A DNA stretch of 64,000 bases, from NCBI GenBank assembly GCA_050015275.1, contig JBEKBS010000012.1, positions 34,786 through 98,785 on the forward strand, given 5' to 3'. Position numbers and translations under genes: made by a program. The first letter of the stretch is position 1. Each line of letters starts with the position of its first letter. The notes under the pieces are model-generated. The model saw nothing but the letters and a program-made list of their open reading frames with translations, did no database searches and was not told where the DNA came from. The DNA is from Candidatus Aminicenantales bacterium (GTDB taxonomy: Bacteria > Acidobacteriota > Aminicenantia > Aminicenantales > Saccharicenantaceae). Below are positions 1 to 64,000 of the stretch, piece by piece.

Positions 1-1
1 C

Positions 2-289
2 CTCATGATCCTCACGGCGGTCACGATCGTCCTGGGGATGAAGGTGGCGGGCATCCTTCTCGTGGCGGCCCTCATTGTCATCCCTGCGGCGGCGGGCCTT
101 CAGCTGGCCTCGAACTTCCGGATGGCGGTCATTATCTCGGCTGGCGTCGCGGTGTTGTCCGTGGTCGCCGGCCTGGCCGTCGCCCTCGAACTTGACATCC
201 CGGCCTCGGCGGCCATCGTCATCCTCTGTTTTATCGTCTTCGCGGCTTTCTCTTTGGTCAAGAAAAGAACGTTCTTTCACGGCCGGTAA
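2..289 (+). CDS. ABC-3 family metal (Zn/Mn-type) ABC transporter permease, C-terminal fragment (5' end outside window)
   Basis: The ORF is open to the window edge. It is wholly hydrophobic TM helices, and LVAALIVIPAAAGLQLA resembles the conserved ZnuB/MntB-type permease segment. Only 94 aa are visible. Confidence 0.5.
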   Translation, partial: LMILTAVTIVLGMKVAGILLVAALIVIPAAAGLQLASNFRMAVIISAGVAVLSVVAGLAVALELDIPASAAIVILCFIVFAAFSLVKKRTFFHGR

Positions 290-322
290 ACGGACCGGTC
301 CGCTGCCGCCCGGAAGGCGGGG

Positions 323-2005
323 TCAGGCCTTCGGGCTTTCGAGCTCCCGCTCGATGACCTTCCTGATCACGCGGCCCGCGCGGTCCATCTCCGTTTTCAG
401 TCTGTCGGCCTGCCTCCGGACCCGGGCCTTGAACTTTTCGTCACGGATGGTCGGAAGGTTGATCAGGATGTTGAGGTAGGCCCCCTCTCCGGCCGCGGCC
501 GCGGTCAGGCCGCCCACACCGGCATCGCTGAGGGAGCTCTTGTAGCCTTTCGAGGCCGCCACACTGGCCAGGCGGACGGCCTCCACGCACCTTTCCAGGA
601 CTTCCAGGGGGACCAGGGTCGCTTCCTTGGTGGCTTCTTCGAGGGCCTTTTCTTTTTCCTGAGCCTGCTCCGGCGTTATTTTCGGGAGGCGGAGGGCTTC
701 CATGACCTTGTTGAACGCCCGGGAGTCCCTGTCCACAGCCCTGAGGAGGTCGTCCTTGACGGCCTGGGCCCGGACCGCGGTGGATCTCATCTCGGCCTCG
801 GCTCCCTCGTATCCTTTCTTGCCCACCGTCAGATTAGAAACCATCGAGGACAGGGCCGCCGAAAGCGCCCCGCACAGGGCGGCGACGCTTCCGCCGCCGG
901 GGGTCGGTGAATCCATGGAGAGATCGTCGACGAATTCCCGGAGGCTCATGGAGACGAGTTGACGGCCGGGATCCTTGAATTGGTTCTCGATGATCTTCTT
1001 GTCCGGGTCGAACGGGGCCACGTCGCTGAGCCCCAGCGAGATGACGGCGGTCCGGACGAGCTCCTCTTCTGGGACCCCGGGGCTCTTGCCCTGCTTTTCA
1101 AGATAGTGGCGCCCGGCCATAAGGAGGGCTTCTTTCGGGATGAGGCCGACCAATTCGCTGCCCGTCACCCGGAGGCCCAGCTTCGCCGCCAGCCTCGAAG
1201 CCTCGTCAAAGACCAGGTGGGGCGGGGAGATCCTGTAATTCGTGAAATTGACCGAGATCTGGGCCCGGCCATAATCCTCGATGTACCAGCCGACGGCCTT
1301 GACCTCCTTGAACCTGCCCGGGATCTTGACCGTTTTTCCTTTGGCATCCTTGACGATTTCGCCGTTCCTATCCCTCTTGGCCCGGCCGCTCTCCCGCAAG
1401 CTCAGGGCGATCTCGTTGGCCAGCTTCCGGTCTCGGGTGTTCAGGTTGATATTGTAGGCGATGAGGAATTCCCTCGCCCCGATCACGGTCGCCCCGGACT
1501 TGGCGTTGAACACCGGGGCGCCGTAGTCGGGGGCCCAGGCCGGGTCGTTCAGTTTTTCGGGCAGGCCTTCGTATTCGCCGGCCCTGACCGTGGCCAGATT
1601 CCTCCGTTCAGGCTTGCTGGCGGCCGCTTCGTAGAGATAGACCGGGATGCCGAGCTCTTGGGCCACGCGGGCGCCCAGCTCCTGGGCCAGGCGGACGCAA
1701 TCCTCCATGGTCACGCCGGAAACCGGGACGAAGGGACAGACATCGGTCGCCCCAATCCGGCTGTGGGCCCCCTTGTGGGCTCTCATGTCGATGACCCCCG
1801 CGGCCTTGGCGATGGCCCGGAAAGCCGCTTCCCGGACGGCCTCCGGAGGCCCGATAAAAGTGACGACCGTCCGGTTGGTGGATTCGCCGGGGTCCACGTC
1901 CAGGAGGCGGACCTCCGGGACGGCTTCGATCTCGCGGACGATGGCCTGGACCTTTTCCCTGTCACGGCCTTCGCTGAAATTCGGGACGCATTCGACAAGC
2001 TTCAT
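323..2005 (-). CDS. glutamate formimidoyltransferase / formimidoyl-THF cyclodeaminase (bifunctional FTCD-like)
   Basis: 560 aa. The N-terminus MKLVECVPNFSEGRD is the formiminotransferase signature. The helical C-terminal ~200 aa is cyclodeaminase-like. ATG at 2005 verified. Confidence 0.8.
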   Translation of the reverse strand: MKLVECVPNFSEGRDREKVQAIVREIEAVPEVRLLDVDPGESTNRTVVTFIGPPEAVREAAFRAIAKAAGVIDMRAHKGAHSRIGATDVCPFVPVSGVTMEDCVRLAQELGARVAQELGIPVYLYEAAASKPERRNLATVRAGEYEGLPEKLNDPAWAPDYGAPVFNAKSGATVIGAREFLIAYNINLNTRDRKLANEIALSLRESGRAKRDRNGEIVKDAKGKTVKIPGRFKEVKAVGWYIEDYGRAQISVNFTNYRISPPHLVFDEASRLAAKLGLRVTGSELVGLIPKEALLMAGRHYLEKQGKSPGVPEEELVRTAVISLGLSDVAPFDPDKKIIENQFKDPGRQLVSMSLREFVDDLSMDSPTPGGGSVAALCGALSAALSSMVSNLTVGKKGYEGAEAEMRSTAVRAQAVKDDLLRAVDRDSRAFNKVMEALRLPKITPEQAQEKEKALEEATKEATLVPLEVLERCVEAVRLASVAASKGYKSSLSDAGVGGLTAAAAGEGAYLNILINLPTIRDEKFKARVRRQADRLKTEMDRAGRVIRKVIERELESPKA

Positions 2006-3477
2006 TTATCCACTCCTTGGCGAAGGATCTTTCGGAAAGCGCCCGTGCTGTCATAGATCTCGACGGAATCGAAATCCTTGAGAGCCGCAGCGGCCCATTC
2101 CATTTTCCCGACGATGACGACGACGGGGGTCATGGGGAGGTACTTTTGGGCGGCTTCGATGACCTTCTCCGCGTTGACCAGCATGAGGTTGTCCGAAGCC
2201 CGGGTCCAGTGGCCGGCATCCAACCCCAGGGCCGCGACCCAGGCCAGACGCTCGGCATAGCGGTCCGGCGCCTCGAACTTCAGGGGGAGCTGGCCGATGA
2301 GGAACGATTTGGCCTCTTCGATCTCGACGGGCGCGGCCTTCTCCGATGAGAAGGCCTTGAATTCCTTGATGATCTCCTGGACGGCGGCAGGGATCGTTTC
2401 GGGCGTGACCCTGGCCTTGGCCCAAAAAACCCCGCAAGTCCGGAAGAATTCCGCCTCGCTGAAGGCAGCATAGGCGAGCCCCTTCGATTCCCTGAGTTTC
2501 ATGAAAAGACGGCTGTTCATCGTTCCGCCGAGGACCTGGTTCAGGACAAGGAACGGATAATAGTCCGGACTTGTCGGCGGCATGACCAGGTTCCCCACGA
2601 AGACCACGGCGTCTTCGGAGCCCGGGTGGTCGATGAAACAAACCCTCTCTTTGGGATTGGGCGTCGGGGCGGGAGGAGCGGCGGGCCTGTCGATCACCCG
2701 GGGGGCCCAGGCCGCGAATCTTTGGCCGATCTTCCTGGCGATCGCGGTCGGGTCGACGTCTCCGGAGACAACGAAGACCGCATTGTTCGGAGCGTAGAAC
2801 CTGCTGTAAAAGGCATGGGCGTCCTTCAAGGTGACATACTTGAGCACATCCTCGCCCCAAGTCGCCGTCATGTAGGGGTTGTTCTGGAAAAGGATCCGCT
2901 GGAGGAGGCGGTGCCCCACGAATTCCGGGTTTTTCCTGCGGTCTTGGAGCTCGTAGAAAAAAACCCGCCGGATGGACGTGAACTCCAGCTCCCCGAATTC
3001 CGGCTCCAGGACCATCAGCCTCAGGATCTCCACGGCCCTATCCAGATACTCCGAAAGGACCTGGAGGGTCAGAACGGTATAATCCATGGAGACCGTCACG
3101 GAGAAATCGCCGCCGATGGACTCGACGACGTTCTCCACGTCATTGCCTGACATTTCTTTCGTGCCGGCGCCGATCATCCGGGCCGCGAGCGTCGCTGCGT
3201 AAGGAAGGTCGGGGGGCGAGTCGCTTTCGCCGGCCCGGATCACGACTTGAAGCGTAAGGAGGGGAGAGCCGGGCAGGGGAGTGACGGCCACGGTCAGGCC
3301 GTTGTCCATCGGGATCGATCGGATCTCGGGGAGCTTGAGCTCCCGGAAGGAGTCGGGGATCGGCGGCGTCCTCCGGAACCGTCCCTGGGCGGCGGCGGGG
3401 ACCGTCAGGCTTCCCGCCAACGCGCCCGCCAGCGCAACGGTTATCACCAGAGGGAAAGACCGGGACGATGGCCTCAT
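2002..3477 (-). CDS. M16 (pitrilysin/insulinase) family peptidase homologue, secreted, lacks HxxEH
   Basis: 491 aa with a signal peptide (VITVALAGALAG..PAAAQ) and M16 N- and C-domain-like sequence. The position of the zinc motif reads YAATLAARMIGAGT. It overlaps both neighbouring genes by 4 nt. Confidence 0.7.
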   Translation of the reverse strand: MRPSSRSFPLVITVALAGALAGSLTVPAAAQGRFRRTPPIPDSFRELKLPEIRSIPMDNGLTVAVTPLPGSPLLTLQVVIRAGESDSPPDLPYAATLAARMIGAGTKEMSGNDVENVVESIGGDFSVTVSMDYTVLTLQVLSEYLDRAVEILRLMVLEPEFGELEFTSIRRVFFYELQDRRKNPEFVGHRLLQRILFQNNPYMTATWGEDVLKYVTLKDAHAFYSRFYAPNNAVFVVSGDVDPTAIARKIGQRFAAWAPRVIDRPAAPPAPTPNPKERVCFIDHPGSEDAVVFVGNLVMPPTSPDYYPFLVLNQVLGGTMNSRLFMKLRESKGLAYAAFSEAEFFRTCGVFWAKARVTPETIPAAVQEIIKEFKAFSSEKAAPVEIEEAKSFLIGQLPLKFEAPDRYAERLAWVAALGLDAGHWTRASDNLMLVNAEKVIEAAQKYLPMTPVVVIVGKMEWAAAALKDFDSVEIYDSTGAFRKILRQGVDK

Positions 3478-4814
3478 CTGATCCTGATGTTCAGAACGAC
3501 TTTATTGGCCGGGACGAATAGCCTATTCGCCAGCAGGTTCAGGCTTTGGGAGCTGACCTTCATGTACTTATCGAGTTCGGACGGGATAGCCTTAAGGGGG
3601 ATGTCGGCGAAAGCGACATCGACGAGATAAAGGGCCCTGTCCAGGCCTGTCGAGAGCCTCCGGAGGTAATCCAATTTGAAAAGTCGCCTGGCTTTGTTGA
3701 GCTCATCCTCGGAGACGACTCCGACCTTGAGCTTCTCGAACTCCGAGAGCACCGCCTTCTGACAGCGCTCAGCCAGGACGTCGGTGGTGTTGAGGGCGAA
3801 GGCCTTCAGGGCCAGAACCCCCCGGCGCTCTTCCAGTCCTCCGTAGAAGTCATAGGCCGTCAGGTCCTTTTTCATGATGCGCGTGTACAGCCGGGACGTC
3901 CGGCCGCGGAACAGCAGGTACTCGAGGATCTTCAGCGTGTAGACGTCGCCTGTCTGGGGCGGGAAAAGCCGGTAGCCGAGGTGGAATCCCGGCGACGGAA
4001 GGGAGGAATCATGCATCGTCCGGACGACTTCCCGGCGCTGCTCGAAATTCGGCCGGGGAGGAGGGGAAACCGCGCTTCCGGGGGGGATCGGGTCGAAATA
4101 CCTGGCAACGAGTTCCTTTGTCCGGGCGATCTGGATATCCCCGACGATCGCGAGCACGGCGTTATTGGGGATATAATAGCCGGCGTAGAAGGCCTTGATG
4201 TCGGCCTCGGTCAGGCTCTCAAGATCTCCGCCGGTGCCGATCAACGGATGGCCGTAGGGAAAGTCAGGATAGAGGGACGCGTCGAAAACTGAATAGCTCT
4301 CGAGATAGGGTTCCGTGGCCAGCCGCCGTCGATGTTCGGCGAGGAGCTCCGCCCGCCTCTTCTCGAGGCTTCTCCCCGTGATCTGGAGCGATCTCATCCG
4401 GTCGGATTCAAGCCAGAGAGCCAGGGCAAGTTCGTTCGAGGGGAGTGTTTGATAATACAGGGCTTTGTCGAGAGTCGTCTCGGCGTTGACGATCCCCCCG
4501 GTCCTTTGGATGAATCTGAGGTGCTGGAGGGGGCCGATATTCTCGGACCCCTGGAACATCAGGTTCTCCATGAAATAAGCTAGGCCGACCTGTCCCTGTT
4601 GTTCCCTGATCGAGCCCGCCCCGTAGGCCATGACAACGGACACGAGGGGAAGGGTCTCGTCCGTGGACAGGATGACCCGCAGGCCGTTGTTCAGCCGGTA
4701 CTCTTCGACCGCGAATCTCCAACCGGACGGGACGGCCTCCAGCGGCCGGGCGGACAGTGGCCCGGCCGGGAGGAGCAGGATCGCAATCAGCACGAAGGTG
4801 GTTTTTTTGCTCAT
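3474..4814 (-). CDS. M16 family peptidase homologue, secreted, degenerate zinc motif (YFMEN instead of HxxEH)
   Basis: I place the start at ATG 4814 (MSKKTTFVLIAILLLPAG signal peptide, GAGAGG upstream). GLAYFMENLMFQGSE aligns to the M16 G-x-A-H-x-x-E-H-x-x-F-x-G block with both His residues replaced. Confidence 0.7.
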   Translation of the reverse strand: MSKKTTFVLIAILLLPAGPLSARPLEAVPSGWRFAVEEYRLNNGLRVILSTDETLPLVSVVMAYGAGSIREQQGQVGLAYFMENLMFQGSENIGPLQHLRFIQRTGGIVNAETTLDKALYYQTLPSNELALALWLESDRMRSLQITGRSLEKRRAELLAEHRRRLATEPYLESYSVFDASLYPDFPYGHPLIGTGGDLESLTEADIKAFYAGYYIPNNAVLAIVGDIQIARTKELVARYFDPIPPGSAVSPPPRPNFEQRREVVRTMHDSSLPSPGFHLGYRLFPPQTGDVYTLKILEYLLFRGRTSRLYTRIMKKDLTAYDFYGGLEERRGVLALKAFALNTTDVLAERCQKAVLSEFEKLKVGVVSEDELNKARRLFKLDYLRRLSTGLDRALYLVDVAFADIPLKAIPSELDKYMKVSSQSLNLLANRLFVPANKVVLNIRIR

Positions 4815-4893
4815 GCCTCTCTTTAGGGCCGGCGGGCCGGAAGACAAACAACAATAACACAAACAAAAACGAAATATCAAATCAGGGGGCGGA

Positions 4894-4922
4894 TTGAAAA
4901 GGTTTCAGGATTGTGCTATTTA
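4894..4922 (+). promoter_or_regulatory. candidate sigma70-type promoter of metK (TTGAAA-N17-TATTTA)
   Basis: TTGAAA at 4894-4899, an exact 17-nt spacer, then TATTTA at 4917-4922. It lies about 40 nt upstream of the metK ATG, and a GGAGGG Shine-Dalgarno sits at 4951-4956. Confidence 0.4.
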
Positions 4923-4961
4923 TGGGCTGCCCGAGAGGGCAATTCGCACGGAGGGTCGCTG

Positions 4962-6137
4962 ATGAGTCAAGGCGGCAAGCACCTGTTCTCGTCTGAATCC
5001 GTGACCGAAGGTCACCCGGACAAGGTCTGCGACCAGATCTCGGACGCCATCCTGGACGACCTCGTCCGGCAGGACCCCCGGAGCCGGGTGGCCTGCGAGA
5101 CCCTGACCACGACCGGGCTCGTCCTGATCGCGGGAGAGATCACGACGCTGGGCTACTGCGATTTCCAGAAAGTCGTCCGGAACAAGGTCCGGGAGATCGG
5201 CTACACGAGGGCGGATTACGGGTTCGACTACAAGACCTGTTGCGTCCTTTCCTCCATCCACGAGCAGTCGACCGACATCGCCCTGGGCGTCGATGACAAA
5301 CCCGACCACGAACAGGGAGCCGGCGACCAGGGCATCATGTTCGGCTTTGCCTGCCGGGAGACGCCCGAGCTCATGCCCCTGCCCATCATGCTGGCCCACA
5401 AGATGGCCCGCCGGCTGGCTGATGTCCGCAGGAACAAGCTCCTGCCTTACCTCAGGCCCGACGGCAAGACCCAGGTGACGGTCGAATACGACGGCACGAA
5501 ACCCGTCAGGGTGGAAGCCGTGATCCTCGCCGCCCAGCACAACGCGGCGGTGGACATCGAGGATCTCCGCAGGGACCTTCGCGAAGCCGTCATCCGCGAG
5601 GTCATCCCGGAAGGGCTCGTGGACAAGAGGTCGTGGAAGAACGTCTTCATCAACGGGACCGGCCGTTTCGAGCAGGGCGGCCCTTTCGCCGACACCGGGA
5701 TCACCGGACGGAAGATCATCGTCGACACATACGGCGGCGTCGGCAGCCACGGAGGCGGCTGTTTCTCGGGCAAGGACCCGTCCAAGGTCGACCGCTCCGG
5801 CTCCTACATGGCCCGGTACGTCGCGAAGAACATCGTGGCCGCCGGCATCGCGGACCGGCTGGAGATCCAGATCGCCTACTGCATCGGCATCCCGGAGCCT
5901 GTCTCGATCATGGTGGACTCGTTCGGGACGGCCAAGATCCCGGAGGACACCATCAAGGACCTGATCCGGGCCCATTTTCCGCTGACGCCCAAGGGGATGA
6001 TCCGGCACCTCGATCTTCTCCGGCCGATCTTCCAGAAGACCGCCGCCTACGGTCATTTTGGCCGGACGGAAGAGGAATTCACCTGGGAGAGGATCGACAA
6101 GGCCCACACCCTCCGGAAAGAGGCCGGGCTATCCTGA
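4962..6137 (+). CDS. metK: S-adenosylmethionine synthetase
   Basis: Motifs [28 protein letters not shown] and [19 protein letters not shown] at 4962 verified with an upstream SD. Confidence 0.95.
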
Positions 6138-6201
6138 AGGCCGTCACCGGCTGGCCTCGGCGGGACCTTTCGACCACGAAATTCGCAAGGAGAACCAGAA
6201 C

Positions 6202-7458
6202 ATGGACTACGATGTGAAAGACCTGACGTTGGCTGCAAAGGGCCGGCTCCGGATGGAATGGGCGGAACGCTCCATGCCGGTCCTCCGCTTGATCAAAAAA
6301 AACTTCGCCAAGGACAAGCCCCTGCGGGGGATCCGCATCTCGGCCTGTCTCCACGTCACGAGCGAGACGGCCAACCTCATGGAGGCCCTGAAGCTCGGAG
6401 GTGCCGACGTCCGTCTCTGCGCGTCGAACCCGCTCAGCACTCAGGATGACATCCCGGCCGCCCTCGTGAAATACCACAAGATCCCGGTCTTCGCCCGCAA
6501 AGGGGAGGACCACAAGACCTACTACCGCCACATCCTCCAGGCCCTCGACCACGGCCCGACCCTGACCATGGATGACGGCGCGGACCTCGTCTCGACGACC
6601 CATTCGCGGCGCAAGGACCTTCTGCCGGGGATCCTGGGCGGGACCGAAGAGACGACGACCGGCGTCATCCGCCTCAAGAGCATGGCCAAAGCCAAGGTCC
6701 TCCGCTATCCCATCATCGCCGTCAACGATGCCCAGACCAAGCATCTGTTCGACAACCGCTACGGGACGGGCCAGAGCACGCTCGACGGGATTCTCCGGGC
6801 CACCAACGTCCTCTTCGCCGGCCTGACCTTCGTGGTGGCCGGCTACGGGATGTGCGGCAAGGGGGTCGCGATGAGGGCCCGGGGGGCCGGCTCCCGCGTC
6901 ATCGTCACAGAGGTCAACCCGATCCGGGCCATCGAGGCCGTGATGGATGGCTTCGAGGTCATGCCGATGGCAGAGGCCGCGAACCTCGGCGATATCTTCC
7001 TGACCGTCACCGGCAACAAGTCGGTCGTCCGGCGCGAGCACTTCCTCCGCATGAAGGACGGGGCCATCGTCGCCAACGCCGGCCATTTCAACGTCGAGGT
7101 CGACATCCCGTCCCTCGAAAGTCTGGCGAGATCGAAGAGACGCATCCGTGATTCTGTCGACGAATACAAGCTCCGGGACGGGCGCAGGATCCACCTTCTT
7201 GGAGAGGGACGGCTGATCAACCTCGCCGCGGCTGAGGGACACCCGGCCATGGTTATGGACATGAGCTTCGCCAACCAGGCCCAGAGCGCGCTTTATCTGG
7301 CCGGGCACAGCCGGGAACTTGAGAACAGGGTCTATCCCGTGCCCGTCGAGATCGACGAGAAGATCGCGGCCCTCAAGTTGAGGTCCATGGGCTCGGCCGT
7401 CGACAGGCTGACGCCGGCCCAGAAAAAGTACTTGGCCGACTGGAAAGAAGGGACCTGA
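6202..7458 (+). CDS. ahcY: adenosylhomocysteinase
   Basis: Start [22 protein letters not shown] at ATG 6202. Motifs [14 protein letters not shown] and the NAD-binding [10 protein letters not shown]. Confidence 0.95.
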
Positions 7459-7474
7459 CGGACCGAGGAGTCCC

Positions 7475-8269
7475 TCAGGGATTCGGGGACTTCTTGTCCC
7501 CGATAACTTTCAGGAACTGGTCGAGCCTGGCTTTCATGGCCGGGTTGGTGACCCTGGGGGAGATCTTCAGAAAGATCTCTTTCGCCTTGGCCGTCTCGCC
7601 GGTTGCCAGATAGGCAGCGCCCAGGTTGAAGCTGAATTGGAGGTCGTCGGGGACGAGCTTGACCGCCCGCTCATAAGCCGACACGGCGTCTTCCATTTTA
7701 TTCTGCTTCTCGAGGATCATCCCCATCAGGTTGTGAGCCATGGCCAGACGGGGCTTGATCTGGAGGGCCTTCTGCACGCTCTCGTAGGCCAGGTCGAGAC
7801 GGTCCTGAAGGACATACAACCGGGCAAGGTTATAGTACGGGAGCTCGCGGGTGGGGTAGGCCATGTCGAGGAGGGCCTTCTGGAACTCGGCTTCGGCCTT
7901 GGGCAGCTGGTTCATCTCCTGGTAGATCGCGCCCAGGTTGTTGTGGGCCTCCGTGAACTCGGGATGGATCTCCAGGCACTTCTCGTACGCCTTGGCGGAC
8001 TCCGCGAGGTTGCCCTTCAGGGACTGGGCCAGGCCGATGGCGTTCCAAGCCAGGTAATAGCGGGTGTCGAGGGTCAGGGCCTTAACGAAACATTTGAGGG
8101 CTTCGTCGATGTTCTTAGGATCGAGGTAGCTCTGGTTGAGGTAGACAAGCCCGAGGTTGTACTGGTACTTTGGGTCCTTGGCCCTGGATTGCTGCAATTT
8201 CTGCTGGGAAGTCGCGCAGAATGCCAAGGTCGAGGATAAGAAAAGGACAAGGACGCTCTTGGCTCTCAT
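7475..8269 (-). CDS. TPR-repeat protein with N-terminal signal peptide
   Basis: 264 aa with a hydrophobic leader (MRAKSVLVLFLSSTLAFCA). It has repeated 34-aa A/Y/L-patterned TPR units (AWNAIGLA.., AHNNLGAIY.., AMAHNLMGMIL..). Confidence 0.75.
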   Translation of the reverse strand: MRAKSVLVLFLSSTLAFCATSQQKLQQSRAKDPKYQYNLGLVYLNQSYLDPKNIDEALKCFVKALTLDTRYYLAWNAIGLAQSLKGNLAESAKAYEKCLEIHPEFTEAHNNLGAIYQEMNQLPKAEAEFQKALLDMAYPTRELPYYNLARLYVLQDRLDLAYESVQKALQIKPRLAMAHNLMGMILEKQNKMEDAVSAYERAVKLVPDDLQFSFNLGAAYLATGETAKAKEIFLKISPRVTNPAMKARLDQFLKVIGDKKSPNP

Positions 8270-8315
8270 GGCATATCTCCTTTGGCCGGAGCGAAGGCCC
8301 GCTCCCGGTCCCGTT

Positions 8316-9311
8316 TTATTCCTCCCTCAAAGCCCGGGACATGAGGTCCTGAAGGGCTTTGCGGGGGGGCTTGTTCCGATAGAGGACTTGATAGATCTGC
8401 TGCGTGATGGGCATTTCGACGCCTTGGACCCGGGCCAGACGGCGGGCCGAGTTCGTCGTATGGACGCCTTCGGCGATCATTTTCATCCGCGACAGGATGG
8501 CCTCCAGGGACCTTCCCTTGCCCAGCTGATATCCGACATAATGGTTGCGGCTCAGCTCTCCCGTGCAGGTCAGGACGAGGTCCCCGATCCCCGCCAGCCC
8601 CGAAAACGTCTTCTTCTGGGCACCGAGCGCGAGGCCGAGATTCGTGATCTCGACGAGACCCCGGGTGATGAGCGCGGCCCGCGAGTTCAGGCCGAAATCC
8701 ATGGCGTCGACGATACCCGCGGCGATGGCGATGACATTCTTGAGGGCTCCCGCAATCTCGACGCCGGTCACGTCCGGGCTCGTGTAGACCCGGATCTTCA
8801 GGCTGGAGATGAGGTGCTGCACGGTCCTGGCCGTGGCGGGATCCCGTGAGGCCACGACGAGGGCCGTCGGATGCCCCGCCGCCACGTCCCGGGCGAAGCT
8901 TGGACCCGACAGGACAGCCAGGTGGGGCCGGGCGTGAGGCCGGAAGACTTCTTCCATCACCTGGCTCATCCGCTTGAGCGACTTCTGGTCGATCCCCTTG
9001 GTCAGGCTGACGACGATCTGGCCGTCCTCAAGGAACGGGGCGATCCTGGCATATACGGAGCGGCAGAACTGGGAAGGAACGGCGATGAAGAGGATGTCTC
9101 CGAAGAGGACGGTCTCCTTGATGTTGGTGGAAAAAGTCACGGGCCCGGGAAAAGCGAATCCGGGCAGGAATGTCCGGTTTTCACGGGTCTCGATGAGCTC
9201 CCTGTGGATATCCTCCTCCCGGACCCAGAGACGGGTCGGGATCTTGATCTGGCCGAGGTAGCGGGCGAAGGCAGAGCCCCAGCTGCCGCCACCGATGACG
9301 GCGGTTTTCAT
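8316..9311 (-). CDS. gpsA: NAD(P)H-dependent glycerol-3-phosphate dehydrogenase
   Basis: The N-terminal VIGGGSWGSAFA Rossmann motif and full-length similarity to GpsA. It overlaps plsY by 4 nt. Confidence 0.9.
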   Translation of the reverse strand: MKTAVIGGGSWGSAFARYLGQIKIPTRLWVREEDIHRELIETRENRTFLPGFAFPGPVTFSTNIKETVLFGDILFIAVPSQFCRSVYARIAPFLEDGQIVVSLTKGIDQKSLKRMSQVMEEVFRPHARPHLAVLSGPSFARDVAAGHPTALVVASRDPATARTVQHLISSLKIRVYTSPDVTGVEIAGALKNVIAIAAGIVDAMDFGLNSRAALITRGLVEITNLGLALGAQKKTFSGLAGIGDLVLTCTGELSRNHYVGYQLGKGRSLEAILSRMKMIAEGVHTTNSARRLARVQGVEMPITQQIYQVLYRNKPPRKALQDLMSRALREE

Positions 9312-9898
9312 GGAGCTTTTTCTCCTAGCTTCCTCTCTGTCCCGCCGGCGAGCCGCCCGATGTTATCCCTGTGCTTGAAGAGGACGAGGGCGGCGATCGC
9401 CAGGCTCCAGATGAAGGCGGCCTGCGAGCCGTGGAGAAGGAGCAGGAAAAAGGGGAACGAGACCGCGGCCAGGATCGATCCGAGCGAGACGAAACGGGAA
9501 ACTGCTACGGTCACGACAAAGAGGGCCAGGCTGGCGAAAAAAGGCGGCCAGGCCAGAGCGGCGTATACCCCCATGGACGTGGCCATACCCTTTCCACCCC
9601 TGAAGCCGATCGAGAAGGGGAAACAGTGCCCGAACACGGCCAGGAAGCCGCAGAGAGCGGCCAAGACGGGGTCCTGGAAGATCCTGATCGCGAAGAAAAC
9701 CGGAAGAAAGCCCTTGGCGACGTCGACGGCCGCGACGGGGAGGGCATATTTCAGTCCCTTGACCCGGAGGACGTTCGTAGCCCCCGTGCTCTGACTGCCG
9801 AGCCGGCGGATGTCGTTCCGGTCCGCCGCCCGGACAAGGAGATAGCCCGTGGGGATCGATCCCAGCAGATAAGAGGCGACCGCGAAGAGGACCTTCAT
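9308..9898 (-). CDS. plsY: acyl-phosphate:glycerol-3-phosphate acyltransferase
   Basis: 196 aa polytopic membrane protein with GSIPTGYLL and GSQSTGATNVLR motifs typical of PlsY. Confidence 0.9.
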   Translation of the reverse strand: MKVLFAVASYLLGSIPTGYLLVRAADRNDIRRLGSQSTGATNVLRVKGLKYALPVAAVDVAKGFLPVFFAIRIFQDPVLAALCGFLAVFGHCFPFSIGFRGGKGMATSMGVYAALAWPPFFASLALFVVTVAVSRFVSLGSILAAVSFPFFLLLLHGSQAAFIWSLAIAALVLFKHRDNIGRLAGGTERKLGEKAP

Positions 9899-10449
9899 GT
9901 GAATTCAAACCCGGAAATCGCCCTGTATTCGGCGCCCTGGGGCTTGAGGACGCTCTCAAAGAGCGTGAGCCTGCGGGCCGTCATTTCTCCGAATAAGGCC
10001 CCCCGATATTTCTCGAGCTCGAGGAGGGCTTCCCGGATGCCGGACGGGCTTTTGACCCGGCCGAAAGTCAGGTGGGGATGGAACGCCCGCTCTTCCCGGG
10101 GAAAGCCCTCCCGCTCAAGGCCGTCCTCGACCGCCATCTGGAGGGCGATAAGCGCGGGCTCCTCTTTGAACCCGGCCCAAATGATCCGGGGACTCTTGCC
10201 CTCCGGAAAAGTTCCCGTCCCTTGGAGGACAAGCGGAAAGCTCGAGCTCGCGCCCGCCGCCCCTCTCAAAACGCCCTCGATGGCGGGGACCCGGTCTTCC
10301 CCGACTTCACCGAGGAACTTCAAGGTCAGGTGCATCCCCTGGGAACCGACCCAGCGGACGTCCGCCCCCGTTCTCTTGAGCTTCAGGATGAGGTCCTGGA
10401 GCGAACGCTTGATCTCGGGGTCGAGGTCGATGGCGGCGAACGTCCTCAT
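9895..10449 (-). CDS. thpR: RNA 2',3'-cyclic phosphodiesterase (2H phosphoesterase, LigT/ThpR)
   Basis: 184 aa with two HxT/S motifs (HLTLKFLG and HPHLTFGRV). Confidence 0.85.
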   Translation of the reverse strand: MRTFAAIDLDPEIKRSLQDLILKLKRTGADVRWVGSQGMHLTLKFLGEVGEDRVPAIEGVLRGAAGASSSFPLVLQGTGTFPEGKSPRIIWAGFKEEPALIALQMAVEDGLEREGFPREERAFHPHLTFGRVKSPSGIREALLELEKYRGALFGEMTARRLTLFESVLKPQGAEYRAISGFEFT

Positions 10450-11723
10450 CGGGCACTTCCGGTCCTATTGTATTTTTTTTTAGATATTTTGATAAGGTCT
10501 TTTCTCAGGATGTCCAGGGCCTTTTGCGACGACTGGAACTTGACCTGCTCGCGTCCGCCCCAAAAAACGTTCTTCTCGACGCTCACTCCGGCGGCCCGCG
10601 CCAGGGCGACGTAGACGAGGCCGACGGGTTTGCGCGCCGTCCCGCCGTCGGGGCCGGCGATGCCCGTGATCGCCAGGCCGTAATCGGAACCGGCAGTCCG
10701 CCTGATGCCGCGGGCCATGGCCCTGGCCACCTGCGCGCTGACGGCCCCATGTTCCTCGATCAAGGCCCGGGGCACCCCCAGCCGCCGGACTTTCGCCCGG
10801 TTTCCGTAGGCGACAGCGGACTCCAGGAAGTAGGCCGAACTTCCCGGGATGTTGGTCAGGCGGTGGGCGAGAAGTCCCCCCGTGCACGATTCCGCGCAGG
10901 CCAAGGTCAGCCCTTTTTCCCTCATCAGCGTCCCGACGGCGGACTCAAGGCTTTCCCCGCCCGTGGAATAGATCCATGGCCCGAGCCGGGCGGCGAGCCT
11001 TTTCTGAAGGGCGTCCAGAAGAGGGACAGAAACAGAGGCCGGGGCGTTCCCCTGATAAACGAGATGGATGGCCAGGTCGCCCGGGCTCGCCAGCGTCGTG
11101 ACCGTGACGCCGGGAGGCAGCTTGCCGTATACGTCTTTGATCCGGCTCTCCATCAGGGATTCGCCGATCCCCGTCAATCTCATGATCCGGCGCATGGTGC
11201 CGCCCTTCACGAAGGACCTCAGCCGGGGCACGACATGGTGGTCGAACATGGGCTTGAGCTCGTGGGGGGGGCCCGGCAAAAGGGCGATCCGGCGGCCCGA
11301 CGTCTCGATCCAGAGGCCGGGAGCCGTCCCGTTCGGGTTCTCCAGGATCTCCGCGCCCTCGATCACGTAGCTCTGCTTACGGTTCGTCGCGGACATGCGC
11401 AGGCCGCGGCGGTGGAAGCGCCGCCTGATCCCGGCCAGGATCCGGGCATTGAAGATGAGCTTCCGGCCGAGAGCCCGGGCAAAGGCTTCGCGGGTCCGGT
11501 CGTCCTCGGTCGGGCCCAGGCCGCCCATGGCGATGACGAGGGTCGACCGCCCGAGCGCTGTCCTGATGGCCCGTCCAAGGTCGCTATCGTCGTCCCCGAC
11601 CAGGGTCTTGAACGAAACGCCCAGGCCGAGGTCGTTCAGGCGCTCGGTCAGGAATAGGGAGTTGGTGTCCTGGAAAAAAGGGGTCAGGAGCTCGCTGCCG
11701 ACGGCGATGATCTCGGTTCTCAT
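10446..11723 (-). CDS. cinA: CinA family protein (MoCF-like domain + nicotinamide-nucleotide amidohydrolase PncC domain)
   Basis: 425 aa with an N-terminal IIAVGSELL.. MoCF-type domain and a C-terminal ESCTGGLLA motif. Confidence 0.85.
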   Translation of the reverse strand: MRTEIIAVGSELLTPFFQDTNSLFLTERLNDLGLGVSFKTLVGDDDSDLGRAIRTALGRSTLVIAMGGLGPTEDDRTREAFARALGRKLIFNARILAGIRRRFHRRGLRMSATNRKQSYVIEGAEILENPNGTAPGLWIETSGRRIALLPGPPHELKPMFDHHVVPRLRSFVKGGTMRRIMRLTGIGESLMESRIKDVYGKLPPGVTVTTLASPGDLAIHLVYQGNAPASVSVPLLDALQKRLAARLGPWIYSTGGESLESAVGTLMREKGLTLACAESCTGGLLAHRLTNIPGSSAYFLESAVAYGNRAKVRRLGVPRALIEEHGAVSAQVARAMARGIRRTAGSDYGLAITGIAGPDGGTARKPVGLVYVALARAAGVSVEKNVFWGGREQVKFQSSQKALDILRKDLIKISKKKYNRTGSAR

Positions 11724-11737
11724 GGCCCCGAACGACC

Positions 11738-12187
11738 TCAGATCCAGATAAGGAGAAGATGGACGATAATTCCTGCGGCGAGTCCCGCTCCGGCGTCATC
11801 GGCCATGATCCCCCAGCCCCCCGGGAACTTCTCCAGCCTCCGGATCGGACCGGGCTTGATGATATCAAAAAAGCGAAAGAAAACAAACGCCAGGACCATC
11901 GGCAGCCAGCGCGAAGGAACGAGGAAGAGGGCCAGGAACTGCCCGAAGGCCTCGTCGATGACGATCCGCTGCGGGTCGGCTTGGCCGAGCTCGGCGGCAT
12001 AAACGGTGGAAACCGCGTGTCCGACGACAAAGAGGGCCAGAAGGAAAAGCAGATACCAGGGCCAGGAAAGGCCGTGGATGGCCAGCCGGTAGAGGACGAG
12101 GGCCGCCGCGCTCGCGGCCGTTCCGGGGGCCTTGGGAAAGAACCCGATGCCGAAGAACGTGGACAGGATTCTGCTGAGGATTTTCAT
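11738..12187 (-). CDS. pgpA: phosphatidylglycerophosphatase A
   Basis: 149 aa membrane protein. [12 protein letters not shown] and [12 protein letters not shown] resemble PgpA signature segments. Confidence 0.8.
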
Positions 12188-13509
12188 GGAACGAACCTTC
12201 CTTGGAGATCGTAGGGGCCAGCCGACCGGATCCTCGCTCTGATGATGGCGGCCGGAGCCGACGTCCCGAAACGGCGCCCGGGGGGCGAAATGAGGACCCT
12301 GCCGTCGACCTCCGGGGCCTGGAACCGTGCCCTTGCGGCGAGGGCGCGGCTGCCCGGCCCGGCCGGGCCTTCGACCAGGACGTCCAAGACTTTGCCGACG
12401 TACGACTTGTTCCTCTCCAAGGACAGCTCCGCCTGGAGGAGCATGAGCTCGGCCCGCCGTCCTTTTTTTTCCTCGCGCCCGGCCGTTTCAGGGAGGCCGT
12501 ACGAGTCCGTCCCACTCTCCGGAGAATACGTGAACACGCCGAGATGGTCGAACCGTGCTTCTTCGACGAACCGTTTGAGGGAGCGGAATTCCTTCCGCCC
12601 TTCGCCGGGGAACCCGACGATGAGGGATGTCCTGACCGCGACACCCGGGACCCTGGCCCGGATCTTCGCCAAAAGGCGGAGGGCCCTCGCCCCGTCCAGG
12701 CCCCTTTTCATGGCCTTGACCAAAGCCGGATCGGAGTGCTGGAAGGGGATGTCCAGGTACCGGCAGACCTTTTTTTCGTTCATGATGTCGAGCAGGGCAT
12801 CCGTGACCTCATCGGGATAGCCGTAGAGAAAGCGGACCCACTCGATCCCGTCCACCCGGATGAGGCGCTCGAGGAGTTTCACCAGTCCGTCCCGCGTCCC
12901 GCGGTCCCGGCCGTAGAACGTCGTGTCATGCGAGACGAGGTCGATTTCCCTGACGCCGAGACCGGACAGGACCCGGACCTCCCGCAGGATGGACGCCATG
13001 CTCCGGGAGAAATAGCGGCCCTTGATGAGGGGGATGGAACAGAACCCGCAACGGTGGGAACAGCCTTCCGAGATCTTGACGTAGGCCCACGTCGTGGGCG
13101 TCGTTACGACGCGCGGGGAAGCGTCGGAATAGAGGAACGTCCGGTCGGGGCGCGAACCCGGGCGTCCCTCCAACACCTCCGAGATCCGGTCGAAGCTCCG
13201 GACGCCCGTCCAGGCATCGACTTCCGGGAAACGCAGCCGGAGGCGGGCCTCGTCCCTCTCGACGTAGCACCCCGCCACGACGATCCTTTTCCGCGGGTCC
13301 TTCCGCTTGAGAAGGAGGGCGCTCTCGAGGGTCTCCTCGGCCTCGTCGCGCGCCGGCTGGATGAAGCCGCAGGTGTTGACGACGATGATATCCGCCGACC
13401 CGGGGCGGTCGACGAACGAGTAGCCCGACCTCTTGAGGACGCCCAGCATGACTTCGCTGTCCACCAGGTTCTTGGCGCAGCCGAGGCTGATGAGGGCTAT
13501 CTTTTTCAT
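12184..13509 (-). CDS. rimO: ribosomal protein S12 methylthiotransferase (radical SAM)
   Basis: The internal ATG at 13509 opens [19 protein letters not shown] (UPF0004 domain). It also has the radical-SAM CSHRCGFC motif and a C-terminal TRAM-like domain. No stop codon separates it from the upstream asnS-like sequence. Confidence 0.85.
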
Positions 13510-14676
13510 GAACGGCCCGACGTCGCACCACTCATAGGCCTCCCGGGGCAGGTTGTGCTCCTTGAGCCGCTGCTCGAGAAGGACGAGGTCATGGATGCGT
13601 TGTCCTCCGCCGATGATCTCACCGTAGCCTTCCGAGGCCAAGAAATCCACGCCGAGGACGACGTCCGGCCTGTCCGGTGCCGGCTGCATGTAGAAAGCCT
13701 TGATGGCCGTCGGGAAATGCGTGACGCAGACCGGCGAATCGTAGATCTCAGAGATGATGGTCTCCTCGGGCGCTCCGAAATCGCCGCCCCATTCTATGGC
13801 CGAGCCCTTTTCCCGGAGGATGGGAACGGCCTGGTCATAGGTCAGGCGGGGGAAAGGTTTCTTGATATTTTCAAGCGGCTTCGTGTCGCGTTCGAGGACC
13901 TCGAATTCCTGTTTGCGTTTCGCCAGGACCCGCTCGAGGATGAAGAGGATGAGGTCTTCGCCGAGCTCGATGGTGTCGGCGAGGGTGGCGAAAGCGACCT
14001 CGGGCTCGACCATCCAGAATTCGATGAGATGGCGCCTCGTCTTGGACTTTTCGGCCCGGAAGGTCGGCCCGAAGCAATAGACCTTCCCGAAGGCCATGGC
14101 CGTCGCCTCGTTGTAGAGCTGGCCGCTCTGGCTGAGGTAGGCTTTCTGGTCGAAGTACTCGGTCTCGAAAAGCGTCGTCGTTCCCTCACAAGCGCTGGGC
14201 GTGAGGATCGGGGTGTCCATCACCCGGAACCCGCGGTCGTCGAAGAAATCCCGGATGGCCTTAATGACCTCGGACCGAACCCTCAGAGTGGCGTGCTGCT
14301 TCGCGGAGCGGAGCCAGAGGTGGCGGTGTTCCATGAGGAAGGGGGTGCTGTGTTCCTTGGGCGTGATGGGGTAATCCCGGGCGACCTGGACGACCTCGAT
14401 GTCCGAGAGGCCGAGCTCGTACCCGCCCGGCGCCCGCTTGTCTTCCCGGACGCGCCCCCGGATGATGACCGAGGATTCCTGGGTCAGCTCGTCGAACTTC
14501 CGGAACAGGGGATGGTCTTTCTCGGCGCTGAAGACCGTGGACTGGATGATCCCGGTGCCGTCACGGATGAGGAGGAAGCGGACCTTCCCCGAGGAGCGCT
14601 TGTGGTAGACCCAGCCCCGAACCTCGACGTCCTGGCCGTCGTACCGGGCGATGTCTTCGACGTAGGCCCATTTCAT
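13510..14676 (-). pseudogene. asnS: asparagine--tRNA ligase lacking its C-terminal ~45 aa (class II motif 3), read in frame into rimO
   Basis: The OB-fold anticodon-binding N-terminus ([24 protein letters not shown]) and motif 2 ([21 protein letters not shown]) are present. The sequence stops resembling AsnRS after ..LPREAYEW and runs [17 protein letters not shown]. No GFGxGxER motif 3 and no stop codon are present. Confidence 0.7.
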
Positions 14677-14812
14677 AATGCGTCAATTATAAGAGAATAC
14701 GGCCATTTAATCAATTTCGATTCATCCTGACCTGGATCTGGAGCCCGCAGACTCGGAGGGGGTCGTGGCTTCCTGCGCAGCCGGGGATGTGTTATAAGAT
14801 CTAAAGAGAGGG

Positions 14813-15358
14813 ATGATGGCTCTGCCGAAGCCTTTTTCGCCCGTCAAGCTCATCTGCGGAGTCATCTTCGGGGACGAATCTCTCTATGAGCGGGCGAAGA
14901 GCCTTCTCGTCGGGGTCCACGGTCCCGTGGATCTCGAGAGCCTATCCTTTGATTTCGACTTCACGGACTATTACGAAAAAGACATGGGCCCCGGACTGAA
15001 AAGGCGCTTCATGAGCTTTGCCAAGCTGACCGGACCCGAGAAGCTGGCTGCGATCAAGGTCGAGACCAACGGCTTCGAGGAACGGCTCCGGGGCGAGGCG
15101 GGGAAGGGGCTCCGGGCGGTCAACCTCGACCCCGGCTATCTCACGGCCTCGGCCCTGGTCATGGCTACGGCCAAAGACTTCTCCCACCGGATCCCCCTGG
15201 CCCTCGGGATCTACGCCCACCTCGAGTTCCTGTTCACGAAAACGGATGTGCGATTCCTGGATTGGACCTATCCGGACCTAAGACAAGACGGCTGCAAGCG
15301 TTTTTTTCTTGAAGTCCGGAGAACTTATCTCGCCCAACTCAAGGATCTGCCAGGATGA
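14813..15358 (+). CDS. DUF4416 family protein
   Basis: 181 aa. PVKLICGVIF...FDFTDYYEKDMGP matches my recollection of DUF4416 proteins. The function is unknown. Confidence 0.6.
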   Translation: MMALPKPFSPVKLICGVIFGDESLYERAKSLLVGVHGPVDLESLSFDFDFTDYYEKDMGPGLKRRFMSFAKLTGPEKLAAIKVETNGFEERLRGEAGKGLRAVNLDPGYLTASALVMATAKDFSHRIPLALGIYAHLEFLFTKTDVRFLDWTYPDLRQDGCKRFFLEVRRTYLAQLKDLPG

Positions 15359-15464
15359 CGTTTCGACGGGCCTGAGAGGCGCAGGGAGACCCTAGAGCCA
15401 TCCATGACTCGAGGGGGCGGAAGGCCCGGTGTGGCCGGCCGGCGGGAATGAGGACCCGGGCGGT

Positions 15465-16619
15465 TCAGTCCTCCGGGTTGAAGGCCGTGATCTTCCTCAA
15501 TTTTTCGATGATCTCGGGAAGCTCCTTGAGCACCGTGGCCACGTCTCCATCGCCGTTCAAACGGCCGAGGGACATCCGGATGCATGACCGGGCGATTTCC
15601 GGCCTCAGGCCGATGGCCGTGAGGACATGGGAGACCTCTTCCGACTCCTCGCTGCAGGCCGAGCCGGTCGAGACATAGATCTCCTTAGTGGCTAGCGAGA
15701 GGAGGATGGCCTCGGCCTCGAGGCCTGGGAAAGCGAAGTTGAGCGTGCTCTTGACCCGGTTCGTGGGGTGTCCGTTGAAGCGGACCCGAGGGATCTTCTC
15801 CTCGACGCCCTTCTTGAGGGTTTCAGCCAGCCCTTCGATGCGGGGCCTGTCCTTTCTTCCCCGGTTCTCGAGGACCCGGACGGCCTCGCCGAAACCCACG
15901 ATCCCGGACGTGTTCTCCGTCCCCGCCCTCAGTCGCCGCTCCTGGTGCCCGCCGTGCAAGTAGGGGTGGATGTTCATCCCTTTCTTGATGTAAAGGGCGC
16001 CGATACCCTTCGGGCCGTAGACCTTGTGGGCCGAGACCGTGAGAAGGTCGATGCCGAGCTTCCGGACGTCGACCTCGATCTTGCCGAAGGTCTGGACCGC
16101 GTCGGTGTGGACCGGAACGCCCTTCTCGTGGGCGATCTCCGCGATCCTCTCAATGGGCTGGATCGTCCCGATCTCGTTGCTGGCGTGCATGACCGAAACG
16201 AGGGCCGTCCGGGGGGTCAGGGCGTCGCGCAGGGCCTCCAGGTCCACCGTCCCGTAGGAATCCACGGGAAGATACGTGACCTTGACGTCCCTCTTTTCCA
16301 GGTACCTGGCGGATTCCAGGACCGCCGGATGTTCGATCGCCGAGACGACCAGCTCGTCGCGCTCCGGGAGGGCGTTCAGGGTCCCGAAGACCGCGAAATT
16401 ATCGGCCTCGGTCCCGGAGCCGGTGAAAAAGATCTCCCCGCGTTCGGCCCCGAGGGCCTCCGCAACCCGCTCCCTCGCTTCGTTCAGGAGTTCCTTGACC
16501 TTCCGGCCGATAGGGTAGAGTGAGGACGGGTTCCCGAAATACTCTTTCAAGAACCAGTACATTTTATCGGCGACGGCCGGGTCGACCGGTGTCGTGGCGT
16601 TATGGTCGAGATATATCAT
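15465..16619 (-). CDS. nifS: cysteine desulfurase (NifS/IscS class V aminotransferase fold)
   Basis: MIYLDHNATTP start, PLP-lysine motif SAHKVYGPKG and the active-site Cys loop STGSACSE. Confidence 0.9.
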   Translation of the reverse strand: MIYLDHNATTPVDPAVADKMYWFLKEYFGNPSSLYPIGRKVKELLNEARERVAEALGAERGEIFFTGSGTEADNFAVFGTLNALPERDELVVSAIEHPAVLESARYLEKRDVKVTYLPVDSYGTVDLEALRDALTPRTALVSVMHASNEIGTIQPIERIAEIAHEKGVPVHTDAVQTFGKIEVDVRKLGIDLLTVSAHKVYGPKGIGALYIKKGMNIHPYLHGGHQERRLRAGTENTSGIVGFGEAVRVLENRGRKDRPRIEGLAETLKKGVEEKIPRVRFNGHPTNRVKSTLNFAFPGLEAEAILLSLATKEIYVSTGSACSEESEEVSHVLTAIGLRPEIARSCIRMSLGRLNGDGDVATVLKELPEIIEKLRKITAFNPED

Positions 16620-16625
16620 GGGTCC

Positions 16626-16654
16626 ATTTTAGCAGAACGGCGGCTCCGCGTAAA
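16626..16654 (-). promoter_or_regulatory. candidate promoter TTTACG-N17-TAAAAT, placing the TSS at or next to the nifS ATG (leaderless)
   Basis: On the minus strand, TTTACG is at 16654-16649, followed by a 17-nt spacer and TAAAAT at 16631-16626. The A of the ATG (16619) is 7 nt downstream, and there is no SD between them. Confidence 0.4.
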
Positions 16655-16790
16655 AGGAAGCCGGGAGATCTAAGAAAAATAGCGCCCTTCCTAATAACTA
16701 AGGGAGCGGCCGGCGCGGCCCTAAAAACCGCGATCGGGATGGCAAGCCGCTCCTCCCACTCCCGATTATCCTGCGTGAGTTCGGACGACG

Positions 16791-17696
16791 TCAGCCGAGC
16801 TTCTCTCTGAGGATCTTAACGACCTCCAGCCCGGCCCTTCTCTGGCCCTCGATGGCCGCCGCCCCGAGGTGGGGGATGGGGGTCACGTTCGGGTGGTCGA
16901 CCAGCGAAAAGTCCTCGGGGGGCTCCTTGTCGTAAACGTCCAGGGCTGCGGCCCGGACCTTGCCCGAAATGAGGCCGTTGAGCAGGGCCTTCTCGTCGAC
17001 GACGCCGCCCCGGGCCACGTTGATGATGATGGCCCCGTCCTTCATCTTCTTGAACTCGGCTTCTCCGAGGATCGGCTTGGGCTGCTTGGGTACGTGGACG
17101 GTGATGAGGTCCGCCACGGCCAGGAGCTCGTCGAGCGGGACCTGCTTGACCGCCAGGTCGGTCTTGATCGGGATGACGTCGTAGGCCACGACCTTCATCC
17201 CGAAGGCGATGGCCCGCCGGGCGACCTCGATCCCGATCCGGCCGCAGCCGATGATCCCGAGCGTCTTGCCGAAGAGCTCCGTCCCCTCCAGGCTCTTTTT
17301 GTCCCACTTGTGCTGCTTCATGGACAGGACGGCCTTCCCGTGGTTGCGGACGACCCCGAGCATGAGCCCGAAGGTGTGCTCGGCCACCGAGATCGACGTC
17401 GCCGCCGGCGTGTTGGCCACGGCGACCCCCTTCTCCTTGGCCGCGGCGCCGTCGATGTTGTCGAGGCCGATGCCGGCCCGGACGAGGAGCTTGAGGTCTT
17501 TGCCGGCCTCGATGACGGGCCGCGTCACTTTCGTCGCGCTCCGGACGACGATCGCCTGGAATCCGGGCACGAGCTGGACGAGATCGGCCTCGCCCAGGCC
17601 CGTTTTGACGGTGACATCAAAGCCGGGGATGGCCCTCATCGCGTCGAGGGCCTCTTTGTCCATGGAATCGGCGACCAGGATCTTTGTCATTGCCAT
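16791..17696 (-). CDS. serA: D-3-phosphoglycerate dehydrogenase, short form without ACT domain (D-2-hydroxyacid dehydrogenase family)
   Basis: 301 aa with the NAD motif GIIGCGRIGIEVA and a catalytic His region (PHLGAAA). It sits adjacent to an aminotransferase. Confidence 0.75.
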   Translation of the reverse strand: MAMTKILVADSMDKEALDAMRAIPGFDVTVKTGLGEADLVQLVPGFQAIVVRSATKVTRPVIEAGKDLKLLVRAGIGLDNIDGAAAKEKGVAVANTPAATSISVAEHTFGLMLGVVRNHGKAVLSMKQHKWDKKSLEGTELFGKTLGIIGCGRIGIEVARRAIAFGMKVVAYDVIPIKTDLAVKQVPLDELLAVADLITVHVPKQPKPILGEAEFKKMKDGAIIINVARGGVVDEKALLNGLISGKVRAAALDVYDKEPPEDFSLVDHPNVTPIPHLGAAAIEGQRRAGLEVVKILREKLG

Positions 17697-18832
17697 CTCT
17701 CCTTGAGGACGGCCTGGGCGGCCGTGACGCCGCTCCCGGCCTCGAACTTGTAGCCGAGCTCCGCCAGGGTCATCTCCAATGCGGACAGGGCCGTGATGAT
17801 GTCGAACCCGCCCATGTAGCCGAGATGGGCGATGCGGAAGAACTTGCCTTTTTGCGGGTCCTGGGCCCCGGCGATGTAGGCCATGTACTTGGCCTGCATC
17901 GTCTTGACGATCTTGCCGCCCTCGATCCCCGCGGGAGTCTTGACGGCGGTCAGGATGTTGCCAGGCTTCTGGGCCAGGAGCTCCAGCCCGAGGGCCTTGA
18001 CCCCTGCCCGGGTGGCATCGCCCAGGGTCCGGTGATGCTCATAGAGCTGTTCGAGGCCCATGCTCTGGATGATATCGAGGGCCTTTTTCTGCTGGATGAC
18101 GAGCGAAACGGCCGGGGTCCAGGGGGTCGTCTTGTCGGCCAGGTTCTTGCGGGCTTTTTTGAGGTCGAAATAGAACCTGGGGCATTTGGCCGTTTCGACA
18201 AGCTTCCAGGCCTTGGGGCCGACGGCGATGTACGCCAGACCGGGCGGGATCATGAAGGACTTCTGGGACCCGGAAACCATGACATCGACCTTCCATTCGT
18301 CCATCGGGCAGGGGGTCGCGCCCGTGCCGGAGATGCCGTCGACGACGAGGACGGCCTCGGTCCGGGAGACGACCTCGCCGAAGCCCCGGACATCGAAGAT
18401 GGCCCCCGTTGAGGTCTCGGACAGTTGGCAGAAGATTGCCTTGATGCCCGGCGTGGACTTGATCTCCGCCTCGAGCTCCTCTTTGGTGTAGTCCTTGCCC
18501 CATTCGACGACGATTTCCTTGTGGGCGATGCCGTAGGCCTTGCAGATGTTCCCCCAGCGCTCGCCGAACTTGCCGGCGTTGATGGTCAGGGCCTTGTCGC
18601 CGGGGGACAGGAGGTTGGCCACGGCGGCCTCCATGGCCCCCGTGCCCGAGGACGTCAGGATGTAGACGTCCTCCTTGGTCCCGAAGACGTACTTGAGCCC
18701 TTCGGTCGTCTCCATGAAGATCTTGGAGAACTCGGGCGTCCGGTGATGAATGATCGGCTCAGCCGCGACGGAGAGAACATTCTCCGGAACGGGAGTCGGT
18801 CCGGGCGAGAGAAGATAGTATTTCTTGATCAT
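17687..18832 (-). CDS. class V aminotransferase (serine-pyruvate/phosphoserine aminotransferase-like)
   Basis: I place the start at ATG 18832 (MIKKYYLLSPGPTPVP), preceded by AGGAGG. The PLP-lysine motif is SGSQKSFMIPPG. It overlaps serA by 10 nt. Confidence 0.8.
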   Translation of the reverse strand: MIKKYYLLSPGPTPVPENVLSVAAEPIIHHRTPEFSKIFMETTEGLKYVFGTKEDVYILTSSGTGAMEAAVANLLSPGDKALTINAGKFGERWGNICKAYGIAHKEIVVEWGKDYTKEELEAEIKSTPGIKAIFCQLSETSTGAIFDVRGFGEVVSRTEAVLVVDGISGTGATPCPMDEWKVDVMVSGSQKSFMIPPGLAYIAVGPKAWKLVETAKCPRFYFDLKKARKNLADKTTPWTPAVSLVIQQKKALDIIQSMGLEQLYEHHRTLGDATRAGVKALGLELLAQKPGNILTAVKTPAGIEGGKIVKTMQAKYMAYIAGAQDPQKGKFFRIAHLGYMGGFDIITALSALEMTLAELGYKFEAGSGVTAAQAVLKERWQ

Positions 18833-18947
18833 GTTTCCTCCTTGGAATGGGCTGCGCACATCCTAAAAAAAGGAGATGCCGTCATCGCGTATAGTTTCAT
18901 AAAACCCCGAAGGCTATAATTTAACAGAACGTCCGTCATCTGGTCAA

Positions 18948-20078
18948 TCATAGGTCCGTCAAAAGCCTGGTCAAGAGGGCCGTGCGCTCGATGAGCGAGC
19001 CGAGGAGAATATGCTCGTGCTCGGCATGGATCCCGTCGCCGTCGGGCCCCAGCCCGTCCAGGGTCGGGATCCCCAGGCCGGCGGCGATCGAAGCGTCCGA
19101 GCCGCCGCCTGTCTTCCCTCCCTTCAGGGACAGGCCGATCGAGGCGGCGATCTCGCCGGCCTCGCCGAAGAGACGGGCCGAGGCCTTCGTCTTTTCCATG
19201 GGCGGTGTCGTGCTCTCGACCGAGAACTTGAGATGGGCCCCCCGGAGGGCGGGCTTCATCTCCCTGACGGTCCTCATGACCCTCTCCCGGTCCAAGGCCT
19301 TCCAAAAGCGGATGTCCAGGACGGCCCAGGCGTTTTCGGCGACGATGTTGGCCTTGTCCCCGCCGCCGGCTTGCCCGATATTGACGGTCGTTTCGCCGGC
19401 CCTCAGCTTTTTCAGCCGCTGGAGCTGGATCGCGAGCTCCTCGATGGCGTTGACCCCCTTTTCAGGTGTCCCGCCGTGGGCCGCCCGCCCGCGGACGTCC
19501 AGCCTGAGGACGAGCCGGCCCTTGCGCTCGAGCTTCAGGGCTCCGCCCGGAAGGGCGGGTTCGAGGCAGAGGACAAGGGAGGCCCGCTTGGCCATCCGGC
19601 GGACGACCTCGTAGGCGGCGCCATGCCCGGTTTCCTCGGCGGAGTTGATGAAGATGTTGATCCGCTTGCGCGGCTTGAGGCTCAGGCTCCGCATCGTGGC
19701 CAAAGCGGAAACGAGCATGACCAGTCCGGATTTCATGTCCAGGACGCCGGGCCCGAAAAGCTTGTTCCCGGAGATGTAAAAAGGCATCCTGGCGATCTTC
19801 CCCACGGGCCAGACCGTGTCGATGTGGGTCAGGACCAGGATCTCGTCGTCGGCGTCCTTGACCCGGCCCGGCGCATATTCGATCATGGTGAGGTCGCCGA
19901 TATCCTTTTGGGGAAGTGTCTCGACCTTGCAGCCGAGCTTGCGGAATTGCCCGGCGGCGAAGGCCGAGCAGGCGTCGACCGCCTTCTTGTCGTCCGTCGG
20001 AGACTCCAGGGACGTGAGCTGTTTCAGGAGATGGACCATCTCCCCCTGCCTGGAACGGAAATAGAGCGGAAAATCCAT
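18948..20078 (-). CDS. M20 family metallopeptidase (glutamate carboxypeptidase / CPG2-like)
   Basis: Motifs HIDTVWP, GPGVLDMKSG and NSAEETGH (metal ligands of M20), plus a C-terminal GGSDAS. Confidence 0.8.
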   Translation of the reverse strand: MDFPLYFRSRQGEMVHLLKQLTSLESPTDDKKAVDACSAFAAGQFRKLGCKVETLPQKDIGDLTMIEYAPGRVKDADDEILVLTHIDTVWPVGKIARMPFYISGNKLFGPGVLDMKSGLVMLVSALATMRSLSLKPRKRINIFINSAEETGHGAAYEVVRRMAKRASLVLCLEPALPGGALKLERKGRLVLRLDVRGRAAHGGTPEKGVNAIEELAIQLQRLKKLRAGETTVNIGQAGGGDKANIVAENAWAVLDIRFWKALDRERVMRTVREMKPALRGAHLKFSVESTTPPMEKTKASARLFGEAGEIAASIGLSLKGGKTGGGSDASIAAGLGIPTLDGLGPDGDGIHAEHEHILLGSLIERTALLTRLLTDL

Positions 20079-20260
20079 TGTGGCCCTCCAGCTGAATTGA
20101 GAAATACTAATTTATCACACCTCGGCGGGAATTTCACGAAGATTCAAACATACGGGAAGGCGGCTGTCCGCCTCACCGAGGGCCGCGCCGTCCTTGATTT
20201 CGGCCGCGGTTTCCCTTAAATTACGTTTTGGGCAACCCGGCCGACCAGGGTCCGAATAGA

Positions 20261-22636
20261 ATGATCAGAAGAGCAGCTCTCCTCAGCATCCTCATCATGT
20301 TCCTTGCCCCATGCCTGAGGCCGGAAGTCCTTTACCCTTGGAAAGACACCTACATCGGCGCCCTCGAAGGCGCGGCCTGGCCCGGACTCGTCATCGTCCC
20401 GGACAAGGAGACCGCGTTCGCCTTCGTCCTCAAGGTGGCGAAGGGCGGGCAGACCGTCGAGCGCGGCGATTTTCTTTACCTCGCGTCCGAGGTCGGACCG
20501 CAGTCTCCCGACGGGCAGTACGCCCGGGTCAAGTTCGACCTCGGCCTCCCGTTCAACAAGGCGGGGGACACGCCTGTCCTCCTCAAGCCCCCGCAGAAGA
20601 AACGGACGCTGACCATCGAATGGTCGCGCCGCGACGAGAAGACCGTCATTGGCCGCATCCTTTGCCCGCCCGATATCCAGGTGACGATCGTCCATTACTT
20701 TCCGTGGGATTATTCGGGGGATTACACACTGCTGCCGGACAACCAGGTCCAGGGCCTGGGCGGCCAGGGCCATGCGCAACATTACCTGTTCTGGACGAAC
20801 CGGCCTGGCACACCCGCGCCCGGGGAACGGGGTGAGCTGAGCCTTACGTTCTTCACAGCCGATGACCGGAGCATTTACTTCGTCGCCGGCGCGGGGGACG
20901 ACCCGCGGGACCTGAGCGACCGGATCTTCCGCTACAAGAACGCCATCGCCATCGACGACCTCATCGCCGAGGAGTCCCGCGCTTACGAACAGAAACGGGT
21001 CAAGATCCGGGGCCTCTACGAAGGGGTGCCGGAAGCCATCACGAACAACCTTCACTGGATGGTCCTTTACCAGCCGGGCAACCATCGTCTGTACGCCCCG
21101 GCCGGACGGGGCTGGGTCTTCCCCCGGACGGGAGGCGGCCAGGAGCCTTGGACGATCTTCGAATGGGACGCGTTCTTCAACAGCCTCGAGCTCTCGCTCG
21201 AGAGCTCGAAGCTGGCCATCGACGCCGTCAAGGCCGTGCTCGAGACCCAGTATCCCAACGGCAACATCCCGAACTGGCGGGGCCGCTTCGGGGGGACGGC
21301 GGACAGGTCGCAGCCTCCTGTCGGGGCCTACGTCGTCCTGAAGCTCTTTCAGAAGCTGGGGGACATGGACCTTCTCCGCTTCGCCTACCCTTATCTTCAG
21401 AAATGGCACGAATTCTGGACGGCCCGAAAACCCAACGGCCTCGCCCGTAGGGATGGCAACGGCGACGGCCTCCTCGAGTGGGGGTCGGACACCGAGCTTC
21501 TTGGAAAAGACGTCCCGGCTTGGGAAAAGAACGCCCCGGGAAGGATGCGGGCGGCCTGGGAATCGGGTCAGGACGACCTTCCCAACTGGGATGACGTCCC
21601 TTTCAGCGAGGAGAGCGGGACGCTGATGATGAATTGCGTCGATCTCAACTCGCTCTACGCCCTCGACTCCTGGTGCCTGTCCCAGATCGCCGCGATCCTG
21701 GGCCTCAGCCGCGACGTCGAGGGATACGCCAGCCAGTACGAGAAGCTGAAAGCCCTCGTCAACAGCGTGCTCTGGGATGAAAAGAGAGGCTTCTACTTCG
21801 ACAGGCTCTGGGACGGCAGTTTCTCCACACACATGTCCGCTTCGGGCTTCTTCCCCCTGATCGCCGGGATCCCCGACGAAAAGAGGGCTCAGCGCATGCT
21901 TAGGCACCTCCTCGACCCCAAGAAGTTCTGGGGCGATTATGTGCTCCCGACTATCTCCCGCGACGACCCGGCCTTCAAGCCCGAGAACCAGCAGTATTGG
22001 CGGGGAACGATCTGGCCCCCGACGAACTATCTTGTCTATCAGGGGCTCAAGACCTACGGCTTCGATGCCGTCGCCTCGGAATTCGCCAAGAAGAGCGCGG
22101 AGATGTTCCTCCGGGCCTGGACCAATTTCCAGATCTGCCCGGAGAACTTCGATTGTCTGAGCGGCGAGCCCGGCGGCCAGCGCTACCAGAGCTGGGGCCC
22201 TCTGTTCGCCCTCTCCGCCGTCGAAGAGTACCTGGACTTCACGCCGTGGGAGGGCTTCCGGATCGGCATGCTCAAGCCCGACCGCAGCGGGACCCTCTCG
22301 CGGGTCTCGATCCAAGGGCGGCAATACGAGGTCAGGGTCTCCGAATCGGGAACAACGCTCCGGGAGGAAGGCGAAGAGATCCTTTCGGCGGACGGGGGGG
22401 CGGTCTTCCGCCATTTTCTCTACAACGAGTCCGAGGTCTCCTTCGAGGTCAAGACCCTGAAGAGGCGGGTCCTCAAGCTCCGGTTCCTGACCAAAGGGAA
22501 GTACCAGCTCCTGATCGACGGCCGGGAGGTGGACGTTTTCAAGGGAGATTCCCTGAAGTTCGAAGTTCCGGAAGGCAACCACACGGTCCTTGTCCAGCTC
22601 CTGGAGAGTCTGTCAAAACAGGGCCCGCCCCGCTGA
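20261..22636 (+). CDS. secreted six-hairpin glycoside hydrolase (GH63 / MGH1-like, trehalase-fold)
   Basis: I place the start at ATG 20261 (MIRRAALLSILIMFLAPC leader). Motifs FEWDAFFNS, WESGQDDLPNWDD and YWRGTIWPPTNYLVYQGL are typical of GH63/GH37-type (alpha/alpha)6 enzymes. Confidence 0.7.
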   Translation: MIRRAALLSILIMFLAPCLRPEVLYPWKDTYIGALEGAAWPGLVIVPDKETAFAFVLKVAKGGQTVERGDFLYLASEVGPQSPDGQYARVKFDLGLPFNKAGDTPVLLKPPQKKRTLTIEWSRRDEKTVIGRILCPPDIQVTIVHYFPWDYSGDYTLLPDNQVQGLGGQGHAQHYLFWTNRPGTPAPGERGELSLTFFTADDRSIYFVAGAGDDPRDLSDRIFRYKNAIAIDDLIAEESRAYEQKRVKIRGLYEGVPEAITNNLHWMVLYQPGNHRLYAPAGRGWVFPRTGGGQEPWTIFEWDAFFNSLELSLESSKLAIDAVKAVLETQYPNGNIPNWRGRFGGTADRSQPPVGAYVVLKLFQKLGDMDLLRFAYPYLQKWHEFWTARKPNGLARRDGNGDGLLEWGSDTELLGKDVPAWEKNAPGRMRAAWESGQDDLPNWDDVPFSEESGTLMMNCVDLNSLYALDSWCLSQIAAILGLSRDVEGYASQYEKLKALVNSVLWDEKRGFYFDRLWDGSFSTHMSASGFFPLIAGIPDEKRAQRMLRHLLDPKKFWGDYVLPTISRDDPAFKPENQQYWRGTIWPPTNYLVYQGLKTYGFDAVASEFAKKSAEMFLRAWTNFQICPENFDCLSGEPGGQRYQSWGPLFALSAVEEYLDFTPWEGFRIGMLKPDRSGTLSRVSIQGRQYEVRVSESGTTLREEGEEILSADGGAVFRHFLYNESEVSFEVKTLKRRVLKLRFLTKGKYQLLIDGREVDVFKGDSLKFEVPEGNHTVLVQLLESLSKQGPPR

Positions 22637-22711
22637 CCAGGCCCTCCTTTCTTTATGCTTATTGCCCGGCAGGAGCGCAAATCCGTTCGTAGTGGAGCCG
22701 AGGGGCAAAGC

Positions 22712-23887
22712 TCAGGGCGTTTCTTCCCGGGAGGACGCCGACAACCTTCCCGGAAGGGAATAATAAAGGAAGCACATCGCGGCCAGGACAGCCGAGAGGA
22801 GGAACGGGGCCCTGATCCCGAAACGGTCGGAGAGGACGCCGGCCAGAAGACTCACCAGGGCGCCGGCCAGGGTCTGGATGTTCGACACCCAGCTGAAAGC
22901 TTGGGTCTGTTCCCCGCGGGGAACGCTGCTTCCCACGAACGTGTGAAGGGACGGGTACGTCATCAGGAGAAAGATGCCGAATATGAAAAGCCCTACGACG
23001 GCCACCGTCCGGCCCGGCGCGAAGCCGATGGCGGCCAAGCTCAGGGCTGTGACGCCGATGCTCATGAGGAAGACCGTCCGCCGGCCGAGGCGGCGGCTGA
23101 TATATCCGTATCCATATCCAGAAACGGTTCCAAGGGCGATCCACAAGGACAGATAAAGCCCCGTCTGCCCGATGGGGACGGAGAACTGGTGGTTGAGCAG
23201 GGACGGCGCGTAGAAGATGGTCAGGGACCAGCCCATGCCGCCGAAGATGAAACCCGGTACCAGGTGGCGGATCCGGCGGAGGACCTTCATCCACGAGGTC
23301 ACGCGCAGCGACGGCTTGATGTCGCTTTTTGAAGAAATCCCCTTGATGACGAGATAGGCCACGGTTCCCAGGGCCAGTCCGAAGACAGACCAGGCGATGA
23401 GGGGGACTTTCCAGTCCCACTTCTGAGCCAGGTAGCCGACCGAGAGAAAAGCCAGGAGGACTCCGATGTTCCCGGACCCGGACTGGATACCCATCGCCTG
23501 GTCGAGGCCATGGGCGGGCTGCGACTTGGCGATCCAGGCGATCACGACTGGATGGTAGAAGCTGGTGACCGCGCGCATGAAGAGGAAGAACGCGAGGAGC
23601 GTCAGGAAGGAGGAGGCGAGGGGGACCAGGGACAGGGACAGGCAGATCCCGAGGAAGCTCCAGAGCATCAACGTCTTGTACTCGATGTGGAAAGAGAGCT
23701 TGACCACCAGGAACTGGACAAGCAGGGTCGTCAGCAGCCCCAGGTTCGACAGGAGTCCGATCTGGGAATAGCTCGTGAGGAGCGGACTCCGGCCATAGAG
23801 AAGGGGGAAGACCATGGGCACGACGACCGTCGTCGCGTCGTTGAGCGCGTGGAAGAGGGATGCGGACAGAAGGATCCTGTTTTTCAT
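22712..23887 (-). CDS. MFS transporter
   Basis: About 12 predicted TM helices. The track start at 23893 is TTG, and the ATG at 23887 (MKNRILLSASLFHALND) is the more likely start. Confidence 0.75.
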   Translation of the reverse strand: MKNRILLSASLFHALNDATTVVVPMVFPLLYGRSPLLTSYSQIGLLSNLGLLTTLLVQFLVVKLSFHIEYKTLMLWSFLGICLSLSLVPLASSFLTLLAFFLFMRAVTSFYHPVVIAWIAKSQPAHGLDQAMGIQSGSGNIGVLLAFLSVGYLAQKWDWKVPLIAWSVFGLALGTVAYLVIKGISSKSDIKPSLRVTSWMKVLRRIRHLVPGFIFGGMGWSLTIFYAPSLLNHQFSVPIGQTGLYLSLWIALGTVSGYGYGYISRRLGRRTVFLMSIGVTALSLAAIGFAPGRTVAVVGLFIFGIFLLMTYPSLHTFVGSSVPRGEQTQAFSWVSNIQTLAGALVSLLAGVLSDRFGIRAPFLLSAVLAAMCFLYYSLPGRLSASSREETP

Positions 23888-24117
23888 GACCAAAAGAGGC
23901 CTATGTTAAATAACGCTCCCGCTATTGTCAATTTCTTCGCCCGCTGGTCGAGGATCCGTGCCCGTTCGGCCCTCCCGCCGGGAGCGGATTCCGAGGAGCG
24001 ACTCCGAGAACACCCCTGCGCTATTTTCCTCAAGGGCCTCAAGGGATGGTTGCATCTATGCCGGAAATCCTTTAGGTTATCCTCGATAACGTATTGCGAT
24101 TAAAGGAGGGCCATCAC

Positions 24118-25173
24118 ATGGCGAGCTACACGCGGAGGGATTTCATCAAGGCCGGAGTGGGGATCGGGGCCGCGGCGCTCGTCTCCGGCGGGCGCGGCCA
24201 GGCCTCTCCCGGACCTCCGGAAGGGGGCCCGATGCGCGTCGTCTCCAGCGGGAACGGGCTCCGGGCGACGGGAAAGGCCATGGAGATCCTCAAGGGCGGG
24301 GGAGATCCGTTGGACGCCGTTATCGCCGGGGTCAATATCGTCGAAGACGACCCTGAAGACATGTCCGTGGGATACGGCGGTCTGCCGAACGCCGAAGGGG
24401 TTGTCGAGCTCGACGCCTCGGTCATGTACGGGCCCACCCACGCGGCTGGCGCCGTAGCCTCTCTCCAGAACATCAAGAACCCCTCCAAAGTCGCCAAGCT
24501 CGTCATGGAAAAAACGCCCCACGTCCTTCTCGTCGGCGAGGGGGCCCTGAAGTTCGCCCTGGCCCAGGGCTTCAAGAAAGAAAACCTCCTGACCGAAAAG
24601 GCCCGCGAGATCTGGCTCCGCTGGAAAAAGGAGCAGGGCGGGAAGGGCGACTGGCCACCGGCCGCGGCGAGCGGGCATCCGCAAGAGCTTCGGACCGCCC
24701 TGACGACCTACGGGACCATCAACTGCATCGCCCTGGATGCGGCGGGCCGGTTGGCCGGCGTCACATCGACAAGCGGCCTCTCTTGGAAACTCCCCGGCCG
24801 GGTGGGCGATTCGCCGATCATCGGGGCCGGACTCTACGTGGACAACGATATCGGGGCCGCGGGCTCGACGGGCCTGGGCGAGGCCAACCTCCGGACCTGC
24901 GCCAGTTTCAGGATCGTGGACTTCATGGACCGGGGAGTTTCGCCTGAACAAGCCTGCCTGAAGGTCTGCGAGGAGGTCTCCCGGAAGATGACGCTCGCGC
25001 CCCGCTGGCGCGATACGGATGGTCTGCCGAATTTCGGTCTCCATTTTTACGCCCTGAACAAGAAAGGCGAGTTCGGCTCAGCCGGGATCTATGAGGGGGG
25101 AAAGTACGCGGCCCACGACGGCGTCGAGAACAAGCTCAGGGACTGCGCCGGGCTCTATAAAAAGAAAAAATAG
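24118..25173 (+). CDS. Ntn-hydrolase of the asparaginase-2 family (glycosylasparaginase / isoaspartyl peptidase), Tat-exported
   Basis: ATG 24118 follows AAGGAGGG. It has a twin-arginine leader (TRRDFIKAGVGIGAAAL), the autoprocessing region YGTINCIALD and GDSPIIGAGLYVD. Confidence 0.8.
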   Translation: MASYTRRDFIKAGVGIGAAALVSGGRGQASPGPPEGGPMRVVSSGNGLRATGKAMEILKGGGDPLDAVIAGVNIVEDDPEDMSVGYGGLPNAEGVVELDASVMYGPTHAAGAVASLQNIKNPSKVAKLVMEKTPHVLLVGEGALKFALAQGFKKENLLTEKAREIWLRWKKEQGGKGDWPPAAASGHPQELRTALTTYGTINCIALDAAGRLAGVTSTSGLSWKLPGRVGDSPIIGAGLYVDNDIGAAGSTGLGEANLRTCASFRIVDFMDRGVSPEQACLKVCEEVSRKMTLAPRWRDTDGLPNFGLHFYALNKKGEFGSAGIYEGGKYAAHDGVENKLRDCAGLYKKKK

Positions 25174-25198
25174 ACGCGCCGCACCGGCCACCGGCCGC

Positions 25199-25882
25199 TC
25201 ATTCCTCCATCAGGATGACGGGAAAGCCCTCGTCCGCCAGCCGGCGGGCTGTTTTGAGCGCCCCGTCCCTGTCCCTGGCCCTGACCCGGACCCGGAAATA
25301 GGTGCGGTCCGGCGTTTTGAAGGTCGAGACAAAAACACCTTCGTAGCGCGCTTCAAGCTGCCTTTTGAGGGCATAAGCGTTCTCCTGGACGGCGAACGCG
25401 CCGACCTGGACGGAGAAACGGCCTGGCGGCGCGGCCGCGGCTGCGGCGTAGCCCTCGAGGACTTCCAGGCGGACCCTGGCCGTTCCGGGACCGATCATCC
25501 CCAGGACACGGGCCGCGGCATAGGACAGGTCGATGATCCGGCCCCCGATAAAAGGCCCCCGGTCGTTGACCCGGACGACGGCCGTCTGCTGGTTGTCCAG
25601 ATTGGTCACCATGAGGGTCGTCCCGAAGGGCAGCGTGGGGTGGGCCGCCGTCATGTCGTTCATGTTATAGATCTCCCGGTTCGAGGTGGGCCGGCCGTGG
25701 AATTCTTTCCCGTACCAGGAGGCGAGGCCGACCTCGACCCCGCCGCGGGGACCGGGCGGGGGCCGATAGCTCAGACGCGAACACGACGACCCGGCGAGGG
25801 CCAGAAGGACGAGAGCAAGCCAGGGAATAGCCCTGCTCGTCCGGAGACCTCCCCGTCCGGAGAAAACGGGCCGGCCCTTCAT
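25199..25882 (-). CDS. rlpA: septal ring lytic transglycosylase RlpA family lipoprotein (DPBB + SPOR domains)
   Basis: I place the start at ATG 25882, an ATGA overlap with the upstream stop. It has the lipobox LAGSSC, a DPBB motif (ASWYGKEFHGRPTSNREIY...VRVNDRGPF) and a C-terminal SPOR-like FSVQVGAF. Confidence 0.85.
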   Translation of the reverse strand: MKGRPVFSGRGGLRTSRAIPWLALVLLALAGSSCSRLSYRPPPGPRGGVEVGLASWYGKEFHGRPTSNREIYNMNDMTAAHPTLPFGTTLMVTNLDNQQTAVVRVNDRGPFIGGRIIDLSYAAARVLGMIGPGTARVRLEVLEGYAAAAAAPPGRFSVQVGAFAVQENAYALKRQLEARYEGVFVSTFKTPDRTYFRVRVRARDRDGALKTARRLADEGFPVILMEE

Positions 25883-26616
25883 TTCAAGAATACCGAGAAC
25901 CGCTTCCTCAGAAATTGGAAGGCCTCCCGGGGAGAGGAGCAGAACTTGAAGAGGGACAGATCTTCGGCGCAGATCGCCTTCATCTTGATGAGGTTCTCGA
26001 ACTTGATCACCTTGCGCCAGTAGTCTTCTCCATACAAAACGAGGGTCATCTCCTTCTTCGAGATCTTGCTCGTCTGGAGCAGGGTGATGATCTCGAAGAA
26101 CTCGTCGAGCGTTCCATAGCCGCCGGGGCAGATGACGACGGCCCTGGCCTTGTAGACCAGCCAGAACTTCCGCATGAAGAAATAATGGAACGTGAACGAC
26201 AGGTCCGGCGTGATATAGGGGTTCGGCTCCTGGGCCTGGGGGAGGGCGATGTTCATGCCGATCGTCTTCCCCCCGGCCCGAGCCGCGCCCCGGTTGGCCG
26301 CCTCCATCATGCCCGGCCCGGCCCCCGTACAGACCACGAAATCCTTGCCCTTGGGTTTTTTCAGGGAGATCGCCCACTTCGCCAGAAGGTAGGCAAGCTC
26401 TTCAACCTCCCAATAATAGCGATACAGGATGGAATCCGGGGAGATGGGATTGGCCTTGGCCGAACCGAGGAAGAGGATGGTGCTGTTGATCTTGTGTTTG
26501 TCCAGCGTGGTCATGGGCCCCAGATATTCGCTCAGGATCCTGAGGGTCCGCCCCTCCAAGGATTCCAGGAAGGCCGGGTCACGATAATATTCTTCGGGAT
26601 GGAAGAGTTTGGCCAT
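25879..26616 (-). CDS. LOG/TIGR00730 family Rossmann-fold nucleotide-binding protein
   Basis: 245 aa with GAGPGMMEAANRGA and the PGGYGTLDEFFE motif. Confidence 0.8.
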   Translation of the reverse strand: MAKLFHPEEYYRDPAFLESLEGRTLRILSEYLGPMTTLDKHKINSTILFLGSAKANPISPDSILYRYYWEVEELAYLLAKWAISLKKPKGKDFVVCTGAGPGMMEAANRGAARAGGKTIGMNIALPQAQEPNPYITPDLSFTFHYFFMRKFWLVYKARAVVICPGGYGTLDEFFEIITLLQTSKISKKEMTLVLYGEDYWRKVIKFENLIKMKAICAEDLSLFKFCSSPREAFQFLRKRFSVFLK

Positions 26617-26760
26617 CGGGTTCCCTCACGGCTGGACTTGACGGCGGAATCTCAAAGCGGCCAGATTTTAACAGATTCGGACAGCCGTCACAAGCCGGGC
26701 GTGACTTCTTTGACTTCGCCGCGCGGCCTATGGTATCAATAGGACTTTGAGGATAAGCCC

Positions 26761-27495
26761 ATGAACCCAACGCCGGGAGTTCTTTCGACCCTCGAATACG
26801 CGGGACGACTCATTTCGCTGGGGACGGCGCCCGACGGGGCCAAGGCGGTGATCATCTACGCCATCACGGGCCGGTCGCCGTCGAGCCAGGCCCGGAAGCT
26901 CGTTTTCCGGGCCGGGGGCATCTGGGTCCAGCCGACCGATGAGGAGGTCCTCAAAAAAGGCAACGTCGACCTCCTCGTCTATCCCGCTGTCCTTTTTCAT
27001 CAAACGGGGATCGCCGTCTCCAACGGTAAGCAGACGACCATCATCCGGGACGGGCTGTCGAGAGAGGCAAATCCCGTTTCCGTCCTCGCCGGGGCCCTGG
27101 AGGGCTGGGATTTTGAGCCGGATGCTCCCATCTTCACCCCACGGATCAGCGGCTGCGTCCGGGTTGGCGCCGCCGGGTTGAGCCTCATTCGCCGCGGGCC
27201 GGGCGGAGTGACGCTCCGGAGCTTTTTTGAAGTCCCGATCCGGCCGGGCAAAGCCGGCCTGATCTCGACCTATCAGGGGACCAACAGCGACCCGCTCCCT
27301 TGCTTCGAAGGGGAGCCCCGGGAGATGCTCCTCGAAGGAGCAGCGCCCTGGGAAACGGCGAAAAACGTCTATGACGCGCTCGGGCCACGGGTTCCCGGGA
27401 AAGACTTCCGGGTGGCCGTCGCCTGCGTCTTCGCTTCCCTGGCCGATCCCGCGGTCTACGATCTCCACATCATCAACCGGCAGGAAAGGACCTGA
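26761..27495 (+). CDS. purO: archaeal-type IMP cyclohydrolase (PurO-like)
   Basis: 244 aa. YAGRLISLG....IIYAITGRSPSSQARK resembles PurO. It lies immediately upstream (4-nt gap) of an AICARFT-only purH. Confidence 0.65.
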   Translation: MNPTPGVLSTLEYAGRLISLGTAPDGAKAVIIYAITGRSPSSQARKLVFRAGGIWVQPTDEEVLKKGNVDLLVYPAVLFHQTGIAVSNGKQTTIIRDGLSREANPVSVLAGALEGWDFEPDAPIFTPRISGCVRVGAAGLSLIRRGPGGVTLRSFFEVPIRPGKAGLISTYQGTNSDPLPCFEGEPREMLLEGAAPWETAKNVYDALGPRVPGKDFRVAVACVFASLADPAVYDLHIINRQERT

Positions 27496-27499
27496 AAGA

Positions 27500-28579
27500 A
27501 TGGACAAGCCCGAACGCACCGCCCGAACCCAATATCAGACCAAGGTCAGGGAAGATTTCCCGGACGTCCTGCCGTTCGGAGAGACCCGCTTCGTCAAGAA
27601 ATTCCCGATGCGCTACGGCGAGAACCCCGGCTATCCGGCGGCTTTTTACCAGGAAGCCGGGGCCTCCGGCCCGAACATGGGGAGTATCGAGCTCCTCCAG
27701 GAAGGGACAAAAGGCCTGAGCTACATCAACGTGGGCGACATGGACCTCGGCCAGAGACTGGCCAGGAAGATCACCGACGTGTTCAAGGGCCGCAAGGCCT
27801 GCGTCCTGATCAAGCACGAGATGCCGAGCGGTGTTGCCCTCGGTGACGACGAGGTGGGCACGTTCGAGAAGGCCTGGAACTGCGATTCCCTGTCGAACTT
27901 CGGCAGCGTCGACGTTTTCAACTACCCGGTGACAGAGCCGCTGGCCAGGTTGCTCGTCGAGAGCCCGCGGAACGTCGAGGTCGTCTACGCCCCTGGAATC
28001 ACCCCCCAGGCCCTCGACGTCCTGGCCACGAGGAAGGTTCTCCGCGTCGTTCGGATGGGGGCTTCCCTCGAGTCTGCTTCGGTCGACAACGGGCTCGAGA
28101 TCAAGCGGGTGGCCGGCGGTCTCCTCGTCCAAAAGCGGTTTGATTCGAAAATCGTCTCGCCCGAGTCCGTGGACATCGTCTCTGCCCGGAAACCGAGCGA
28201 CGAAGAGATCCAGGCCGCGATCTTCAACTGGACCGTGGCGGCTTTCACCCGCTCCAACGCCGTTGTGATCGGCAAAGCCGATAAGACCCACGGCATCGGC
28301 TCGGGGCAACGGAGCCGCATCGATTCGACCGAGGACGCCATCCGGCTGTCGCGCCGCGGGTACGGGCCTGAAGGCTGCGTCCTGGCTTCCGATGCCTTCA
28401 TGCCGTTTCCCGACGTCGTAGAGCTCGCGGCCAAGAATGGGATCACGGCCGTCATCTACCCGCTCGGCTCCGTCAAGGACCAGGAGGTCATCGCCCGGGC
28501 CAACGAGCTGGGGCTGGCTATGATCGTCACCCGGAAGCCCGGCGAAGTCGATTGCGAGAGGTGCTTCCTCCACCGCTGA
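27500..28579 (+). CDS. purH: AICAR formyltransferase (PurH AICARFT domain only, no MGS-like cyclohydrolase domain)
   Basis: ATG 27500 ([10 protein letters not shown]..). [14 protein letters not shown] and SYINVGDMD resemble the AICARFT domain of PurH. At 359 aa it is too short to include the N-terminal IMPCH domain. Confidence 0.75.
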
Positions 28580-28616
28580 GTTTTCTGAATCCGGACGGCT
28601 GCCGGGGAGAGCTTCC

Positions 28617-29096
28617 GTGAGCCTCAGGGAATATCAAAAGAAGCGTGATTTCGGCCGGACGTCCGAGCCCTCGGAATCCCGGGCCAAGACAACCGGCAGG
28701 ACCCTGATCTATGCCATCCAGAAACATCAGGCCTCGCGCCTTCATTACGACCTGAGGCTCGAGGAACGGGGCGTGCTGAAGAGCTGGGCCATTCCCAAAG
28801 TCCCGGTCAACAGGGAAGGGGTCAAGCGGCTGGCCGTCCAGACCGAGGACCATCCCCTCGGATACGAAGACTTCGAGGGGGAGATCCCGGAACCCCAATA
28901 CGGTGCCGGGACCGTCGAGGTCTGGGACCGGGGTGAATACCGTCCGCTCGAAAGGGCACCGGACAAGATGATCGTCGAGATCTCGGGTCGGCGGCTTCGC
29001 GGGCGGTTCGCCCTGATCCGGATCAAGGCCAGGGAAGGCGGGGATAAGAACTGGCTATTCTTCAAGCTCAAAGAGCAACCCAAGCCGACCTCTTAG
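28617..29096 (+). CDS. stand-alone LigD-type 3'-phosphoesterase (PE) domain protein
   Basis: GTG start. Motifs [34 protein letters not shown] and GTVEVWDRG match the LigD N-terminal PE module. Confidence 0.8.
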
Positions 29097-29191
29097 CGCC
29101 CTTTTGGAGGGGGAATCCGCTCCGCCCGGCCCGCGAAACATCCGCCTTGACAGGGACTCGGAGTTTATTGGATATATGGAAGTTGCTTTTC

Positions 29192-30622
29192 ATGCGAAGA
29201 TCATCATCGAGCGCTGCCCGCCCAAGACCTCAGGCCGCCGGGCTCCTGGTCGTCCTCCCCGGCTTCCTTTTGGTCCTGGCCATGATCTCGTGCGCGAGGG
29301 ACCGGACCCATGCCCGCTATGGAGAGGTCGCGGACAAGATCCGCAGGACGGGGCTGATGGATGAAAAGGCCTACGATGTCCTTCGCCGGATCACGGAAGT
29401 CGGCCCCCGGCTGACCGCCTCGCCCGAAGCTGCCGCGGCGGTCGACCTGACCCGGAAGATCATGGAGGGCATGGGGTTCGACAATGTCCATCTGGAACCC
29501 ATCACCGTCAACCGCTGGGTCAGGGGGGCCAAGGAAGAGGCCAAGGTCATCAACTCGGGGGAACCCGGGAGGATCGCCCTGTCGGTCACGGCGCTCGGGG
29601 GGAGCATCGGGACGCCGGGGCCGGGGATCACGGCCCCACTGGTCGAAGTCAGATCCTTTGAGGAACTTGATCGCCTCGGGACCGGCGTCAAAGGGAAGAT
29701 CGTGTTTTTCAACAGGCCCATGGACAGGACGCAAGTCGACCCTTTCGCGGCCTATGGCGGAGCCGCCGACCAGAGGGTCGGCGGGGCCGTCCGGGCTGCC
29801 CGACTGGGCGCGGTGGCCGTCCTGGTCCGGTCGTTGACGTTCCGCATCGATGATGCTCCGCATACGGGCATGATGAGCTATTCCCCCGACGTCCCGAAGA
29901 TCCCGGCGGCCGCGGTCAGCACTGCCGGAGCCGAAATCCTAAGCGCCCTGTTGAAAAATGGAAAACCGGTCTCCGTTTTTCTCAAGATGAGCTGCGAAAG
30001 CCTTCCTCCCGTTCCCTCCGCCAATGTCGTCGGCGAGATCACGGGCTCAGAATCGCCTCATGACATCATCCTCGTCGGCGGACATCTGGACAGCTGGGAC
30101 CTGGGCACGGGGGCCCAAGATGACGGGGCCGGCTGCGCTGTCAGCCTGGAGGCGCTTCGCCTGGTCAAGGCCATCGGCCTCCGTCCAAAGCGGACCATCC
30201 GGGCCGTGCTCTTCATGGACGAGGAGTTCGGCGGAACGGGCGGCCGCTTCTACGCCGTCGCTTCCCAGAGAAAGGGGGAGAGACACCTGGTCGCCATGGA
30301 ATCCGACCGGGGAGGCACCCTGCCCGTAGGGCTCGCGGGGGGAGGCTCGGACCCAGGAGCGCTCCGCAGGCTCCGGGCCTGGAGTGCTTTGCTCCGACCC
30401 TTGGGCATCACGGACATCGGCCCCGGAGGCGGCGGGGTGGACATCGGGCCCCTCCTCGAGCGGGGGGCCGTGCCGGTCGCCGTCATCACGAACGCCCAGC
30501 CCTATTTCGACGTCCATCATTCGGCCCATGATGTTCTCGAGAGCGTTCATCCCCGCGAGCTCGAGCTCCAGGCCGTCATCCTGGCGATCCTATGTTATAT
30601 CTTCGCCCAGGAAGGAACCTGA
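29192..30622 (+). CDS. M28 family aminopeptidase, probable lipoprotein
   Basis: ATG 29192 (the track start at 29147 is TTG). The leader ends ..LVLAMISC. The metal-binding block is GGHLDSWDLGTGAQDDGAG. Confidence 0.75.
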   Translation: MRRSSSSAARPRPQAAGLLVVLPGFLLVLAMISCARDRTHARYGEVADKIRRTGLMDEKAYDVLRRITEVGPRLTASPEAAAAVDLTRKIMEGMGFDNVHLEPITVNRWVRGAKEEAKVINSGEPGRIALSVTALGGSIGTPGPGITAPLVEVRSFEELDRLGTGVKGKIVFFNRPMDRTQVDPFAAYGGAADQRVGGAVRAARLGAVAVLVRSLTFRIDDAPHTGMMSYSPDVPKIPAAAVSTAGAEILSALLKNGKPVSVFLKMSCESLPPVPSANVVGEITGSESPHDIILVGGHLDSWDLGTGAQDDGAGCAVSLEALRLVKAIGLRPKRTIRAVLFMDEEFGGTGGRFYAVASQRKGERHLVAMESDRGGTLPVGLAGGGSDPGALRRLRAWSALLRPLGITDIGPGGGGVDIGPLLERGAVPVAVITNAQPYFDVHHSAHDVLESVHPRELELQAVILAILCYIFAQEGT

Positions 30623-30635
30623 CAATGGAGCCCGC

Positions 30636-32597
30636 ATGAAGGAACTCCGTTTTCTCTTTGCGGTCCACAACCATCAGCCGGTCGGCAATTTCGAACACGT
30701 CCTGGACAAGGCCTTCAAGGATTGCTACCGCCCGTTCCTCGAGCGTCTCGAAAAACATCCCCGGTTCAGGTTCTCCCTCCACTTTTCGGGCCCGCTCTGG
30801 GAGCACATGGAAAAAAAAGAGCGGACGAGCTGGGACCTGGTGAAGGCCATGGCCGGCCGCGGCCAGGTCGAGCTTCTCAGCGGGGGCTTCTACGAGCCCA
30901 TCCTGTCCGTCATCCCGGAGGAGGACCGCATCGGGCAGGTCCGGTTGATGAATGATTTCATCGCAGCGAACTTCGGCCAGACACCTCGCGGCCTCTGGCT
31001 GACGGAGCGGGTCTGGGAGCCGCACCTCCCGAAGTCGCTCGCCGCGGCGGGGATCGAGTACACCTTGCTCGATGAAGAGCACTTCCACTACGCCGGGGTC
31101 CGGAACCTTTATACCACGTATCTCACCGAGGACGAGGGCCGGCCCCTGCGGGTTTTCCCCATCGACAAGAAGCTTCGCTACATGATCCCCTTCCATTCCC
31201 TCGACAGGGTCGAGGAATACCTCAGGGAGATCCAGGCCTCGGGAGGAACGGCCATCCTGGGCGATGACGGCGAGAAGTTCGGGGTCTGGCCCGGGACGAA
31301 GAAATGGGTTTATGACGATGGCTGGCTCGAAAAGTTCCTGGCGTTCGTCGACGACCGGGGCATCCGGATGATGACCGGCTCGGAATACCTGGACGCCTTC
31401 CCGCCGGCGGGACGCGTCTACCTGCCTCCCGCCTCCTACGAAGAGATGATGGAATGGGTCCTCGAGCCGGCCGAACGCCGCGCCTATGAAGAGATCCGGG
31501 CCATTGTCCCTGAGGCAGACCGGCGGTTCCTCCGGGGCGGCTTCTTCCGCGATTTCTTCCTGAAATACGTCGAGAGCAACCACCTCCACAAGAGGATGAT
31601 CATGATCTCCCGGGAGGTCCACGCCTCGCCCGGGGATGCGGAGGCTGTGCGCGACCTTTACCGGGGCCAATGCAATGACCCGTACTGGCACGGCGTTTTC
31701 GGCGGACTCTATCTCCCTCACCTCAGGGAGGCCGTTTACCATCATCTCCTCGAGGCCGAGAAACGGACCCCGCGTCCGGGGGACTGGGCGACTCTCGATT
31801 ACGACCTCGATGGCCGGGAGGAGCTGTTCTGGCGCGGAGAGACATTCAACCTTCTCGTCAAGCCGTCCTTCGGCGGCAGCCTGGTCGAGGTCGACCATGT
31901 GCCCTGGGCCAGGAATCTCTCCGACGTTCTGTCCCGCCGGCCCGAATCCTATCATTTCCCGCGTGGCGAGGAGGCCGGCGAAGGGAAGAGCATTCACGAG
32001 ATCGAGAAAAAGCTCCCGCCCCGGGCGAAGGATCTCATGCGCTATGACTGGCATCCCCGCACCTCGCTCCTCGACCACTTCATCAATGCCGATTCCACAG
32101 AAGAGGACTTCAGGAAAGTCAATTACGGCGAGCAGGGGGATTTCGTCAACCAGCCGTACGAGGCTTCGGTCCGGGACGGCGGCCTCGACCTCGAGAGAAG
32201 GGGAGGGGTTTGGGTGGACGGGGAACGGGTCCAGGTCCTCGTCCGAAAACGGATCGAGCCCGGACCGGGCCTGATCAGGGTTGTCTATGACGTCGAGAAC
32301 CTCTCGGAAAGGAACCTCCGGCTCCGCTTCGGCTCCGAATGGAACCTCCTGGCCTTCCCCCAGGAAGTCGAGTTCCACCGCCGGGGCTGGGTCATCCTGT
32401 ACGGGGGGCGGCTCGCCCTGGAACCGCAAGACCCGGTCGAGCTCTGGACGATGCCCCTCGAGACACTCTCCCAATCCGAGGAGGGATTTGATATAATACA
32501 TCAGGGTTTCAGCTTCATGCCGTTGTGGACCCTCACCCTGGCCGGGAAAAAAAAGGAAAGGCTCGAGATCCTCTTGAAGGAGAGGAATGGCCAATAA
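30636..32597 (+). CDS. GH57 family alpha-amylase / 4-alpha-glucanotransferase with DUF1926-type C-terminal domain
   Basis: ATG 30636 verified. FAVHNHQPVGNF, LSGGFYEPIL and the WLTERVWEP motif are typical of GH57. At 653 aa it is like the archaeal 4-alpha-glucanotransferases. Confidence 0.8.
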   Translation: MKELRFLFAVHNHQPVGNFEHVLDKAFKDCYRPFLERLEKHPRFRFSLHFSGPLWEHMEKKERTSWDLVKAMAGRGQVELLSGGFYEPILSVIPEEDRIGQVRLMNDFIAANFGQTPRGLWLTERVWEPHLPKSLAAAGIEYTLLDEEHFHYAGVRNLYTTYLTEDEGRPLRVFPIDKKLRYMIPFHSLDRVEEYLREIQASGGTAILGDDGEKFGVWPGTKKWVYDDGWLEKFLAFVDDRGIRMMTGSEYLDAFPPAGRVYLPPASYEEMMEWVLEPAERRAYEEIRAIVPEADRRFLRGGFFRDFFLKYVESNHLHKRMIMISREVHASPGDAEAVRDLYRGQCNDPYWHGVFGGLYLPHLREAVYHHLLEAEKRTPRPGDWATLDYDLDGREELFWRGETFNLLVKPSFGGSLVEVDHVPWARNLSDVLSRRPESYHFPRGEEAGEGKSIHEIEKKLPPRAKDLMRYDWHPRTSLLDHFINADSTEEDFRKVNYGEQGDFVNQPYEASVRDGGLDLERRGGVWVDGERVQVLVRKRIEPGPGLIRVVYDVENLSERNLRLRFGSEWNLLAFPQEVEFHRRGWVILYGGRLALEPQDPVELWTMPLETLSQSEEGFDIIHQGFSFMPLWTLTLAGKKKERLEILLKERNGQ

Positions 32598-34236
32598 ATA
32601 TTTCTCCCTCGTCCTCCACAGCCATATCCCCTATGTCCTCGACCACGGCAGCTGGCCTCACGGGATGGATTGGCTGTATGAAGCCGCCGCCGAAACCTAT
32701 CTCCCTCTCCTCGGGGTCTTTGAGCGGCTGGCGGCGGAGGCCGTCCCTCCCCGGGTGAATATCGGCTTCACGCCGGTCCTCATGGCCCAGCTCAAGGACC
32801 CGGATTTCGTCCGCGGCTTCGACGGGTACCTGCGGATGAAGATCGAGGTCGCCGACCGCGACGGGGCCTCATTCCGGGCGACCGGGCACCCCCTCCTGTC
32901 CCTCACCGTCTATTGGGGAGAATGGTACCGGAAGCTCCTCCACGACTTCCACGAGAGGTACCACGGCGACATCATCGAAGGCTTCCGGTCGCTCCAGGAT
33001 CGGGGGCAGATCGAGGTCCTGACGTCGGCGGCCACCCACGGCTATTTCCCCCTCCTCAAGAAAGACGCCAGCATCCGCCATCAGATCGAGCAGGGGCGTC
33101 ACGTCTACCGGCGATATTTTGGACGGGAGGCCCGAGGTTTTTGGATCCCCGAGTGCGCCTATCGTCCGGCCTATGCCTGGAAGTCGCCGTTCGGTGACGC
33201 TCAAGCCACCCCCCGCCTCGGGGTGGACGAGATGCTGAGCCAGGAGGGGATCGGCTATTTCTTCGTCGACGCCCACCTCCTCAACGGCGGCGAAGCCAAG
33301 GGTGTCTACATCGACCGGTTCCCGGGCCTGAAGCTCCTCTGGGAAAAATCACGGAAGGAATACCGGCCGGCCGACGAGCTCAAGCGCGACCCTTATTCCG
33401 GGTATCTGGCCTATCCCTCGAATCTCCCGTTCTTCGTCCGCGATGAGGTTTCCGGCTCGCAGGTCTGGAGCCGCCAAATCGGCTATCCGGGAGACGGGTG
33501 CTACCTGGAGTTCCATAAAAAGCACTTCCCCGGCGGCATGCGCTACTGGCGGATCACTTCGAGCGATCCCGACCTGGCCCTCAAAGAGGCCTATGACCCG
33601 GCCGCCGCGGCGGGCCGGATGGACGACCACGCTTCGCACTTCGTTTCCGTCCTCGAGTCGGCCCTCAAGGACAAGGAGGCGGGGGTCGTCGTCGCCCTCT
33701 ACGACACCGAGCTTTTCGGTCACTGGTGGTTCGAGGGCCCCGAGTGGGTCTACCGCGTGATCAAGAAGCTCGCCCGGAGCCCGGTCCAGCCCCTGACGGC
33801 GGGCGAATGCCTGGAAAAGCTGCCCCCGACGGCGATCATCTCTCTGCCCGAAGGCTCATGGGGCCAGGGAGGGTTCCACTGGATCTGGCTCAACGAGGAG
33901 ACGGCCTGGATCTGGAAAGATATCTACCGGGTCGAGGAGGCCGAGGAGGAGATCCGTCCGCGCGCGGCCGTCCTCGACAAGCGCGTCCTCAAACAGTTCT
34001 ACCGGGAGAAATTCCTTCTCGAAAGCTCGGACTGGCCATTCCTCATCTCGACGTGGACGGCCCGGGACTATGCCGAAAACCGAGCGGCCGAGCACTTCAC
34101 GAGGGCCATGGAACTCGTCGGATGGCTCGGGAGCGGACGCGTCCTCACGGCCGCCGAGGAGGCCCTCCTCCGGGTTTACGAAAAAGAGGACGGACTTTTT
34201 GAGGAGATCGTGTTACCCGATGGAACTGTTGTCTAA
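32587..34236 (+). CDS. GH57 family 1,4-alpha-glucan branching enzyme
   Basis: LVLHSHIPYV, FWIPECAY and ELFGHWWFEGPEW are hallmarks of GH57 branching enzymes (DUF1957 C-terminus). Confidence 0.8.
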   Translation: MANKYFSLVLHSHIPYVLDHGSWPHGMDWLYEAAAETYLPLLGVFERLAAEAVPPRVNIGFTPVLMAQLKDPDFVRGFDGYLRMKIEVADRDGASFRATGHPLLSLTVYWGEWYRKLLHDFHERYHGDIIEGFRSLQDRGQIEVLTSAATHGYFPLLKKDASIRHQIEQGRHVYRRYFGREARGFWIPECAYRPAYAWKSPFGDAQATPRLGVDEMLSQEGIGYFFVDAHLLNGGEAKGVYIDRFPGLKLLWEKSRKEYRPADELKRDPYSGYLAYPSNLPFFVRDEVSGSQVWSRQIGYPGDGCYLEFHKKHFPGGMRYWRITSSDPDLALKEAYDPAAAAGRMDDHASHFVSVLESALKDKEAGVVVALYDTELFGHWWFEGPEWVYRVIKKLARSPVQPLTAGECLEKLPPTAIISLPEGSWGQGGFHWIWLNEETAWIWKDIYRVEEAEEEIRPRAAVLDKRVLKQFYREKFLLESSDWPFLISTWTARDYAENRAAEHFTRAMELVGWLGSGRVLTAAEEALLRVYEKEDGLFEEIVLPDGTVV

Positions 34237-35404
34237 GAAAACGCTGGTCATGGTCCTGTGCGGGGGAAAGGGAGAGAGGCTTTATCCCCTGACCCGGGAC
34301 CGGGCCAAGCCCTCCGTCCCGTTCCTCGGCTCTTACCGGATCATCGATTTCAGCCTCTCGAACGCCCTCAACTCGGGGCTCCGGAAGATCGCCTTGGTCA
34401 CCCAGTACAAATCCCTATCCCTTGAGCGGCACATCATGAACGGCTGGAACATCTTCCATGCCGAAAGCGGCGACTTCATCCTGTCCATCCCGGCCCAAGG
34501 CCGGGTCGGCGACCACTGGTACGAGGGCACGGCGGACGCCGTGTTCCAGAACATCTACACCATCCAGCAAGAGAACCCCGATCAGGTCCTCGTTCTCTCG
34601 GGCGACCACATCTACAAGGCGGATTACCGGAAGCTCCTCCTTTTCTCGGGGCAGCGGGACGCCGACGCCGTGATTATGACGAGGGTCATCCCGACCCAGG
34701 AGGCAAACCGGTTCGGCGTCATTGGGATCGATGAGGACCGCCGGATCATCGAGTTCATGGAAAAGCCGAAGAAGCCCTCCCCGACGCCCTGGGATCCCGG
34801 AAAGAGCCTGATCTCCATGGGCGTCTACTTGTTCAAGACGCCGGTCCTGATCAAGGCCCTGTTCAAGGACGCCCGGAGCTCCTCCAGCAGCCACGACTTC
34901 GGGAAGGACATCATCCCCAGCCTGACCCATGACTACCGGACCTTCGCCTACCTCTTCGACGATTACTGGGAAGACATCGGGACGATCGACGCTTACTGGG
35001 AAGCCAATATGGCCTTCCTGGCCGACCCCGCGCCGGCCATTCTCCGCGACCCGGACTGGCCGTTCCGGACCTACAAACCCCAATACCCTCCGGCCTTCAT
35101 CAAGGGAGGCACGATCCGGAATTCGATCCTCAGCCCGGGGGTCACCCTGGCCGGGGGGCGGGTCGAGAATTCGATCATTTCCCCGGGCGTCCGGATCTGT
35201 GACAGGGCGGAGGTTTGTGATTCGATCCTCCTCGAAGGGGTCGAAGTCGGCCGGGGGGCCAAGCTCAGGAAGGTCATCGTCGACAAGTTCAGCGTCATCC
35301 CCGAGCGCTTCGAGATCGGCTTCGACGCGGAAAAGGACGGCCGGAATTTCAAGATCAGCAAGTCCGGCGTGCGGGTCGTCCCCAAAGGCTGGAAGGACGA
35401 ATGA
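34220..35404 (+). CDS. glgC: glucose-1-phosphate adenylyltransferase
   Basis: ATG 34220 (MELLSKKTLVMVLCGGKGERLYPLT), PFLGSYRIIDFSLSN and a left-handed beta-helix C-terminus. Confidence 0.9.
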   Translation: MELLSKKTLVMVLCGGKGERLYPLTRDRAKPSVPFLGSYRIIDFSLSNALNSGLRKIALVTQYKSLSLERHIMNGWNIFHAESGDFILSIPAQGRVGDHWYEGTADAVFQNIYTIQQENPDQVLVLSGDHIYKADYRKLLLFSGQRDADAVIMTRVIPTQEANRFGVIGIDEDRRIIEFMEKPKKPSPTPWDPGKSLISMGVYLFKTPVLIKALFKDARSSSSSHDFGKDIIPSLTHDYRTFAYLFDDYWEDIGTIDAYWEANMAFLADPAPAILRDPDWPFRTYKPQYPPAFIKGGTIRNSILSPGVTLAGGRVENSIISPGVRICDRAEVCDSILLEGVEVGRGAKLRKVIVDKFSVIPERFEIGFDAEKDGRNFKISKSGVRVVPKGWKDE

Positions 35405-36744
35405 TCGAGAAGTACAGCGTCCTGGCCTCGGATTTCGAGAAGAACGCCCCTAAGGAGATGATGCTCCTGTCCATCATCTCCCAGAGCTTCTTCCAGCCGT
35501 TCTCCCTGGAAGACAACCTCCTCGTCATCATGACCGCCCTGACCTCCGGCTCGGGGGTCGGTTTCAACAGGGCCATGCTCTTCCTCCGGGACGGAGACAG
35601 CCTCCGGGGCGAGACCTGGCTGGGCCCGCGGACCTCCGAGGAGGCCGGCTACATTTGGGAGGTTCTCTCGACCCCGGGGATCGGCTACGTCGAGATCATC
35701 GAGCATAACCGGACCCTCGTCAGCAAGAACGAGGACACCCTCAGCCGCCGCATCAAGAATCTTGTTTTCACCATGGACGAGGAGACCTGCGCCTTGATCC
35801 CGGCCTGCGCGGCCTGCAACAAGGAGACCTACCTCGTCCGCGAGGCTTCGAAGGACCCGATGGTGGACAAGAAGTTCCTCGACCTCATCCAGGTCGACGA
35901 GTTCCTCTGCATCCCGCTCCTCGCCCGGGACGAGGTCTTCGGCGAGATCATCCTGGACAACGCCTTCACCCGCGTCCCCATCAGCCCGGGGGACATCAAG
36001 CTCGCTAGCCTCTGCGGCCTGATCGCCAGCAATTACATCTATTCGGCCACGCTCCACGAGCGGCTCCTCGACGCGGAAAAGATGGCCGCCATGGGCGAGA
36101 TGGCGATGTTCGTCACCCACCAGCTCAGGAACCCGCTGGTGACCATCGGCGGCTTCACCGACCAGCTCCTCCAGCCGGGCGTCTCCGACGACAAGAGGGA
36201 GCGGAACCTGAGGATCATCCGGGACGAGATCCAGCGCTTGGAGAATATCGTCTATCAGATGGGCCACTTCCTCAAGGTCAGCCTGAAAGAACCCGTCTAT
36301 TTCAGCGTCGGGCCGGCGATCGAATCCGTCCTCCGCAGCCCCGAGGTCCTGGCCAAAGGCCAGGGCTATGCCCTCAACGTCAAGATCGAGGAATGCCTGC
36401 CCCAGGTCCTCTGCGACCCGACCTCATTCGGGGAGGTCCTGCGAAACCTCCTGGACAACGCGTTCGACGCGACGCCCCCTGGAGGGACGGTTTCCCTGAG
36501 GGCCTACCGGAAGAACAAGGCATCGTTCGTCCTTTCGGTGAGGGACACGGGCCACGGCATCTCCAACCCCGACAAGGGCCAGCTCTTCAGGCCTTTCTTC
36601 ACCACCAAGGAGAAAGGGATGGGGCTGGGTCTGTCGTTCATCAAGAGGGTCATGGATACCTGCGGCGGAAAAATCGAGGTCCAGAGCCGGGCCGGGAAAG
36701 GGGCCCTGTTCAAGCTGATCTTTCAAAGCCGTGAAAGGGAGTAA
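35401..36744 (+). CDS. cytoplasmic sensor histidine kinase with GAF-like N-terminal region
   Basis: No TM segments. H-box FVTHQLRNPL, N-box LLDNAFDAT and G-boxes DTGHGI / GMGLGLS. It has an ATGA overlap with glgC. Confidence 0.8.
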   Translation: MIEKYSVLASDFEKNAPKEMMLLSIISQSFFQPFSLEDNLLVIMTALTSGSGVGFNRAMLFLRDGDSLRGETWLGPRTSEEAGYIWEVLSTPGIGYVEIIEHNRTLVSKNEDTLSRRIKNLVFTMDEETCALIPACAACNKETYLVREASKDPMVDKKFLDLIQVDEFLCIPLLARDEVFGEIILDNAFTRVPISPGDIKLASLCGLIASNYIYSATLHERLLDAEKMAAMGEMAMFVTHQLRNPLVTIGGFTDQLLQPGVSDDKRERNLRIIRDEIQRLENIVYQMGHFLKVSLKEPVYFSVGPAIESVLRSPEVLAKGQGYALNVKIEECLPQVLCDPTSFGEVLRNLLDNAFDATPPGGTVSLRAYRKNKASFVLSVRDTGHGISNPDKGQLFRPFFTTKEKGMGLGLSFIKRVMDTCGGKIEVQSRAGKGALFKLIFQSRERE

Positions 36745-36750
36745 TTCGCC

Positions 36751-37104
36751 ATGAAGAAGATCCTCGTCGTCGAAGATGAGAAGGCGCTCTGTCTCCTGTA
36801 CGGGGAGGAGCTCGGCAAAGCCGGCTACGCCGTCACGACGGCCTACGACGCCGACGCCGCCCTGAGGGAGCTCAAGAAAACGACCTTTGACCTCATCATC
36901 ACCGACATCCGGATGCCGGGGAAGAACGGGATCGAGCTCATCACCCAGATCATGGGGCTCCGCAAGGACATCCCCATCATCATCAACTCAGCCTACCAGA
37001 GCCACAAGGAGGATTTCATGACCTGGGCCGCCGACGCCTACGTCGTGAAATCGTCCTCGCTCGATGAACTCAAGCTCAAGATCAAGGAACTCATCGGTGA
37101 ATAA
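36751..37104 (+). CDS. single-domain response regulator (receiver only)
   Basis: 117 aa with KILVVEDE, the phospho-acceptor context DLIITDIRMPG and a conserved Lys (VVKS). There is no output domain. Confidence 0.85.
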   Translation: MKKILVVEDEKALCLLYGEELGKAGYAVTTAYDADAALRELKKTTFDLIITDIRMPGKNGIELITQIMGLRKDIPIIINSAYQSHKEDFMTWAADAYVVKSSSLDELKLKIKELIGE

Positions 37105-38129
37105 TGTCTGAACTCAGAAAAGACCTGATCAGCGGACGCTGGGTCATCATCGCCACGGAGCGGAGCAAGCGACCGGACGATTTCCGGCCGGCCGGCGGCA
37201 CGGCCCCGGTCGTGGAAGCCAGGGGGTTCTGCCCTTTTTGCGAGGGGAACGAGGGGAAGACGCCGCCCGAGGTCTTTGCCCTAAGACGAAGCGGGACCTT
37301 GCCTGACTCGCCGGGATGGCGGGTCCGGGTCGTCCCCAACAAGTTCCCCGCCCTCAACCGCGGGACAACGCCTCCCAAGCACACCAAGGGCGTATTCGAA
37401 TGGATGGAGGGCATCGGGGTCCACGAGGTCATCATCGAAAACCCCGACCACGACAAGGAGCTCGGCGACCTCCCTCCCGGGCATGTCCGGGACGTCCTCC
37501 AGGTCTTCCAGCAGAGGATCCGGTCCATCGAGGAGGACCTTCATTACCAGTACGTCCAACTGTTCAAGAACAAGGGAAAGGAGGCCGGCGCATCCCTCAG
37601 CCACCCGCATTCCCAGCTCGTGGCGACCCCCATCGTCCCGAAGCGGGTCAAGGAGGAGATCTACGGGGCCGAACGTCTGTTCCGAGGCCTCAAGGAATGC
37701 ACCTTCTGCCGGATCATCCGCGAGGAACAGGCCATGGGCGAGAGGCTCGTCTTTGAGAACCGGCACTTCGCCGTCATCGCGCCATTCGCCTCTCGTTTCC
37801 CTTTTGAAATGGCCATCTTCCCGCTCCGCCATTCGCCGTCCTTCACCTCCCCACGGGGGGAGGAGCTGGAGGCGATGGCCGAGACCATTAAGACCGTCCT
37901 GACCAAGTTGAAGACGACGCTCGGCGACCCACCCTACAACATGGTCCTTCACCAGGCGCCCAACCCGGCGCTCTCCCTCAAGAACTGGCCGGATATCGAC
38001 CACAACTACCACTGGCACATCGAGATCTTCCCGATCCTGACGAAGGTGGCGGGTTTCGAGTGGGGGACGGGTTACTACATCAATCCGGTCCCGCCGGAAA
38101 CGGCGGCGGGGTTCCTCAGAAAAGAATAG
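37104..38129 (+). CDS. galT: GalT-family (HIT superfamily) hexose-1-phosphate nucleotidyltransferase / NDP-sugar phosphorylase
   Basis: CPFCEGNE zinc knuckle and the HPHSQL active-site His-x-His. It has a TAATG overlap with the response regulator stop. Confidence 0.75.
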   Translation: MSELRKDLISGRWVIIATERSKRPDDFRPAGGTAPVVEARGFCPFCEGNEGKTPPEVFALRRSGTLPDSPGWRVRVVPNKFPALNRGTTPPKHTKGVFEWMEGIGVHEVIIENPDHDKELGDLPPGHVRDVLQVFQQRIRSIEEDLHYQYVQLFKNKGKEAGASLSHPHSQLVATPIVPKRVKEEIYGAERLFRGLKECTFCRIIREEQAMGERLVFENRHFAVIAPFASRFPFEMAIFPLRHSPSFTSPRGEELEAMAETIKTVLTKLKTTLGDPPYNMVLHQAPNPALSLKNWPDIDHNYHWHIEIFPILTKVAGFEWGTGYYINPVPPETAAGFLRKE

Positions 38130-38194
38130 GGACTGTCCTCGGAGGGGCTGTCCCTTTGAGCGGGCTCGCCAGCGAACCCGTGACGGCCCCACCC

Positions 38195-39643
38195 CTAAGA
38201 GAGTCCCTTGATCTTTCTGTAGAGCCCGAGATACTCTGCGGCCGATCTCGTCCACGAGAAATCGGAGGCCATGGCGTTCCGGATGAGGGCCCCCCAGAGG
38301 TCCGTCCGGGAATACGTGTCGAGCGCTCGGCGGAGAGAGAGCAAGAGCGCCTCGACCGACGCGGCCTCGAACTTGAATCCGTTCCCCTCGGCCGAGCCCG
38401 GCTCGAACTCCTGGATAGTGTCGTCGAGCCCGCCCGTGGCCCGGACGACCGGGACGGTCCCGTACTTGAGGGCGTACATCTGGGTCAGGCCGCACGGCTC
38501 ATAGCGTGAGGGGATCAGGAAGATGTCGCTCCCGGCATAGATCGTGTGGGCCGCCTTCTCGTCAAAGGCGATCATCAGGCCGAGGCGGCGGGGGTGTTTT
38601 TTCTTGGCATTCTTCAGGAAGTCCTGGATCTTCTGGTCGCCGGTCCCGAGGATGACGACCGTGACGCCCAGACGGAAGACCTCGTCGAGGGCGTCGCAGA
38701 CAATGTCGACGCCCTTCTGCCCGGCCAGGCGTGTGACCATCCCTGCGACCGGGGAACCGCCAGCGTTTCCTAGCCCAAACATCTCGAGCAAGCCCGCTTT
38801 CGAGCGGGCCTTTCCGGAAAGGTCGCCGGGGGAGAAGCGGGCCGGGATCAGCCGGTCCGTCGCGGGGTCCCAGTCGCTGTAATCGACGCCGTTCAGGATG
38901 CCTGAGAGGGCTTGGGAGCGCCATCGCAGGAGCCCGTCCAGGCCGCAGCCGAACTCCGGCGTCTGGATCTCGCGGCTGTAGCGGGGGCTCACGGTATTCA
39001 CGGCCGTCGCATAGAGGATGCCGGCTTTCATGTAGTTGACCTTGCCGAAGAACTCGAGGTCATTCATGTTGAAAAGCCGCCCGGGAAGGCCGACCGCCGC
39101 CAGGACCTTTTCCTCGAAAAGACCCTGGTAGGCAAGGTTGTGGACCGTGAAGAGGGACCGGGTGTCCTTGAAGAACGGGTCGTCGCCGTGGACGTACTTC
39201 AGGTACGCGAAGGCGGAGGCCGCCTGCCAATCATGGCCGTGGATGACGTCGGGGGAGACGCCCAGGGCTCTCATCGATTCGAGCGAGGCCCGGGCGAAAA
39301 AGGCGAAGCGCTCGCCGTTGTCGGGATAATCGCCCGCCGGGGTCCCGTAAAGGCAGTCCCGGTCGAAATATTCATCCCGGACGATGAAATACACGGAGAA
39401 CCCGTCCGCCCGATGCTCGAGGACGGAAAAGCCGGCCCTGGCCCCGGCCCAATCCAGGGAGAGATCTTCGACGACGTTCCGCAGAGGGAGGCCCTTTTTC
39501 CGCACTTCCCGGTAAAAAGGCATGAAAACCCGGACGTCTGCCCCGAGCCGGGCCAGGAACTTCGGCAGGGCGCCGGCCACGTCGGCCAAGCCGCCCGTCT
39601 TGGCGTAGGGGATGGCTTCTGAGGCAAGGAATGCTATTTTCAT
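38195..39643 (-). CDS. glgA: glycogen synthase (ADP-glucose type, GT5)
   Basis: MKIAFLASEAIPYAKTGGLADV N-terminus and a C-terminal GT-B region (PSRYEPCGLTQMYALKYG). Confidence 0.92.
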   Translation of the reverse strand: MKIAFLASEAIPYAKTGGLADVAGALPKFLARLGADVRVFMPFYREVRKKGLPLRNVVEDLSLDWAGARAGFSVLEHRADGFSVYFIVRDEYFDRDCLYGTPAGDYPDNGERFAFFARASLESMRALGVSPDVIHGHDWQAASAFAYLKYVHGDDPFFKDTRSLFTVHNLAYQGLFEEKVLAAVGLPGRLFNMNDLEFFGKVNYMKAGILYATAVNTVSPRYSREIQTPEFGCGLDGLLRWRSQALSGILNGVDYSDWDPATDRLIPARFSPGDLSGKARSKAGLLEMFGLGNAGGSPVAGMVTRLAGQKGVDIVCDALDEVFRLGVTVVILGTGDQKIQDFLKNAKKKHPRRLGLMIAFDEKAAHTIYAGSDIFLIPSRYEPCGLTQMYALKYGTVPVVRATGGLDDTIQEFEPGSAEGNGFKFEAASVEALLLSLRRALDTYSRTDLWGALIRNAMASDFSWTRSAAEYLGLYRKIKGLS

Positions 39644-39731
39644 GATTCGGTTATTCTAGCACAATCCGGCCCTTTCAGGGAGGCTTGTGAATCATCCCAG
39701 CTTGGAATAAGATGGGGCCGAGAAAGATCCG

Positions 39732-40178
39732 ATGAAAAAAAAGACGGGAACGGAGGGCCTTCCCAAGGTCGTGGCCGCGATCATCGAGCGGGACGGGAAG
39801 GTCCTCGTCGCCCGCCGCCGGAAAGGCATCCGCTTCAGCGGCCTTTGGGAGTTCCCGGGCGGCAAGCTCAAGGACGGCGAGGACCCCGAGACCGGGCTCG
39901 AACGCGAGCTGGCCGAAGAGCTCGGCATTCAAGCGCGGGTCGAGACGTTCTTTTGCTTCGTCCCGTACCGTGCTCCATTCCTGTCGATCGAGCTCTTGGC
40001 GTACAGGGTGGCCCATGTCTCGGGAGAGCTCATCCCAATCGACCACGATGAGATCCGCTGGGTGGAGCCGGCCGGGCTGGATGAATCGGCCTTCACGGAG
40101 CCCGACCGGCCCGTGGTCCGGTTGCTCAAGGCGGGCGATACGACTCAGGGTCTGGGGGGCCCGGGCCCCGGCCGATGA
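39732..40178 (+). CDS. NUDIX hydrolase (MutT-like (d)NTP pyrophosphohydrolase)
   Basis: Nudix box GGKLKDGEDPETGLERELAEELGI. Confidence 0.8.
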   Translation: MKKKTGTEGLPKVVAAIIERDGKVLVARRRKGIRFSGLWEFPGGKLKDGEDPETGLERELAEELGIQARVETFFCFVPYRAPFLSIELLAYRVAHVSGELIPIDHDEIRWVEPAGLDESAFTEPDRPVVRLLKAGDTTQGLGGPGPGR

Positions 40179-40201
40179 GAGCGGCCTGTCAAGGAGCCCT
40201 C

Positions 40202-41368
40202 ATGGATAGCGTCATTCTCAAACCGGGGAAGGACAAGGCCGTCCGGAACCGGCACCATTGGATCTTCTCCGGCGCGGTCCGGTCGATGCCGGATTTCGAC
40301 AATGGGAGCATCCTCCCGGTCAGGAGCGCCGACGGTGACCTCCTCGGCCACGCCTATTTCAACCGGGACTCGTCGATCACCGGGCGGATGGTCAGCTTCG
40401 GAAAATCGGCCCCCGAGGACGCCATCCGGCAGAGCCTCGAGCAGGCCGTCCGCCTCCGCCGCAGGTTCTTCGACCCGGCCGTGACCAACGCCTTCCGCCT
40501 GATCAACGCCGAGGGCGATCTCGTGCCCGGGTTGGTCGCCGACCTCTACGGGGACGTCCTCGTCCTCCAGGTCGCGACGCTCGGTATGGAAAAGCTCAAG
40601 GCCTTCGTCCTCGATATCCTCGTCTCCTCCCTCAAGCCCCGGAGCGTCTGCGAGAGGTCGGACCTCCCGGCGCGGCGGGAAGAGGGTTTGAATGATCTCG
40701 AAGGGACGATTTTCGGCGAGTCCGTGGAGAGGGTCCGGATCCTCGAGGAGGGCCTCCCGTTCGAAATCAGCCTGGTCCGGTCCCAGAAAACGGGGTTCTA
40801 CCTCGATCAGCGGGAGATGCGGAAGCTCGTCAGGGCCTTCGCCCGCGGCCGCCACATCCTCAACGCCTTCGCCTACACCGGGGCTTTTTCGGTCTACGCC
40901 CTCAAGGGAGGGGCGGTCCGGGCCGACTCCGTGGACTCTTCCGAAGGCGCCCTGGCCCTGGCCCAGGAGAATTTCGAGCTTAACGCCCTGCCGGCGGATT
41001 CCGGCGTCTTCTTCACAGCCGACGTCTTCGAGTTTTTGCGGGAGCCCGGACTCGCCTACGACTTCATCATCCTCGACCCACCCGCCTTCGCCAAGAAGAA
41101 AACGGACGTCGTCCAGGCCTGCCGCGGCTACAAGGACATCAACCGTCTGGCCATCCAGAAGGTCAAGGCGCAGGGCCTGGTCCTGACCTTTTCCTGCTCC
41201 CATTTCGTGGACGAGAAGCTCTTCCAACAGGTCGTTTTCCAGGCCGCGCAGGAAGCCGGCCGGCGGGTCAAGATCCTCCAACGCCACCGCCAGGCCGTCG
41301 ATCATCCCGTCAATATCTTCCACCCGGAAACCGAGTACCTCAAAGGCCTCCTGCTCTACGTCGACTGA
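40202..41368 (+). CDS. rlmI: 23S rRNA (cytosine-C5) methyltransferase RlmI-like (PUA + class I SAM MTase)
   Basis: MDSVILKPGKDKAVRNRHHWIFSGAV aligns to the RlmI N-terminus. AAGGAG lies 5 nt upstream of ATG 40202, and the alternative ATG at 40175 forms an ATGA overlap with the NUDIX stop. The motif IILDPPAFAK is present. Confidence 0.8.
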   Translation: MDSVILKPGKDKAVRNRHHWIFSGAVRSMPDFDNGSILPVRSADGDLLGHAYFNRDSSITGRMVSFGKSAPEDAIRQSLEQAVRLRRRFFDPAVTNAFRLINAEGDLVPGLVADLYGDVLVLQVATLGMEKLKAFVLDILVSSLKPRSVCERSDLPARREEGLNDLEGTIFGESVERVRILEEGLPFEISLVRSQKTGFYLDQREMRKLVRAFARGRHILNAFAYTGAFSVYALKGGAVRADSVDSSEGALALAQENFELNALPADSGVFFTADVFEFLREPGLAYDFIILDPPAFAKKKTDVVQACRGYKDINRLAIQKVKAQGLVLTFSCSHFVDEKLFQQVVFQAAQEAGRRVKILQRHRQAVDHPVNIFHPETEYLKGLLLYVD

Positions 41369-41470
41369 GCGCAAGGTGCCGAGGATAGCCTTTTGGAAGC
41401 GATTATTAATTGAGATGCGGACGCAGGGGGGATGTCCCGGAGATAACGCTAAGCACGACGCGGGCACGGT

Positions 41471-41539
41471 CCCTCGTCCCTTGGACGAGGGGTGCGGAAC
41501 GATCACAGCGTGGGATTCCTCGCTGGGGAATCCCACGCT
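41471..41539. terminator. two strong hairpins in the convergent rlmI / hydrolase spacer (possible bidirectional terminator)
   Basis: CCCTCGTCC-CTT-GGACGAGGG at 41471-41491. A 13-bp stem AGCGTGGGATTCC / GGAATCCCACGCT at 41507-41539 has a 7-nt loop. There is only a weak T-tract (TTTCG). Confidence 0.35.
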
Positions 41540-41582
41540 TTCGAAGGGACCTCCCCGAGTCCGCGACCTGGAGATAAGGTGC

Positions 41583-42947
41583 TTAGTGCTTGAGGATCCA
41601 GGCCGCGATGTCCCCGATGACGTAGGGCGCGACACTGCCGTGGACCTGAATGTATTCATTCGGCGTCGGCAGGCCCTGGCCCTCGAAGAAGAGGTGGTTG
41701 AGCTTGGGGTAGAGGTGGAGCTCGACATCCTCACGCGAACCCAGGGCGGTCTTCCAGTTCTCGAAATCCTCGGTTGTCACCTGGTAATCGCGGCTGCCTT
41801 GCAGGACGAGCATGGGCTTGGCCACCGACTTGGCCAGTTCGGGAGGATTGTAGCCGCGGAGGTCAAGCCAGTAGGCCGGCATGACCCCCAGGATCTTGAC
41901 GGTCGAACCCTTGTCGGCGGGGACAAGGGCCTTGAGCCTGCCGACATCCGCCCTGAGGCCTTCGAGCCTTTTCCTGGTCTCCTCTGAGGTATCACCCCCG
42001 GACAGATACAGCATCTGGCGGAGGATCGTGTCGTCGAGAGGCCGGGTCAGGCCGGCCAGGCTGATGAATCCCGCAAGGCCCAGAGGTTTTGCGGCGAGGG
42101 CGATCCTGGGCATGAGGAAACCGCCCAGGCTATGACCTAAAATGAAGACCTTCGCCTTGTCGATCTTTACCGTCGCTTGGAGCAGGGCCGCAGCGGCCAA
42201 GGCGTCGTCGATCGTCTCCTCCTTGACCGTCAGCCCCGCCTCGAACTTCGGGTCGGCGACGATCCTGGCCCCGTAAACCTTGGTGCGCTTGTCGTAGCGG
42301 AGGACGGCGATGCCGCGCGTGGCGAGGCCCCAGGCCAGGTCCTTGAAGGGCTTGTTCGGGCCGAGCGACTCGTCCCTGTCGTTGGGACCCGACCCGTGGA
42401 CAAGGACCAGCCCGGGGAACGGGCCGTCCCCCTTGGGCATGGTGAGCGTGCCCGGAAGCTGCCATTCGCCGGAGCCGACAGTGACGTCTTTTTCATCGAA
42501 TCTGGCCGCGTCGGCATAGGCCGGCGGCTCGTACTTGGCGGGGGGGAGGGACGGCACGAACTGGAACCCCGCGATCTTGCCGGCCTTGTCGAAAACGACC
42601 CTGGCGTCCAGGGTCGCCTTTTCGAACTCGCAGGTGACGAGCACGATCTCGTAGCCCCCGAGCTTGTCGCGCCGGGCTCCCGTCCGTTTCCGGAACGCGC
42701 CCACCTGCTTCGGGAATTGCTCTTTCCAGAACACTGCCAGCTTCTCAGGACCCGAGACCTTGAGCATGGTCTCATCAAAATCTCGGACGGCCAGGTTGAA
42801 ATCGCCCTTTTCGAGAGCCGCCAGGAATTCGCGGGCCTTGACGCTCAGCTCGTCTTCCGCTTGGACGGGAGGTCGGGCCTTGAGGAAGGGAGTCCCCATC
42901 GCCAAGAACCACAATCCCAAGATGGTCAGGAACCAGTTTTTTACCAT
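41583..42947 (-). CDS. secreted alpha/beta hydrolase with N-terminal DUF3887-like domain
   Basis: Signal peptide, nucleophile elbow ILGHSLGG, and a C-terminal His region (LNHLFF). Confidence 0.7.
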   Translation of the reverse strand: MVKNWFLTILGLWFLAMGTPFLKARPPVQAEDELSVKAREFLAALEKGDFNLAVRDFDETMLKVSGPEKLAVFWKEQFPKQVGAFRKRTGARRDKLGGYEIVLVTCEFEKATLDARVVFDKAGKIAGFQFVPSLPPAKYEPPAYADAARFDEKDVTVGSGEWQLPGTLTMPKGDGPFPGLVLVHGSGPNDRDESLGPNKPFKDLAWGLATRGIAVLRYDKRTKVYGARIVADPKFEAGLTVKEETIDDALAAAALLQATVKIDKAKVFILGHSLGGFLMPRIALAAKPLGLAGFISLAGLTRPLDDTILRQMLYLSGGDTSEETRKRLEGLRADVGRLKALVPADKGSTVKILGVMPAYWLDLRGYNPPELAKSVAKPMLVLQGSRDYQVTTEDFENWKTALGSREDVELHLYPKLNHLFFEGQGLPTPNEYIQVHGSVAPYVIGDIAAWILKH

Positions 42948-43099
42948 GATATGACCTCACACGCGGCCTTCGGACATGCGCCGCCGGCCAGTATAATCCA
43001 ATCCCCGCCGGGAGACAATTGCGCGGCCCCCTGGAAATACATATAATCGTTCTCTTCGAGGTCGGCCCGCGGCCGGCCACTCCGTGGAAGGAGGCTGTC

Positions 43100-43549
43100 A
43101 TGGACTTCGAGGACGAGCTCCGGCGGCACCTCAGAACCGTTTCTTTGATCAGCGTTTCTATCGGCGCGAGCCTCCTCCTTGACTTCGGCCTCGAGGAGTT
43201 CATCAGGGCCCGTTTCAAGCCCTTCTACGGGTTTGCCGGGATCGCCCACCTTCAGCCGCTCCGCTACGGCTTTTTCGGCCTGGCCGCCGCGGCCCTGGCC
43301 CTCATCCTGGTGCTCCGCCATGCCCTCCTGAAAAGGCCCCGCGGGGACGACAGGAAAACCGCCCTCCACAGGCTCGAGCGGGCCACCGTCTTGACCCTCG
43401 TCCTGGCGCAGGTCCCGGCCCTCCTCGGCCTTGTCCTCTTCCTCCTTGGCGGGCTCAATACCGATTTTTACATCCTCCTTTCCGCGTCCATTCTCCTGGT
43501 CATCATGTTCTTTCCGCGCCGCTCGGGCTGGGAAGAGTGGCTGTCTTGA
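43100..43549 (+). CDS. small hypothetical membrane protein (about 4 TM)
   Basis: ATG 43100 follows GGAAGGAGG. It has hydrophobic helices and no family I recognise. Confidence 0.5.
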   Translation: MDFEDELRRHLRTVSLISVSIGASLLLDFGLEEFIRARFKPFYGFAGIAHLQPLRYGFFGLAAAALALILVLRHALLKRPRGDDRKTALHRLERATVLTLVLAQVPALLGLVLFLLGGLNTDFYILLSASILLVIMFFPRRSGWEEWLS

Positions 43550-43568
43550 CCCCTGTCGGAGGTGGTTC

Positions 43569-45713
43569 ATGAGGAACCGTCTCGGAATCCTATTCCTTTG
43601 CGCGGCCTGGGGCCTTTTTCCCCGTCCCGTCGCGGCGGCGGCCCGGGCGCCCGCGGATCCCGTCCCGAACGCGCCCGTGCTGCGCTACGAGATCTGGGTC
43701 GATCTCGAGGACGCGACGAAAACGCTCCGGGGCAAAGAGGATATCGTCTGGACCAATCGCACCCGGGACGCCGTGCCCGACATGCTCTTTCATCTCTACT
43801 GGAACGCCTTCAAGAACTCAACGAGCACGTTCCTCGGCGAGGCCGCCGAGGAGACCTTCGTCGCCAGCGGGACCGAGCCGGAAGACGGCGATTGGGGCTG
43901 GGTCGACATCACGGACATCCGGCTGGCGGACGGCCGGGACCTCGCTCCGACGAAGGAGTTCGTCAGGCGCGATAAGCCGGTCCACGAGGGAGACGAGACC
44001 GTCCTGAGGGTCCGCTTCGCGGAACCCGTCAAGCCCGGGGACAACGTCCGGCTCCGCCTGGAATTCCGGAGCAAGATCCCACGGACCGTGGCCCGCTCCG
44101 GCTACTATCGAAATTCCTATTTCATCGGACAGTGGTTCCCCAAGCCCGGCGTCTACGAAGAAGGGAGGGGCTGGAATTGCCACGAGTACCACCAGAGCTC
44201 CGAATTCTTCTCCGATTTCGCCGACTTTGTCGTCCACATCACCGTCCCTGAGAATTTCGTCGTCGGGGCGTCGGGCCGGGAGACGGGCCTCGAACCCGGA
44301 CCCGCGCCGGGCCGGGTCACCCACACGTTCCGCCAGACGATGATCCACGATTTCGCCTGGACGGCCGACCCGCGCTATCTCAAGGTCGAGCGGGCCTTCG
44401 TCGCCTCGAAGGAAGTGACCCCCCGTGAATACGAGGAGACGGCCGCCCTCCTCGGCCTCTCGGTTGAAGAGGTGAGGCTCCCCGACATCAAGATGATCCT
44501 CCTCATCGCTCCGGAACACAGGGGCCAGGTTGACAGGCATTTCAAGGCCCTCGCCGCGGCCATAAAATATTATGGACTCTGGTACGGGCCTTATCCATAC
44601 GAAACGGTCACGATGGTCGACCCTCCTTTCCGGACCGGGAGCGGCGGCATGGAATACCCCACGCTCTTCACCGCCGGCACCGGGGTCCTGCCCAGCGCCG
44701 ACGTCCTGTCACTCGAAGGCGTCATCGTCCACGAGTTCGGCCACGGCTACTGGTACGGGATGGTCGCCAACAACGAGTTCGAGGAGGCCTGGCTCGACGA
44801 AGGCATCAACACCTATTCGACCGGTCGCGTCCTCGCCCACGCCTACGGGCCGGGAGCCATCTCCCTCCACGTCCTGGGGATCCCCCTGGCCTCGATTTTC
44901 AGGATGCCGAAGGTTCTCGATGAAGACACCGACCGGGCGGCCGCTATCAACACCGTCCGGTACGACCCCGTCCTCACTTTCTCCTGGCGCTTCTATAACC
45001 GCGGGAGCTACGGGGCGAACGTATACATGCGGGCGTCGACCTGCCTCAACACGCTCGAACGCTTCCTCGGCGAGCCCACGATGGCCCGGGTCATGCGGAC
45101 CTTCCAGGGACGCTACCGGTTCAAGCACCCGAAGACGGACGATTTCGTCAGGGTTGTCAACCAAGTATCCGGCCGGGACATGACCTGGTTCTTCGACGAG
45201 CTGATGGGAAACACGCTGAACTTCGACTACGGCATCGCCTCGGTTGTTTCCCGGGAAGCGCCCAAAAATCCCAGGGGCGTCTTTGACGTCGGCGGGAAAA
45301 AGGAGGAGATGACGTCGGCGAGGATCCGCGAACTCAGTTCCAAGGCAAAAGACGAGACCCGGGGCGGGGCGGCGGCGGAGAAAAAGGAATTCCTGACGAC
45401 GGTGACCCTCCGGCGCTTCGGCGAGGCCCGGGTGAGTGGAGATGCCCGGATCAAACTCGTCGTGGCCTTCGAGGACGGAACCAGGGAAACCGCCTACTGG
45501 GACGGACAGGACCGCTGGGCCCGGCTGGTCTTCGTGAAGCCCTCTCGAGCGGTCCGGGCCGAGGTCGACCCCGACGGCGTTTGGCTCGTCGACTCGAATT
45601 TCGCCAACAACTCCGTCCTCGTCCAGCCGGTCCGGCGAGGCCTGATCAAGCTCCTCTCGCGGCTCCTCTGGGCGGTCCAGAATATCCTGCAATTGGCAAG
45701 CTCGTTCAGCTGA
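43569..45713 (+). CDS. M1 family metallopeptidase (aminopeptidase N-like), secreted
   Basis: ATG 43569 with a signal peptide (LGILFLCAAWGLF..AAA). Zinc motif HEFGHGYW followed by WLDEG (HExxH-X18-E). Confidence 0.8.
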   Translation: MRNRLGILFLCAAWGLFPRPVAAAARAPADPVPNAPVLRYEIWVDLEDATKTLRGKEDIVWTNRTRDAVPDMLFHLYWNAFKNSTSTFLGEAAEETFVASGTEPEDGDWGWVDITDIRLADGRDLAPTKEFVRRDKPVHEGDETVLRVRFAEPVKPGDNVRLRLEFRSKIPRTVARSGYYRNSYFIGQWFPKPGVYEEGRGWNCHEYHQSSEFFSDFADFVVHITVPENFVVGASGRETGLEPGPAPGRVTHTFRQTMIHDFAWTADPRYLKVERAFVASKEVTPREYEETAALLGLSVEEVRLPDIKMILLIAPEHRGQVDRHFKALAAAIKYYGLWYGPYPYETVTMVDPPFRTGSGGMEYPTLFTAGTGVLPSADVLSLEGVIVHEFGHGYWYGMVANNEFEEAWLDEGINTYSTGRVLAHAYGPGAISLHVLGIPLASIFRMPKVLDEDTDRAAAINTVRYDPVLTFSWRFYNRGSYGANVYMRASTCLNTLERFLGEPTMARVMRTFQGRYRFKHPKTDDFVRVVNQVSGRDMTWFFDELMGNTLNFDYGIASVVSREAPKNPRGVFDVGGKKEEMTSARIRELSSKAKDETRGGAAAEKKEFLTTVTLRRFGEARVSGDARIKLVVAFEDGTRETAYWDGQDRWARLVFVKPSRAVRAEVDPDGVWLVDSNFANNSVLVQPVRRGLIKLLSRLLWAVQNILQLASSFS

Positions 45714-45730
45714 GGAAGGGGGAGCGGGTC

Positions 45731-46597
45731 ATGGCAGCCTTCAAAGCGATCGGAAACGGGGCCGGAGCGGCGACCCGCCGCCCCAGGCTCCTCATCGACT
45801 TGTGGGTCATCAACATCGTCTACTCCCTCTTCATCGCGGCGCCCCTCTACGCGCTCTTCAAGGCGGACCTCGGCCATTCCCTGCTCGGGCGCAACCTCCA
45901 GCCCCTGGACTTCATATGGCTGGGAGACTTCATCTACAAGTACCAGGACATGGCCCCGGCCGCCCTGGCCATGATCCTGGTTTCCCTGCTCATCTACACG
46001 GTCCTCTATGTCTTCCTCAATGGCGGGATCATCGGCCGCCTTCTCGACAGGGAAGGGCCGACGACCCCTCAGGCGTTTTTCGCGGATTGCGGACGGTACT
46101 TCTGGCGGTTCGCCAGGCTTTTCCTTGTCTCCCTGCTTTTCTACGCCCTGGCCTTCGGGATCATCCTGGAAGCCCTTTCGGTCCTCTTCAACCCCGTCCT
46201 GGAAAACGCCAGGACGGAATGGACGGTTTTCTGGATATCCGACCTCAGGACCGTCATCGCTTTGCTCCTTCTCAGCCTCGTCCACATGGTTTTCGATTAC
46301 GCGAGGATCCTCGTGGTGGCCGGGGACGAGAGGAGAATCCTCCGGGCGCTGAGGGCGGCCTTCGCCTTCCTCGGAACGCGGTTTTTCCGGGCCTGGTCCC
46401 TTTACCTCCTTATCGGGGCGGGCTTCCTAGGCGGAATGGCCGTCTATTTCCTCATCGGGGCGCATCTTCCGGACTCAGGCCTTTTCTGGCTCGGGGTCGG
46501 TATCCTCTGGGGACAGACGTTCATCGTCTTCCGCCTGTGGACGAAGATGATCTATTTCGCGGCCCAGGCCGAATTTTATCGGATGAGCCATTATTGA
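45731..46597 (+). CDS. hypothetical polytopic membrane protein
   Basis: ATG 45731. 288 aa with multiple TM helices and no recognised motif. Confidence 0.5.
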   Translation: MAAFKAIGNGAGAATRRPRLLIDLWVINIVYSLFIAAPLYALFKADLGHSLLGRNLQPLDFIWLGDFIYKYQDMAPAALAMILVSLLIYTVLYVFLNGGIIGRLLDREGPTTPQAFFADCGRYFWRFARLFLVSLLFYALAFGIILEALSVLFNPVLENARTEWTVFWISDLRTVIALLLLSLVHMVFDYARILVVAGDERRILRALRAAFAFLGTRFFRAWSLYLLIGAGFLGGMAVYFLIGAHLPDSGLFWLGVGILWGQTFIVFRLWTKMIYFAAQAEFYRMSHY

Positions 46598-46602
46598 CGG
46601 CC

Positions 46603-48003
46603 ATGAAGATCACTTTCTTGGGAGCGGCGCGCCAAGTAACAGGGTCCTGCTACTTCCTTGAAGCCGGCGGCCTGAAGATCCTTATCGACTGCGGCCTCTA
46701 CCAGGAGCGGCCGTTCCTCGAAAGGAACTGGGACCCGCTCCCCGTGCCGCCGGAAGAGATCGACCTGCTGCTGCTGACCCACGCCCATCTGGACCATTCG
46801 GGTCTCATCCCGAAGATCGTCCGCGAGGGCTTTTCGGGGACGATCCTGACCACGGAGGCCACCGCCGATCTCTTGTCCATCGCCCTCATGGATTCGGCCC
46901 GTATCCAGGAGGAAGATGCGGCTTTCAAAGCGAAGCGCCACAAAAAGGAAGGGCGGCAGGGATCCCATCCCGAGGTCCCGCTCTACTCCGTCGAGGATGT
47001 CCAGCGGACCATGCCCCTCGTCGAGGAGATCCCCTACGAGACCGACATCCCCCTCTCCGAGGTCCTCACCGCCCGGTTCAGGGACGCGGGCCACATCCTC
47101 GGTTCGGCCATGATCGAATTGACCTGCCGGGAGGACGGCGGGTCGAAGAGGGTCGTTTTCTCGGGTGACATCGGCCAGTGGGGCAAGCCGTTCGTCCGCG
47201 ACCCGTCCGTCTTTGAGCGGGCCGACCACGTGGTGATGGAATCCACGTATGCGGACCGCGACCACGAGGACCCCAAGGCCGTGGACGAGATCCTCAGCGA
47301 GACGATCGTGGAGACGGCCAAGGCCGGCGGGAATATCGTCATCCCTACCTTCGCCATCGAACGGGCCCAGGAGCTCATGTTCTATCTCAGCCGTCTCGTT
47401 CGGGCCAAGGCCATCCCCGCTCTTCCCGTCTTCCTGGACAGCCCCATGGCCCGTGAGGTCACCGAGGCGTTTCGCCGTCATCAGGGCGACCTCGACGACG
47501 ACGTGCAGGCGCTTTTCAAGGCCGGGACGAGCCCCTTCGATTTCCCCGGCCTCGTGATCGTCCGGACTGTAGAGGAATCCAAAGCCATCAACTCTATCCG
47601 GGGGTCGGCCGTCATCATGGCGGGCTCGGGGATGTGCACCGGAGGCCGGATCAAGCACCATCTCCTCTGGAATATCGCCCGGCCCGAGTCGACCATCCTT
47701 ATCGTGGGTTACCAGGCCAAGGAAACGCTCGGCCGGCAGATCCTCGAAAGGCAGCCCCAGGTCCGGATCTTCGGCCAGACACTCCCGGTGCGGGCCAAGG
47801 TGGCCAAGATCAACGGCCTTTCCGCACACGCCGACCGGAAGGCCCTGGACCGTTGGCTCGATGCGTTCCAGGCTCCGCCTCGCCGTTTGTTCGTTGTCCA
47901 TGGCGATGCGGACGTGGCCCTACGCTTCGCCGAAAGGATCCACCAAGAGCGGGGCTGGACAGCGGAGGCCCCGGAATACCTCGGCTCCCGCGTCCTCGAT
48001 TAA
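46603..48003 (+). CDS. beta-CASP family metallo-beta-lactamase-fold nuclease (RNA-metabolising MBL)
   Basis: ATG 46603 (MKITFLGAARQVTGSCY), the HxHxDH motif THAHLDHSG, and the C-terminal GLSAHAD and VHGD motifs of beta-CASP proteins. Confidence 0.8.
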   Translation: MKITFLGAARQVTGSCYFLEAGGLKILIDCGLYQERPFLERNWDPLPVPPEEIDLLLLTHAHLDHSGLIPKIVREGFSGTILTTEATADLLSIALMDSARIQEEDAAFKAKRHKKEGRQGSHPEVPLYSVEDVQRTMPLVEEIPYETDIPLSEVLTARFRDAGHILGSAMIELTCREDGGSKRVVFSGDIGQWGKPFVRDPSVFERADHVVMESTYADRDHEDPKAVDEILSETIVETAKAGGNIVIPTFAIERAQELMFYLSRLVRAKAIPALPVFLDSPMAREVTEAFRRHQGDLDDDVQALFKAGTSPFDFPGLVIVRTVEESKAINSIRGSAVIMAGSGMCTGGRIKHHLLWNIARPESTILIVGYQAKETLGRQILERQPQVRIFGQTLPVRAKVAKINGLSAHADRKALDRWLDAFQAPPRRLFVVHGDADVALRFAERIHQERGWTAEAPEYLGSRVLD

Positions 48004-49469
48004 AAGCCGGTCTTCGGCAGAGCTCCAAGCCCCTGGGAGCGCGCGTAGCCGGTCATGATCTTTTCCAGATCTTTCCGTAAACCGTCAGGAAGCGGCGGAA
48101 GGGCATATTTGCCGATCCTGTCCTCAACGTCCTTGTGGGCCTTGTCGAGGGCGGTTCTGCGGCCGGCCATGACCCAGGCCTCGTACGGGTCCCGGTCCAT
48201 GATCACCGGCATCGTGTGCTCTTTTCTGTACCACTGGCGCGTATGGGGATGGGACAGGAACTGAAAATCGGCCTTGAAGCCCTCGAACTTGTCCAGGGCG
48301 ATCGGGTCCTCTCTCTGGGCGATGCCGGCGACCAGCCGGTATGCCATCCCGCAGATCTCGTTGTCGATGACGAGCTTTTCGAGGCTCTGCGAACTTTCGA
48401 AGTCCAGCATCCCCGGCCCCGAGATGACGTTGACGCCGGCGAGGGCCGCCAGAACGGCGCCCAGGGCCGTCTCGATGCCGCTCTGGGCGTCGTTGACCTT
48501 GGAGTCGCTGAGCGCCATGTAGGCATGCGTCGGGAGCTTCAGATGTTTCCCGATCTGGGCGTAGGCCGAGTCGATCATCATGGTCTCGATGGCCCCCATC
48601 GGCGTCGTCCCCTTCCTCATGTCAAAGCTCGAGGGCGAGCCGCCGAAGATGACCGGGGCGCCCCGGCGGGCCAGCTGGCAGATGACGAGGCCGCACAGGT
48701 TCTCGGCCACGTGCTGGACCAGGGTCCCTGAGATGGTGGCGAGGGATGTCGCGCCCGTCATGCCCATCGAGATGAGTTCCGAGGGGATGCCGGCCCGGGC
48801 CGAGTCGATCAGGCTCTGGGTCGTCAGGTGACTCCATTTGAGGGGAGGGGAGGGGCAGGCGTCGAAGATGGCCAGGGGTTTGCGCGAGAGCTCCGCCTCG
48901 CCGCCCCGGACGGCGACGAGGAAGTCCTTCATGGGCTTGAAGCTCTCGACCCGGAACGTCCCCGTGACGACGGGCTTGGACGAGAGGAGGAGTCCCAGGT
49001 ACAGCCGGTAACAGTCGGCGATCGCAGCCGGGACGTCCGAGGAGATCAGGCCCGTGCTCTGGAAATGGATGTGCTCGAGCGTCTCGACGAGCCGGCAGAA
49101 CGCGACGACGTCCCGCGTCGCGGCCTTTCGCTCTTCCTGGGTCTCGTGGTCGAGGAGGGAGACCGCCGCCGAGCCCGGGTCGAAGTGGATCTCGTCGCCT
49201 CCGACGAGGTAAGACTTTTCGCCGCTCCGGTCGTACATCGTGACGGACGGCGGGGTCGACGACAGGCAGTCCAGGACGAGTTTTCTGCCAAGCCGGGCCC
49301 TCTGCGTGGCCGTGTCGACACCGGCGCCGGCCGCGGCCAGGAGCCCCAGGGCCTCCTGGTTCTCGACAAAGACCCCCTGCTTCTCGAGGAGCACGAGGCC
49401 CTCATCGACGATTTTTTCGACCAATCCGGGGCTCAGAAGCTCGATCTTCGGTCTTTTGGTCTCGATCAT
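48000..49469 (-). CDS. MttB-superfamily (trimethylamine methyltransferase family) methyltransferase, non-pyrrolysine type
   Basis: ATG 49469 follows GGGAGG. 489 aa uninterrupted, with no in-frame TAG. LVEKIVDEGLVLLEKQGV...EALGLL and the TIM-barrel-length body resemble MttB/MtgB proteins. Confidence 0.75.
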   Translation of the reverse strand: MIETKRPKIELLSPGLVEKIVDEGLVLLEKQGVFVENQEALGLLAAAGAGVDTATQRARLGRKLVLDCLSSTPPSVTMYDRSGEKSYLVGGDEIHFDPGSAAVSLLDHETQEERKAATRDVVAFCRLVETLEHIHFQSTGLISSDVPAAIADCYRLYLGLLLSSKPVVTGTFRVESFKPMKDFLVAVRGGEAELSRKPLAIFDACPSPPLKWSHLTTQSLIDSARAGIPSELISMGMTGATSLATISGTLVQHVAENLCGLVICQLARRGAPVIFGGSPSSFDMRKGTTPMGAIETMMIDSAYAQIGKHLKLPTHAYMALSDSKVNDAQSGIETALGAVLAALAGVNVISGPGMLDFESSQSLEKLVIDNEICGMAYRLVAGIAQREDPIALDKFEGFKADFQFLSHPHTRQWYRKEHTMPVIMDRDPYEAWVMAGRRTALDKAHKDVEDRIGKYALPPLPDGLRKDLEKIMTGYARSQGLGALPKTGF

Positions 49470-49482
49470 GGTCCGCCTCCCG

Positions 49483-50136
49483 TCATCTCTTCGGGGCCAG
49501 GCTCTTGGCCAGCTTGACGGCGGCCACTGCGTTCTCGGCATAGCCATCGGCACCCGCCTCGTCGGCCCACTTCTGGCTGGCCGGCGCCCCTCCCACGAGG
49601 ACCTTGTATCTATTCCTGAGGTTCCTCTCCTTGAGGAGCCCGACCAACCGTTTCTGGTTGACCATCGTCGTCGTCAGCAGGGCGGACAGGCAGATGAAAT
49701 CCGCGCCGACGGCCTCGGCCTTTTCGATGAACCTCTCGAGCTTGACGTCGGCGCCGAGGTCGAAGACCTCGAAGCCGCCGGCCTGGAGCATGGAGGACAC
49801 GAGGTTCTTGCCGATGTCGTGGATGTCTCCCTCGATCGTGCCGATGACCACCTTTCCGCCCGTCCTGGCCTGGAGACGGGAGCGCTGGAGCTCGGGCTCG
49901 AGGACGGCCATGGCCGCCTTCATGGCCTCGGCGCTGGAGATGAGCTCGGGCAGGAAATATTCTCCCTGCTCCCACAGTTCTCCGACCCTCTGGATACCCG
50001 GAACATAGCCTTTTTCAATGACTTCGAGAAGGTCCAGGCCCGCCTTGACGGCCTCCCCGGCCAGCCGTCCGGCCCCCGCGCCGTCGCCCTCGACGATCGC
50101 CTCCCGCATCTGCAGGTAGTGCTCTTCCTTGTTCAT
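49483..50136 (-). CDS. cobalamin-binding corrinoid protein (B12-binding_2 cap + Rossmann B12 domain)
   Basis: 217 aa with the DxHxxG lower-ligand motif (GDIHDIGKNLV) and SALLTT / GGAP motifs of B12-binding domains. Confidence 0.85.
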   Translation of the reverse strand: MNKEEHYLQMREAIVEGDGAGAGRLAGEAVKAGLDLLEVIEKGYVPGIQRVGELWEQGEYFLPELISSAEAMKAAMAVLEPELQRSRLQARTGGKVVIGTIEGDIHDIGKNLVSSMLQAGGFEVFDLGADVKLERFIEKAEAVGADFICLSALLTTTMVNQKRLVGLLKERNLRNRYKVLVGGAPASQKWADEAGADGYAENAVAAVKLAKSLAPKR

Positions 50137-51029
50137 GCCGTCCTCCTTGAGATCGATTCCGCCATGGCCTTGATGAAGGCCGGGTCCGTCCCGCAGCAGC
50201 CGCCGACGATATTGGCCCCGGCCCGGATGAGCTCCGGAACGAACCGGACATAGTCTTCGAGCCCTTGGGAATAGCCCACCCGGCCGTCGCTCCCGACAAC
50301 GGGCTGGCCCGCGTTGGCCTGGGCGATCAACGGCAGGATCGTCTCCTGCCGCATGGCCTTGACGAGGCCCGTCATCTGCTCGCTATTGAGAGTGCAGTTG
50401 GCTCCCACGGCCCTGGCGCCTTCCTTTTCGAGCTCCTTCAGGCACCGGGCGACAGTGTCGCCCATGCTGGTAAAGTACCCCCGGGGATTCGCGGAGAAGG
50501 TCATCGTGACGAAAACAGGCAGGCTGGAGGCCGCCCGCCGGGCTCCTCGGAGGGCGGAGAGGGCCTCGCGGAGGTCATACTGGGTTTCGATGAGCAGAAC
50601 ATCCACCGCGCCGTCGGCAAGGGCCCCTGCCTGTTCGGCGAAGACGGACTCGAACTCCTCCTCCGTGAACTCGCCCAGGGGCTTGAGGAGCTTGCCGGTC
50701 GGCCCGATGCTCCCGGCCACGAACTTCCCGGGGGGCGCAACCTCCCGGGCGAGCCGGGCTGCGGTGCCATTCAGCTCGGCCGTCCGGCCCTCAAGCCCGT
50801 GGTGGGCAAGTTTGATCCGGCTCGCGCCGAAGCTGTTCGTGGAAACCATATCGGATCCGGCCAGGAAATAGTTCCGATGAATCTCCTGGACAACGTCGGG
50901 CCTCTCGATGTTCCACTCTTCGGGAAATTTCCCCTGGGGCAATCCGCGGGCCATGAGCTCCGTGCCCATGGCCCCGTCCAAGAGAACGGTCCTTTGACGG
51001 ATCAGGTCCATTATCGAACGGCTCATCAT
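50133..51029 (-). CDS. homocysteine S-methyltransferase-domain protein (MetH Hcy-binding module homologue)
   Basis: LLDGAMGTEL, TNSFGAS, and the zinc-ligand cysteines VGANC and GGCCGT. It has ATGA overlaps at both ends. Confidence 0.75.
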   Translation of the reverse strand: MMSRSIMDLIRQRTVLLDGAMGTELMARGLPQGKFPEEWNIERPDVVQEIHRNYFLAGSDMVSTNSFGASRIKLAHHGLEGRTAELNGTAARLAREVAPPGKFVAGSIGPTGKLLKPLGEFTEEEFESVFAEQAGALADGAVDVLLIETQYDLREALSALRGARRAASSLPVFVTMTFSANPRGYFTSMGDTVARCLKELEKEGARAVGANCTLNSEQMTGLVKAMRQETILPLIAQANAGQPVVGSDGRVGYSQGLEDYVRFVPELIRAGANIVGGCCGTDPAFIKAMAESISRRTA

Positions 51030-52804
51030 CCACCTCCGGGGAAAGGGCCGAATTCCAGGCACCGGACAAACTCGTCCTGGAAATCCGGCCTCGCGGCCAG
51101 CGAAACATGGGTCACGCTTTTCGCCAGGGACCCGGCGGCCGCCCTCGCGGGAGCCGAAAGGAGGAGCTTGCGCGCCCCGGCCAGCGACGAGTTCCCAACG
51201 AACGTGATCTTTTTATCCGGGATCCCCGGCAGAAGGCCCAGGGCCTGGGCGTTGCGGATGTCGAGCGAGCTGCCGAAGGCACCGGCGACGTAAACGCTGT
51301 CCAACTCCTTCAGCCCCACCTGGAACTCCCGAAGCAACAGCCGGATCCCCGTCTTGATGGCGGCGGCGGCCAGCTGGATCTCCCGGATGTCGTTCTGGGT
51401 CAGGCTGAGCTTATCGCCCAGCCGGAGTTTTTTCTCCGGCCCGGCGATCTTGCCATCGCGGCCGATGAGGCCGCGGGCCAGGCCGTGGGCCAGGACGTCG
51501 ATGAGCCCCGTGCCGCAGAGGCCGTGGGGCGTCCCGCCGCCGATCGTCTGGAGCCGGAAGCCGTCCCGCCATTCGGCCCGGTGGACCGCGCCCTCGACTG
51601 CCAGCATGCCGCAGCTGATGCTCATCCCTTCGAAGGCCGGCCCCGCCGCCGTGGAAGTGGCGACGAACTGCGGGCCTTTCTTGAGGACGATCTCGCCGTT
51701 GGTCCCGATATCGATGAAGAGCGCGGTGCCCGGCTTATCGGCCAGGGCGCAGGCGGCCAGCCCGGCCGTGATGTCCCCGCCGACGAAGCTCTTGATATTG
51801 GGGACGATGAAGACCCTGGCCGCCGGATTGAGCTCGAGGCCGATCTCCGCGGCGGGGAAGGGCGGCACGAACGTGAAGACCGCCTGGAAGGGGGAGAGGG
51901 CCAGCGGGTCCACGCTCACTCCGCAAAGCAAGTGGTTCATCGCCGTATTGCCGGAGATGACGGCCTCGTAGACGCGATCGGTCGGGACGCCGCTTTTTTC
52001 CGACAATTCGCGGGCGAGCGTGTTCAGGAGATGGGTGATGGACTTTCTCAGGCGCTTGAGATTGTCCGGCGATTGGAAGGCGAAGCTGATCCTCGAAACG
52101 ACGTCAGCGCCGTAGGAGGCCTGGCTGTTGAGGGCCGAGGCCCGGCCGGCGCTTTTTCCGGTGATGAGGTCGACGAGCTCGACGACGACGGTGCTCGTGC
52201 CGATGTCCACGGCCAGCCCGAACGTCTGCGCAGACGTGTCGCCGGGCTCGATATCAAGGGCCTCCAGTTCGCCGTAGAGGACGGCCGTGACCGTCCGAGG
52301 CGAGCCCTGGTCCAACTCCTTGAGGCCCCTCAGGGCCGGAAGAGGGAAGCCCAAACCGGGCGCCCCGAGAAGTGACTCCAGGCTTTCCGTCACGGCCGCA
52401 GGGGCTGAGAGCGGGGGCCTTTCGAGGGTCACGGCGAGTTTCCTGACTTGGGGGTCAAGGGCGACAGGCAGAGAAAGGCCGGTCTCGAGGACGGCCACTT
52501 TGCCCAAGCGCGATTCCGGGAGGATTTCCACGACCATGTCGCCCCGAACGGCGAACCGGCAGGCCAGCCGGTGGTCGGGGCCGAGGCCCCTTTTATCGAG
52601 GACGGCCCTTTCGGGGGCCTCGAGGAGGGGCAGGAGCCCCGCCCGGATCCGGACGGCGCACTTCCCGCAGACCCCGCGCTTGTGGCAATAGAGGCTGACC
52701 GGAATGCCGGCCGTCGCCAGGGCGTCGGCCAGGAGCTCCCCGGCCCGGACCCGGATCTTGGTCCCGTCAGGGAGGATCTCGAGGGTATTAGTCACGTCGG
52801 TCAT
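51026..52804 (-). CDS. corrinoid reductive activase (RACo / DUF4445, [2Fe-2S] ferredoxin + ASKHA ATPase)
   Basis: N-terminal ferredoxin Cys pattern CHKRGVCGKCAV...LACRF and a long ASKHA-like body (DIGTSTV, DIGTNGE). Confidence 0.75.
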   Translation of the reverse strand: MTDVTNTLEILPDGTKIRVRAGELLADALATAGIPVSLYCHKRGVCGKCAVRIRAGLLPLLEAPERAVLDKRGLGPDHRLACRFAVRGDMVVEILPESRLGKVAVLETGLSLPVALDPQVRKLAVTLERPPLSAPAAVTESLESLLGAPGLGFPLPALRGLKELDQGSPRTVTAVLYGELEALDIEPGDTSAQTFGLAVDIGTSTVVVELVDLITGKSAGRASALNSQASYGADVVSRISFAFQSPDNLKRLRKSITHLLNTLARELSEKSGVPTDRVYEAVISGNTAMNHLLCGVSVDPLALSPFQAVFTFVPPFPAAEIGLELNPAARVFIVPNIKSFVGGDITAGLAACALADKPGTALFIDIGTNGEIVLKKGPQFVATSTAAGPAFEGMSISCGMLAVEGAVHRAEWRDGFRLQTIGGGTPHGLCGTGLIDVLAHGLARGLIGRDGKIAGPEKKLRLGDKLSLTQNDIREIQLAAAAIKTGIRLLLREFQVGLKELDSVYVAGAFGSSLDIRNAQALGLLPGIPDKKITFVGNSSLAGARKLLLSAPARAAAGSLAKSVTHVSLAARPDFQDEFVRCLEFGPFPGGG

Positions 52805-52857
52805 CTTCTTCAGCCGGCCACAAGAAGCTTCATTTTAAACCAAATCCCCGGCCATGC

Positions 52858-54270
52858 CTATCCTTTTTTGCGGTCCCCGCCGCCCGCGGGAGGACGCCTT
52901 CTCCAGATCAGGAAGGCCGGCAGGCCGGCCCCGAGCAGGGCCAGGCCCGCCGCGGACTTCAGGGGCTGGGCAGAGAGGATGTTGACGAAGATCGCCAGGC
53001 ATATTACTACAAATACCATAGGAATAATAGGATATCCCCACGCCCGGTAGGGACGGCTCGCTTCGGGGCGCCGCCGGCGGAGGACGATGACGGCCAGGCC
53101 CGTCGCCGCGAAGAAAACGAGCAGGGCGAAAACCATGTATTCGTACAGCGATTGGTATCCCCCAGACAGGCAGAGCACGGCGGACCAGGCGGCCTGGCCC
53201 CAGAGGGCGCGCGTCGGGACTCTGGTGCGCGGGCTGAGCCGGGCCATGGACCGGAAAAAGCTCCCGTCCCTGGCCATGGCGTAATAGACCCGCGGCCCGA
53301 AAAGCAGGTTGGCGTTCAGGCAGCCGAAGACCGAGATCATGATCACGGCCGCAATCGCCGTTCCCGCGCCGCCGCCGAAGAGAGCCGTCGTGACGAGCTC
53401 CCCGACCCGCACGACCCCCTTCATCTTCTCCAGCGGAAGGGCCAGAAGGTAGACAAGGTTGATCGAGACATATAAAACGATGACCCCGACGACGCCGAGG
53501 GCCAGCCCCCGAGGGATGTTTTTCTCCGGGTCCCGGATCTCTTCGGCCGTGCAGTTGACGGAATACCAGCCGTCATACGTCCAAAAAACCGCGACCAGAG
53601 CCAGGCCGAGCGGTTTCAGGACGCCCGGAAACCTCAGCCCTGCGGGGAAAAGAGGGTGGAAGTTCGTCCCGCCCGCCTTGGTCCCGAAAACGAGCCCCAG
53701 GACGACGAGCGCCCCGACCGCCCCGATCCGGAAGACGGTCAAGAGGTTCTGGACGACGACGCCGGCCCGGATCCCGAGCGAGTTGATGGCGGTCAAGACG
53801 ACGATGGAGGCGGCGGCGACCACCTGCCCGGCCGACAGGGAATATGAAAGCCCAAAGGCCGAAAACTGGGCGACTTTGACCCCCATGGAGAGTGAGGGAA
53901 CGAAGGAGCCGAAGAATTCGGCGAACCCCACGGCCAGCGCGGCTAGCCCGCCGCACATGATGAACCCGAAAAAGCCCCAGCCGAAGAGGAAGGCTGCGCC
54001 CGGGCCGTAAGCCTCCCGGAGGTAGACATATTGACCCCCGGCCTTCGGGTACATCGCTCCGAGCTCGGCGAACGAGAGCGCCCCGCAGAGCGTGACGAGG
54101 CCTCCGGCCAGCCAAACGACGAGGAGGAGGCCGGGGGAGGGGAGGCCGGCCGCGATCAAGCCCGGCGTCATGAAGATCCCCGACCCGATGACGGCACCGA
54201 CGACGAGGAAGGCCGTGTCCATGAGGTTCAGCCGCCTGAGGAATTTTGGTTCGATTGTTTCCGGGCTCAT
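52858..54270 (-). CDS. APC superfamily amino acid/polyamine/organocation permease
   Basis: 470 aa with about 12 TM helices. The N-terminal motif is VVGAVIGSGIFMTPG. Confidence 0.8.
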   Translation of the reverse strand: MSPETIEPKFLRRLNLMDTAFLVVGAVIGSGIFMTPGLIAAGLPSPGLLLVVWLAGGLVTLCGALSFAELGAMYPKAGGQYVYLREAYGPGAAFLFGWGFFGFIMCGGLAALAVGFAEFFGSFVPSLSMGVKVAQFSAFGLSYSLSAGQVVAAASIVVLTAINSLGIRAGVVVQNLLTVFRIGAVGALVVLGLVFGTKAGGTNFHPLFPAGLRFPGVLKPLGLALVAVFWTYDGWYSVNCTAEEIRDPEKNIPRGLALGVVGVIVLYVSINLVYLLALPLEKMKGVVRVGELVTTALFGGGAGTAIAAVIMISVFGCLNANLLFGPRVYYAMARDGSFFRSMARLSPRTRVPTRALWGQAAWSAVLCLSGGYQSLYEYMVFALLVFFAATGLAVIVLRRRRPEASRPYRAWGYPIIPMVFVVICLAIFVNILSAQPLKSAAGLALLGAGLPAFLIWRRRPPAGGGDRKKG

Positions 54271-55026
54271 GGTCTCGGCCAGGCCCCATTGTACGGGATT
54301 TAGAGGATCAAGCGTGAGGAATATTTTTGTAATGCCGAAAGATACCGAGAGAGACAGTTACCCGAGCGCGATCAAAGGGATCGACCCATCCCCCCCCCCA
54401 GCCAAAGTTTCTCGCGGAATGATACGATGGAAAATCAACGTAAAATCCTATTGGCCCTTTATCATACTGATCACAAATCCACTTATATCATTTAATATCA
54501 ATGATTTATAATATTTTTTGCGGCTTGCCCTTATTCAAAACGCTGTTTGCTGCACCCTGCCTTTTTCACGCATTCTTATTTTGCCGTCTCTCCGGATTGC
54601 CCCTTTTCTATCTCGAACCCAACTGTTTAACCTGCCGTCTAACCGCAGATTTCCTGATCAAGAGCACCAAGCTTCCATGATAGAGGATTGCGGTTATTCT
54701 TGGATCGGGCTTTGGCCTATTTATTTTCGAACTGGGGCTTTCAATTCGGCCTTTTTTTCGTTCGCTTCCAATTGATACATAAAACGCTTCCACTCGTCCT
54801 CCGCCGGACGCCCCTCAGCGATTTTCGCAAATCATTTTCTGCAAACCCGCGTACCTACTTAGCTTTTCTTTTTTTTCAATTCACTCGTGTCGACGAAATC
54901 TCTTTATTGTCGTTCCTAATCCCACAAGTTTTTCCCCACGACCCCAATCCCGTCTCTACGATACTGCTAAACTCCTTATGACCGGATTCCGGACACACAT
55001 TTATTCATTTGTATTCAAATAGTTAC

Positions 55027-55053
55027 AATAAATGTCGGCGTGCCGACATTATT
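55027..55053. promoter_or_regulatory. palindromic operator/centromere-like site upstream of parA
   Basis: AATGTCGGC-GT-GCCGACATT is a perfect 9-bp inverted repeat (55031-55050). It extends to AATAAATGTCGGC / GCCGACATTATT with one bulged A. Confidence 0.4.
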
Positions 55054-55076
55054 CTATTCCCGCGACGATAATTCGC

Positions 55077-55105
55077 TTGCATTCCGGCCCCTCTTTCGTT
55101 ATAAA
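55077..55105 (+). promoter_or_regulatory. candidate sigma70-type promoter of parAB (TTGCAT-N17-TATAAA)
   Basis: TTGCAT at 55077-55082, a 17-nt spacer, then TATAAA at 55100-55105. It lies about 40 nt upstream of the parA GTG, and a GGAGGGAG SD starts at 55131. Confidence 0.45.
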
Positions 55106-55145
55106 TGTACTCTCGAATCAATCCGTCCTGGAGGGAGAGAGGCCG

Positions 55146-55910
55146 GTGATCATTGCTATCACGAACCAGAAAGGCGGAGTAGGGAAAACTACGACATCGA
55201 TCAATATCTCTTCTGCTTTGGCTTTGATGGGAAAGAAGGTCCTCCTCATTGATATGGACCCTCAGGCTCACAGCACGATTTCGACCGTGGCCGATCCGTC
55301 GAACTATGAAAAATCGCTCTATGATGTCCTGATGAATAAGCATGAGAAGATGGACAACATCATCGTCCGTTCGACAGTGCCGGGCCTGGACCTGGCTATC
55401 GCAAAGATTTCCATGGCCAAGCTGGAACCATCGCTTCTCGGGGAGATCGACGGTCATTTCCGGCTGAAGGATGCCCTCGAATCCACCAAACACAAATACC
55501 AGTTCATCTTAATCGACACGCCGCCGACACTGGGCTTGATCACCATGAACGCGCTCGTTGCGGCCTCGGCCATCCTGATCCCCATCCAATCCTCATATCT
55601 GGCCCTCGAAGGAACGGATGACCTTTTGGAAACGATCGAGAAGGTCCGCCGGATCGCCAACCCCGGCCTTAAGATCATCGGGGTCCTGGTCACGCTTCAC
55701 GACAGGAGAACTAACCTCGGGAGGGACGTGGTGGAGAGGATCCGCCGCGTCTTCGGAAAGAAGGTCTTCAAGACCTTTATCTCGAAGAGTGTCAAGCTCG
55801 AAGAAAGCCCGGCCTATAAGGAATCGATCTTTACATATGCTCCCGAATCCGTCGGGGCGGAACAATACCGAAAAGTCGCCGAGGAGATATTGGAACGTGC
55901 AAAAAGCTAA
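55146..55910 (+). CDS. parA: ParA/Soj family chromosome-partitioning ATPase
   Basis: GTG 55146 follows GGAGGGAGAGAGG. It has the deviant Walker A ITNQKGGVGKTT, LLIDMDPQ and Walker B FILIDTPP. Confidence 0.85.
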   Translation: MIIAITNQKGGVGKTTTSINISSALALMGKKVLLIDMDPQAHSTISTVADPSNYEKSLYDVLMNKHEKMDNIIVRSTVPGLDLAIAKISMAKLEPSLLGEIDGHFRLKDALESTKHKYQFILIDTPPTLGLITMNALVAASAILIPIQSSYLALEGTDDLLETIEKVRRIANPGLKIIGVLVTLHDRRTNLGRDVVERIRRVFGKKVFKTFISKSVKLEESPAYKESIFTYAPESVGAEQYRKVAEEILERAKS

Positions 55911-56736
55911 GCGGTCCGGTCTTCCTGAAACCGTTACGATGAGGCATGATGGCCACTTTGTCGACCTGCTCTCGTCCAGGTCCATGGGGCCCCGCATTCG
56001 GATGATCGCGCTCGAGCATATCGACCCGAACCCCCATCAAGCCCGGACCGAGCTCGGCAATATCCAGGAGCTTATGGACTCCATTCGGAGCAAAGGCATC
56101 CTCGAGCCTATCCTTGTCCGGTCCAAAGGTAGCAGGTTCGAGATCATCGCCGGGGAGCGCAGGTTCATGGCTGCCAGGAACATCGACCTCAAGGAGATCC
56201 CGTGCATCGAGATGGACGTCGAAGAAAACGAAGCCATGGAGATCGCCCTCATCGAGAACCTCCAGCGGAAGGACCTCGACCTTTTCGAGGAAGCCGACGG
56301 GCTCCAGTCCCTGATCGACCTTTATGGGTATCACCATCAGCAGGTCTCCGAGAAGATCGGAAAAGCCCGCTCGACGATCACCGAAATCCTGTCGATCACG
56401 AGGATCCCCGCGTCCGTCCGCGAGATCATCAAGTCCTCGGGAGCCTTCAGCCGGGGCACGATCATCGAGGTCGCCAAACAGAAAACCGACGAAGACATGC
56501 AAAAGCTCGTCAAAGAGATCGTCGATCGCCATCTGACCAGAGAAGATACCCGCGATCTTTCCAAGCACCTCAAAGGCAAGACGAAGAAACTCAAATATTA
56601 TGTCTATAATTTTGTCCCCGATGACACGGACAATTTCAGATTGAGGCTCGAGTTCAAAAAGCAATCGATCTCAAAGACCGATATCATCGAGGTCCTCGAG
56701 GACATCATCCGCAGGCTGAAAGCCAAAGCAGGATAA
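55897..56736 (+). CDS. parB: ParB/Spo0J family partition protein
   Basis: Motifs IDPNPHQAR, ILEPILVR and IIAGERRFMAA (ParB box), plus an HTH (SEKIGKARSTITEILSI). The start is uncertain: GTG 55897 follows GAGGAG and overlaps the parA end, and an ATG lies about 14 codons downstream. Confidence 0.8.
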   Translation: MQKAKRSGLPETVTMRHDGHFVDLLSSRSMGPRIRMIALEHIDPNPHQARTELGNIQELMDSIRSKGILEPILVRSKGSRFEIIAGERRFMAARNIDLKEIPCIEMDVEENEAMEIALIENLQRKDLDLFEEADGLQSLIDLYGYHHQQVSEKIGKARSTITEILSITRIPASVREIIKSSGAFSRGTIIEVAKQKTDEDMQKLVKEIVDRHLTREDTRDLSKHLKGKTKKLKYYVYNFVPDDTDNFRLRLEFKKQSISKTDIIEVLEDIIRRLKAKAG

Positions 56737-57149
56737 GCGCCTCGGAGGGGATCTTTCTCTTATACGATCCGTTAAAGAAAGCGCCCGGGACACGCTTCAT
56801 ATGGGGAAAAGCGATGGGTTCGTGCGCTCTTATGGTGCCCCTGGGCAATTCCGGATATTAGTTGACATAATAATTCTTATGCGACTCATTTTGCGGGGCC
56901 CCATTAATTATTTCCTCTACAGCCATTTATAATTCTCCACACCCTGTGGATATCCCTGCTGAACAATCCTTGTGCATTTGTGGAAATACCCGCCAGCTTT
57001 TTCTTGATCAGCGCTAGCCCACCTCTTGATCACGGCGCTATAAGGATATTTTTTATCTGGCCCACCACGTATCTCGACTGTTCCTCATCTGACCCTGCCC
57101 TGAAACCATTCCTGGCTTATCGTTGCCCCCCAAAATCGATTTTTTGGCC

Positions 57150-57190
57150 AAAAAAAAGGCCGGCCACGGTCGTCTCCGCCGCGCCGGCCC
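57150..57190 (-). terminator. intrinsic terminator downstream of rho
   Basis: On the minus strand the stem GGCCGGC (57189-57183) pairs with GCCGGCC (57164-57158). It is followed by T8 (the complement of A57150-57157) and lies 20 nt after the rho stop. Confidence 0.55.
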
Positions 57191-57209
57191 GTTCCCGGTC
57201 TCTTGGGAC

Positions 57210-58490
57210 CTAAAGGGCCTTGCTCATGGCCGCCATGAAGTCCTGGTTCGTCTTGGTCTTGCTCAGCTTATCGATCAGCAGCTCCACGGCCTCGACCTCG
57301 TTCATCTGGCTGAGGACCTTTCTCAAGACCCAGATCCTGTTCAAGTCGGCCTCCTCGATCAGGAGCTCCTCTTTCCGGGTCCCGGACCGGCTGATATCGA
57401 TCGCCGGGAAGACCCTCTTGTCGACAAGCCTCCGATCAAGGTTGATCTCCATGTTACCCGTGCCTTTGAATTCTTCGAAGATGACCTCGTCCATCCGGCT
57501 CCCGGTGTCCACCAGGGCCGTCGCCAGGATGGTCAGGCTGCCGCCTTCCTCGACCTTGCGGGCCGAGCCGAAGAATTTCTTCGGCTTGTGAAGGGCGTTG
57601 GCGTCGATCCCGCCCGACAGGACCTTCCCCGAGGGCGGGACGATCGCGTTGTGGGCCCGGGCCAGCCGGGTGATCGAGTCGAGCAGGATCACGACGTCCC
57701 GCTTGATCTCGACGAGCCTCTTCGCCTTCTCGAGGACGATGTTCGCGACCTGGGCGTTCCGGGTCGGCGGCTCGTCGAACGTCGACGCGACGACCTCCCC
57801 GTTGACGCTCCTCTTGAAGTCCGTCACTTCTTCCGGCCGTTCGGCCACTAGGAGCACGATCAAGAAGATCTCGGGGTGGTTTTTTTCGATGGACTTGGCG
57901 ATCGTCTTAAGGATGGTCGTTTTTCCGGCCCTCGGGGGCGAGACGATGAGCCCCCGCTGTCCCTTGCCGATGGGCGTCAGGAGTTCCATGACCCGGGCGT
58001 TCATGTTCTTCGGGTTCCCGTCCTGGAGCTTGATCATTTCGAAGGGATAGAGCGGCGTCAGGCTTTCGAAGACGACGTTCCGCCTCTCCTCGATGATGAC
58101 GTCAGGGTGCATGAAATTGACGGCCTCGATCTTGATCAGGGCGAAGTATTTTTCCCCGTTTTTCGGGGCCCTGACATGGCCCGAGATCGTGTCCCCGGTC
58201 CGGAGCTGGAATTTTCGGATCTGGGACGGCGAAACATAGATGTCGTCCTGGCTTGGCAGGTAGCTGAACTCTGGGGCCCTCAGGAACCCGAAGCCGTCCT
58301 CGAGGCACTCGAGGACCCCTTCCGAGAACAACAGGCCCTGCTTCTTGGCCTGGGCCTCCAGGATCCTGAAGATCAGATGGTGCTTGCTGGTTTCTTCGGT
58401 TTCCGGCTCCTCGATCCCCACGGCGACGGCGAGCTTCTTCAGGGCGGAAACGTCTTTTTCCTCCAGCTCGACCAAATTGTACTCTTTCAT
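57210..58490 (-). CDS. rho: transcription termination factor Rho
   Basis: The track start at 58502 is GTG. ATG 58490 ([13 protein letters not shown]) follows GTGAGG. It has the RNA-binding GFGFLR, Walker [16 protein letters not shown], and the C-terminal motif [17 protein letters not shown]. Confidence 0.95.
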
Positions 58491-58587
58491 GGTTGACCTC
58501 ACTGTAAAATATTTATTTACAACAACCTATATGGATTTTCAGCTCGGACCTGCGGCCTTGCCGCCGGTTGGGGGGACTCGTTCGGGC

Positions 58588-61023
58588 TCAGTTGGTCAGG
58601 GGCGGCTCCTTGGGCGCCTCCTCCTCCCCTGCCCGGGCTTTTCGCTCGGTCTCGGCGGCCTTCGCCTCCCGGCCTTCGGGCTTTTTGGGAAGCTCCCTTG
58701 TCAGGGCGATCTTGAGGACCTCGTCCATCGTTTCGACGAGGTGGATGGCCATATTCAGCCTCAGGACCTTCGGCAGGTCCTTCAGGTCGGGTTTGTTGTC
58801 CAAAGGCAGGACGGCCTCCCGGATCCCTTCCCGGAAGGCCGCGAGGAGCTTTTCCTTGATCCCTCCCACAGGCAATACCTTACCCTTCAGGGTGATCTCC
58901 CCGCTCATGGCCACCTTCTTGCTCACCGGAATATCGGTCAGGAGGGAGATGATGGCCGTGGCGATCGTGATGCCTGCCGAAGGGCCTTCCTTGGGGGTCG
59001 AGCCCTCCGGGACGTGGACGTGGATGTCGAAGTTGCGGTGGAGATCCCGGGCGATATCGAGCTCGTAGATCTTGCCGCGGACAAAGCTGAAAGCCGCCTG
59101 GGCCGATTCCTGCATGATCTCGCCCAGCTGCCCGGTCAGGGTGAAGTTCCCCTTGCCGTGGACTTTGTTGGCCTCGAACCTCAGGAGCTCGCCGCCGAAC
59201 TCCGTCCAGGCCATCCCGGTCGACACGCCCACCTCGTCCCTCTTATCGAATTCGGAACGCCGGAACTTGGGGACTCCAAGGAAAGACTCCAGGTTCTTGG
59301 GCGTGACCTTCTCGGCATAATCCTTGCCTTTCTGGACGACCCGCTTCACGACCTTGCGGCAGATCGTTGTGATCTCCCGCTCCAGGCTCCGGACGCCCGC
59401 CTCCCGAGTGTAGCCGCGGATGAGCTTGAGAAGGGACTGGTCGGAAATCTTCAGGTTGGCTTCACTCAGCCCGTGGGCTTCCATCTGCTTGGACAGGAGG
59501 AAGCGCTTGGCGATCTGAAGCTTTTCGTCCTCCGTGTAGCCGGGAAGCCGGATGATCTCCATCCGGTCAAGCAGGGGCTTCGGGATGGGGTCGAGCATGT
59601 TCGCCGTGACGATGAACATGACCTGGGAGAGGTCGAAATCGGTGTCGATGTAATGGTCCAGGAAAGTGCTATTTTGTTCAGGGTCAAGGACTTCCATGAG
59701 GGCCGAGGCCGGGTCGCCGCGGAAATCCATGCTCATTTTGTCCACTTCGTCCAGGAGAAAAACTGGGTTCTTCGTCCCGGCCCGCTTGATCATCTGAATG
59801 ATCCGTCCGGGGTAGGCCCCGATGTAGGTCCGGCGGTGGCCCCGGATCTCGGCCTCGTCCCGGACCCCTCCGAGCGACAGGCGGACAAACTTCCGCCCGG
59901 TCGCCCGGGCGATGGACTTGCCCAGGGAGCTCTTGCCCACTCCCGGGGGGCCGATGAAGCCCAGGATGACCCCGCGCGGGTTCTTGACGAGCTGCCGGAT
60001 GGACAGGTACTCAAGGATGCGCTCCTTGACCTTGTCGAGGCCGTGATGGTCCTCGTTGAGGATCCTCTCGGCCTCTTTGACTTCCCGCTTCTCGCGTGAT
60101 TTCTTGACCCAGGGAAGGGAGATGAGCCAGTCCAGGTAATTCCGGCTGACGGTCGCCTCGGCGGACATGGGGGGCATGGCCTCCAGGCGCTCGATCTCCT
60201 TGTAGGCCTTCTCCTCGGCGTCGGGCGGCATCTTGGCCTTGGCGACCTTTTGGCGGAGTTCTTCGATCTCGTTCGGCTGGTCTTCCTTCCGGAAATTGGG
60301 GCCCCCCCCGGGCGGGAAGGCCTTCTGCCCCTGTTCTTTCAGGGTGACCCGCCGCCGGTTGGCCCTCTGGGGGTCTTTCTGGTAGGAGGCATGGATCTTC
60401 AGGATCTCGTTCTCCAGGACGTAGTTCAGGCGGCGGAGCCGTTCCAGGCTGTTGGCCGTCTCGAGGAGGTTCTGCTTTTCCTCGAGCGGCATATAGACAT
60501 GAGAGGCGATGATATCCGTGATCCGGTCAGGGGTATTCTCTCTGAGGGCCGGGATGATCGAGTCGAGGTTGGCGTTCTGGATGAGCTTGAGGTAGTCCTC
60601 GAAGAGGGCCAGGACCCTTTTCAGGAGGTCCTTGGACTCCGGCGCGTGGTCGTCCACCTCCTTGATCACCTTGGCCAGGATCTGGTAATAAGGGTAGGTG
60701 CTGAGGTATTCAACGATCCGGGCCCGGCTCTTGCCCTCGACGATGACCTTCATGTTCTTCTCGTCGGATTTGATGGTCCGGATGATCTTGGCCGTGACCC
60801 CCACCGAATAGATGTCCTTGGCCGTCGGGTTATCGATCGAAGCGTCTATCTGGGCGGCGAGGAAGATCATCTTGTCCTTTTCCGCGGCCTTTTCCAGGGC
60901 CTGGATGGAGGAGGAGCGCCCGACGATGAAGGGGACGAGGGTCGCGGGAAAGACCACGAGATCCCTCAGGGGAATGAGGGGGATGTTCCTGAGGACCTCG
61001 GAATGCTCGCTGGAATCCTGCAT
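58588..61023 (-). CDS. lon: ATP-dependent Lon protease (LonA)
   Basis: 811 aa with a LON N-domain (IPLIPLRDLVVFP), Walker A GPPGVGKSS and the protease Ser motif PKEGPSAGIT. Confidence 0.95.
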   Translation of the reverse strand: MQDSSEHSEVLRNIPLIPLRDLVVFPATLVPFIVGRSSSIQALEKAAEKDKMIFLAAQIDASIDNPTAKDIYSVGVTAKIIRTIKSDEKNMKVIVEGKSRARIVEYLSTYPYYQILAKVIKEVDDHAPESKDLLKRVLALFEDYLKLIQNANLDSIIPALRENTPDRITDIIASHVYMPLEEKQNLLETANSLERLRRLNYVLENEILKIHASYQKDPQRANRRRVTLKEQGQKAFPPGGGPNFRKEDQPNEIEELRQKVAKAKMPPDAEEKAYKEIERLEAMPPMSAEATVSRNYLDWLISLPWVKKSREKREVKEAERILNEDHHGLDKVKERILEYLSIRQLVKNPRGVILGFIGPPGVGKSSLGKSIARATGRKFVRLSLGGVRDEAEIRGHRRTYIGAYPGRIIQMIKRAGTKNPVFLLDEVDKMSMDFRGDPASALMEVLDPEQNSTFLDHYIDTDFDLSQVMFIVTANMLDPIPKPLLDRMEIIRLPGYTEDEKLQIAKRFLLSKQMEAHGLSEANLKISDQSLLKLIRGYTREAGVRSLEREITTICRKVVKRVVQKGKDYAEKVTPKNLESFLGVPKFRRSEFDKRDEVGVSTGMAWTEFGGELLRFEANKVHGKGNFTLTGQLGEIMQESAQAAFSFVRGKIYELDIARDLHRNFDIHVHVPEGSTPKEGPSAGITIATAIISLLTDIPVSKKVAMSGEITLKGKVLPVGGIKEKLLAAFREGIREAVLPLDNKPDLKDLPKVLRLNMAIHLVETMDEVLKIALTRELPKKPEGREAKAAETERKARAGEEEAPKEPPLTN

Positions 61024-61151
61024 GATTTACGCTCCGGGCCCGCCGGGGCCCCCGACCGCCTCTGACGCGGAGCTCAGGAGATCAAATCGGAGCCCGCTTT
61101 TATTGGTTATCTATTGAGCTCAAGGGAAATCTGAGCATATGAACGATCAAG

Positions 61152-62426
61152 TCACTTAATTATAGCGTTTTTCACCAAAAAGTCAACTGTTTTGCGGAAG
61201 AGCAGGGTTTCCTGGATCTCCTCGCGGCGGTTCTCCCTGGCGATCACGTCCTCGAGGTATTTCTCGGGGACCCCGTTGGCCTGGGCCAGGGCCTTGATCT
61301 CCGACTGGATCTCTTCGTCGGAAACCTCGAAACCCTCCTGGCGGGCGATCTTCTCCAGGATGAGGTGGTTCGTCAGGTGCTCGACAGCCTGGCCCCTGGC
61401 CTGGCCCTTGAGTCCCTCAAGGGCGTCGGCGGGGATCCGGGGCTGCCGGGCGGCGCTCAGCATCCGCTTGAGGACACTCAGGGTTTCGTGTTCGAGGACG
61501 GACTCGGGGAGCTCCAGGGAGACCTTCTTGGCGATCTCCCGCAGGACGGCCGAGGCGGTGGCGTTCCGGCCAGCCCGCTCCCGGGCTTCCAGGAGCTCCT
61601 TCCGGACCTTTCCCTTGAGGTCGCTGAGGTCGGCATAATCGCCCGCAGCCTTGGCGAATTCGTCGTTGAGCTCCGGGATCTTCTTCTCCTTGATCTCGCT
61701 GACCTTCAGGGTGTATTCGATCTCTTTCCCGGCCACGCGCTTGTTGGCATGGTCCTTCCCGTGGGAGACCCGGAAAACGCGCTCTTCCCCTGGTTTCTGG
61801 CCCTTGATGGCTTCGTTCAGGGCAGGCTCGTTATCAGAGTGGCCGGCCACGACGACGGCCTTCTCGACGGGGAGGAACCGTTTGGTATTGAGGTCCTTCC
61901 CATGGATCTCGGCCGCCACATAATCCCCGTCCGCCACTCCCCTGCCCGCCACCGGGATATATTCAGCCGTCCTGGCCTGGATCTCCTCCAGGGCCTTCTC
62001 GACCTCGGCCTCGTCGACGGCGGCCTGGTGTTCCTGGACCTGGACGCTCCGGTAGTCGGGGAGATCGAAATCCGGCAGGACTTCAAAAGCCACCGTGCAG
62101 CGCAGGGCTTGGCCGTGTTCGTGGCGGAGGTCACGGATCTCGGGGACGTTGACCGGATTCAGGCCGTGGGCCTTGAGCTCCTCGCCGAGGACCTTGGGGA
62201 CGAGCTCGTCGTAGACGTCATGAAGGATGTCATGGTCAAAAAGGCGCCTGACCATGTCCTTGGGGGCATGCCCTTTCCGGAAACCGGGGAGCTTGACCCG
62301 GCCGGCGTAATCGCCGAGGACCTTCATGTATTCCCTCTCGACCTCCTCGGACGGGATCTCGAGCTCGATCTCTTTGCGGCTCGGACTTTTATCGAGGAGG
62401 CGGTTCTTCTTGTCCTGTTCGCTCAT
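61152..62426 (-). CDS. tig: trigger factor
   Basis: 424 aa with the ribosome-binding motif region (GFRKGHAPKDMVRR), a central FKBP-type PPIase-like segment and a C-terminal helical arm. Confidence 0.9.
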   Translation of the reverse strand: MSEQDKKNRLLDKSPSRKEIELEIPSEEVEREYMKVLGDYAGRVKLPGFRKGHAPKDMVRRLFDHDILHDVYDELVPKVLGEELKAHGLNPVNVPEIRDLRHEHGQALRCTVAFEVLPDFDLPDYRSVQVQEHQAAVDEAEVEKALEEIQARTAEYIPVAGRGVADGDYVAAEIHGKDLNTKRFLPVEKAVVVAGHSDNEPALNEAIKGQKPGEERVFRVSHGKDHANKRVAGKEIEYTLKVSEIKEKKIPELNDEFAKAAGDYADLSDLKGKVRKELLEARERAGRNATASAVLREIAKKVSLELPESVLEHETLSVLKRMLSAARQPRIPADALEGLKGQARGQAVEHLTNHLILEKIARQEGFEVSDEEIQSEIKALAQANGVPEKYLEDVIARENRREEIQETLLFRKTVDFLVKNAIIK

Positions 62427-62501
62427 GGCTGCTCTCTTTCACGGTTCATGCCCGCAGGAGAGGTCCCCGGATATCCGGCGGGCACGCCGGGGCGCCAAGA
62501 A

Positions 62502-62586
62502 TAGGCAGGGCGGGAATCGAACCCGCACTCCTTCATCAGGAACTAGGTCCTAAGCCTAGCGCGTCTGCCAATTCCGCCACCTGCCC
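62502..62586 (-). tRNA. tRNA-Leu (anticodon TAG), type II with long variable arm, no encoded CCA
   Basis: Hand-folded from the minus strand: acceptor GGGCAGG/CCTGCCT (G1-U72 wobble), D-arm GCG-GAATTGGCAGA-CGC, anticodon stem-loop CTAGG-CTTAGGA-CCTAG, a long variable arm and T-arm GCGGG-TTCGATT-CCCGC. Confidence 0.85.
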
Positions 62587-62789
62587 TTTATCAGCAATCA
62601 TCTCATTTTAAATAAATTAAAGGTCATTTGGCGCCGAATCCGGAATTCCCCCCCTCCTTGGGCGGGGGACTCTCAGTGTGGATGTCCAGGCCTCTTTTTT
62701 AACACAGACGGCCCGTCCTGTCAATTTCCGGGCCGGGCCGAAGCTCCCTCACACCGCCCTCAGGCCGGAAGCCGTCCCGCCTCTTACCA

Positions 62790-62882
62790 TATCTGTCCGG
62801 ATGCGGACAGCCCCGGCTCACGCCCGATTTGTCCAGATCCGGGCAGCCCCGTCTCTTGGCGGGGCAGTCCCGCTTCTTAGCG
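62790..62882. repeat. degenerate ~37-bp tandem repeat with partial flanking copies (core GGRCAGYCCCGNCTC)
   Basis: The units 62790-62826 and 62827-62863 share about 22 of 29 aligned core positions. Related cores start at 62767 (GGAAGCCGTCCCGCCTCTT) and 62862 (GGGCAGTCCCGCTTCTT). Confidence 0.5.
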
Positions 62883-63000
62883 TGGGCGAATTCTGAGGAG
62901 CGGCCAGCAGAAGTGTTTCGGAGCAGCCCGGAGCTGCATTTCTGGTAAATACCTGAAACGAGTCTCAGATCTTCTTGATCTGCGGATTCCCGCTCCAAGC

Positions 63001-64000
63001 CTAGCGGAGGAACTTCTTCAGCCTATCGGCCAAGGCCGGGTCCAGCGTCGCGAGCTTCTTGTAGATCTCCCTGGCACTGAGGTTGTCCTTGAGGTTGATG
63101 TAGACGATGGCCAGGTTGAACTGGGCGCTCGCGTTCTCCGGCCTGAGGTCGACACACTTTTTCATGGGCTCCAGGGCCCCTTCGAAATCCTTCGCGTACA
63201 TATAGGAGACCCCCAGGCTCAGCCAGCCGCTGGCCTCGTCGGGGGCCAGGCCCGTGTATTTTTTGTAGGCGGTTATGGCCTCTTTGTACTTCTTCTGCTG
63301 AAAATACGCGGAGCCGATCTGGAACCAGGCGTTGGGAAGGTCGGGCTTGATGGCCAGGCACTGCTTGAAGGCTTCGACGGCCTCGTCGAACTTCTGGGCC
63401 TTGAAATACATGAGGCCCAGGTTGTAGATGTTCGTATCGTTCTTGGGGTCGAGGTCGACGATTCTCTTGGCGGGACCGATGGCCTTGTCGTATTTCTCGG
63501 CGGCGTCGTACATCCGGATGGCCATGGAGTAATACGACTTCGCGTCGGCCGGGTTGATCGCCGCCAGGCCATTGTATGTCTCCTCGGCCTTGTCGAGCTG
63601 GCCGGCCTTTTCGTAGGCATCGGCCAGGCTGGTATTCACCTTCAGATCCTTGGGTTGCGCCTTCTGGGCCTCGAGGAAGGCCGCGATGGCGGCGTCGTAC
63701 TGTTTCAGCTGGGTCCGGCAGGCCCCCAGCCTCAGGAACCCAATCCAGGTCACCTCCGGCTTGAGGGCCAGGTATCTTTCATAGGCGTCGGCCGCCTTGG
63801 CCCAGTTCTGGATCGCCTCGTAGGTGTCCCCGAGCTCGAAATAGACCTCTTTATTGGCGATATTCAGGGAGATCGCCTTTTCATAAGCCTCGGCGGCTTC
63901 CTGGTATTTCGTCGTCCTTTTCAGGACATTCCCGAGACCGAAAAAGGCGTCGGCCCCCGCCCCGTCTTGGGCGGTGACTTGTCGATAGGCTTCGATCGCG
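63001..64000 (-). CDS. TPR-repeat protein, 5' end beyond window
   Basis: The reading frame stays open upstream of the track's GTG at 63753 (..AKAADAYERYLALKPEVTWIG..). It contains multiple 34-aa TPR units (AWFQIGSAYFQQKKYKEAI.., AQFNLAIVYINLKD..). Confidence 0.75.
   Translation of the reverse strand, partial: AIEAYRQVTAQDGAGADAFFGLGNVLKRTTKYQEAAEAYEKAISLNIANKEVYFELGDTYEAIQNWAKAADAYERYLALKPEVTWIGFLRLGACRTQLKQYDAAIAAFLEAQKAQPKDLKVNTSLADAYEKAGQLDKAEETYNGLAAINPADAKSYYSMAIRMYDAAEKYDKAIGPAKRIVDLDPKNDTNIYNLGLMYFKAQKFDEAVEAFKQCLAIKPDLPNAWFQIGSAYFQQKKYKEAITAYKKYTGLAPDEASGWLSLGVSYMYAKDFEGALEPMKKCVDLRPENASAQFNLAIVYINLKDNLSAREIYKKLATLDPALADRLKKFLR

Follow-up and report, generated by a model that had tools for sequence, protein, structure and literature searches.

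Gene content and layout of the locus

The analysed DNA (the window) is a stretch of 64,000 nucleotides from Candidatus Aminicenantes, an uncultured bacterium. We found on its minus strand a co-directional unit of five genes encoding a LAT-type APC permease, a RACo, a homocysteine (Hcy) S-methyltransferase, a corrinoid protein similar to MttC and an MttB homolog without pyrrolysine. The features of the unit and its upstream region are as follows:

54288..54320, minus strand: promoter-like conserved block (alignment of the parA-permease spacer of six relatives)
52858..54270, minus strand: APC-superfamily permease of the LAT/SLC7 type, 470 aa, first gene of the unit (AA_permease_2, 211 bits)
52832..52860, minus strand: sigma-70-like promoter match in the permease-RACo spacer (consensus scan, 9/12 matches)
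51026..52804, minus strand: RACo-type ATP-dependent reductive activase of corrinoid proteins (Fer2, RACo_linker, Raco_middle and RACo_C_ter)
50133..51029, minus strand: stand-alone homocysteine S-methyltransferase domain protein, 298 aa (S-methyl_trans, 238 bits)
49483..50136, minus strand: corrinoid (B12) protein with cap and Rossmann domains and a DxHxxG motif, DIHDIG (B12-binding_2 and B12-binding)
48000..49469, minus strand: non-pyrrolysine MttB-superfamily methyltransferase, 489 aa (MTTB, PF06253, 287 bits)

An earlier note on this DNA had described tightly packed minus-strand genes, and re-reading all ORFs and junctions gave the same layout. The genes are translationally coupled by ATGA start/stop overlaps at 51026-51029 (RACo and Hcy genes) and 50133-50136 (Hcy and corrinoid protein genes), each preceded by a GGAGG-like ribosome-binding site. 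The corrinoid protein and MttB genes are separated by 13 nt (49470-49482) with GGAGG inside, and the RACo start follows the permease stop after 53 nt; the sigma-70-like match in this spacer is a weak candidate for an internal promoter. The four motifs listed in that note (CHKRGVCGKC, VGANC, GGCCGT and DIHDIGKN) are all found in the translations, and the Pfam domains it expected (MTTB, B12-binding_2 plus B12-binding, S-methyl_trans, Fer2 plus RACo domains) were all matched.

Upstream of the unit, the alignment of the parA-permease spacer from six relatives revealed only two conserved blocks, the promoter-like block and a palindrome adjoining parA. Only 17 nt separate the end of the -10 element TACAAT (54288-54293) from the ATG of the permease, which leaves no room for a long leader; no Rfam riboswitch was found in the region upstream of the permease. 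The genes metK (4911-6137) and ahcY (about 6058-7458) do lie within the window, as had been claimed, but they are 41 kb away and unlinked to the operon. THF-dependent enzymes are also encoded in the window, namely FTCD and an AICARFT/IMPCHase protein.

Proteins proposed for corrinoid reactivation and methyl transfer to homocysteine

The RACo protein consists of an N-terminal [2Fe-2S] ferredoxin domain followed by an ASKHA body, and matches C. hydrogenoformans RACo (3zyy) over its full length (2.8e-104). For the Hcy protein, the best solved relative is the Hcy domain of T. maritima MetH (2e-50), with GANC and GGCCGT aligned. The earlier note had assigned a Cys / Cys-Cys zinc triad to this protein and named its loss on alignment as a possible refutation. 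We found the triad intact: C212, C278 and C279 align with the T. maritima domain and are invariant in 22 relatives, and E148 is invariant in the relatives as well. We propose that this protein is a putative methyl-corrinoid:homocysteine methyltransferase (MT-II).

The corrinoid protein scored 234.7 against TIGR02370 (cut-off 215.3), and its best solved relative is MttC (7xcn, 199 bits), compared with 115 bits for the MetH B12 domain. Since the top-scoring model of the Hcy protein is of the YitJ type and the corrinoid protein is MttC-like, a disassembled MetH is ruled out as the ancestry of the operon. The description of the locus as a split MetH is supported as a reading of a modular B12-dependent methionine synthase and fails as a statement of descent. 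The putative second half-reaction, from methyl-cobalamin to zinc-activated homocysteine, would be shared with MetH, as are the Hcy TIM-barrel with its cysteine triad and a B12 module made of cap and Rossmann domains that carries DxHxxG. Unlike MetH, the system here has four separate polypeptides, a corrinoid protein nearer MttC, and neither a pterin (methyl-THF) module nor an AdoMet activation domain.

The net proposed reaction, from an onium methyl group to homocysteine and methionine, would also resemble those of BHMT and of MmuM/MmuP, where a permease gene likewise adjoins the Hcy methyltransferase gene. BHMT and MmuM bind the donor themselves and work without a corrinoid protein or an activase. 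If the Hcy protein worked in this way, it would take methyl straight from an imported sulfonium or ammonium compound (e.g. S-methylmethionine) with the permease as its partner, and a demethylase distinct from it, made up of the MttB homolog, corrinoid protein and RACo, would pass methyl to another acceptor. Four Aminicenantes loci (L017, L042, L051 and L060) do carry two-gene APC-Hcy units without RACo, corrinoid protein or MttB, comparable to E. coli mmuP-mmuM, and the Hcy protein scored 218 bits against PRK07534, a bacterial 'betaine-homocysteine S-methyltransferase' model. However, this score is below the curated cut-off of 338, and the NCBIfam cut-offs for MmuM (PRK09485, 127 against 215) and, with the permease, for MmuP (45 against 716) were also missed. 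Among solved structures, the Hcy protein is nearest to the Hcy domain of MetH and not to MmuM or BHMT, and its gene has start/stop overlaps with the RACo and corrinoid protein genes. Furthermore, an alternative MT-II of the pterin, MtrH or URO-D type is absent from all clusters, and PRK07534-type proteins have themselves been argued to be corrinoid-dependent modules (Mausz 2025). We consider direct methyl transfer very unlikely.

The MttB homolog and conservation of the module

The MttB homolog scored 373 against TIGR02369 (cut-off 525). As had been observed before, its ORF is uninterrupted; Leu320 stands where M. barkeri MttB has pyrrolysine, and Tyr364 of that enzyme is replaced too. None of the four residues validated as glycine-betaine contacts in MtgB (Y97, R312, H348 and F356) is kept: the homolog has S100, H315, S350 and E358 instead, each found in at least 38/39 orthologs. 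One of the lost contacts is the Arg that is also conserved in the enzymes acting on carnitine, proline betaine and butyrobetaine. By the MtgB contacts, glycine betaine would not be the donor, and the known quaternary-amine donors named in the earlier note are not indicated. The homolog is a member of a large, uncharacterised clade marked by the pocket signature GS[H/Q]xS[D/E/N][F/Y]E, which runs through many 50%-identity clusters. We propose that it is a methyl-donor:corrinoid methyltransferase (MT-I). MtgBCA of D. hafniense, MttBC/MtbA of Methanosarcina and MtpB/MtcB/MtyB of E. limosum with RamA similarly combine an MttB-superfamily MT-I, a TIGR02370 corrinoid protein and an ATP-dependent reductive activase. 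In those systems MT-II methylates THF or coenzyme M, whereas homocysteine is the proposed acceptor here.

Gene order and co-occurrence of MttB with S-methyl_trans, both raised earlier as checks, were compared across genomes. The Hcy, corrinoid protein and MttB genes are directly adjacent in 34/64 informative Aminicenantes species genomes, the gene immediately upstream of Hcy is RACo in 44/70 informative loci, and the permease gene in turn immediately precedes RACo in 25/64. Outside Aminicenantes, all five looked-up clade members, from five phyla, have MttB, a MetH-type AdoMet activation protein (PF02965), a corrinoid protein and S-methyl_trans in one cluster, and no Pterin_bind gene was found in these five clusters. 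Their MttBs are 46-50% identical to that of the window and carry the signature GSQLSDFE. With dozens of species genomes sharing it and five other phyla showing it in a variant gene order, the arrangement is far beyond chance. The proposal that MttB takes the place of the methyl-THF module gains support from these clusters.

The place of PF02965 in the five phyla is that of RACo in Aminicenantes, and some lineages have both; no PF02965 homolog was found in the window. The two activases are interchangeable, and RACo has taken over the position of the AdoMet activation protein in Aminicenantes, in line with what the earlier note had supposed. From this non-orthologous replacement we argue that the other three proteins may form one unit that needs Co(I) regeneration.

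The permease has BasC (6f2g, 1.4e-56) as its best solved relative. APC permeases recurrently adjoin the cluster (three phyla), those in Bacteroidota and Fidelibacterota being unrelated ones (26-27% identity). The operon's permease is a candidate importer or exchanger of the methyl donor; carriers of the LAT family work by exchange, so the demethylated product may leave the cell as the donor enters.

The neighbourhoods also bear on what the methyl transfer is for. BHMT in SAR11 and animals uses homocysteine as a recyclable methyl sink. With the same chemistry, the operon could serve catabolism, the demethylated product being used as a carbon or nitrogen source and net methionine supply being secondary. 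Peptidases are frequent neighbours, genes for peptidases and for amino-acid metabolism abound at Aminicenantes loci, and at locus L029 an aminotransferase gene, one more APC permease gene and a second MttB paralog come after the cluster. Related genomes have another methionine route as well (Pterin_bind with an Hcy-MTHFR fusion). However, to recycle methionine to homocysteine, the cell would have to pass the methyl group of AdoMet to an acceptor in stoichiometric amounts, and no such acceptor is linked to the cluster. The genes metK and ahcY lie apart from the operon, and at L100, one of the five outside loci, a PLP enzyme of the Cys/Met-biosynthesis type lies directly upstream. A mainly catabolic role is thus rather unlikely.

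Possible methyl-THF input and the proposed methionine synthase

No Pterin_bind homolog was found in the window, and the syntenic slot that it occupies in relatives is empty. Stand-alone Pterin_bind genes (263-269 aa, MeTr/AcsE-like) do exist in Aminicenantes and directly follow the Hcy gene in six loci. Two genomes with the Hcy-corrinoid protein-MttB cluster also encode Pterin_bind beside an S-methyl_trans and MTHFR fusion (L087, in the assembly of L050, and L090, in that of L011). Because these related genomes carry both, methyl-THF input is possible, and the operon's corrinoid protein might be loaded from THF and then shared. Furthermore, the Hcy-protein tree groups by lineage, not by gene context, and Hcy orthologs in Aminicenantes stand beside a stand-alone Pterin_bind, beside an APC permease only, or alone; the Hcy protein may therefore be a general MT-II module, not a dedicated partner of MttB.

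Split systems of this kind have been described in Phaeobacter inhibens (Price et al. 2018) and Ruegeria pomeroyi (MtgBCDE; Mausz et al. 2025), where the corrinoid protein is common with an MttB-family enzyme and genetic evidence links methylamine demethylation with methionine synthesis. They share with our operon a separate Hcy subunit (MtgE), a corrinoid protein (MtgC), a RamA/RACo-like activase and an MttB-family protein (MtgB). In these aerobic Alphaproteobacteria, the pterin-binding MtgD is needed for both functions, mtgE usually lies away from mtgBCD, MtgB is specific for glycine betaine, and DUF1638 is involved. Here, in contrast, neither cluster nor window has a pterin gene, translational coupling joins the genes for the Hcy and corrinoid proteins, and the MttB homolog has a different pocket.

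On a reading modelled on MtgBCDE, the housekeeping B12-dependent methionine synthase would consist of RACo together with the Hcy and corrinoid proteins, and methyl-THF would feed it through a pterin-binding methyltransferase encoded elsewhere. MttB would be an accessory input whose methyl groups may mainly run catabolically, through the same corrinoid protein and a reversed pterin subunit, into the THF pool. The six Pterin_bind loci, the two genomes with the fusion, the lineage-based Hcy tree and the THF-dependent proteins of the window are consistent with this, as is the genetic requirement for one corrinoid protein in both glycine-betaine demethylation and methionine synthesis in Ruegeria (Mausz 2025). 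On the other hand, the conserved cluster lacks a pterin module in all six phyla, and the ancestral slot is empty in the window. The fused Hcy domain of the two Pterin_bind genomes is only 38% identical to the operon protein, suggesting two parallel systems, and the Pterin_bind family is far smaller than the Hcy family (543 against more than 5000 relatives returned). We regard such a shared, THF-fed hub as a possible but doubtful reading.

The earlier note knew of no system with a donor-to-homocysteine wiring. In fact, Williams et al. 2022 (Environ Microbiol, PMC9324843), a metagenome paper, had independently reached this hypothesis, reporting the cluster in Electryoneota and 'diverse bacteria' and proposing corrinoid-dependent methionine synthesis; the studies of Price 2018 and Mausz 2025 are functional precedents. 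The architecture of Williams et al., which we recovered in five phyla, likewise comprises a non-pyrrolysine MttB homolog of a clade apart from MtgB and MttB, a stand-alone Hcy protein and a corrinoid protein, for which the same function would apply. It has a PF02965 activase in the order MttB-activase-corrinoid protein-Hcy, whereas the unit here has an ATP-dependent RACo in the order RACo-Hcy-corrinoid protein-MttB, with the LAT-type permease first.

In the donor-to-homocysteine route that we favour, the permease would import a methylated, probably amino-acid-like nitrogen compound, and may exchange it for the demethylated product. The MttB-clade enzyme would move one methyl group from this donor onto the Co(I) form of the corrinoid protein, and the zinc-dependent Hcy protein would pass it from methyl-Co(III) to homocysteine, yielding methionine and Co(I). 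Cofactor oxidised to Co(II) would be re-reduced by RACo with ATP and its [2Fe-2S] cluster. The core idea of the earlier note, a THF-independent methionine synthase, is supported by the clusters without a pterin module in five phyla. Thus, on sequence grounds, the operon probably encodes a four-protein, corrinoid-dependent and THF-independent methionine synthase together with its substrate permease.

Organization of the operon and its surroundings

The operon consists of five co-directional minus-strand genes at 48000-54270, all of which were present in the ORF list where the earlier note had claimed them:

48000-49469, minus strand: MttB homolog (Pfam MTTB, 287 bits)
49483-50136, minus strand: corrinoid protein (Pfam B12-binding_2 and B12-binding; PF02607 and PF02310)
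50133-51029, minus strand: homocysteine (Hcy) protein (Pfam S-methyl_trans, 238 bits)
51026-52804, minus strand: RACo, ATP-dependent reductive activase of corrinoid proteins (Pfam Fer2, RACo_linker, Raco_middle and RACo_C_ter)
52858-54270, minus strand: permease (Pfam AA_permease_2)

The domains that the note had expected (MTTB, B12-binding with B12-binding_2, S-methyl_trans, Fer2 with RACo domains) were all found, as was every motif it had quoted. The sequence also agreed with the junctions it described. The RACo/Hcy and Hcy/corrinoid junctions are ATGA overlaps with a GGAGG-like ribosome-binding site before each, the MttB start is preceded by a 13-nt spacer containing GGAGG, and 53 nt separate the permease stop from the RACo start. 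The MttB gene (minus strand) and a beta-CASP RNase gene (plus strand) are convergent, and their stop codons overlap by 3-4 nt at 48000-48003, leaving no room for a terminator between them; the same was observed in L001 (L-numbers denote loci from other, mostly Aminicenantes, genomes).

One flank of the operon carries the beta-CASP RNase, an unannotated membrane-protein-like ORF and an M1 peptidase, and the other carries parA/parB, rho, lon and trigger factor. No called gene of the window contains a pterin-binding, MTHFR, MetE or PF02965 (MetH-type AdoMet activation) domain. The metK and ahcY genes, to which the operon had been linked, are located at 4.9-7.5 kb, 41 kb from the operon with unrelated genes between; they are therefore uninformative about it, and we rejected a functional link.

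Scanning the whole window with Rfam at gathering thresholds returned one tRNA gene only (62502-62586, minus strand; long at 85 nt), with no riboswitch or leader RNA, and a permissive scan of 52700-55200 returned a single sub-threshold sRNA match. A leader RNA upstream of the operon thus has no Rfam support, and it has no room because a conserved promoter-like block sits 17 nt from the start codon.

Between parA and the permease gene lies a 761-nt spacer (54271-55031) that is AT-rich, with 44% GC vs 62% for the locus and ~63% for the window. It is AT-rich in 29/29 relatives examined, yet its sequence is poorly conserved. A replication origin in this spacer was rejected, since DnaA-box matches (<=1 mismatch) are absent from it and not enriched in the window. 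Beside the parA start, a palindrome (TGTCGGC-NN-GCCGACA, ~55040-55060) is kept in 6/6 aligned relatives; it is a candidate parAB operator or parS-like site. The GC content of the parA/parB region (54000-58000) is 52-56%, markedly below the rest of the window (60-66%), and in low-GC relatives the third-position GC of parAB is also below that of neighbouring genes.

Two further features of the window were observed. The first is a glycogen/alpha-glucan cluster (30384-39643) with two GH57 enzymes, a galactose-1-P uridylyltransferase-like protein and a starch/glycogen synthase, interspersed with a histidine kinase and a response regulator. The other is an 830-aa ORF (12184-14676, minus strand), in which a class-II aminoacyl-tRNA-synthetase-like part is joined to a MiaB/RimO-type radical-SAM methylthiotransferase (UPF0004, Radical_SAM and TRAM). 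The synthetase-like part has an anticodon OB fold and tRNA-synt_2, ends at profile position 262/308 and is without its C-terminal part; in L055 the synthetase and methylthiotransferase are two adjacent genes and the synthetase is complete. The 830-aa ORF could be a real fusion, a pseudogene-making deletion or an assembly error.

Identity of the proteins and the donor pocket

RACo matched Carboxydothermus RACo (3zyy) over its full length (2.8e-104) and has the composition of RACo/RamA-type activases (N-terminal [2Fe-2S] ferredoxin, linker, middle and ASKHA C-terminal domains; 4/4 Pfam domains), while scoring 383 against the AcsV model cut-off of 800. The corrinoid protein passes the curated TIGR02370 cut-off (234.7 vs 215.3), with cap and Rossmann domains and the DxHxxG motif as DIHDIG, and falls below the cut-off of the MtgC-specific models (239 vs 310). 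The permease belongs to the amino-acid exchangers of LAT/SLC7 type, with BasC as its best solved relative, and is neither a BCCT nor an ABC betaine carrier.

The Hcy protein passes the PF02574 cut-off (238 bits vs 22), and its closest solved relative is the Hcy domain of MetH. The zinc triad read in the earlier note was confirmed by alignment: C212, C278 and C279 coincide with the zinc ligands in the Hcy domain of T. maritima MetH, and relatives keep all three, as well as E148, without exception. The best curated model was the Hcy half of a bifunctional Hcy-methyltransferase/MTHFR protein. The window's proteins differ from MmuP/MmuM and bacterial BHMT in missing all three curated equivalog scores (PRK09485 for MmuM, 127 vs 215; PRK07534 for BHMT, 218 vs 338; NF008484 for MmuP, 45 vs 716).

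Because of each protein's closest relatives, we regard the operon as a mosaic, in which a methylamine-type pair of donor methyltransferase (MT-I) and corrinoid protein is combined with an Hcy-type acceptor methyltransferase (MT-II), and not as a fallen-apart MetH. The idea of a disassembled MetH was not sustained, as the corrinoid protein is much nearer MttC (199 bits) than the MetH B12 domain (115 bits).

The MttB homolog scores 286.7 bits against PF06253 (cut-off 25), and its residues 2-471 match profile positions 24-491 of 500. Its ORF is uninterrupted without an in-frame UAG, and Pyl334 of M. barkeri MttB (7xcl) aligns with Leu320, in a column holding L or M in 39 orthologs (Leu in 37/39). 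The earlier assignment to the non-pyrrolysine members was therefore correct, and MttB proper, acting on trimethylamine through pyrrolysine, was rejected. The trimethylamine equivalog cut-off TIGR02369 was not reached (373 vs 525 bits), and the column of Tyr364, which activates pyrrolysine in MttB proper, holds Ser350. For the comparison with characterised enzymes we used two sequences, M. barkeri MttB and D. hafniense MtgB, rebuilt from printed alignments; the homolog's scores against the two were near-equal (195 and 189 bits).

Mutagenesis and a ligand-bound structure previously identified Y97, R312, H348 and F356 as the glycine-betaine contacts of MtgB, with R312 conserved in the carnitine, proline-betaine, phosphocholine and butyrobetaine enzymes (Picking et al. 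2026, PMC13080624). In our alignment these residues are replaced by S100, H315, S350 and E358. All 39 Aminicenantes orthologs have S100, H315 and S350, and 38/39 have E358. On this residue evidence an MtgB-type glycine-betaine site was rejected, and the betaine-type donors implied by the earlier note are not supported. The clade carries the signature GS[H/Q]xS[D/E/N][F/Y]E in place of GYRLHQYF in MtgB, and the pattern is retained down to ~35% identity. Among 1.84 billion representatives, searched exhaustively, >150 clusters at 50% identity outscore the characterised enzymes. With the pocket contacts replaced and the clade separate, no characterised member predicts the donor. The two conserved acidic residues, and His/Gln for the carboxylate-binding Arg, may point to a substrate of different charge.

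A second, very divergent MttB paralog (25-29% identity, other pocket residues) lies near the cluster in L019, L029, L034, L039, L050, L054, L056 and L073; in L029 it comes after an aminotransferase and another APC permease. Several donors may thus feed a single corrinoid protein.

Conservation of the core and exchange of the activase

Species-representative genomes were scanned with an alignment of the Hcy protein's relatives, and 189 matching stretches were found. The best 80 of the 189 are almost all Candidatus Aminicenantes MAGs, and MFD03726.bin.3.73 is the closest among these (94% identity). The Hcy, corrinoid and MttB genes are directly adjacent in 34/64 Aminicenantes loci with enough flank. 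RACo is directly upstream of Hcy in 44/70 such loci, and the permease-RACo pair is upstream in 25/64. Where the Hcy protein is >=62% identical to that of the window, the corrinoid gene adjoins it in all informative loci except L017, and, L017 apart, MttB follows wherever the flank extends that far. Gene calls in three relatives gave the same overlaps as in the window, or 2-10 nt gaps.

Other contexts were found in more distant Aminicenantes. In some, Hcy-CoP-MttB (CoP, corrinoid protein) is preceded by genes for an AcsC-like CFeSP subunit and an AcsV-like RACo, and in some cases an aminotransferase, a further APC permease and a second MttB paralog come after it. In others, Hcy is directly followed by a stand-alone Pterin_bind gene, or stands alone. 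Four low-GC loci (L017, L042, L051, L060) have two-gene APC permease-Hcy units without RACo, corrinoid protein or MttB, recalling mmuP-mmuM. The neighbour-joining tree of Hcy tracks lineage and not context; there seems to be one Hcy ortholog per genome, with varying partners.

The comparison that weighed most was with bacteria outside Aminicenantes, for which we used a profile of distant signature-bearing MttB proteins. Named matches came from Bacteroidota, Fidelibacterota, Riflebacteria, Planctomycetota, WOR-3, Deltaproteobacteria and Phycisphaerae. In all five contexts looked up, MttB, a PF02965 protein, a corrinoid protein and S-methyl_trans occur in one cluster, with neither a pterin gene nor RACo. 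Their MttB proteins are 46-50% identical to that of the window with the signature GSQLSDFE, and their Hcy proteins keep the zinc triad. An APC permease is directly downstream in 2/5; at merely 26-27% identity to the window's permease, these appear independently recruited. One of the five has a Cys/Met-metabolism PLP enzyme upstream.

We built an HMM from the five PF02965-type activation proteins and searched six-frame ORFs of >=80 aa. Homologs of ~200 aa (E 1e-14 to 1e-18) were found next to MttB in four Aminicenantes loci, two of which have RACo as well:

L004/L005, 12030-12632: activase-like ORF
L018, ~11058-11645: activase-like ORF
L045, 5428-6030: activase-like ORF
L054, ~13261-13857: activase-like ORF

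Pfam has no recorded match for the L004/L005 ORF, and a direct scan gave none for that of L045. By their HMM scores these ORFs appear to be divergent AdoMet-type activases, coexisting with RACo in some lineages. The same search found no PF02965 activation protein in the window or its close relatives; since it did find the four other loci, a hidden one in the window was ruled out.

Taken together, the three-protein core (MttB, corrinoid protein and Hcy) is conserved and the reactivation module is exchanged, as expected if the core works as one corrinoid-dependent unit. The swap of two unrelated activases around the same core amounts to a clean natural experiment in the maintenance of corrinoid enzyme activity.

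A candidate methionine synthase and its relation to known systems

The earlier note knew of no system with this wiring. However, Williams et al. 2022 (PMC9324843) reported a cluster from Ca. Electryoneota and "diverse bacteria" in which genes for an activation protein and a corrinoid protein accompany those for an Hcy S-methyltransferase and a non-Pyl MtgB/MttB homolog; they proposed that it makes methionine by a novel corrinoid-dependent route from an unknown donor. The window's operon resembles that cluster in uniting all four functions and in having an MttB homolog of a clade distinct from MtgB/MttB (membership assigned here by pocket signature and scores). It differs in that its predicted activase is RACo and not a PF02965 protein.

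Genetic evidence from Price et al. 2018 established a methionine synthase in three parts, dependent on a RamA-like activase. In Mausz et al. 2025, both methionine synthesis and the use of glycine betaine required MtgC and MtgD, and MtgE was the Hcy module; in their Ruegeria model, one corrinoid protein connects glycine-betaine demethylation and methionine synthesis. The operon shares with these systems a separate Hcy subunit, a corrinoid protein and a RamA-like activase. A counterpart of their required pterin-binding subunit MtgD is absent from the window and from all clusters examined, but present elsewhere in two related genomes with the cluster. MetH has a PF00809 methyl-THF module and PF02965, neither of which occurs in the five genes, and metH equivalog models were matched just piecewise.

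Given these precedents, the idea of the earlier note is sound but not new. Its functional reading, in which MttB, the corrinoid protein and Hcy act as a methionine synthase, was strengthened by cross-phylum synteny, while novel wiring, MetH ancestry, betaine donors and the metK/ahcY link fell away. Literature searches found no later characterisation of this MttB clade. Apparently undescribed until now are the Aminicenantes version with RACo and a leading permease, the exchange of activases, and the pocket signature that sets the clade apart from MtgB.

The most likely mechanism, which we consider probable, is that the permease would import a donor for the MttB-clade MT-I, which would methylate the corrinoid protein; the Hcy protein would then act as MT-II to form methionine, with RACo as the repair enzyme. 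The main rival, to our judgement rather unlikely, is a split methionine synthase in which the operon would be a shared hub fed mainly by methyl-THF. No pterin module is hidden in the window, as tblastn with an Aminicenantes Pterin_bind protein gave no match. Nevertheless, two related cluster-bearing assemblies, DATKXS01 (cluster L050) and CAZGJS01 (cluster L011, with the window's entire extended synteny), encode an MtgD-type pterin subunit elsewhere, where Pterin_bind lies beside an S-methyl_trans+MTHFR fusion (L087 and L090, respectively). The fused Hcy domain is merely 38% identical to the operon's Hcy protein, which speaks against a shared hub.

The pairing is consistent: in L087, L090 and L093-L096, a stand-alone Pterin_bind protein (~268 aa, MeTr/AcsE-like) accompanies the fusion (608-630 aa), and the two together resemble the folate half of a split methionine synthase, one without its own corrinoid protein. 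The presence of Pterin_bind in related genomes indicates that the lineage has, or had, a methyl-THF branch. By analogy with the Ruegeria model, the corrinoid protein and RACo of the operon might also serve this branch. In another Aminicenantes chromosome, Pterin_bind lies between Aminotran_5 and DUF4416 genes. The same slot in the window is an empty 106-nt spacer (15359-15464), and L055 and L086 carry Hcy and/or Pterin_bind between Aminotran_5 and DUF4416/tRNA-synt_2 genes.

Returning to the route through the MttB homolog, the operon is a candidate for a B12 methionine synthase independent of folate; it is well defined, widespread and open to biochemical testing. More broadly, we tentatively suggest that the signature MttB clade, its corrinoid protein and the stand-alone Hcy protein may form a widespread class of such synthases in at least six phyla, drawing on an environmental methylated-nitrogen donor used by no characterised MttB-superfamily enzyme, with reactivation swapped from AdoMet-dependent to ATP-dependent (RACo).

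In metagenome studies, among them work on methylamine cycling and mercury methylation, such MttB genes frequently carry annotations as trimethylamine or glycine-betaine methyltransferases. If this proposal is true, a large branch of the MttB superfamily, so far uncharacterised, would gain a function. Many anaerobes of sediment and soil would make methionine, and hence AdoMet, from pre-formed N-methyl groups without methyl-THF, which would tie the turnover of osmolytes and methylamines to B12 demand and to the supply of sulfur amino acids in anoxic habitats.
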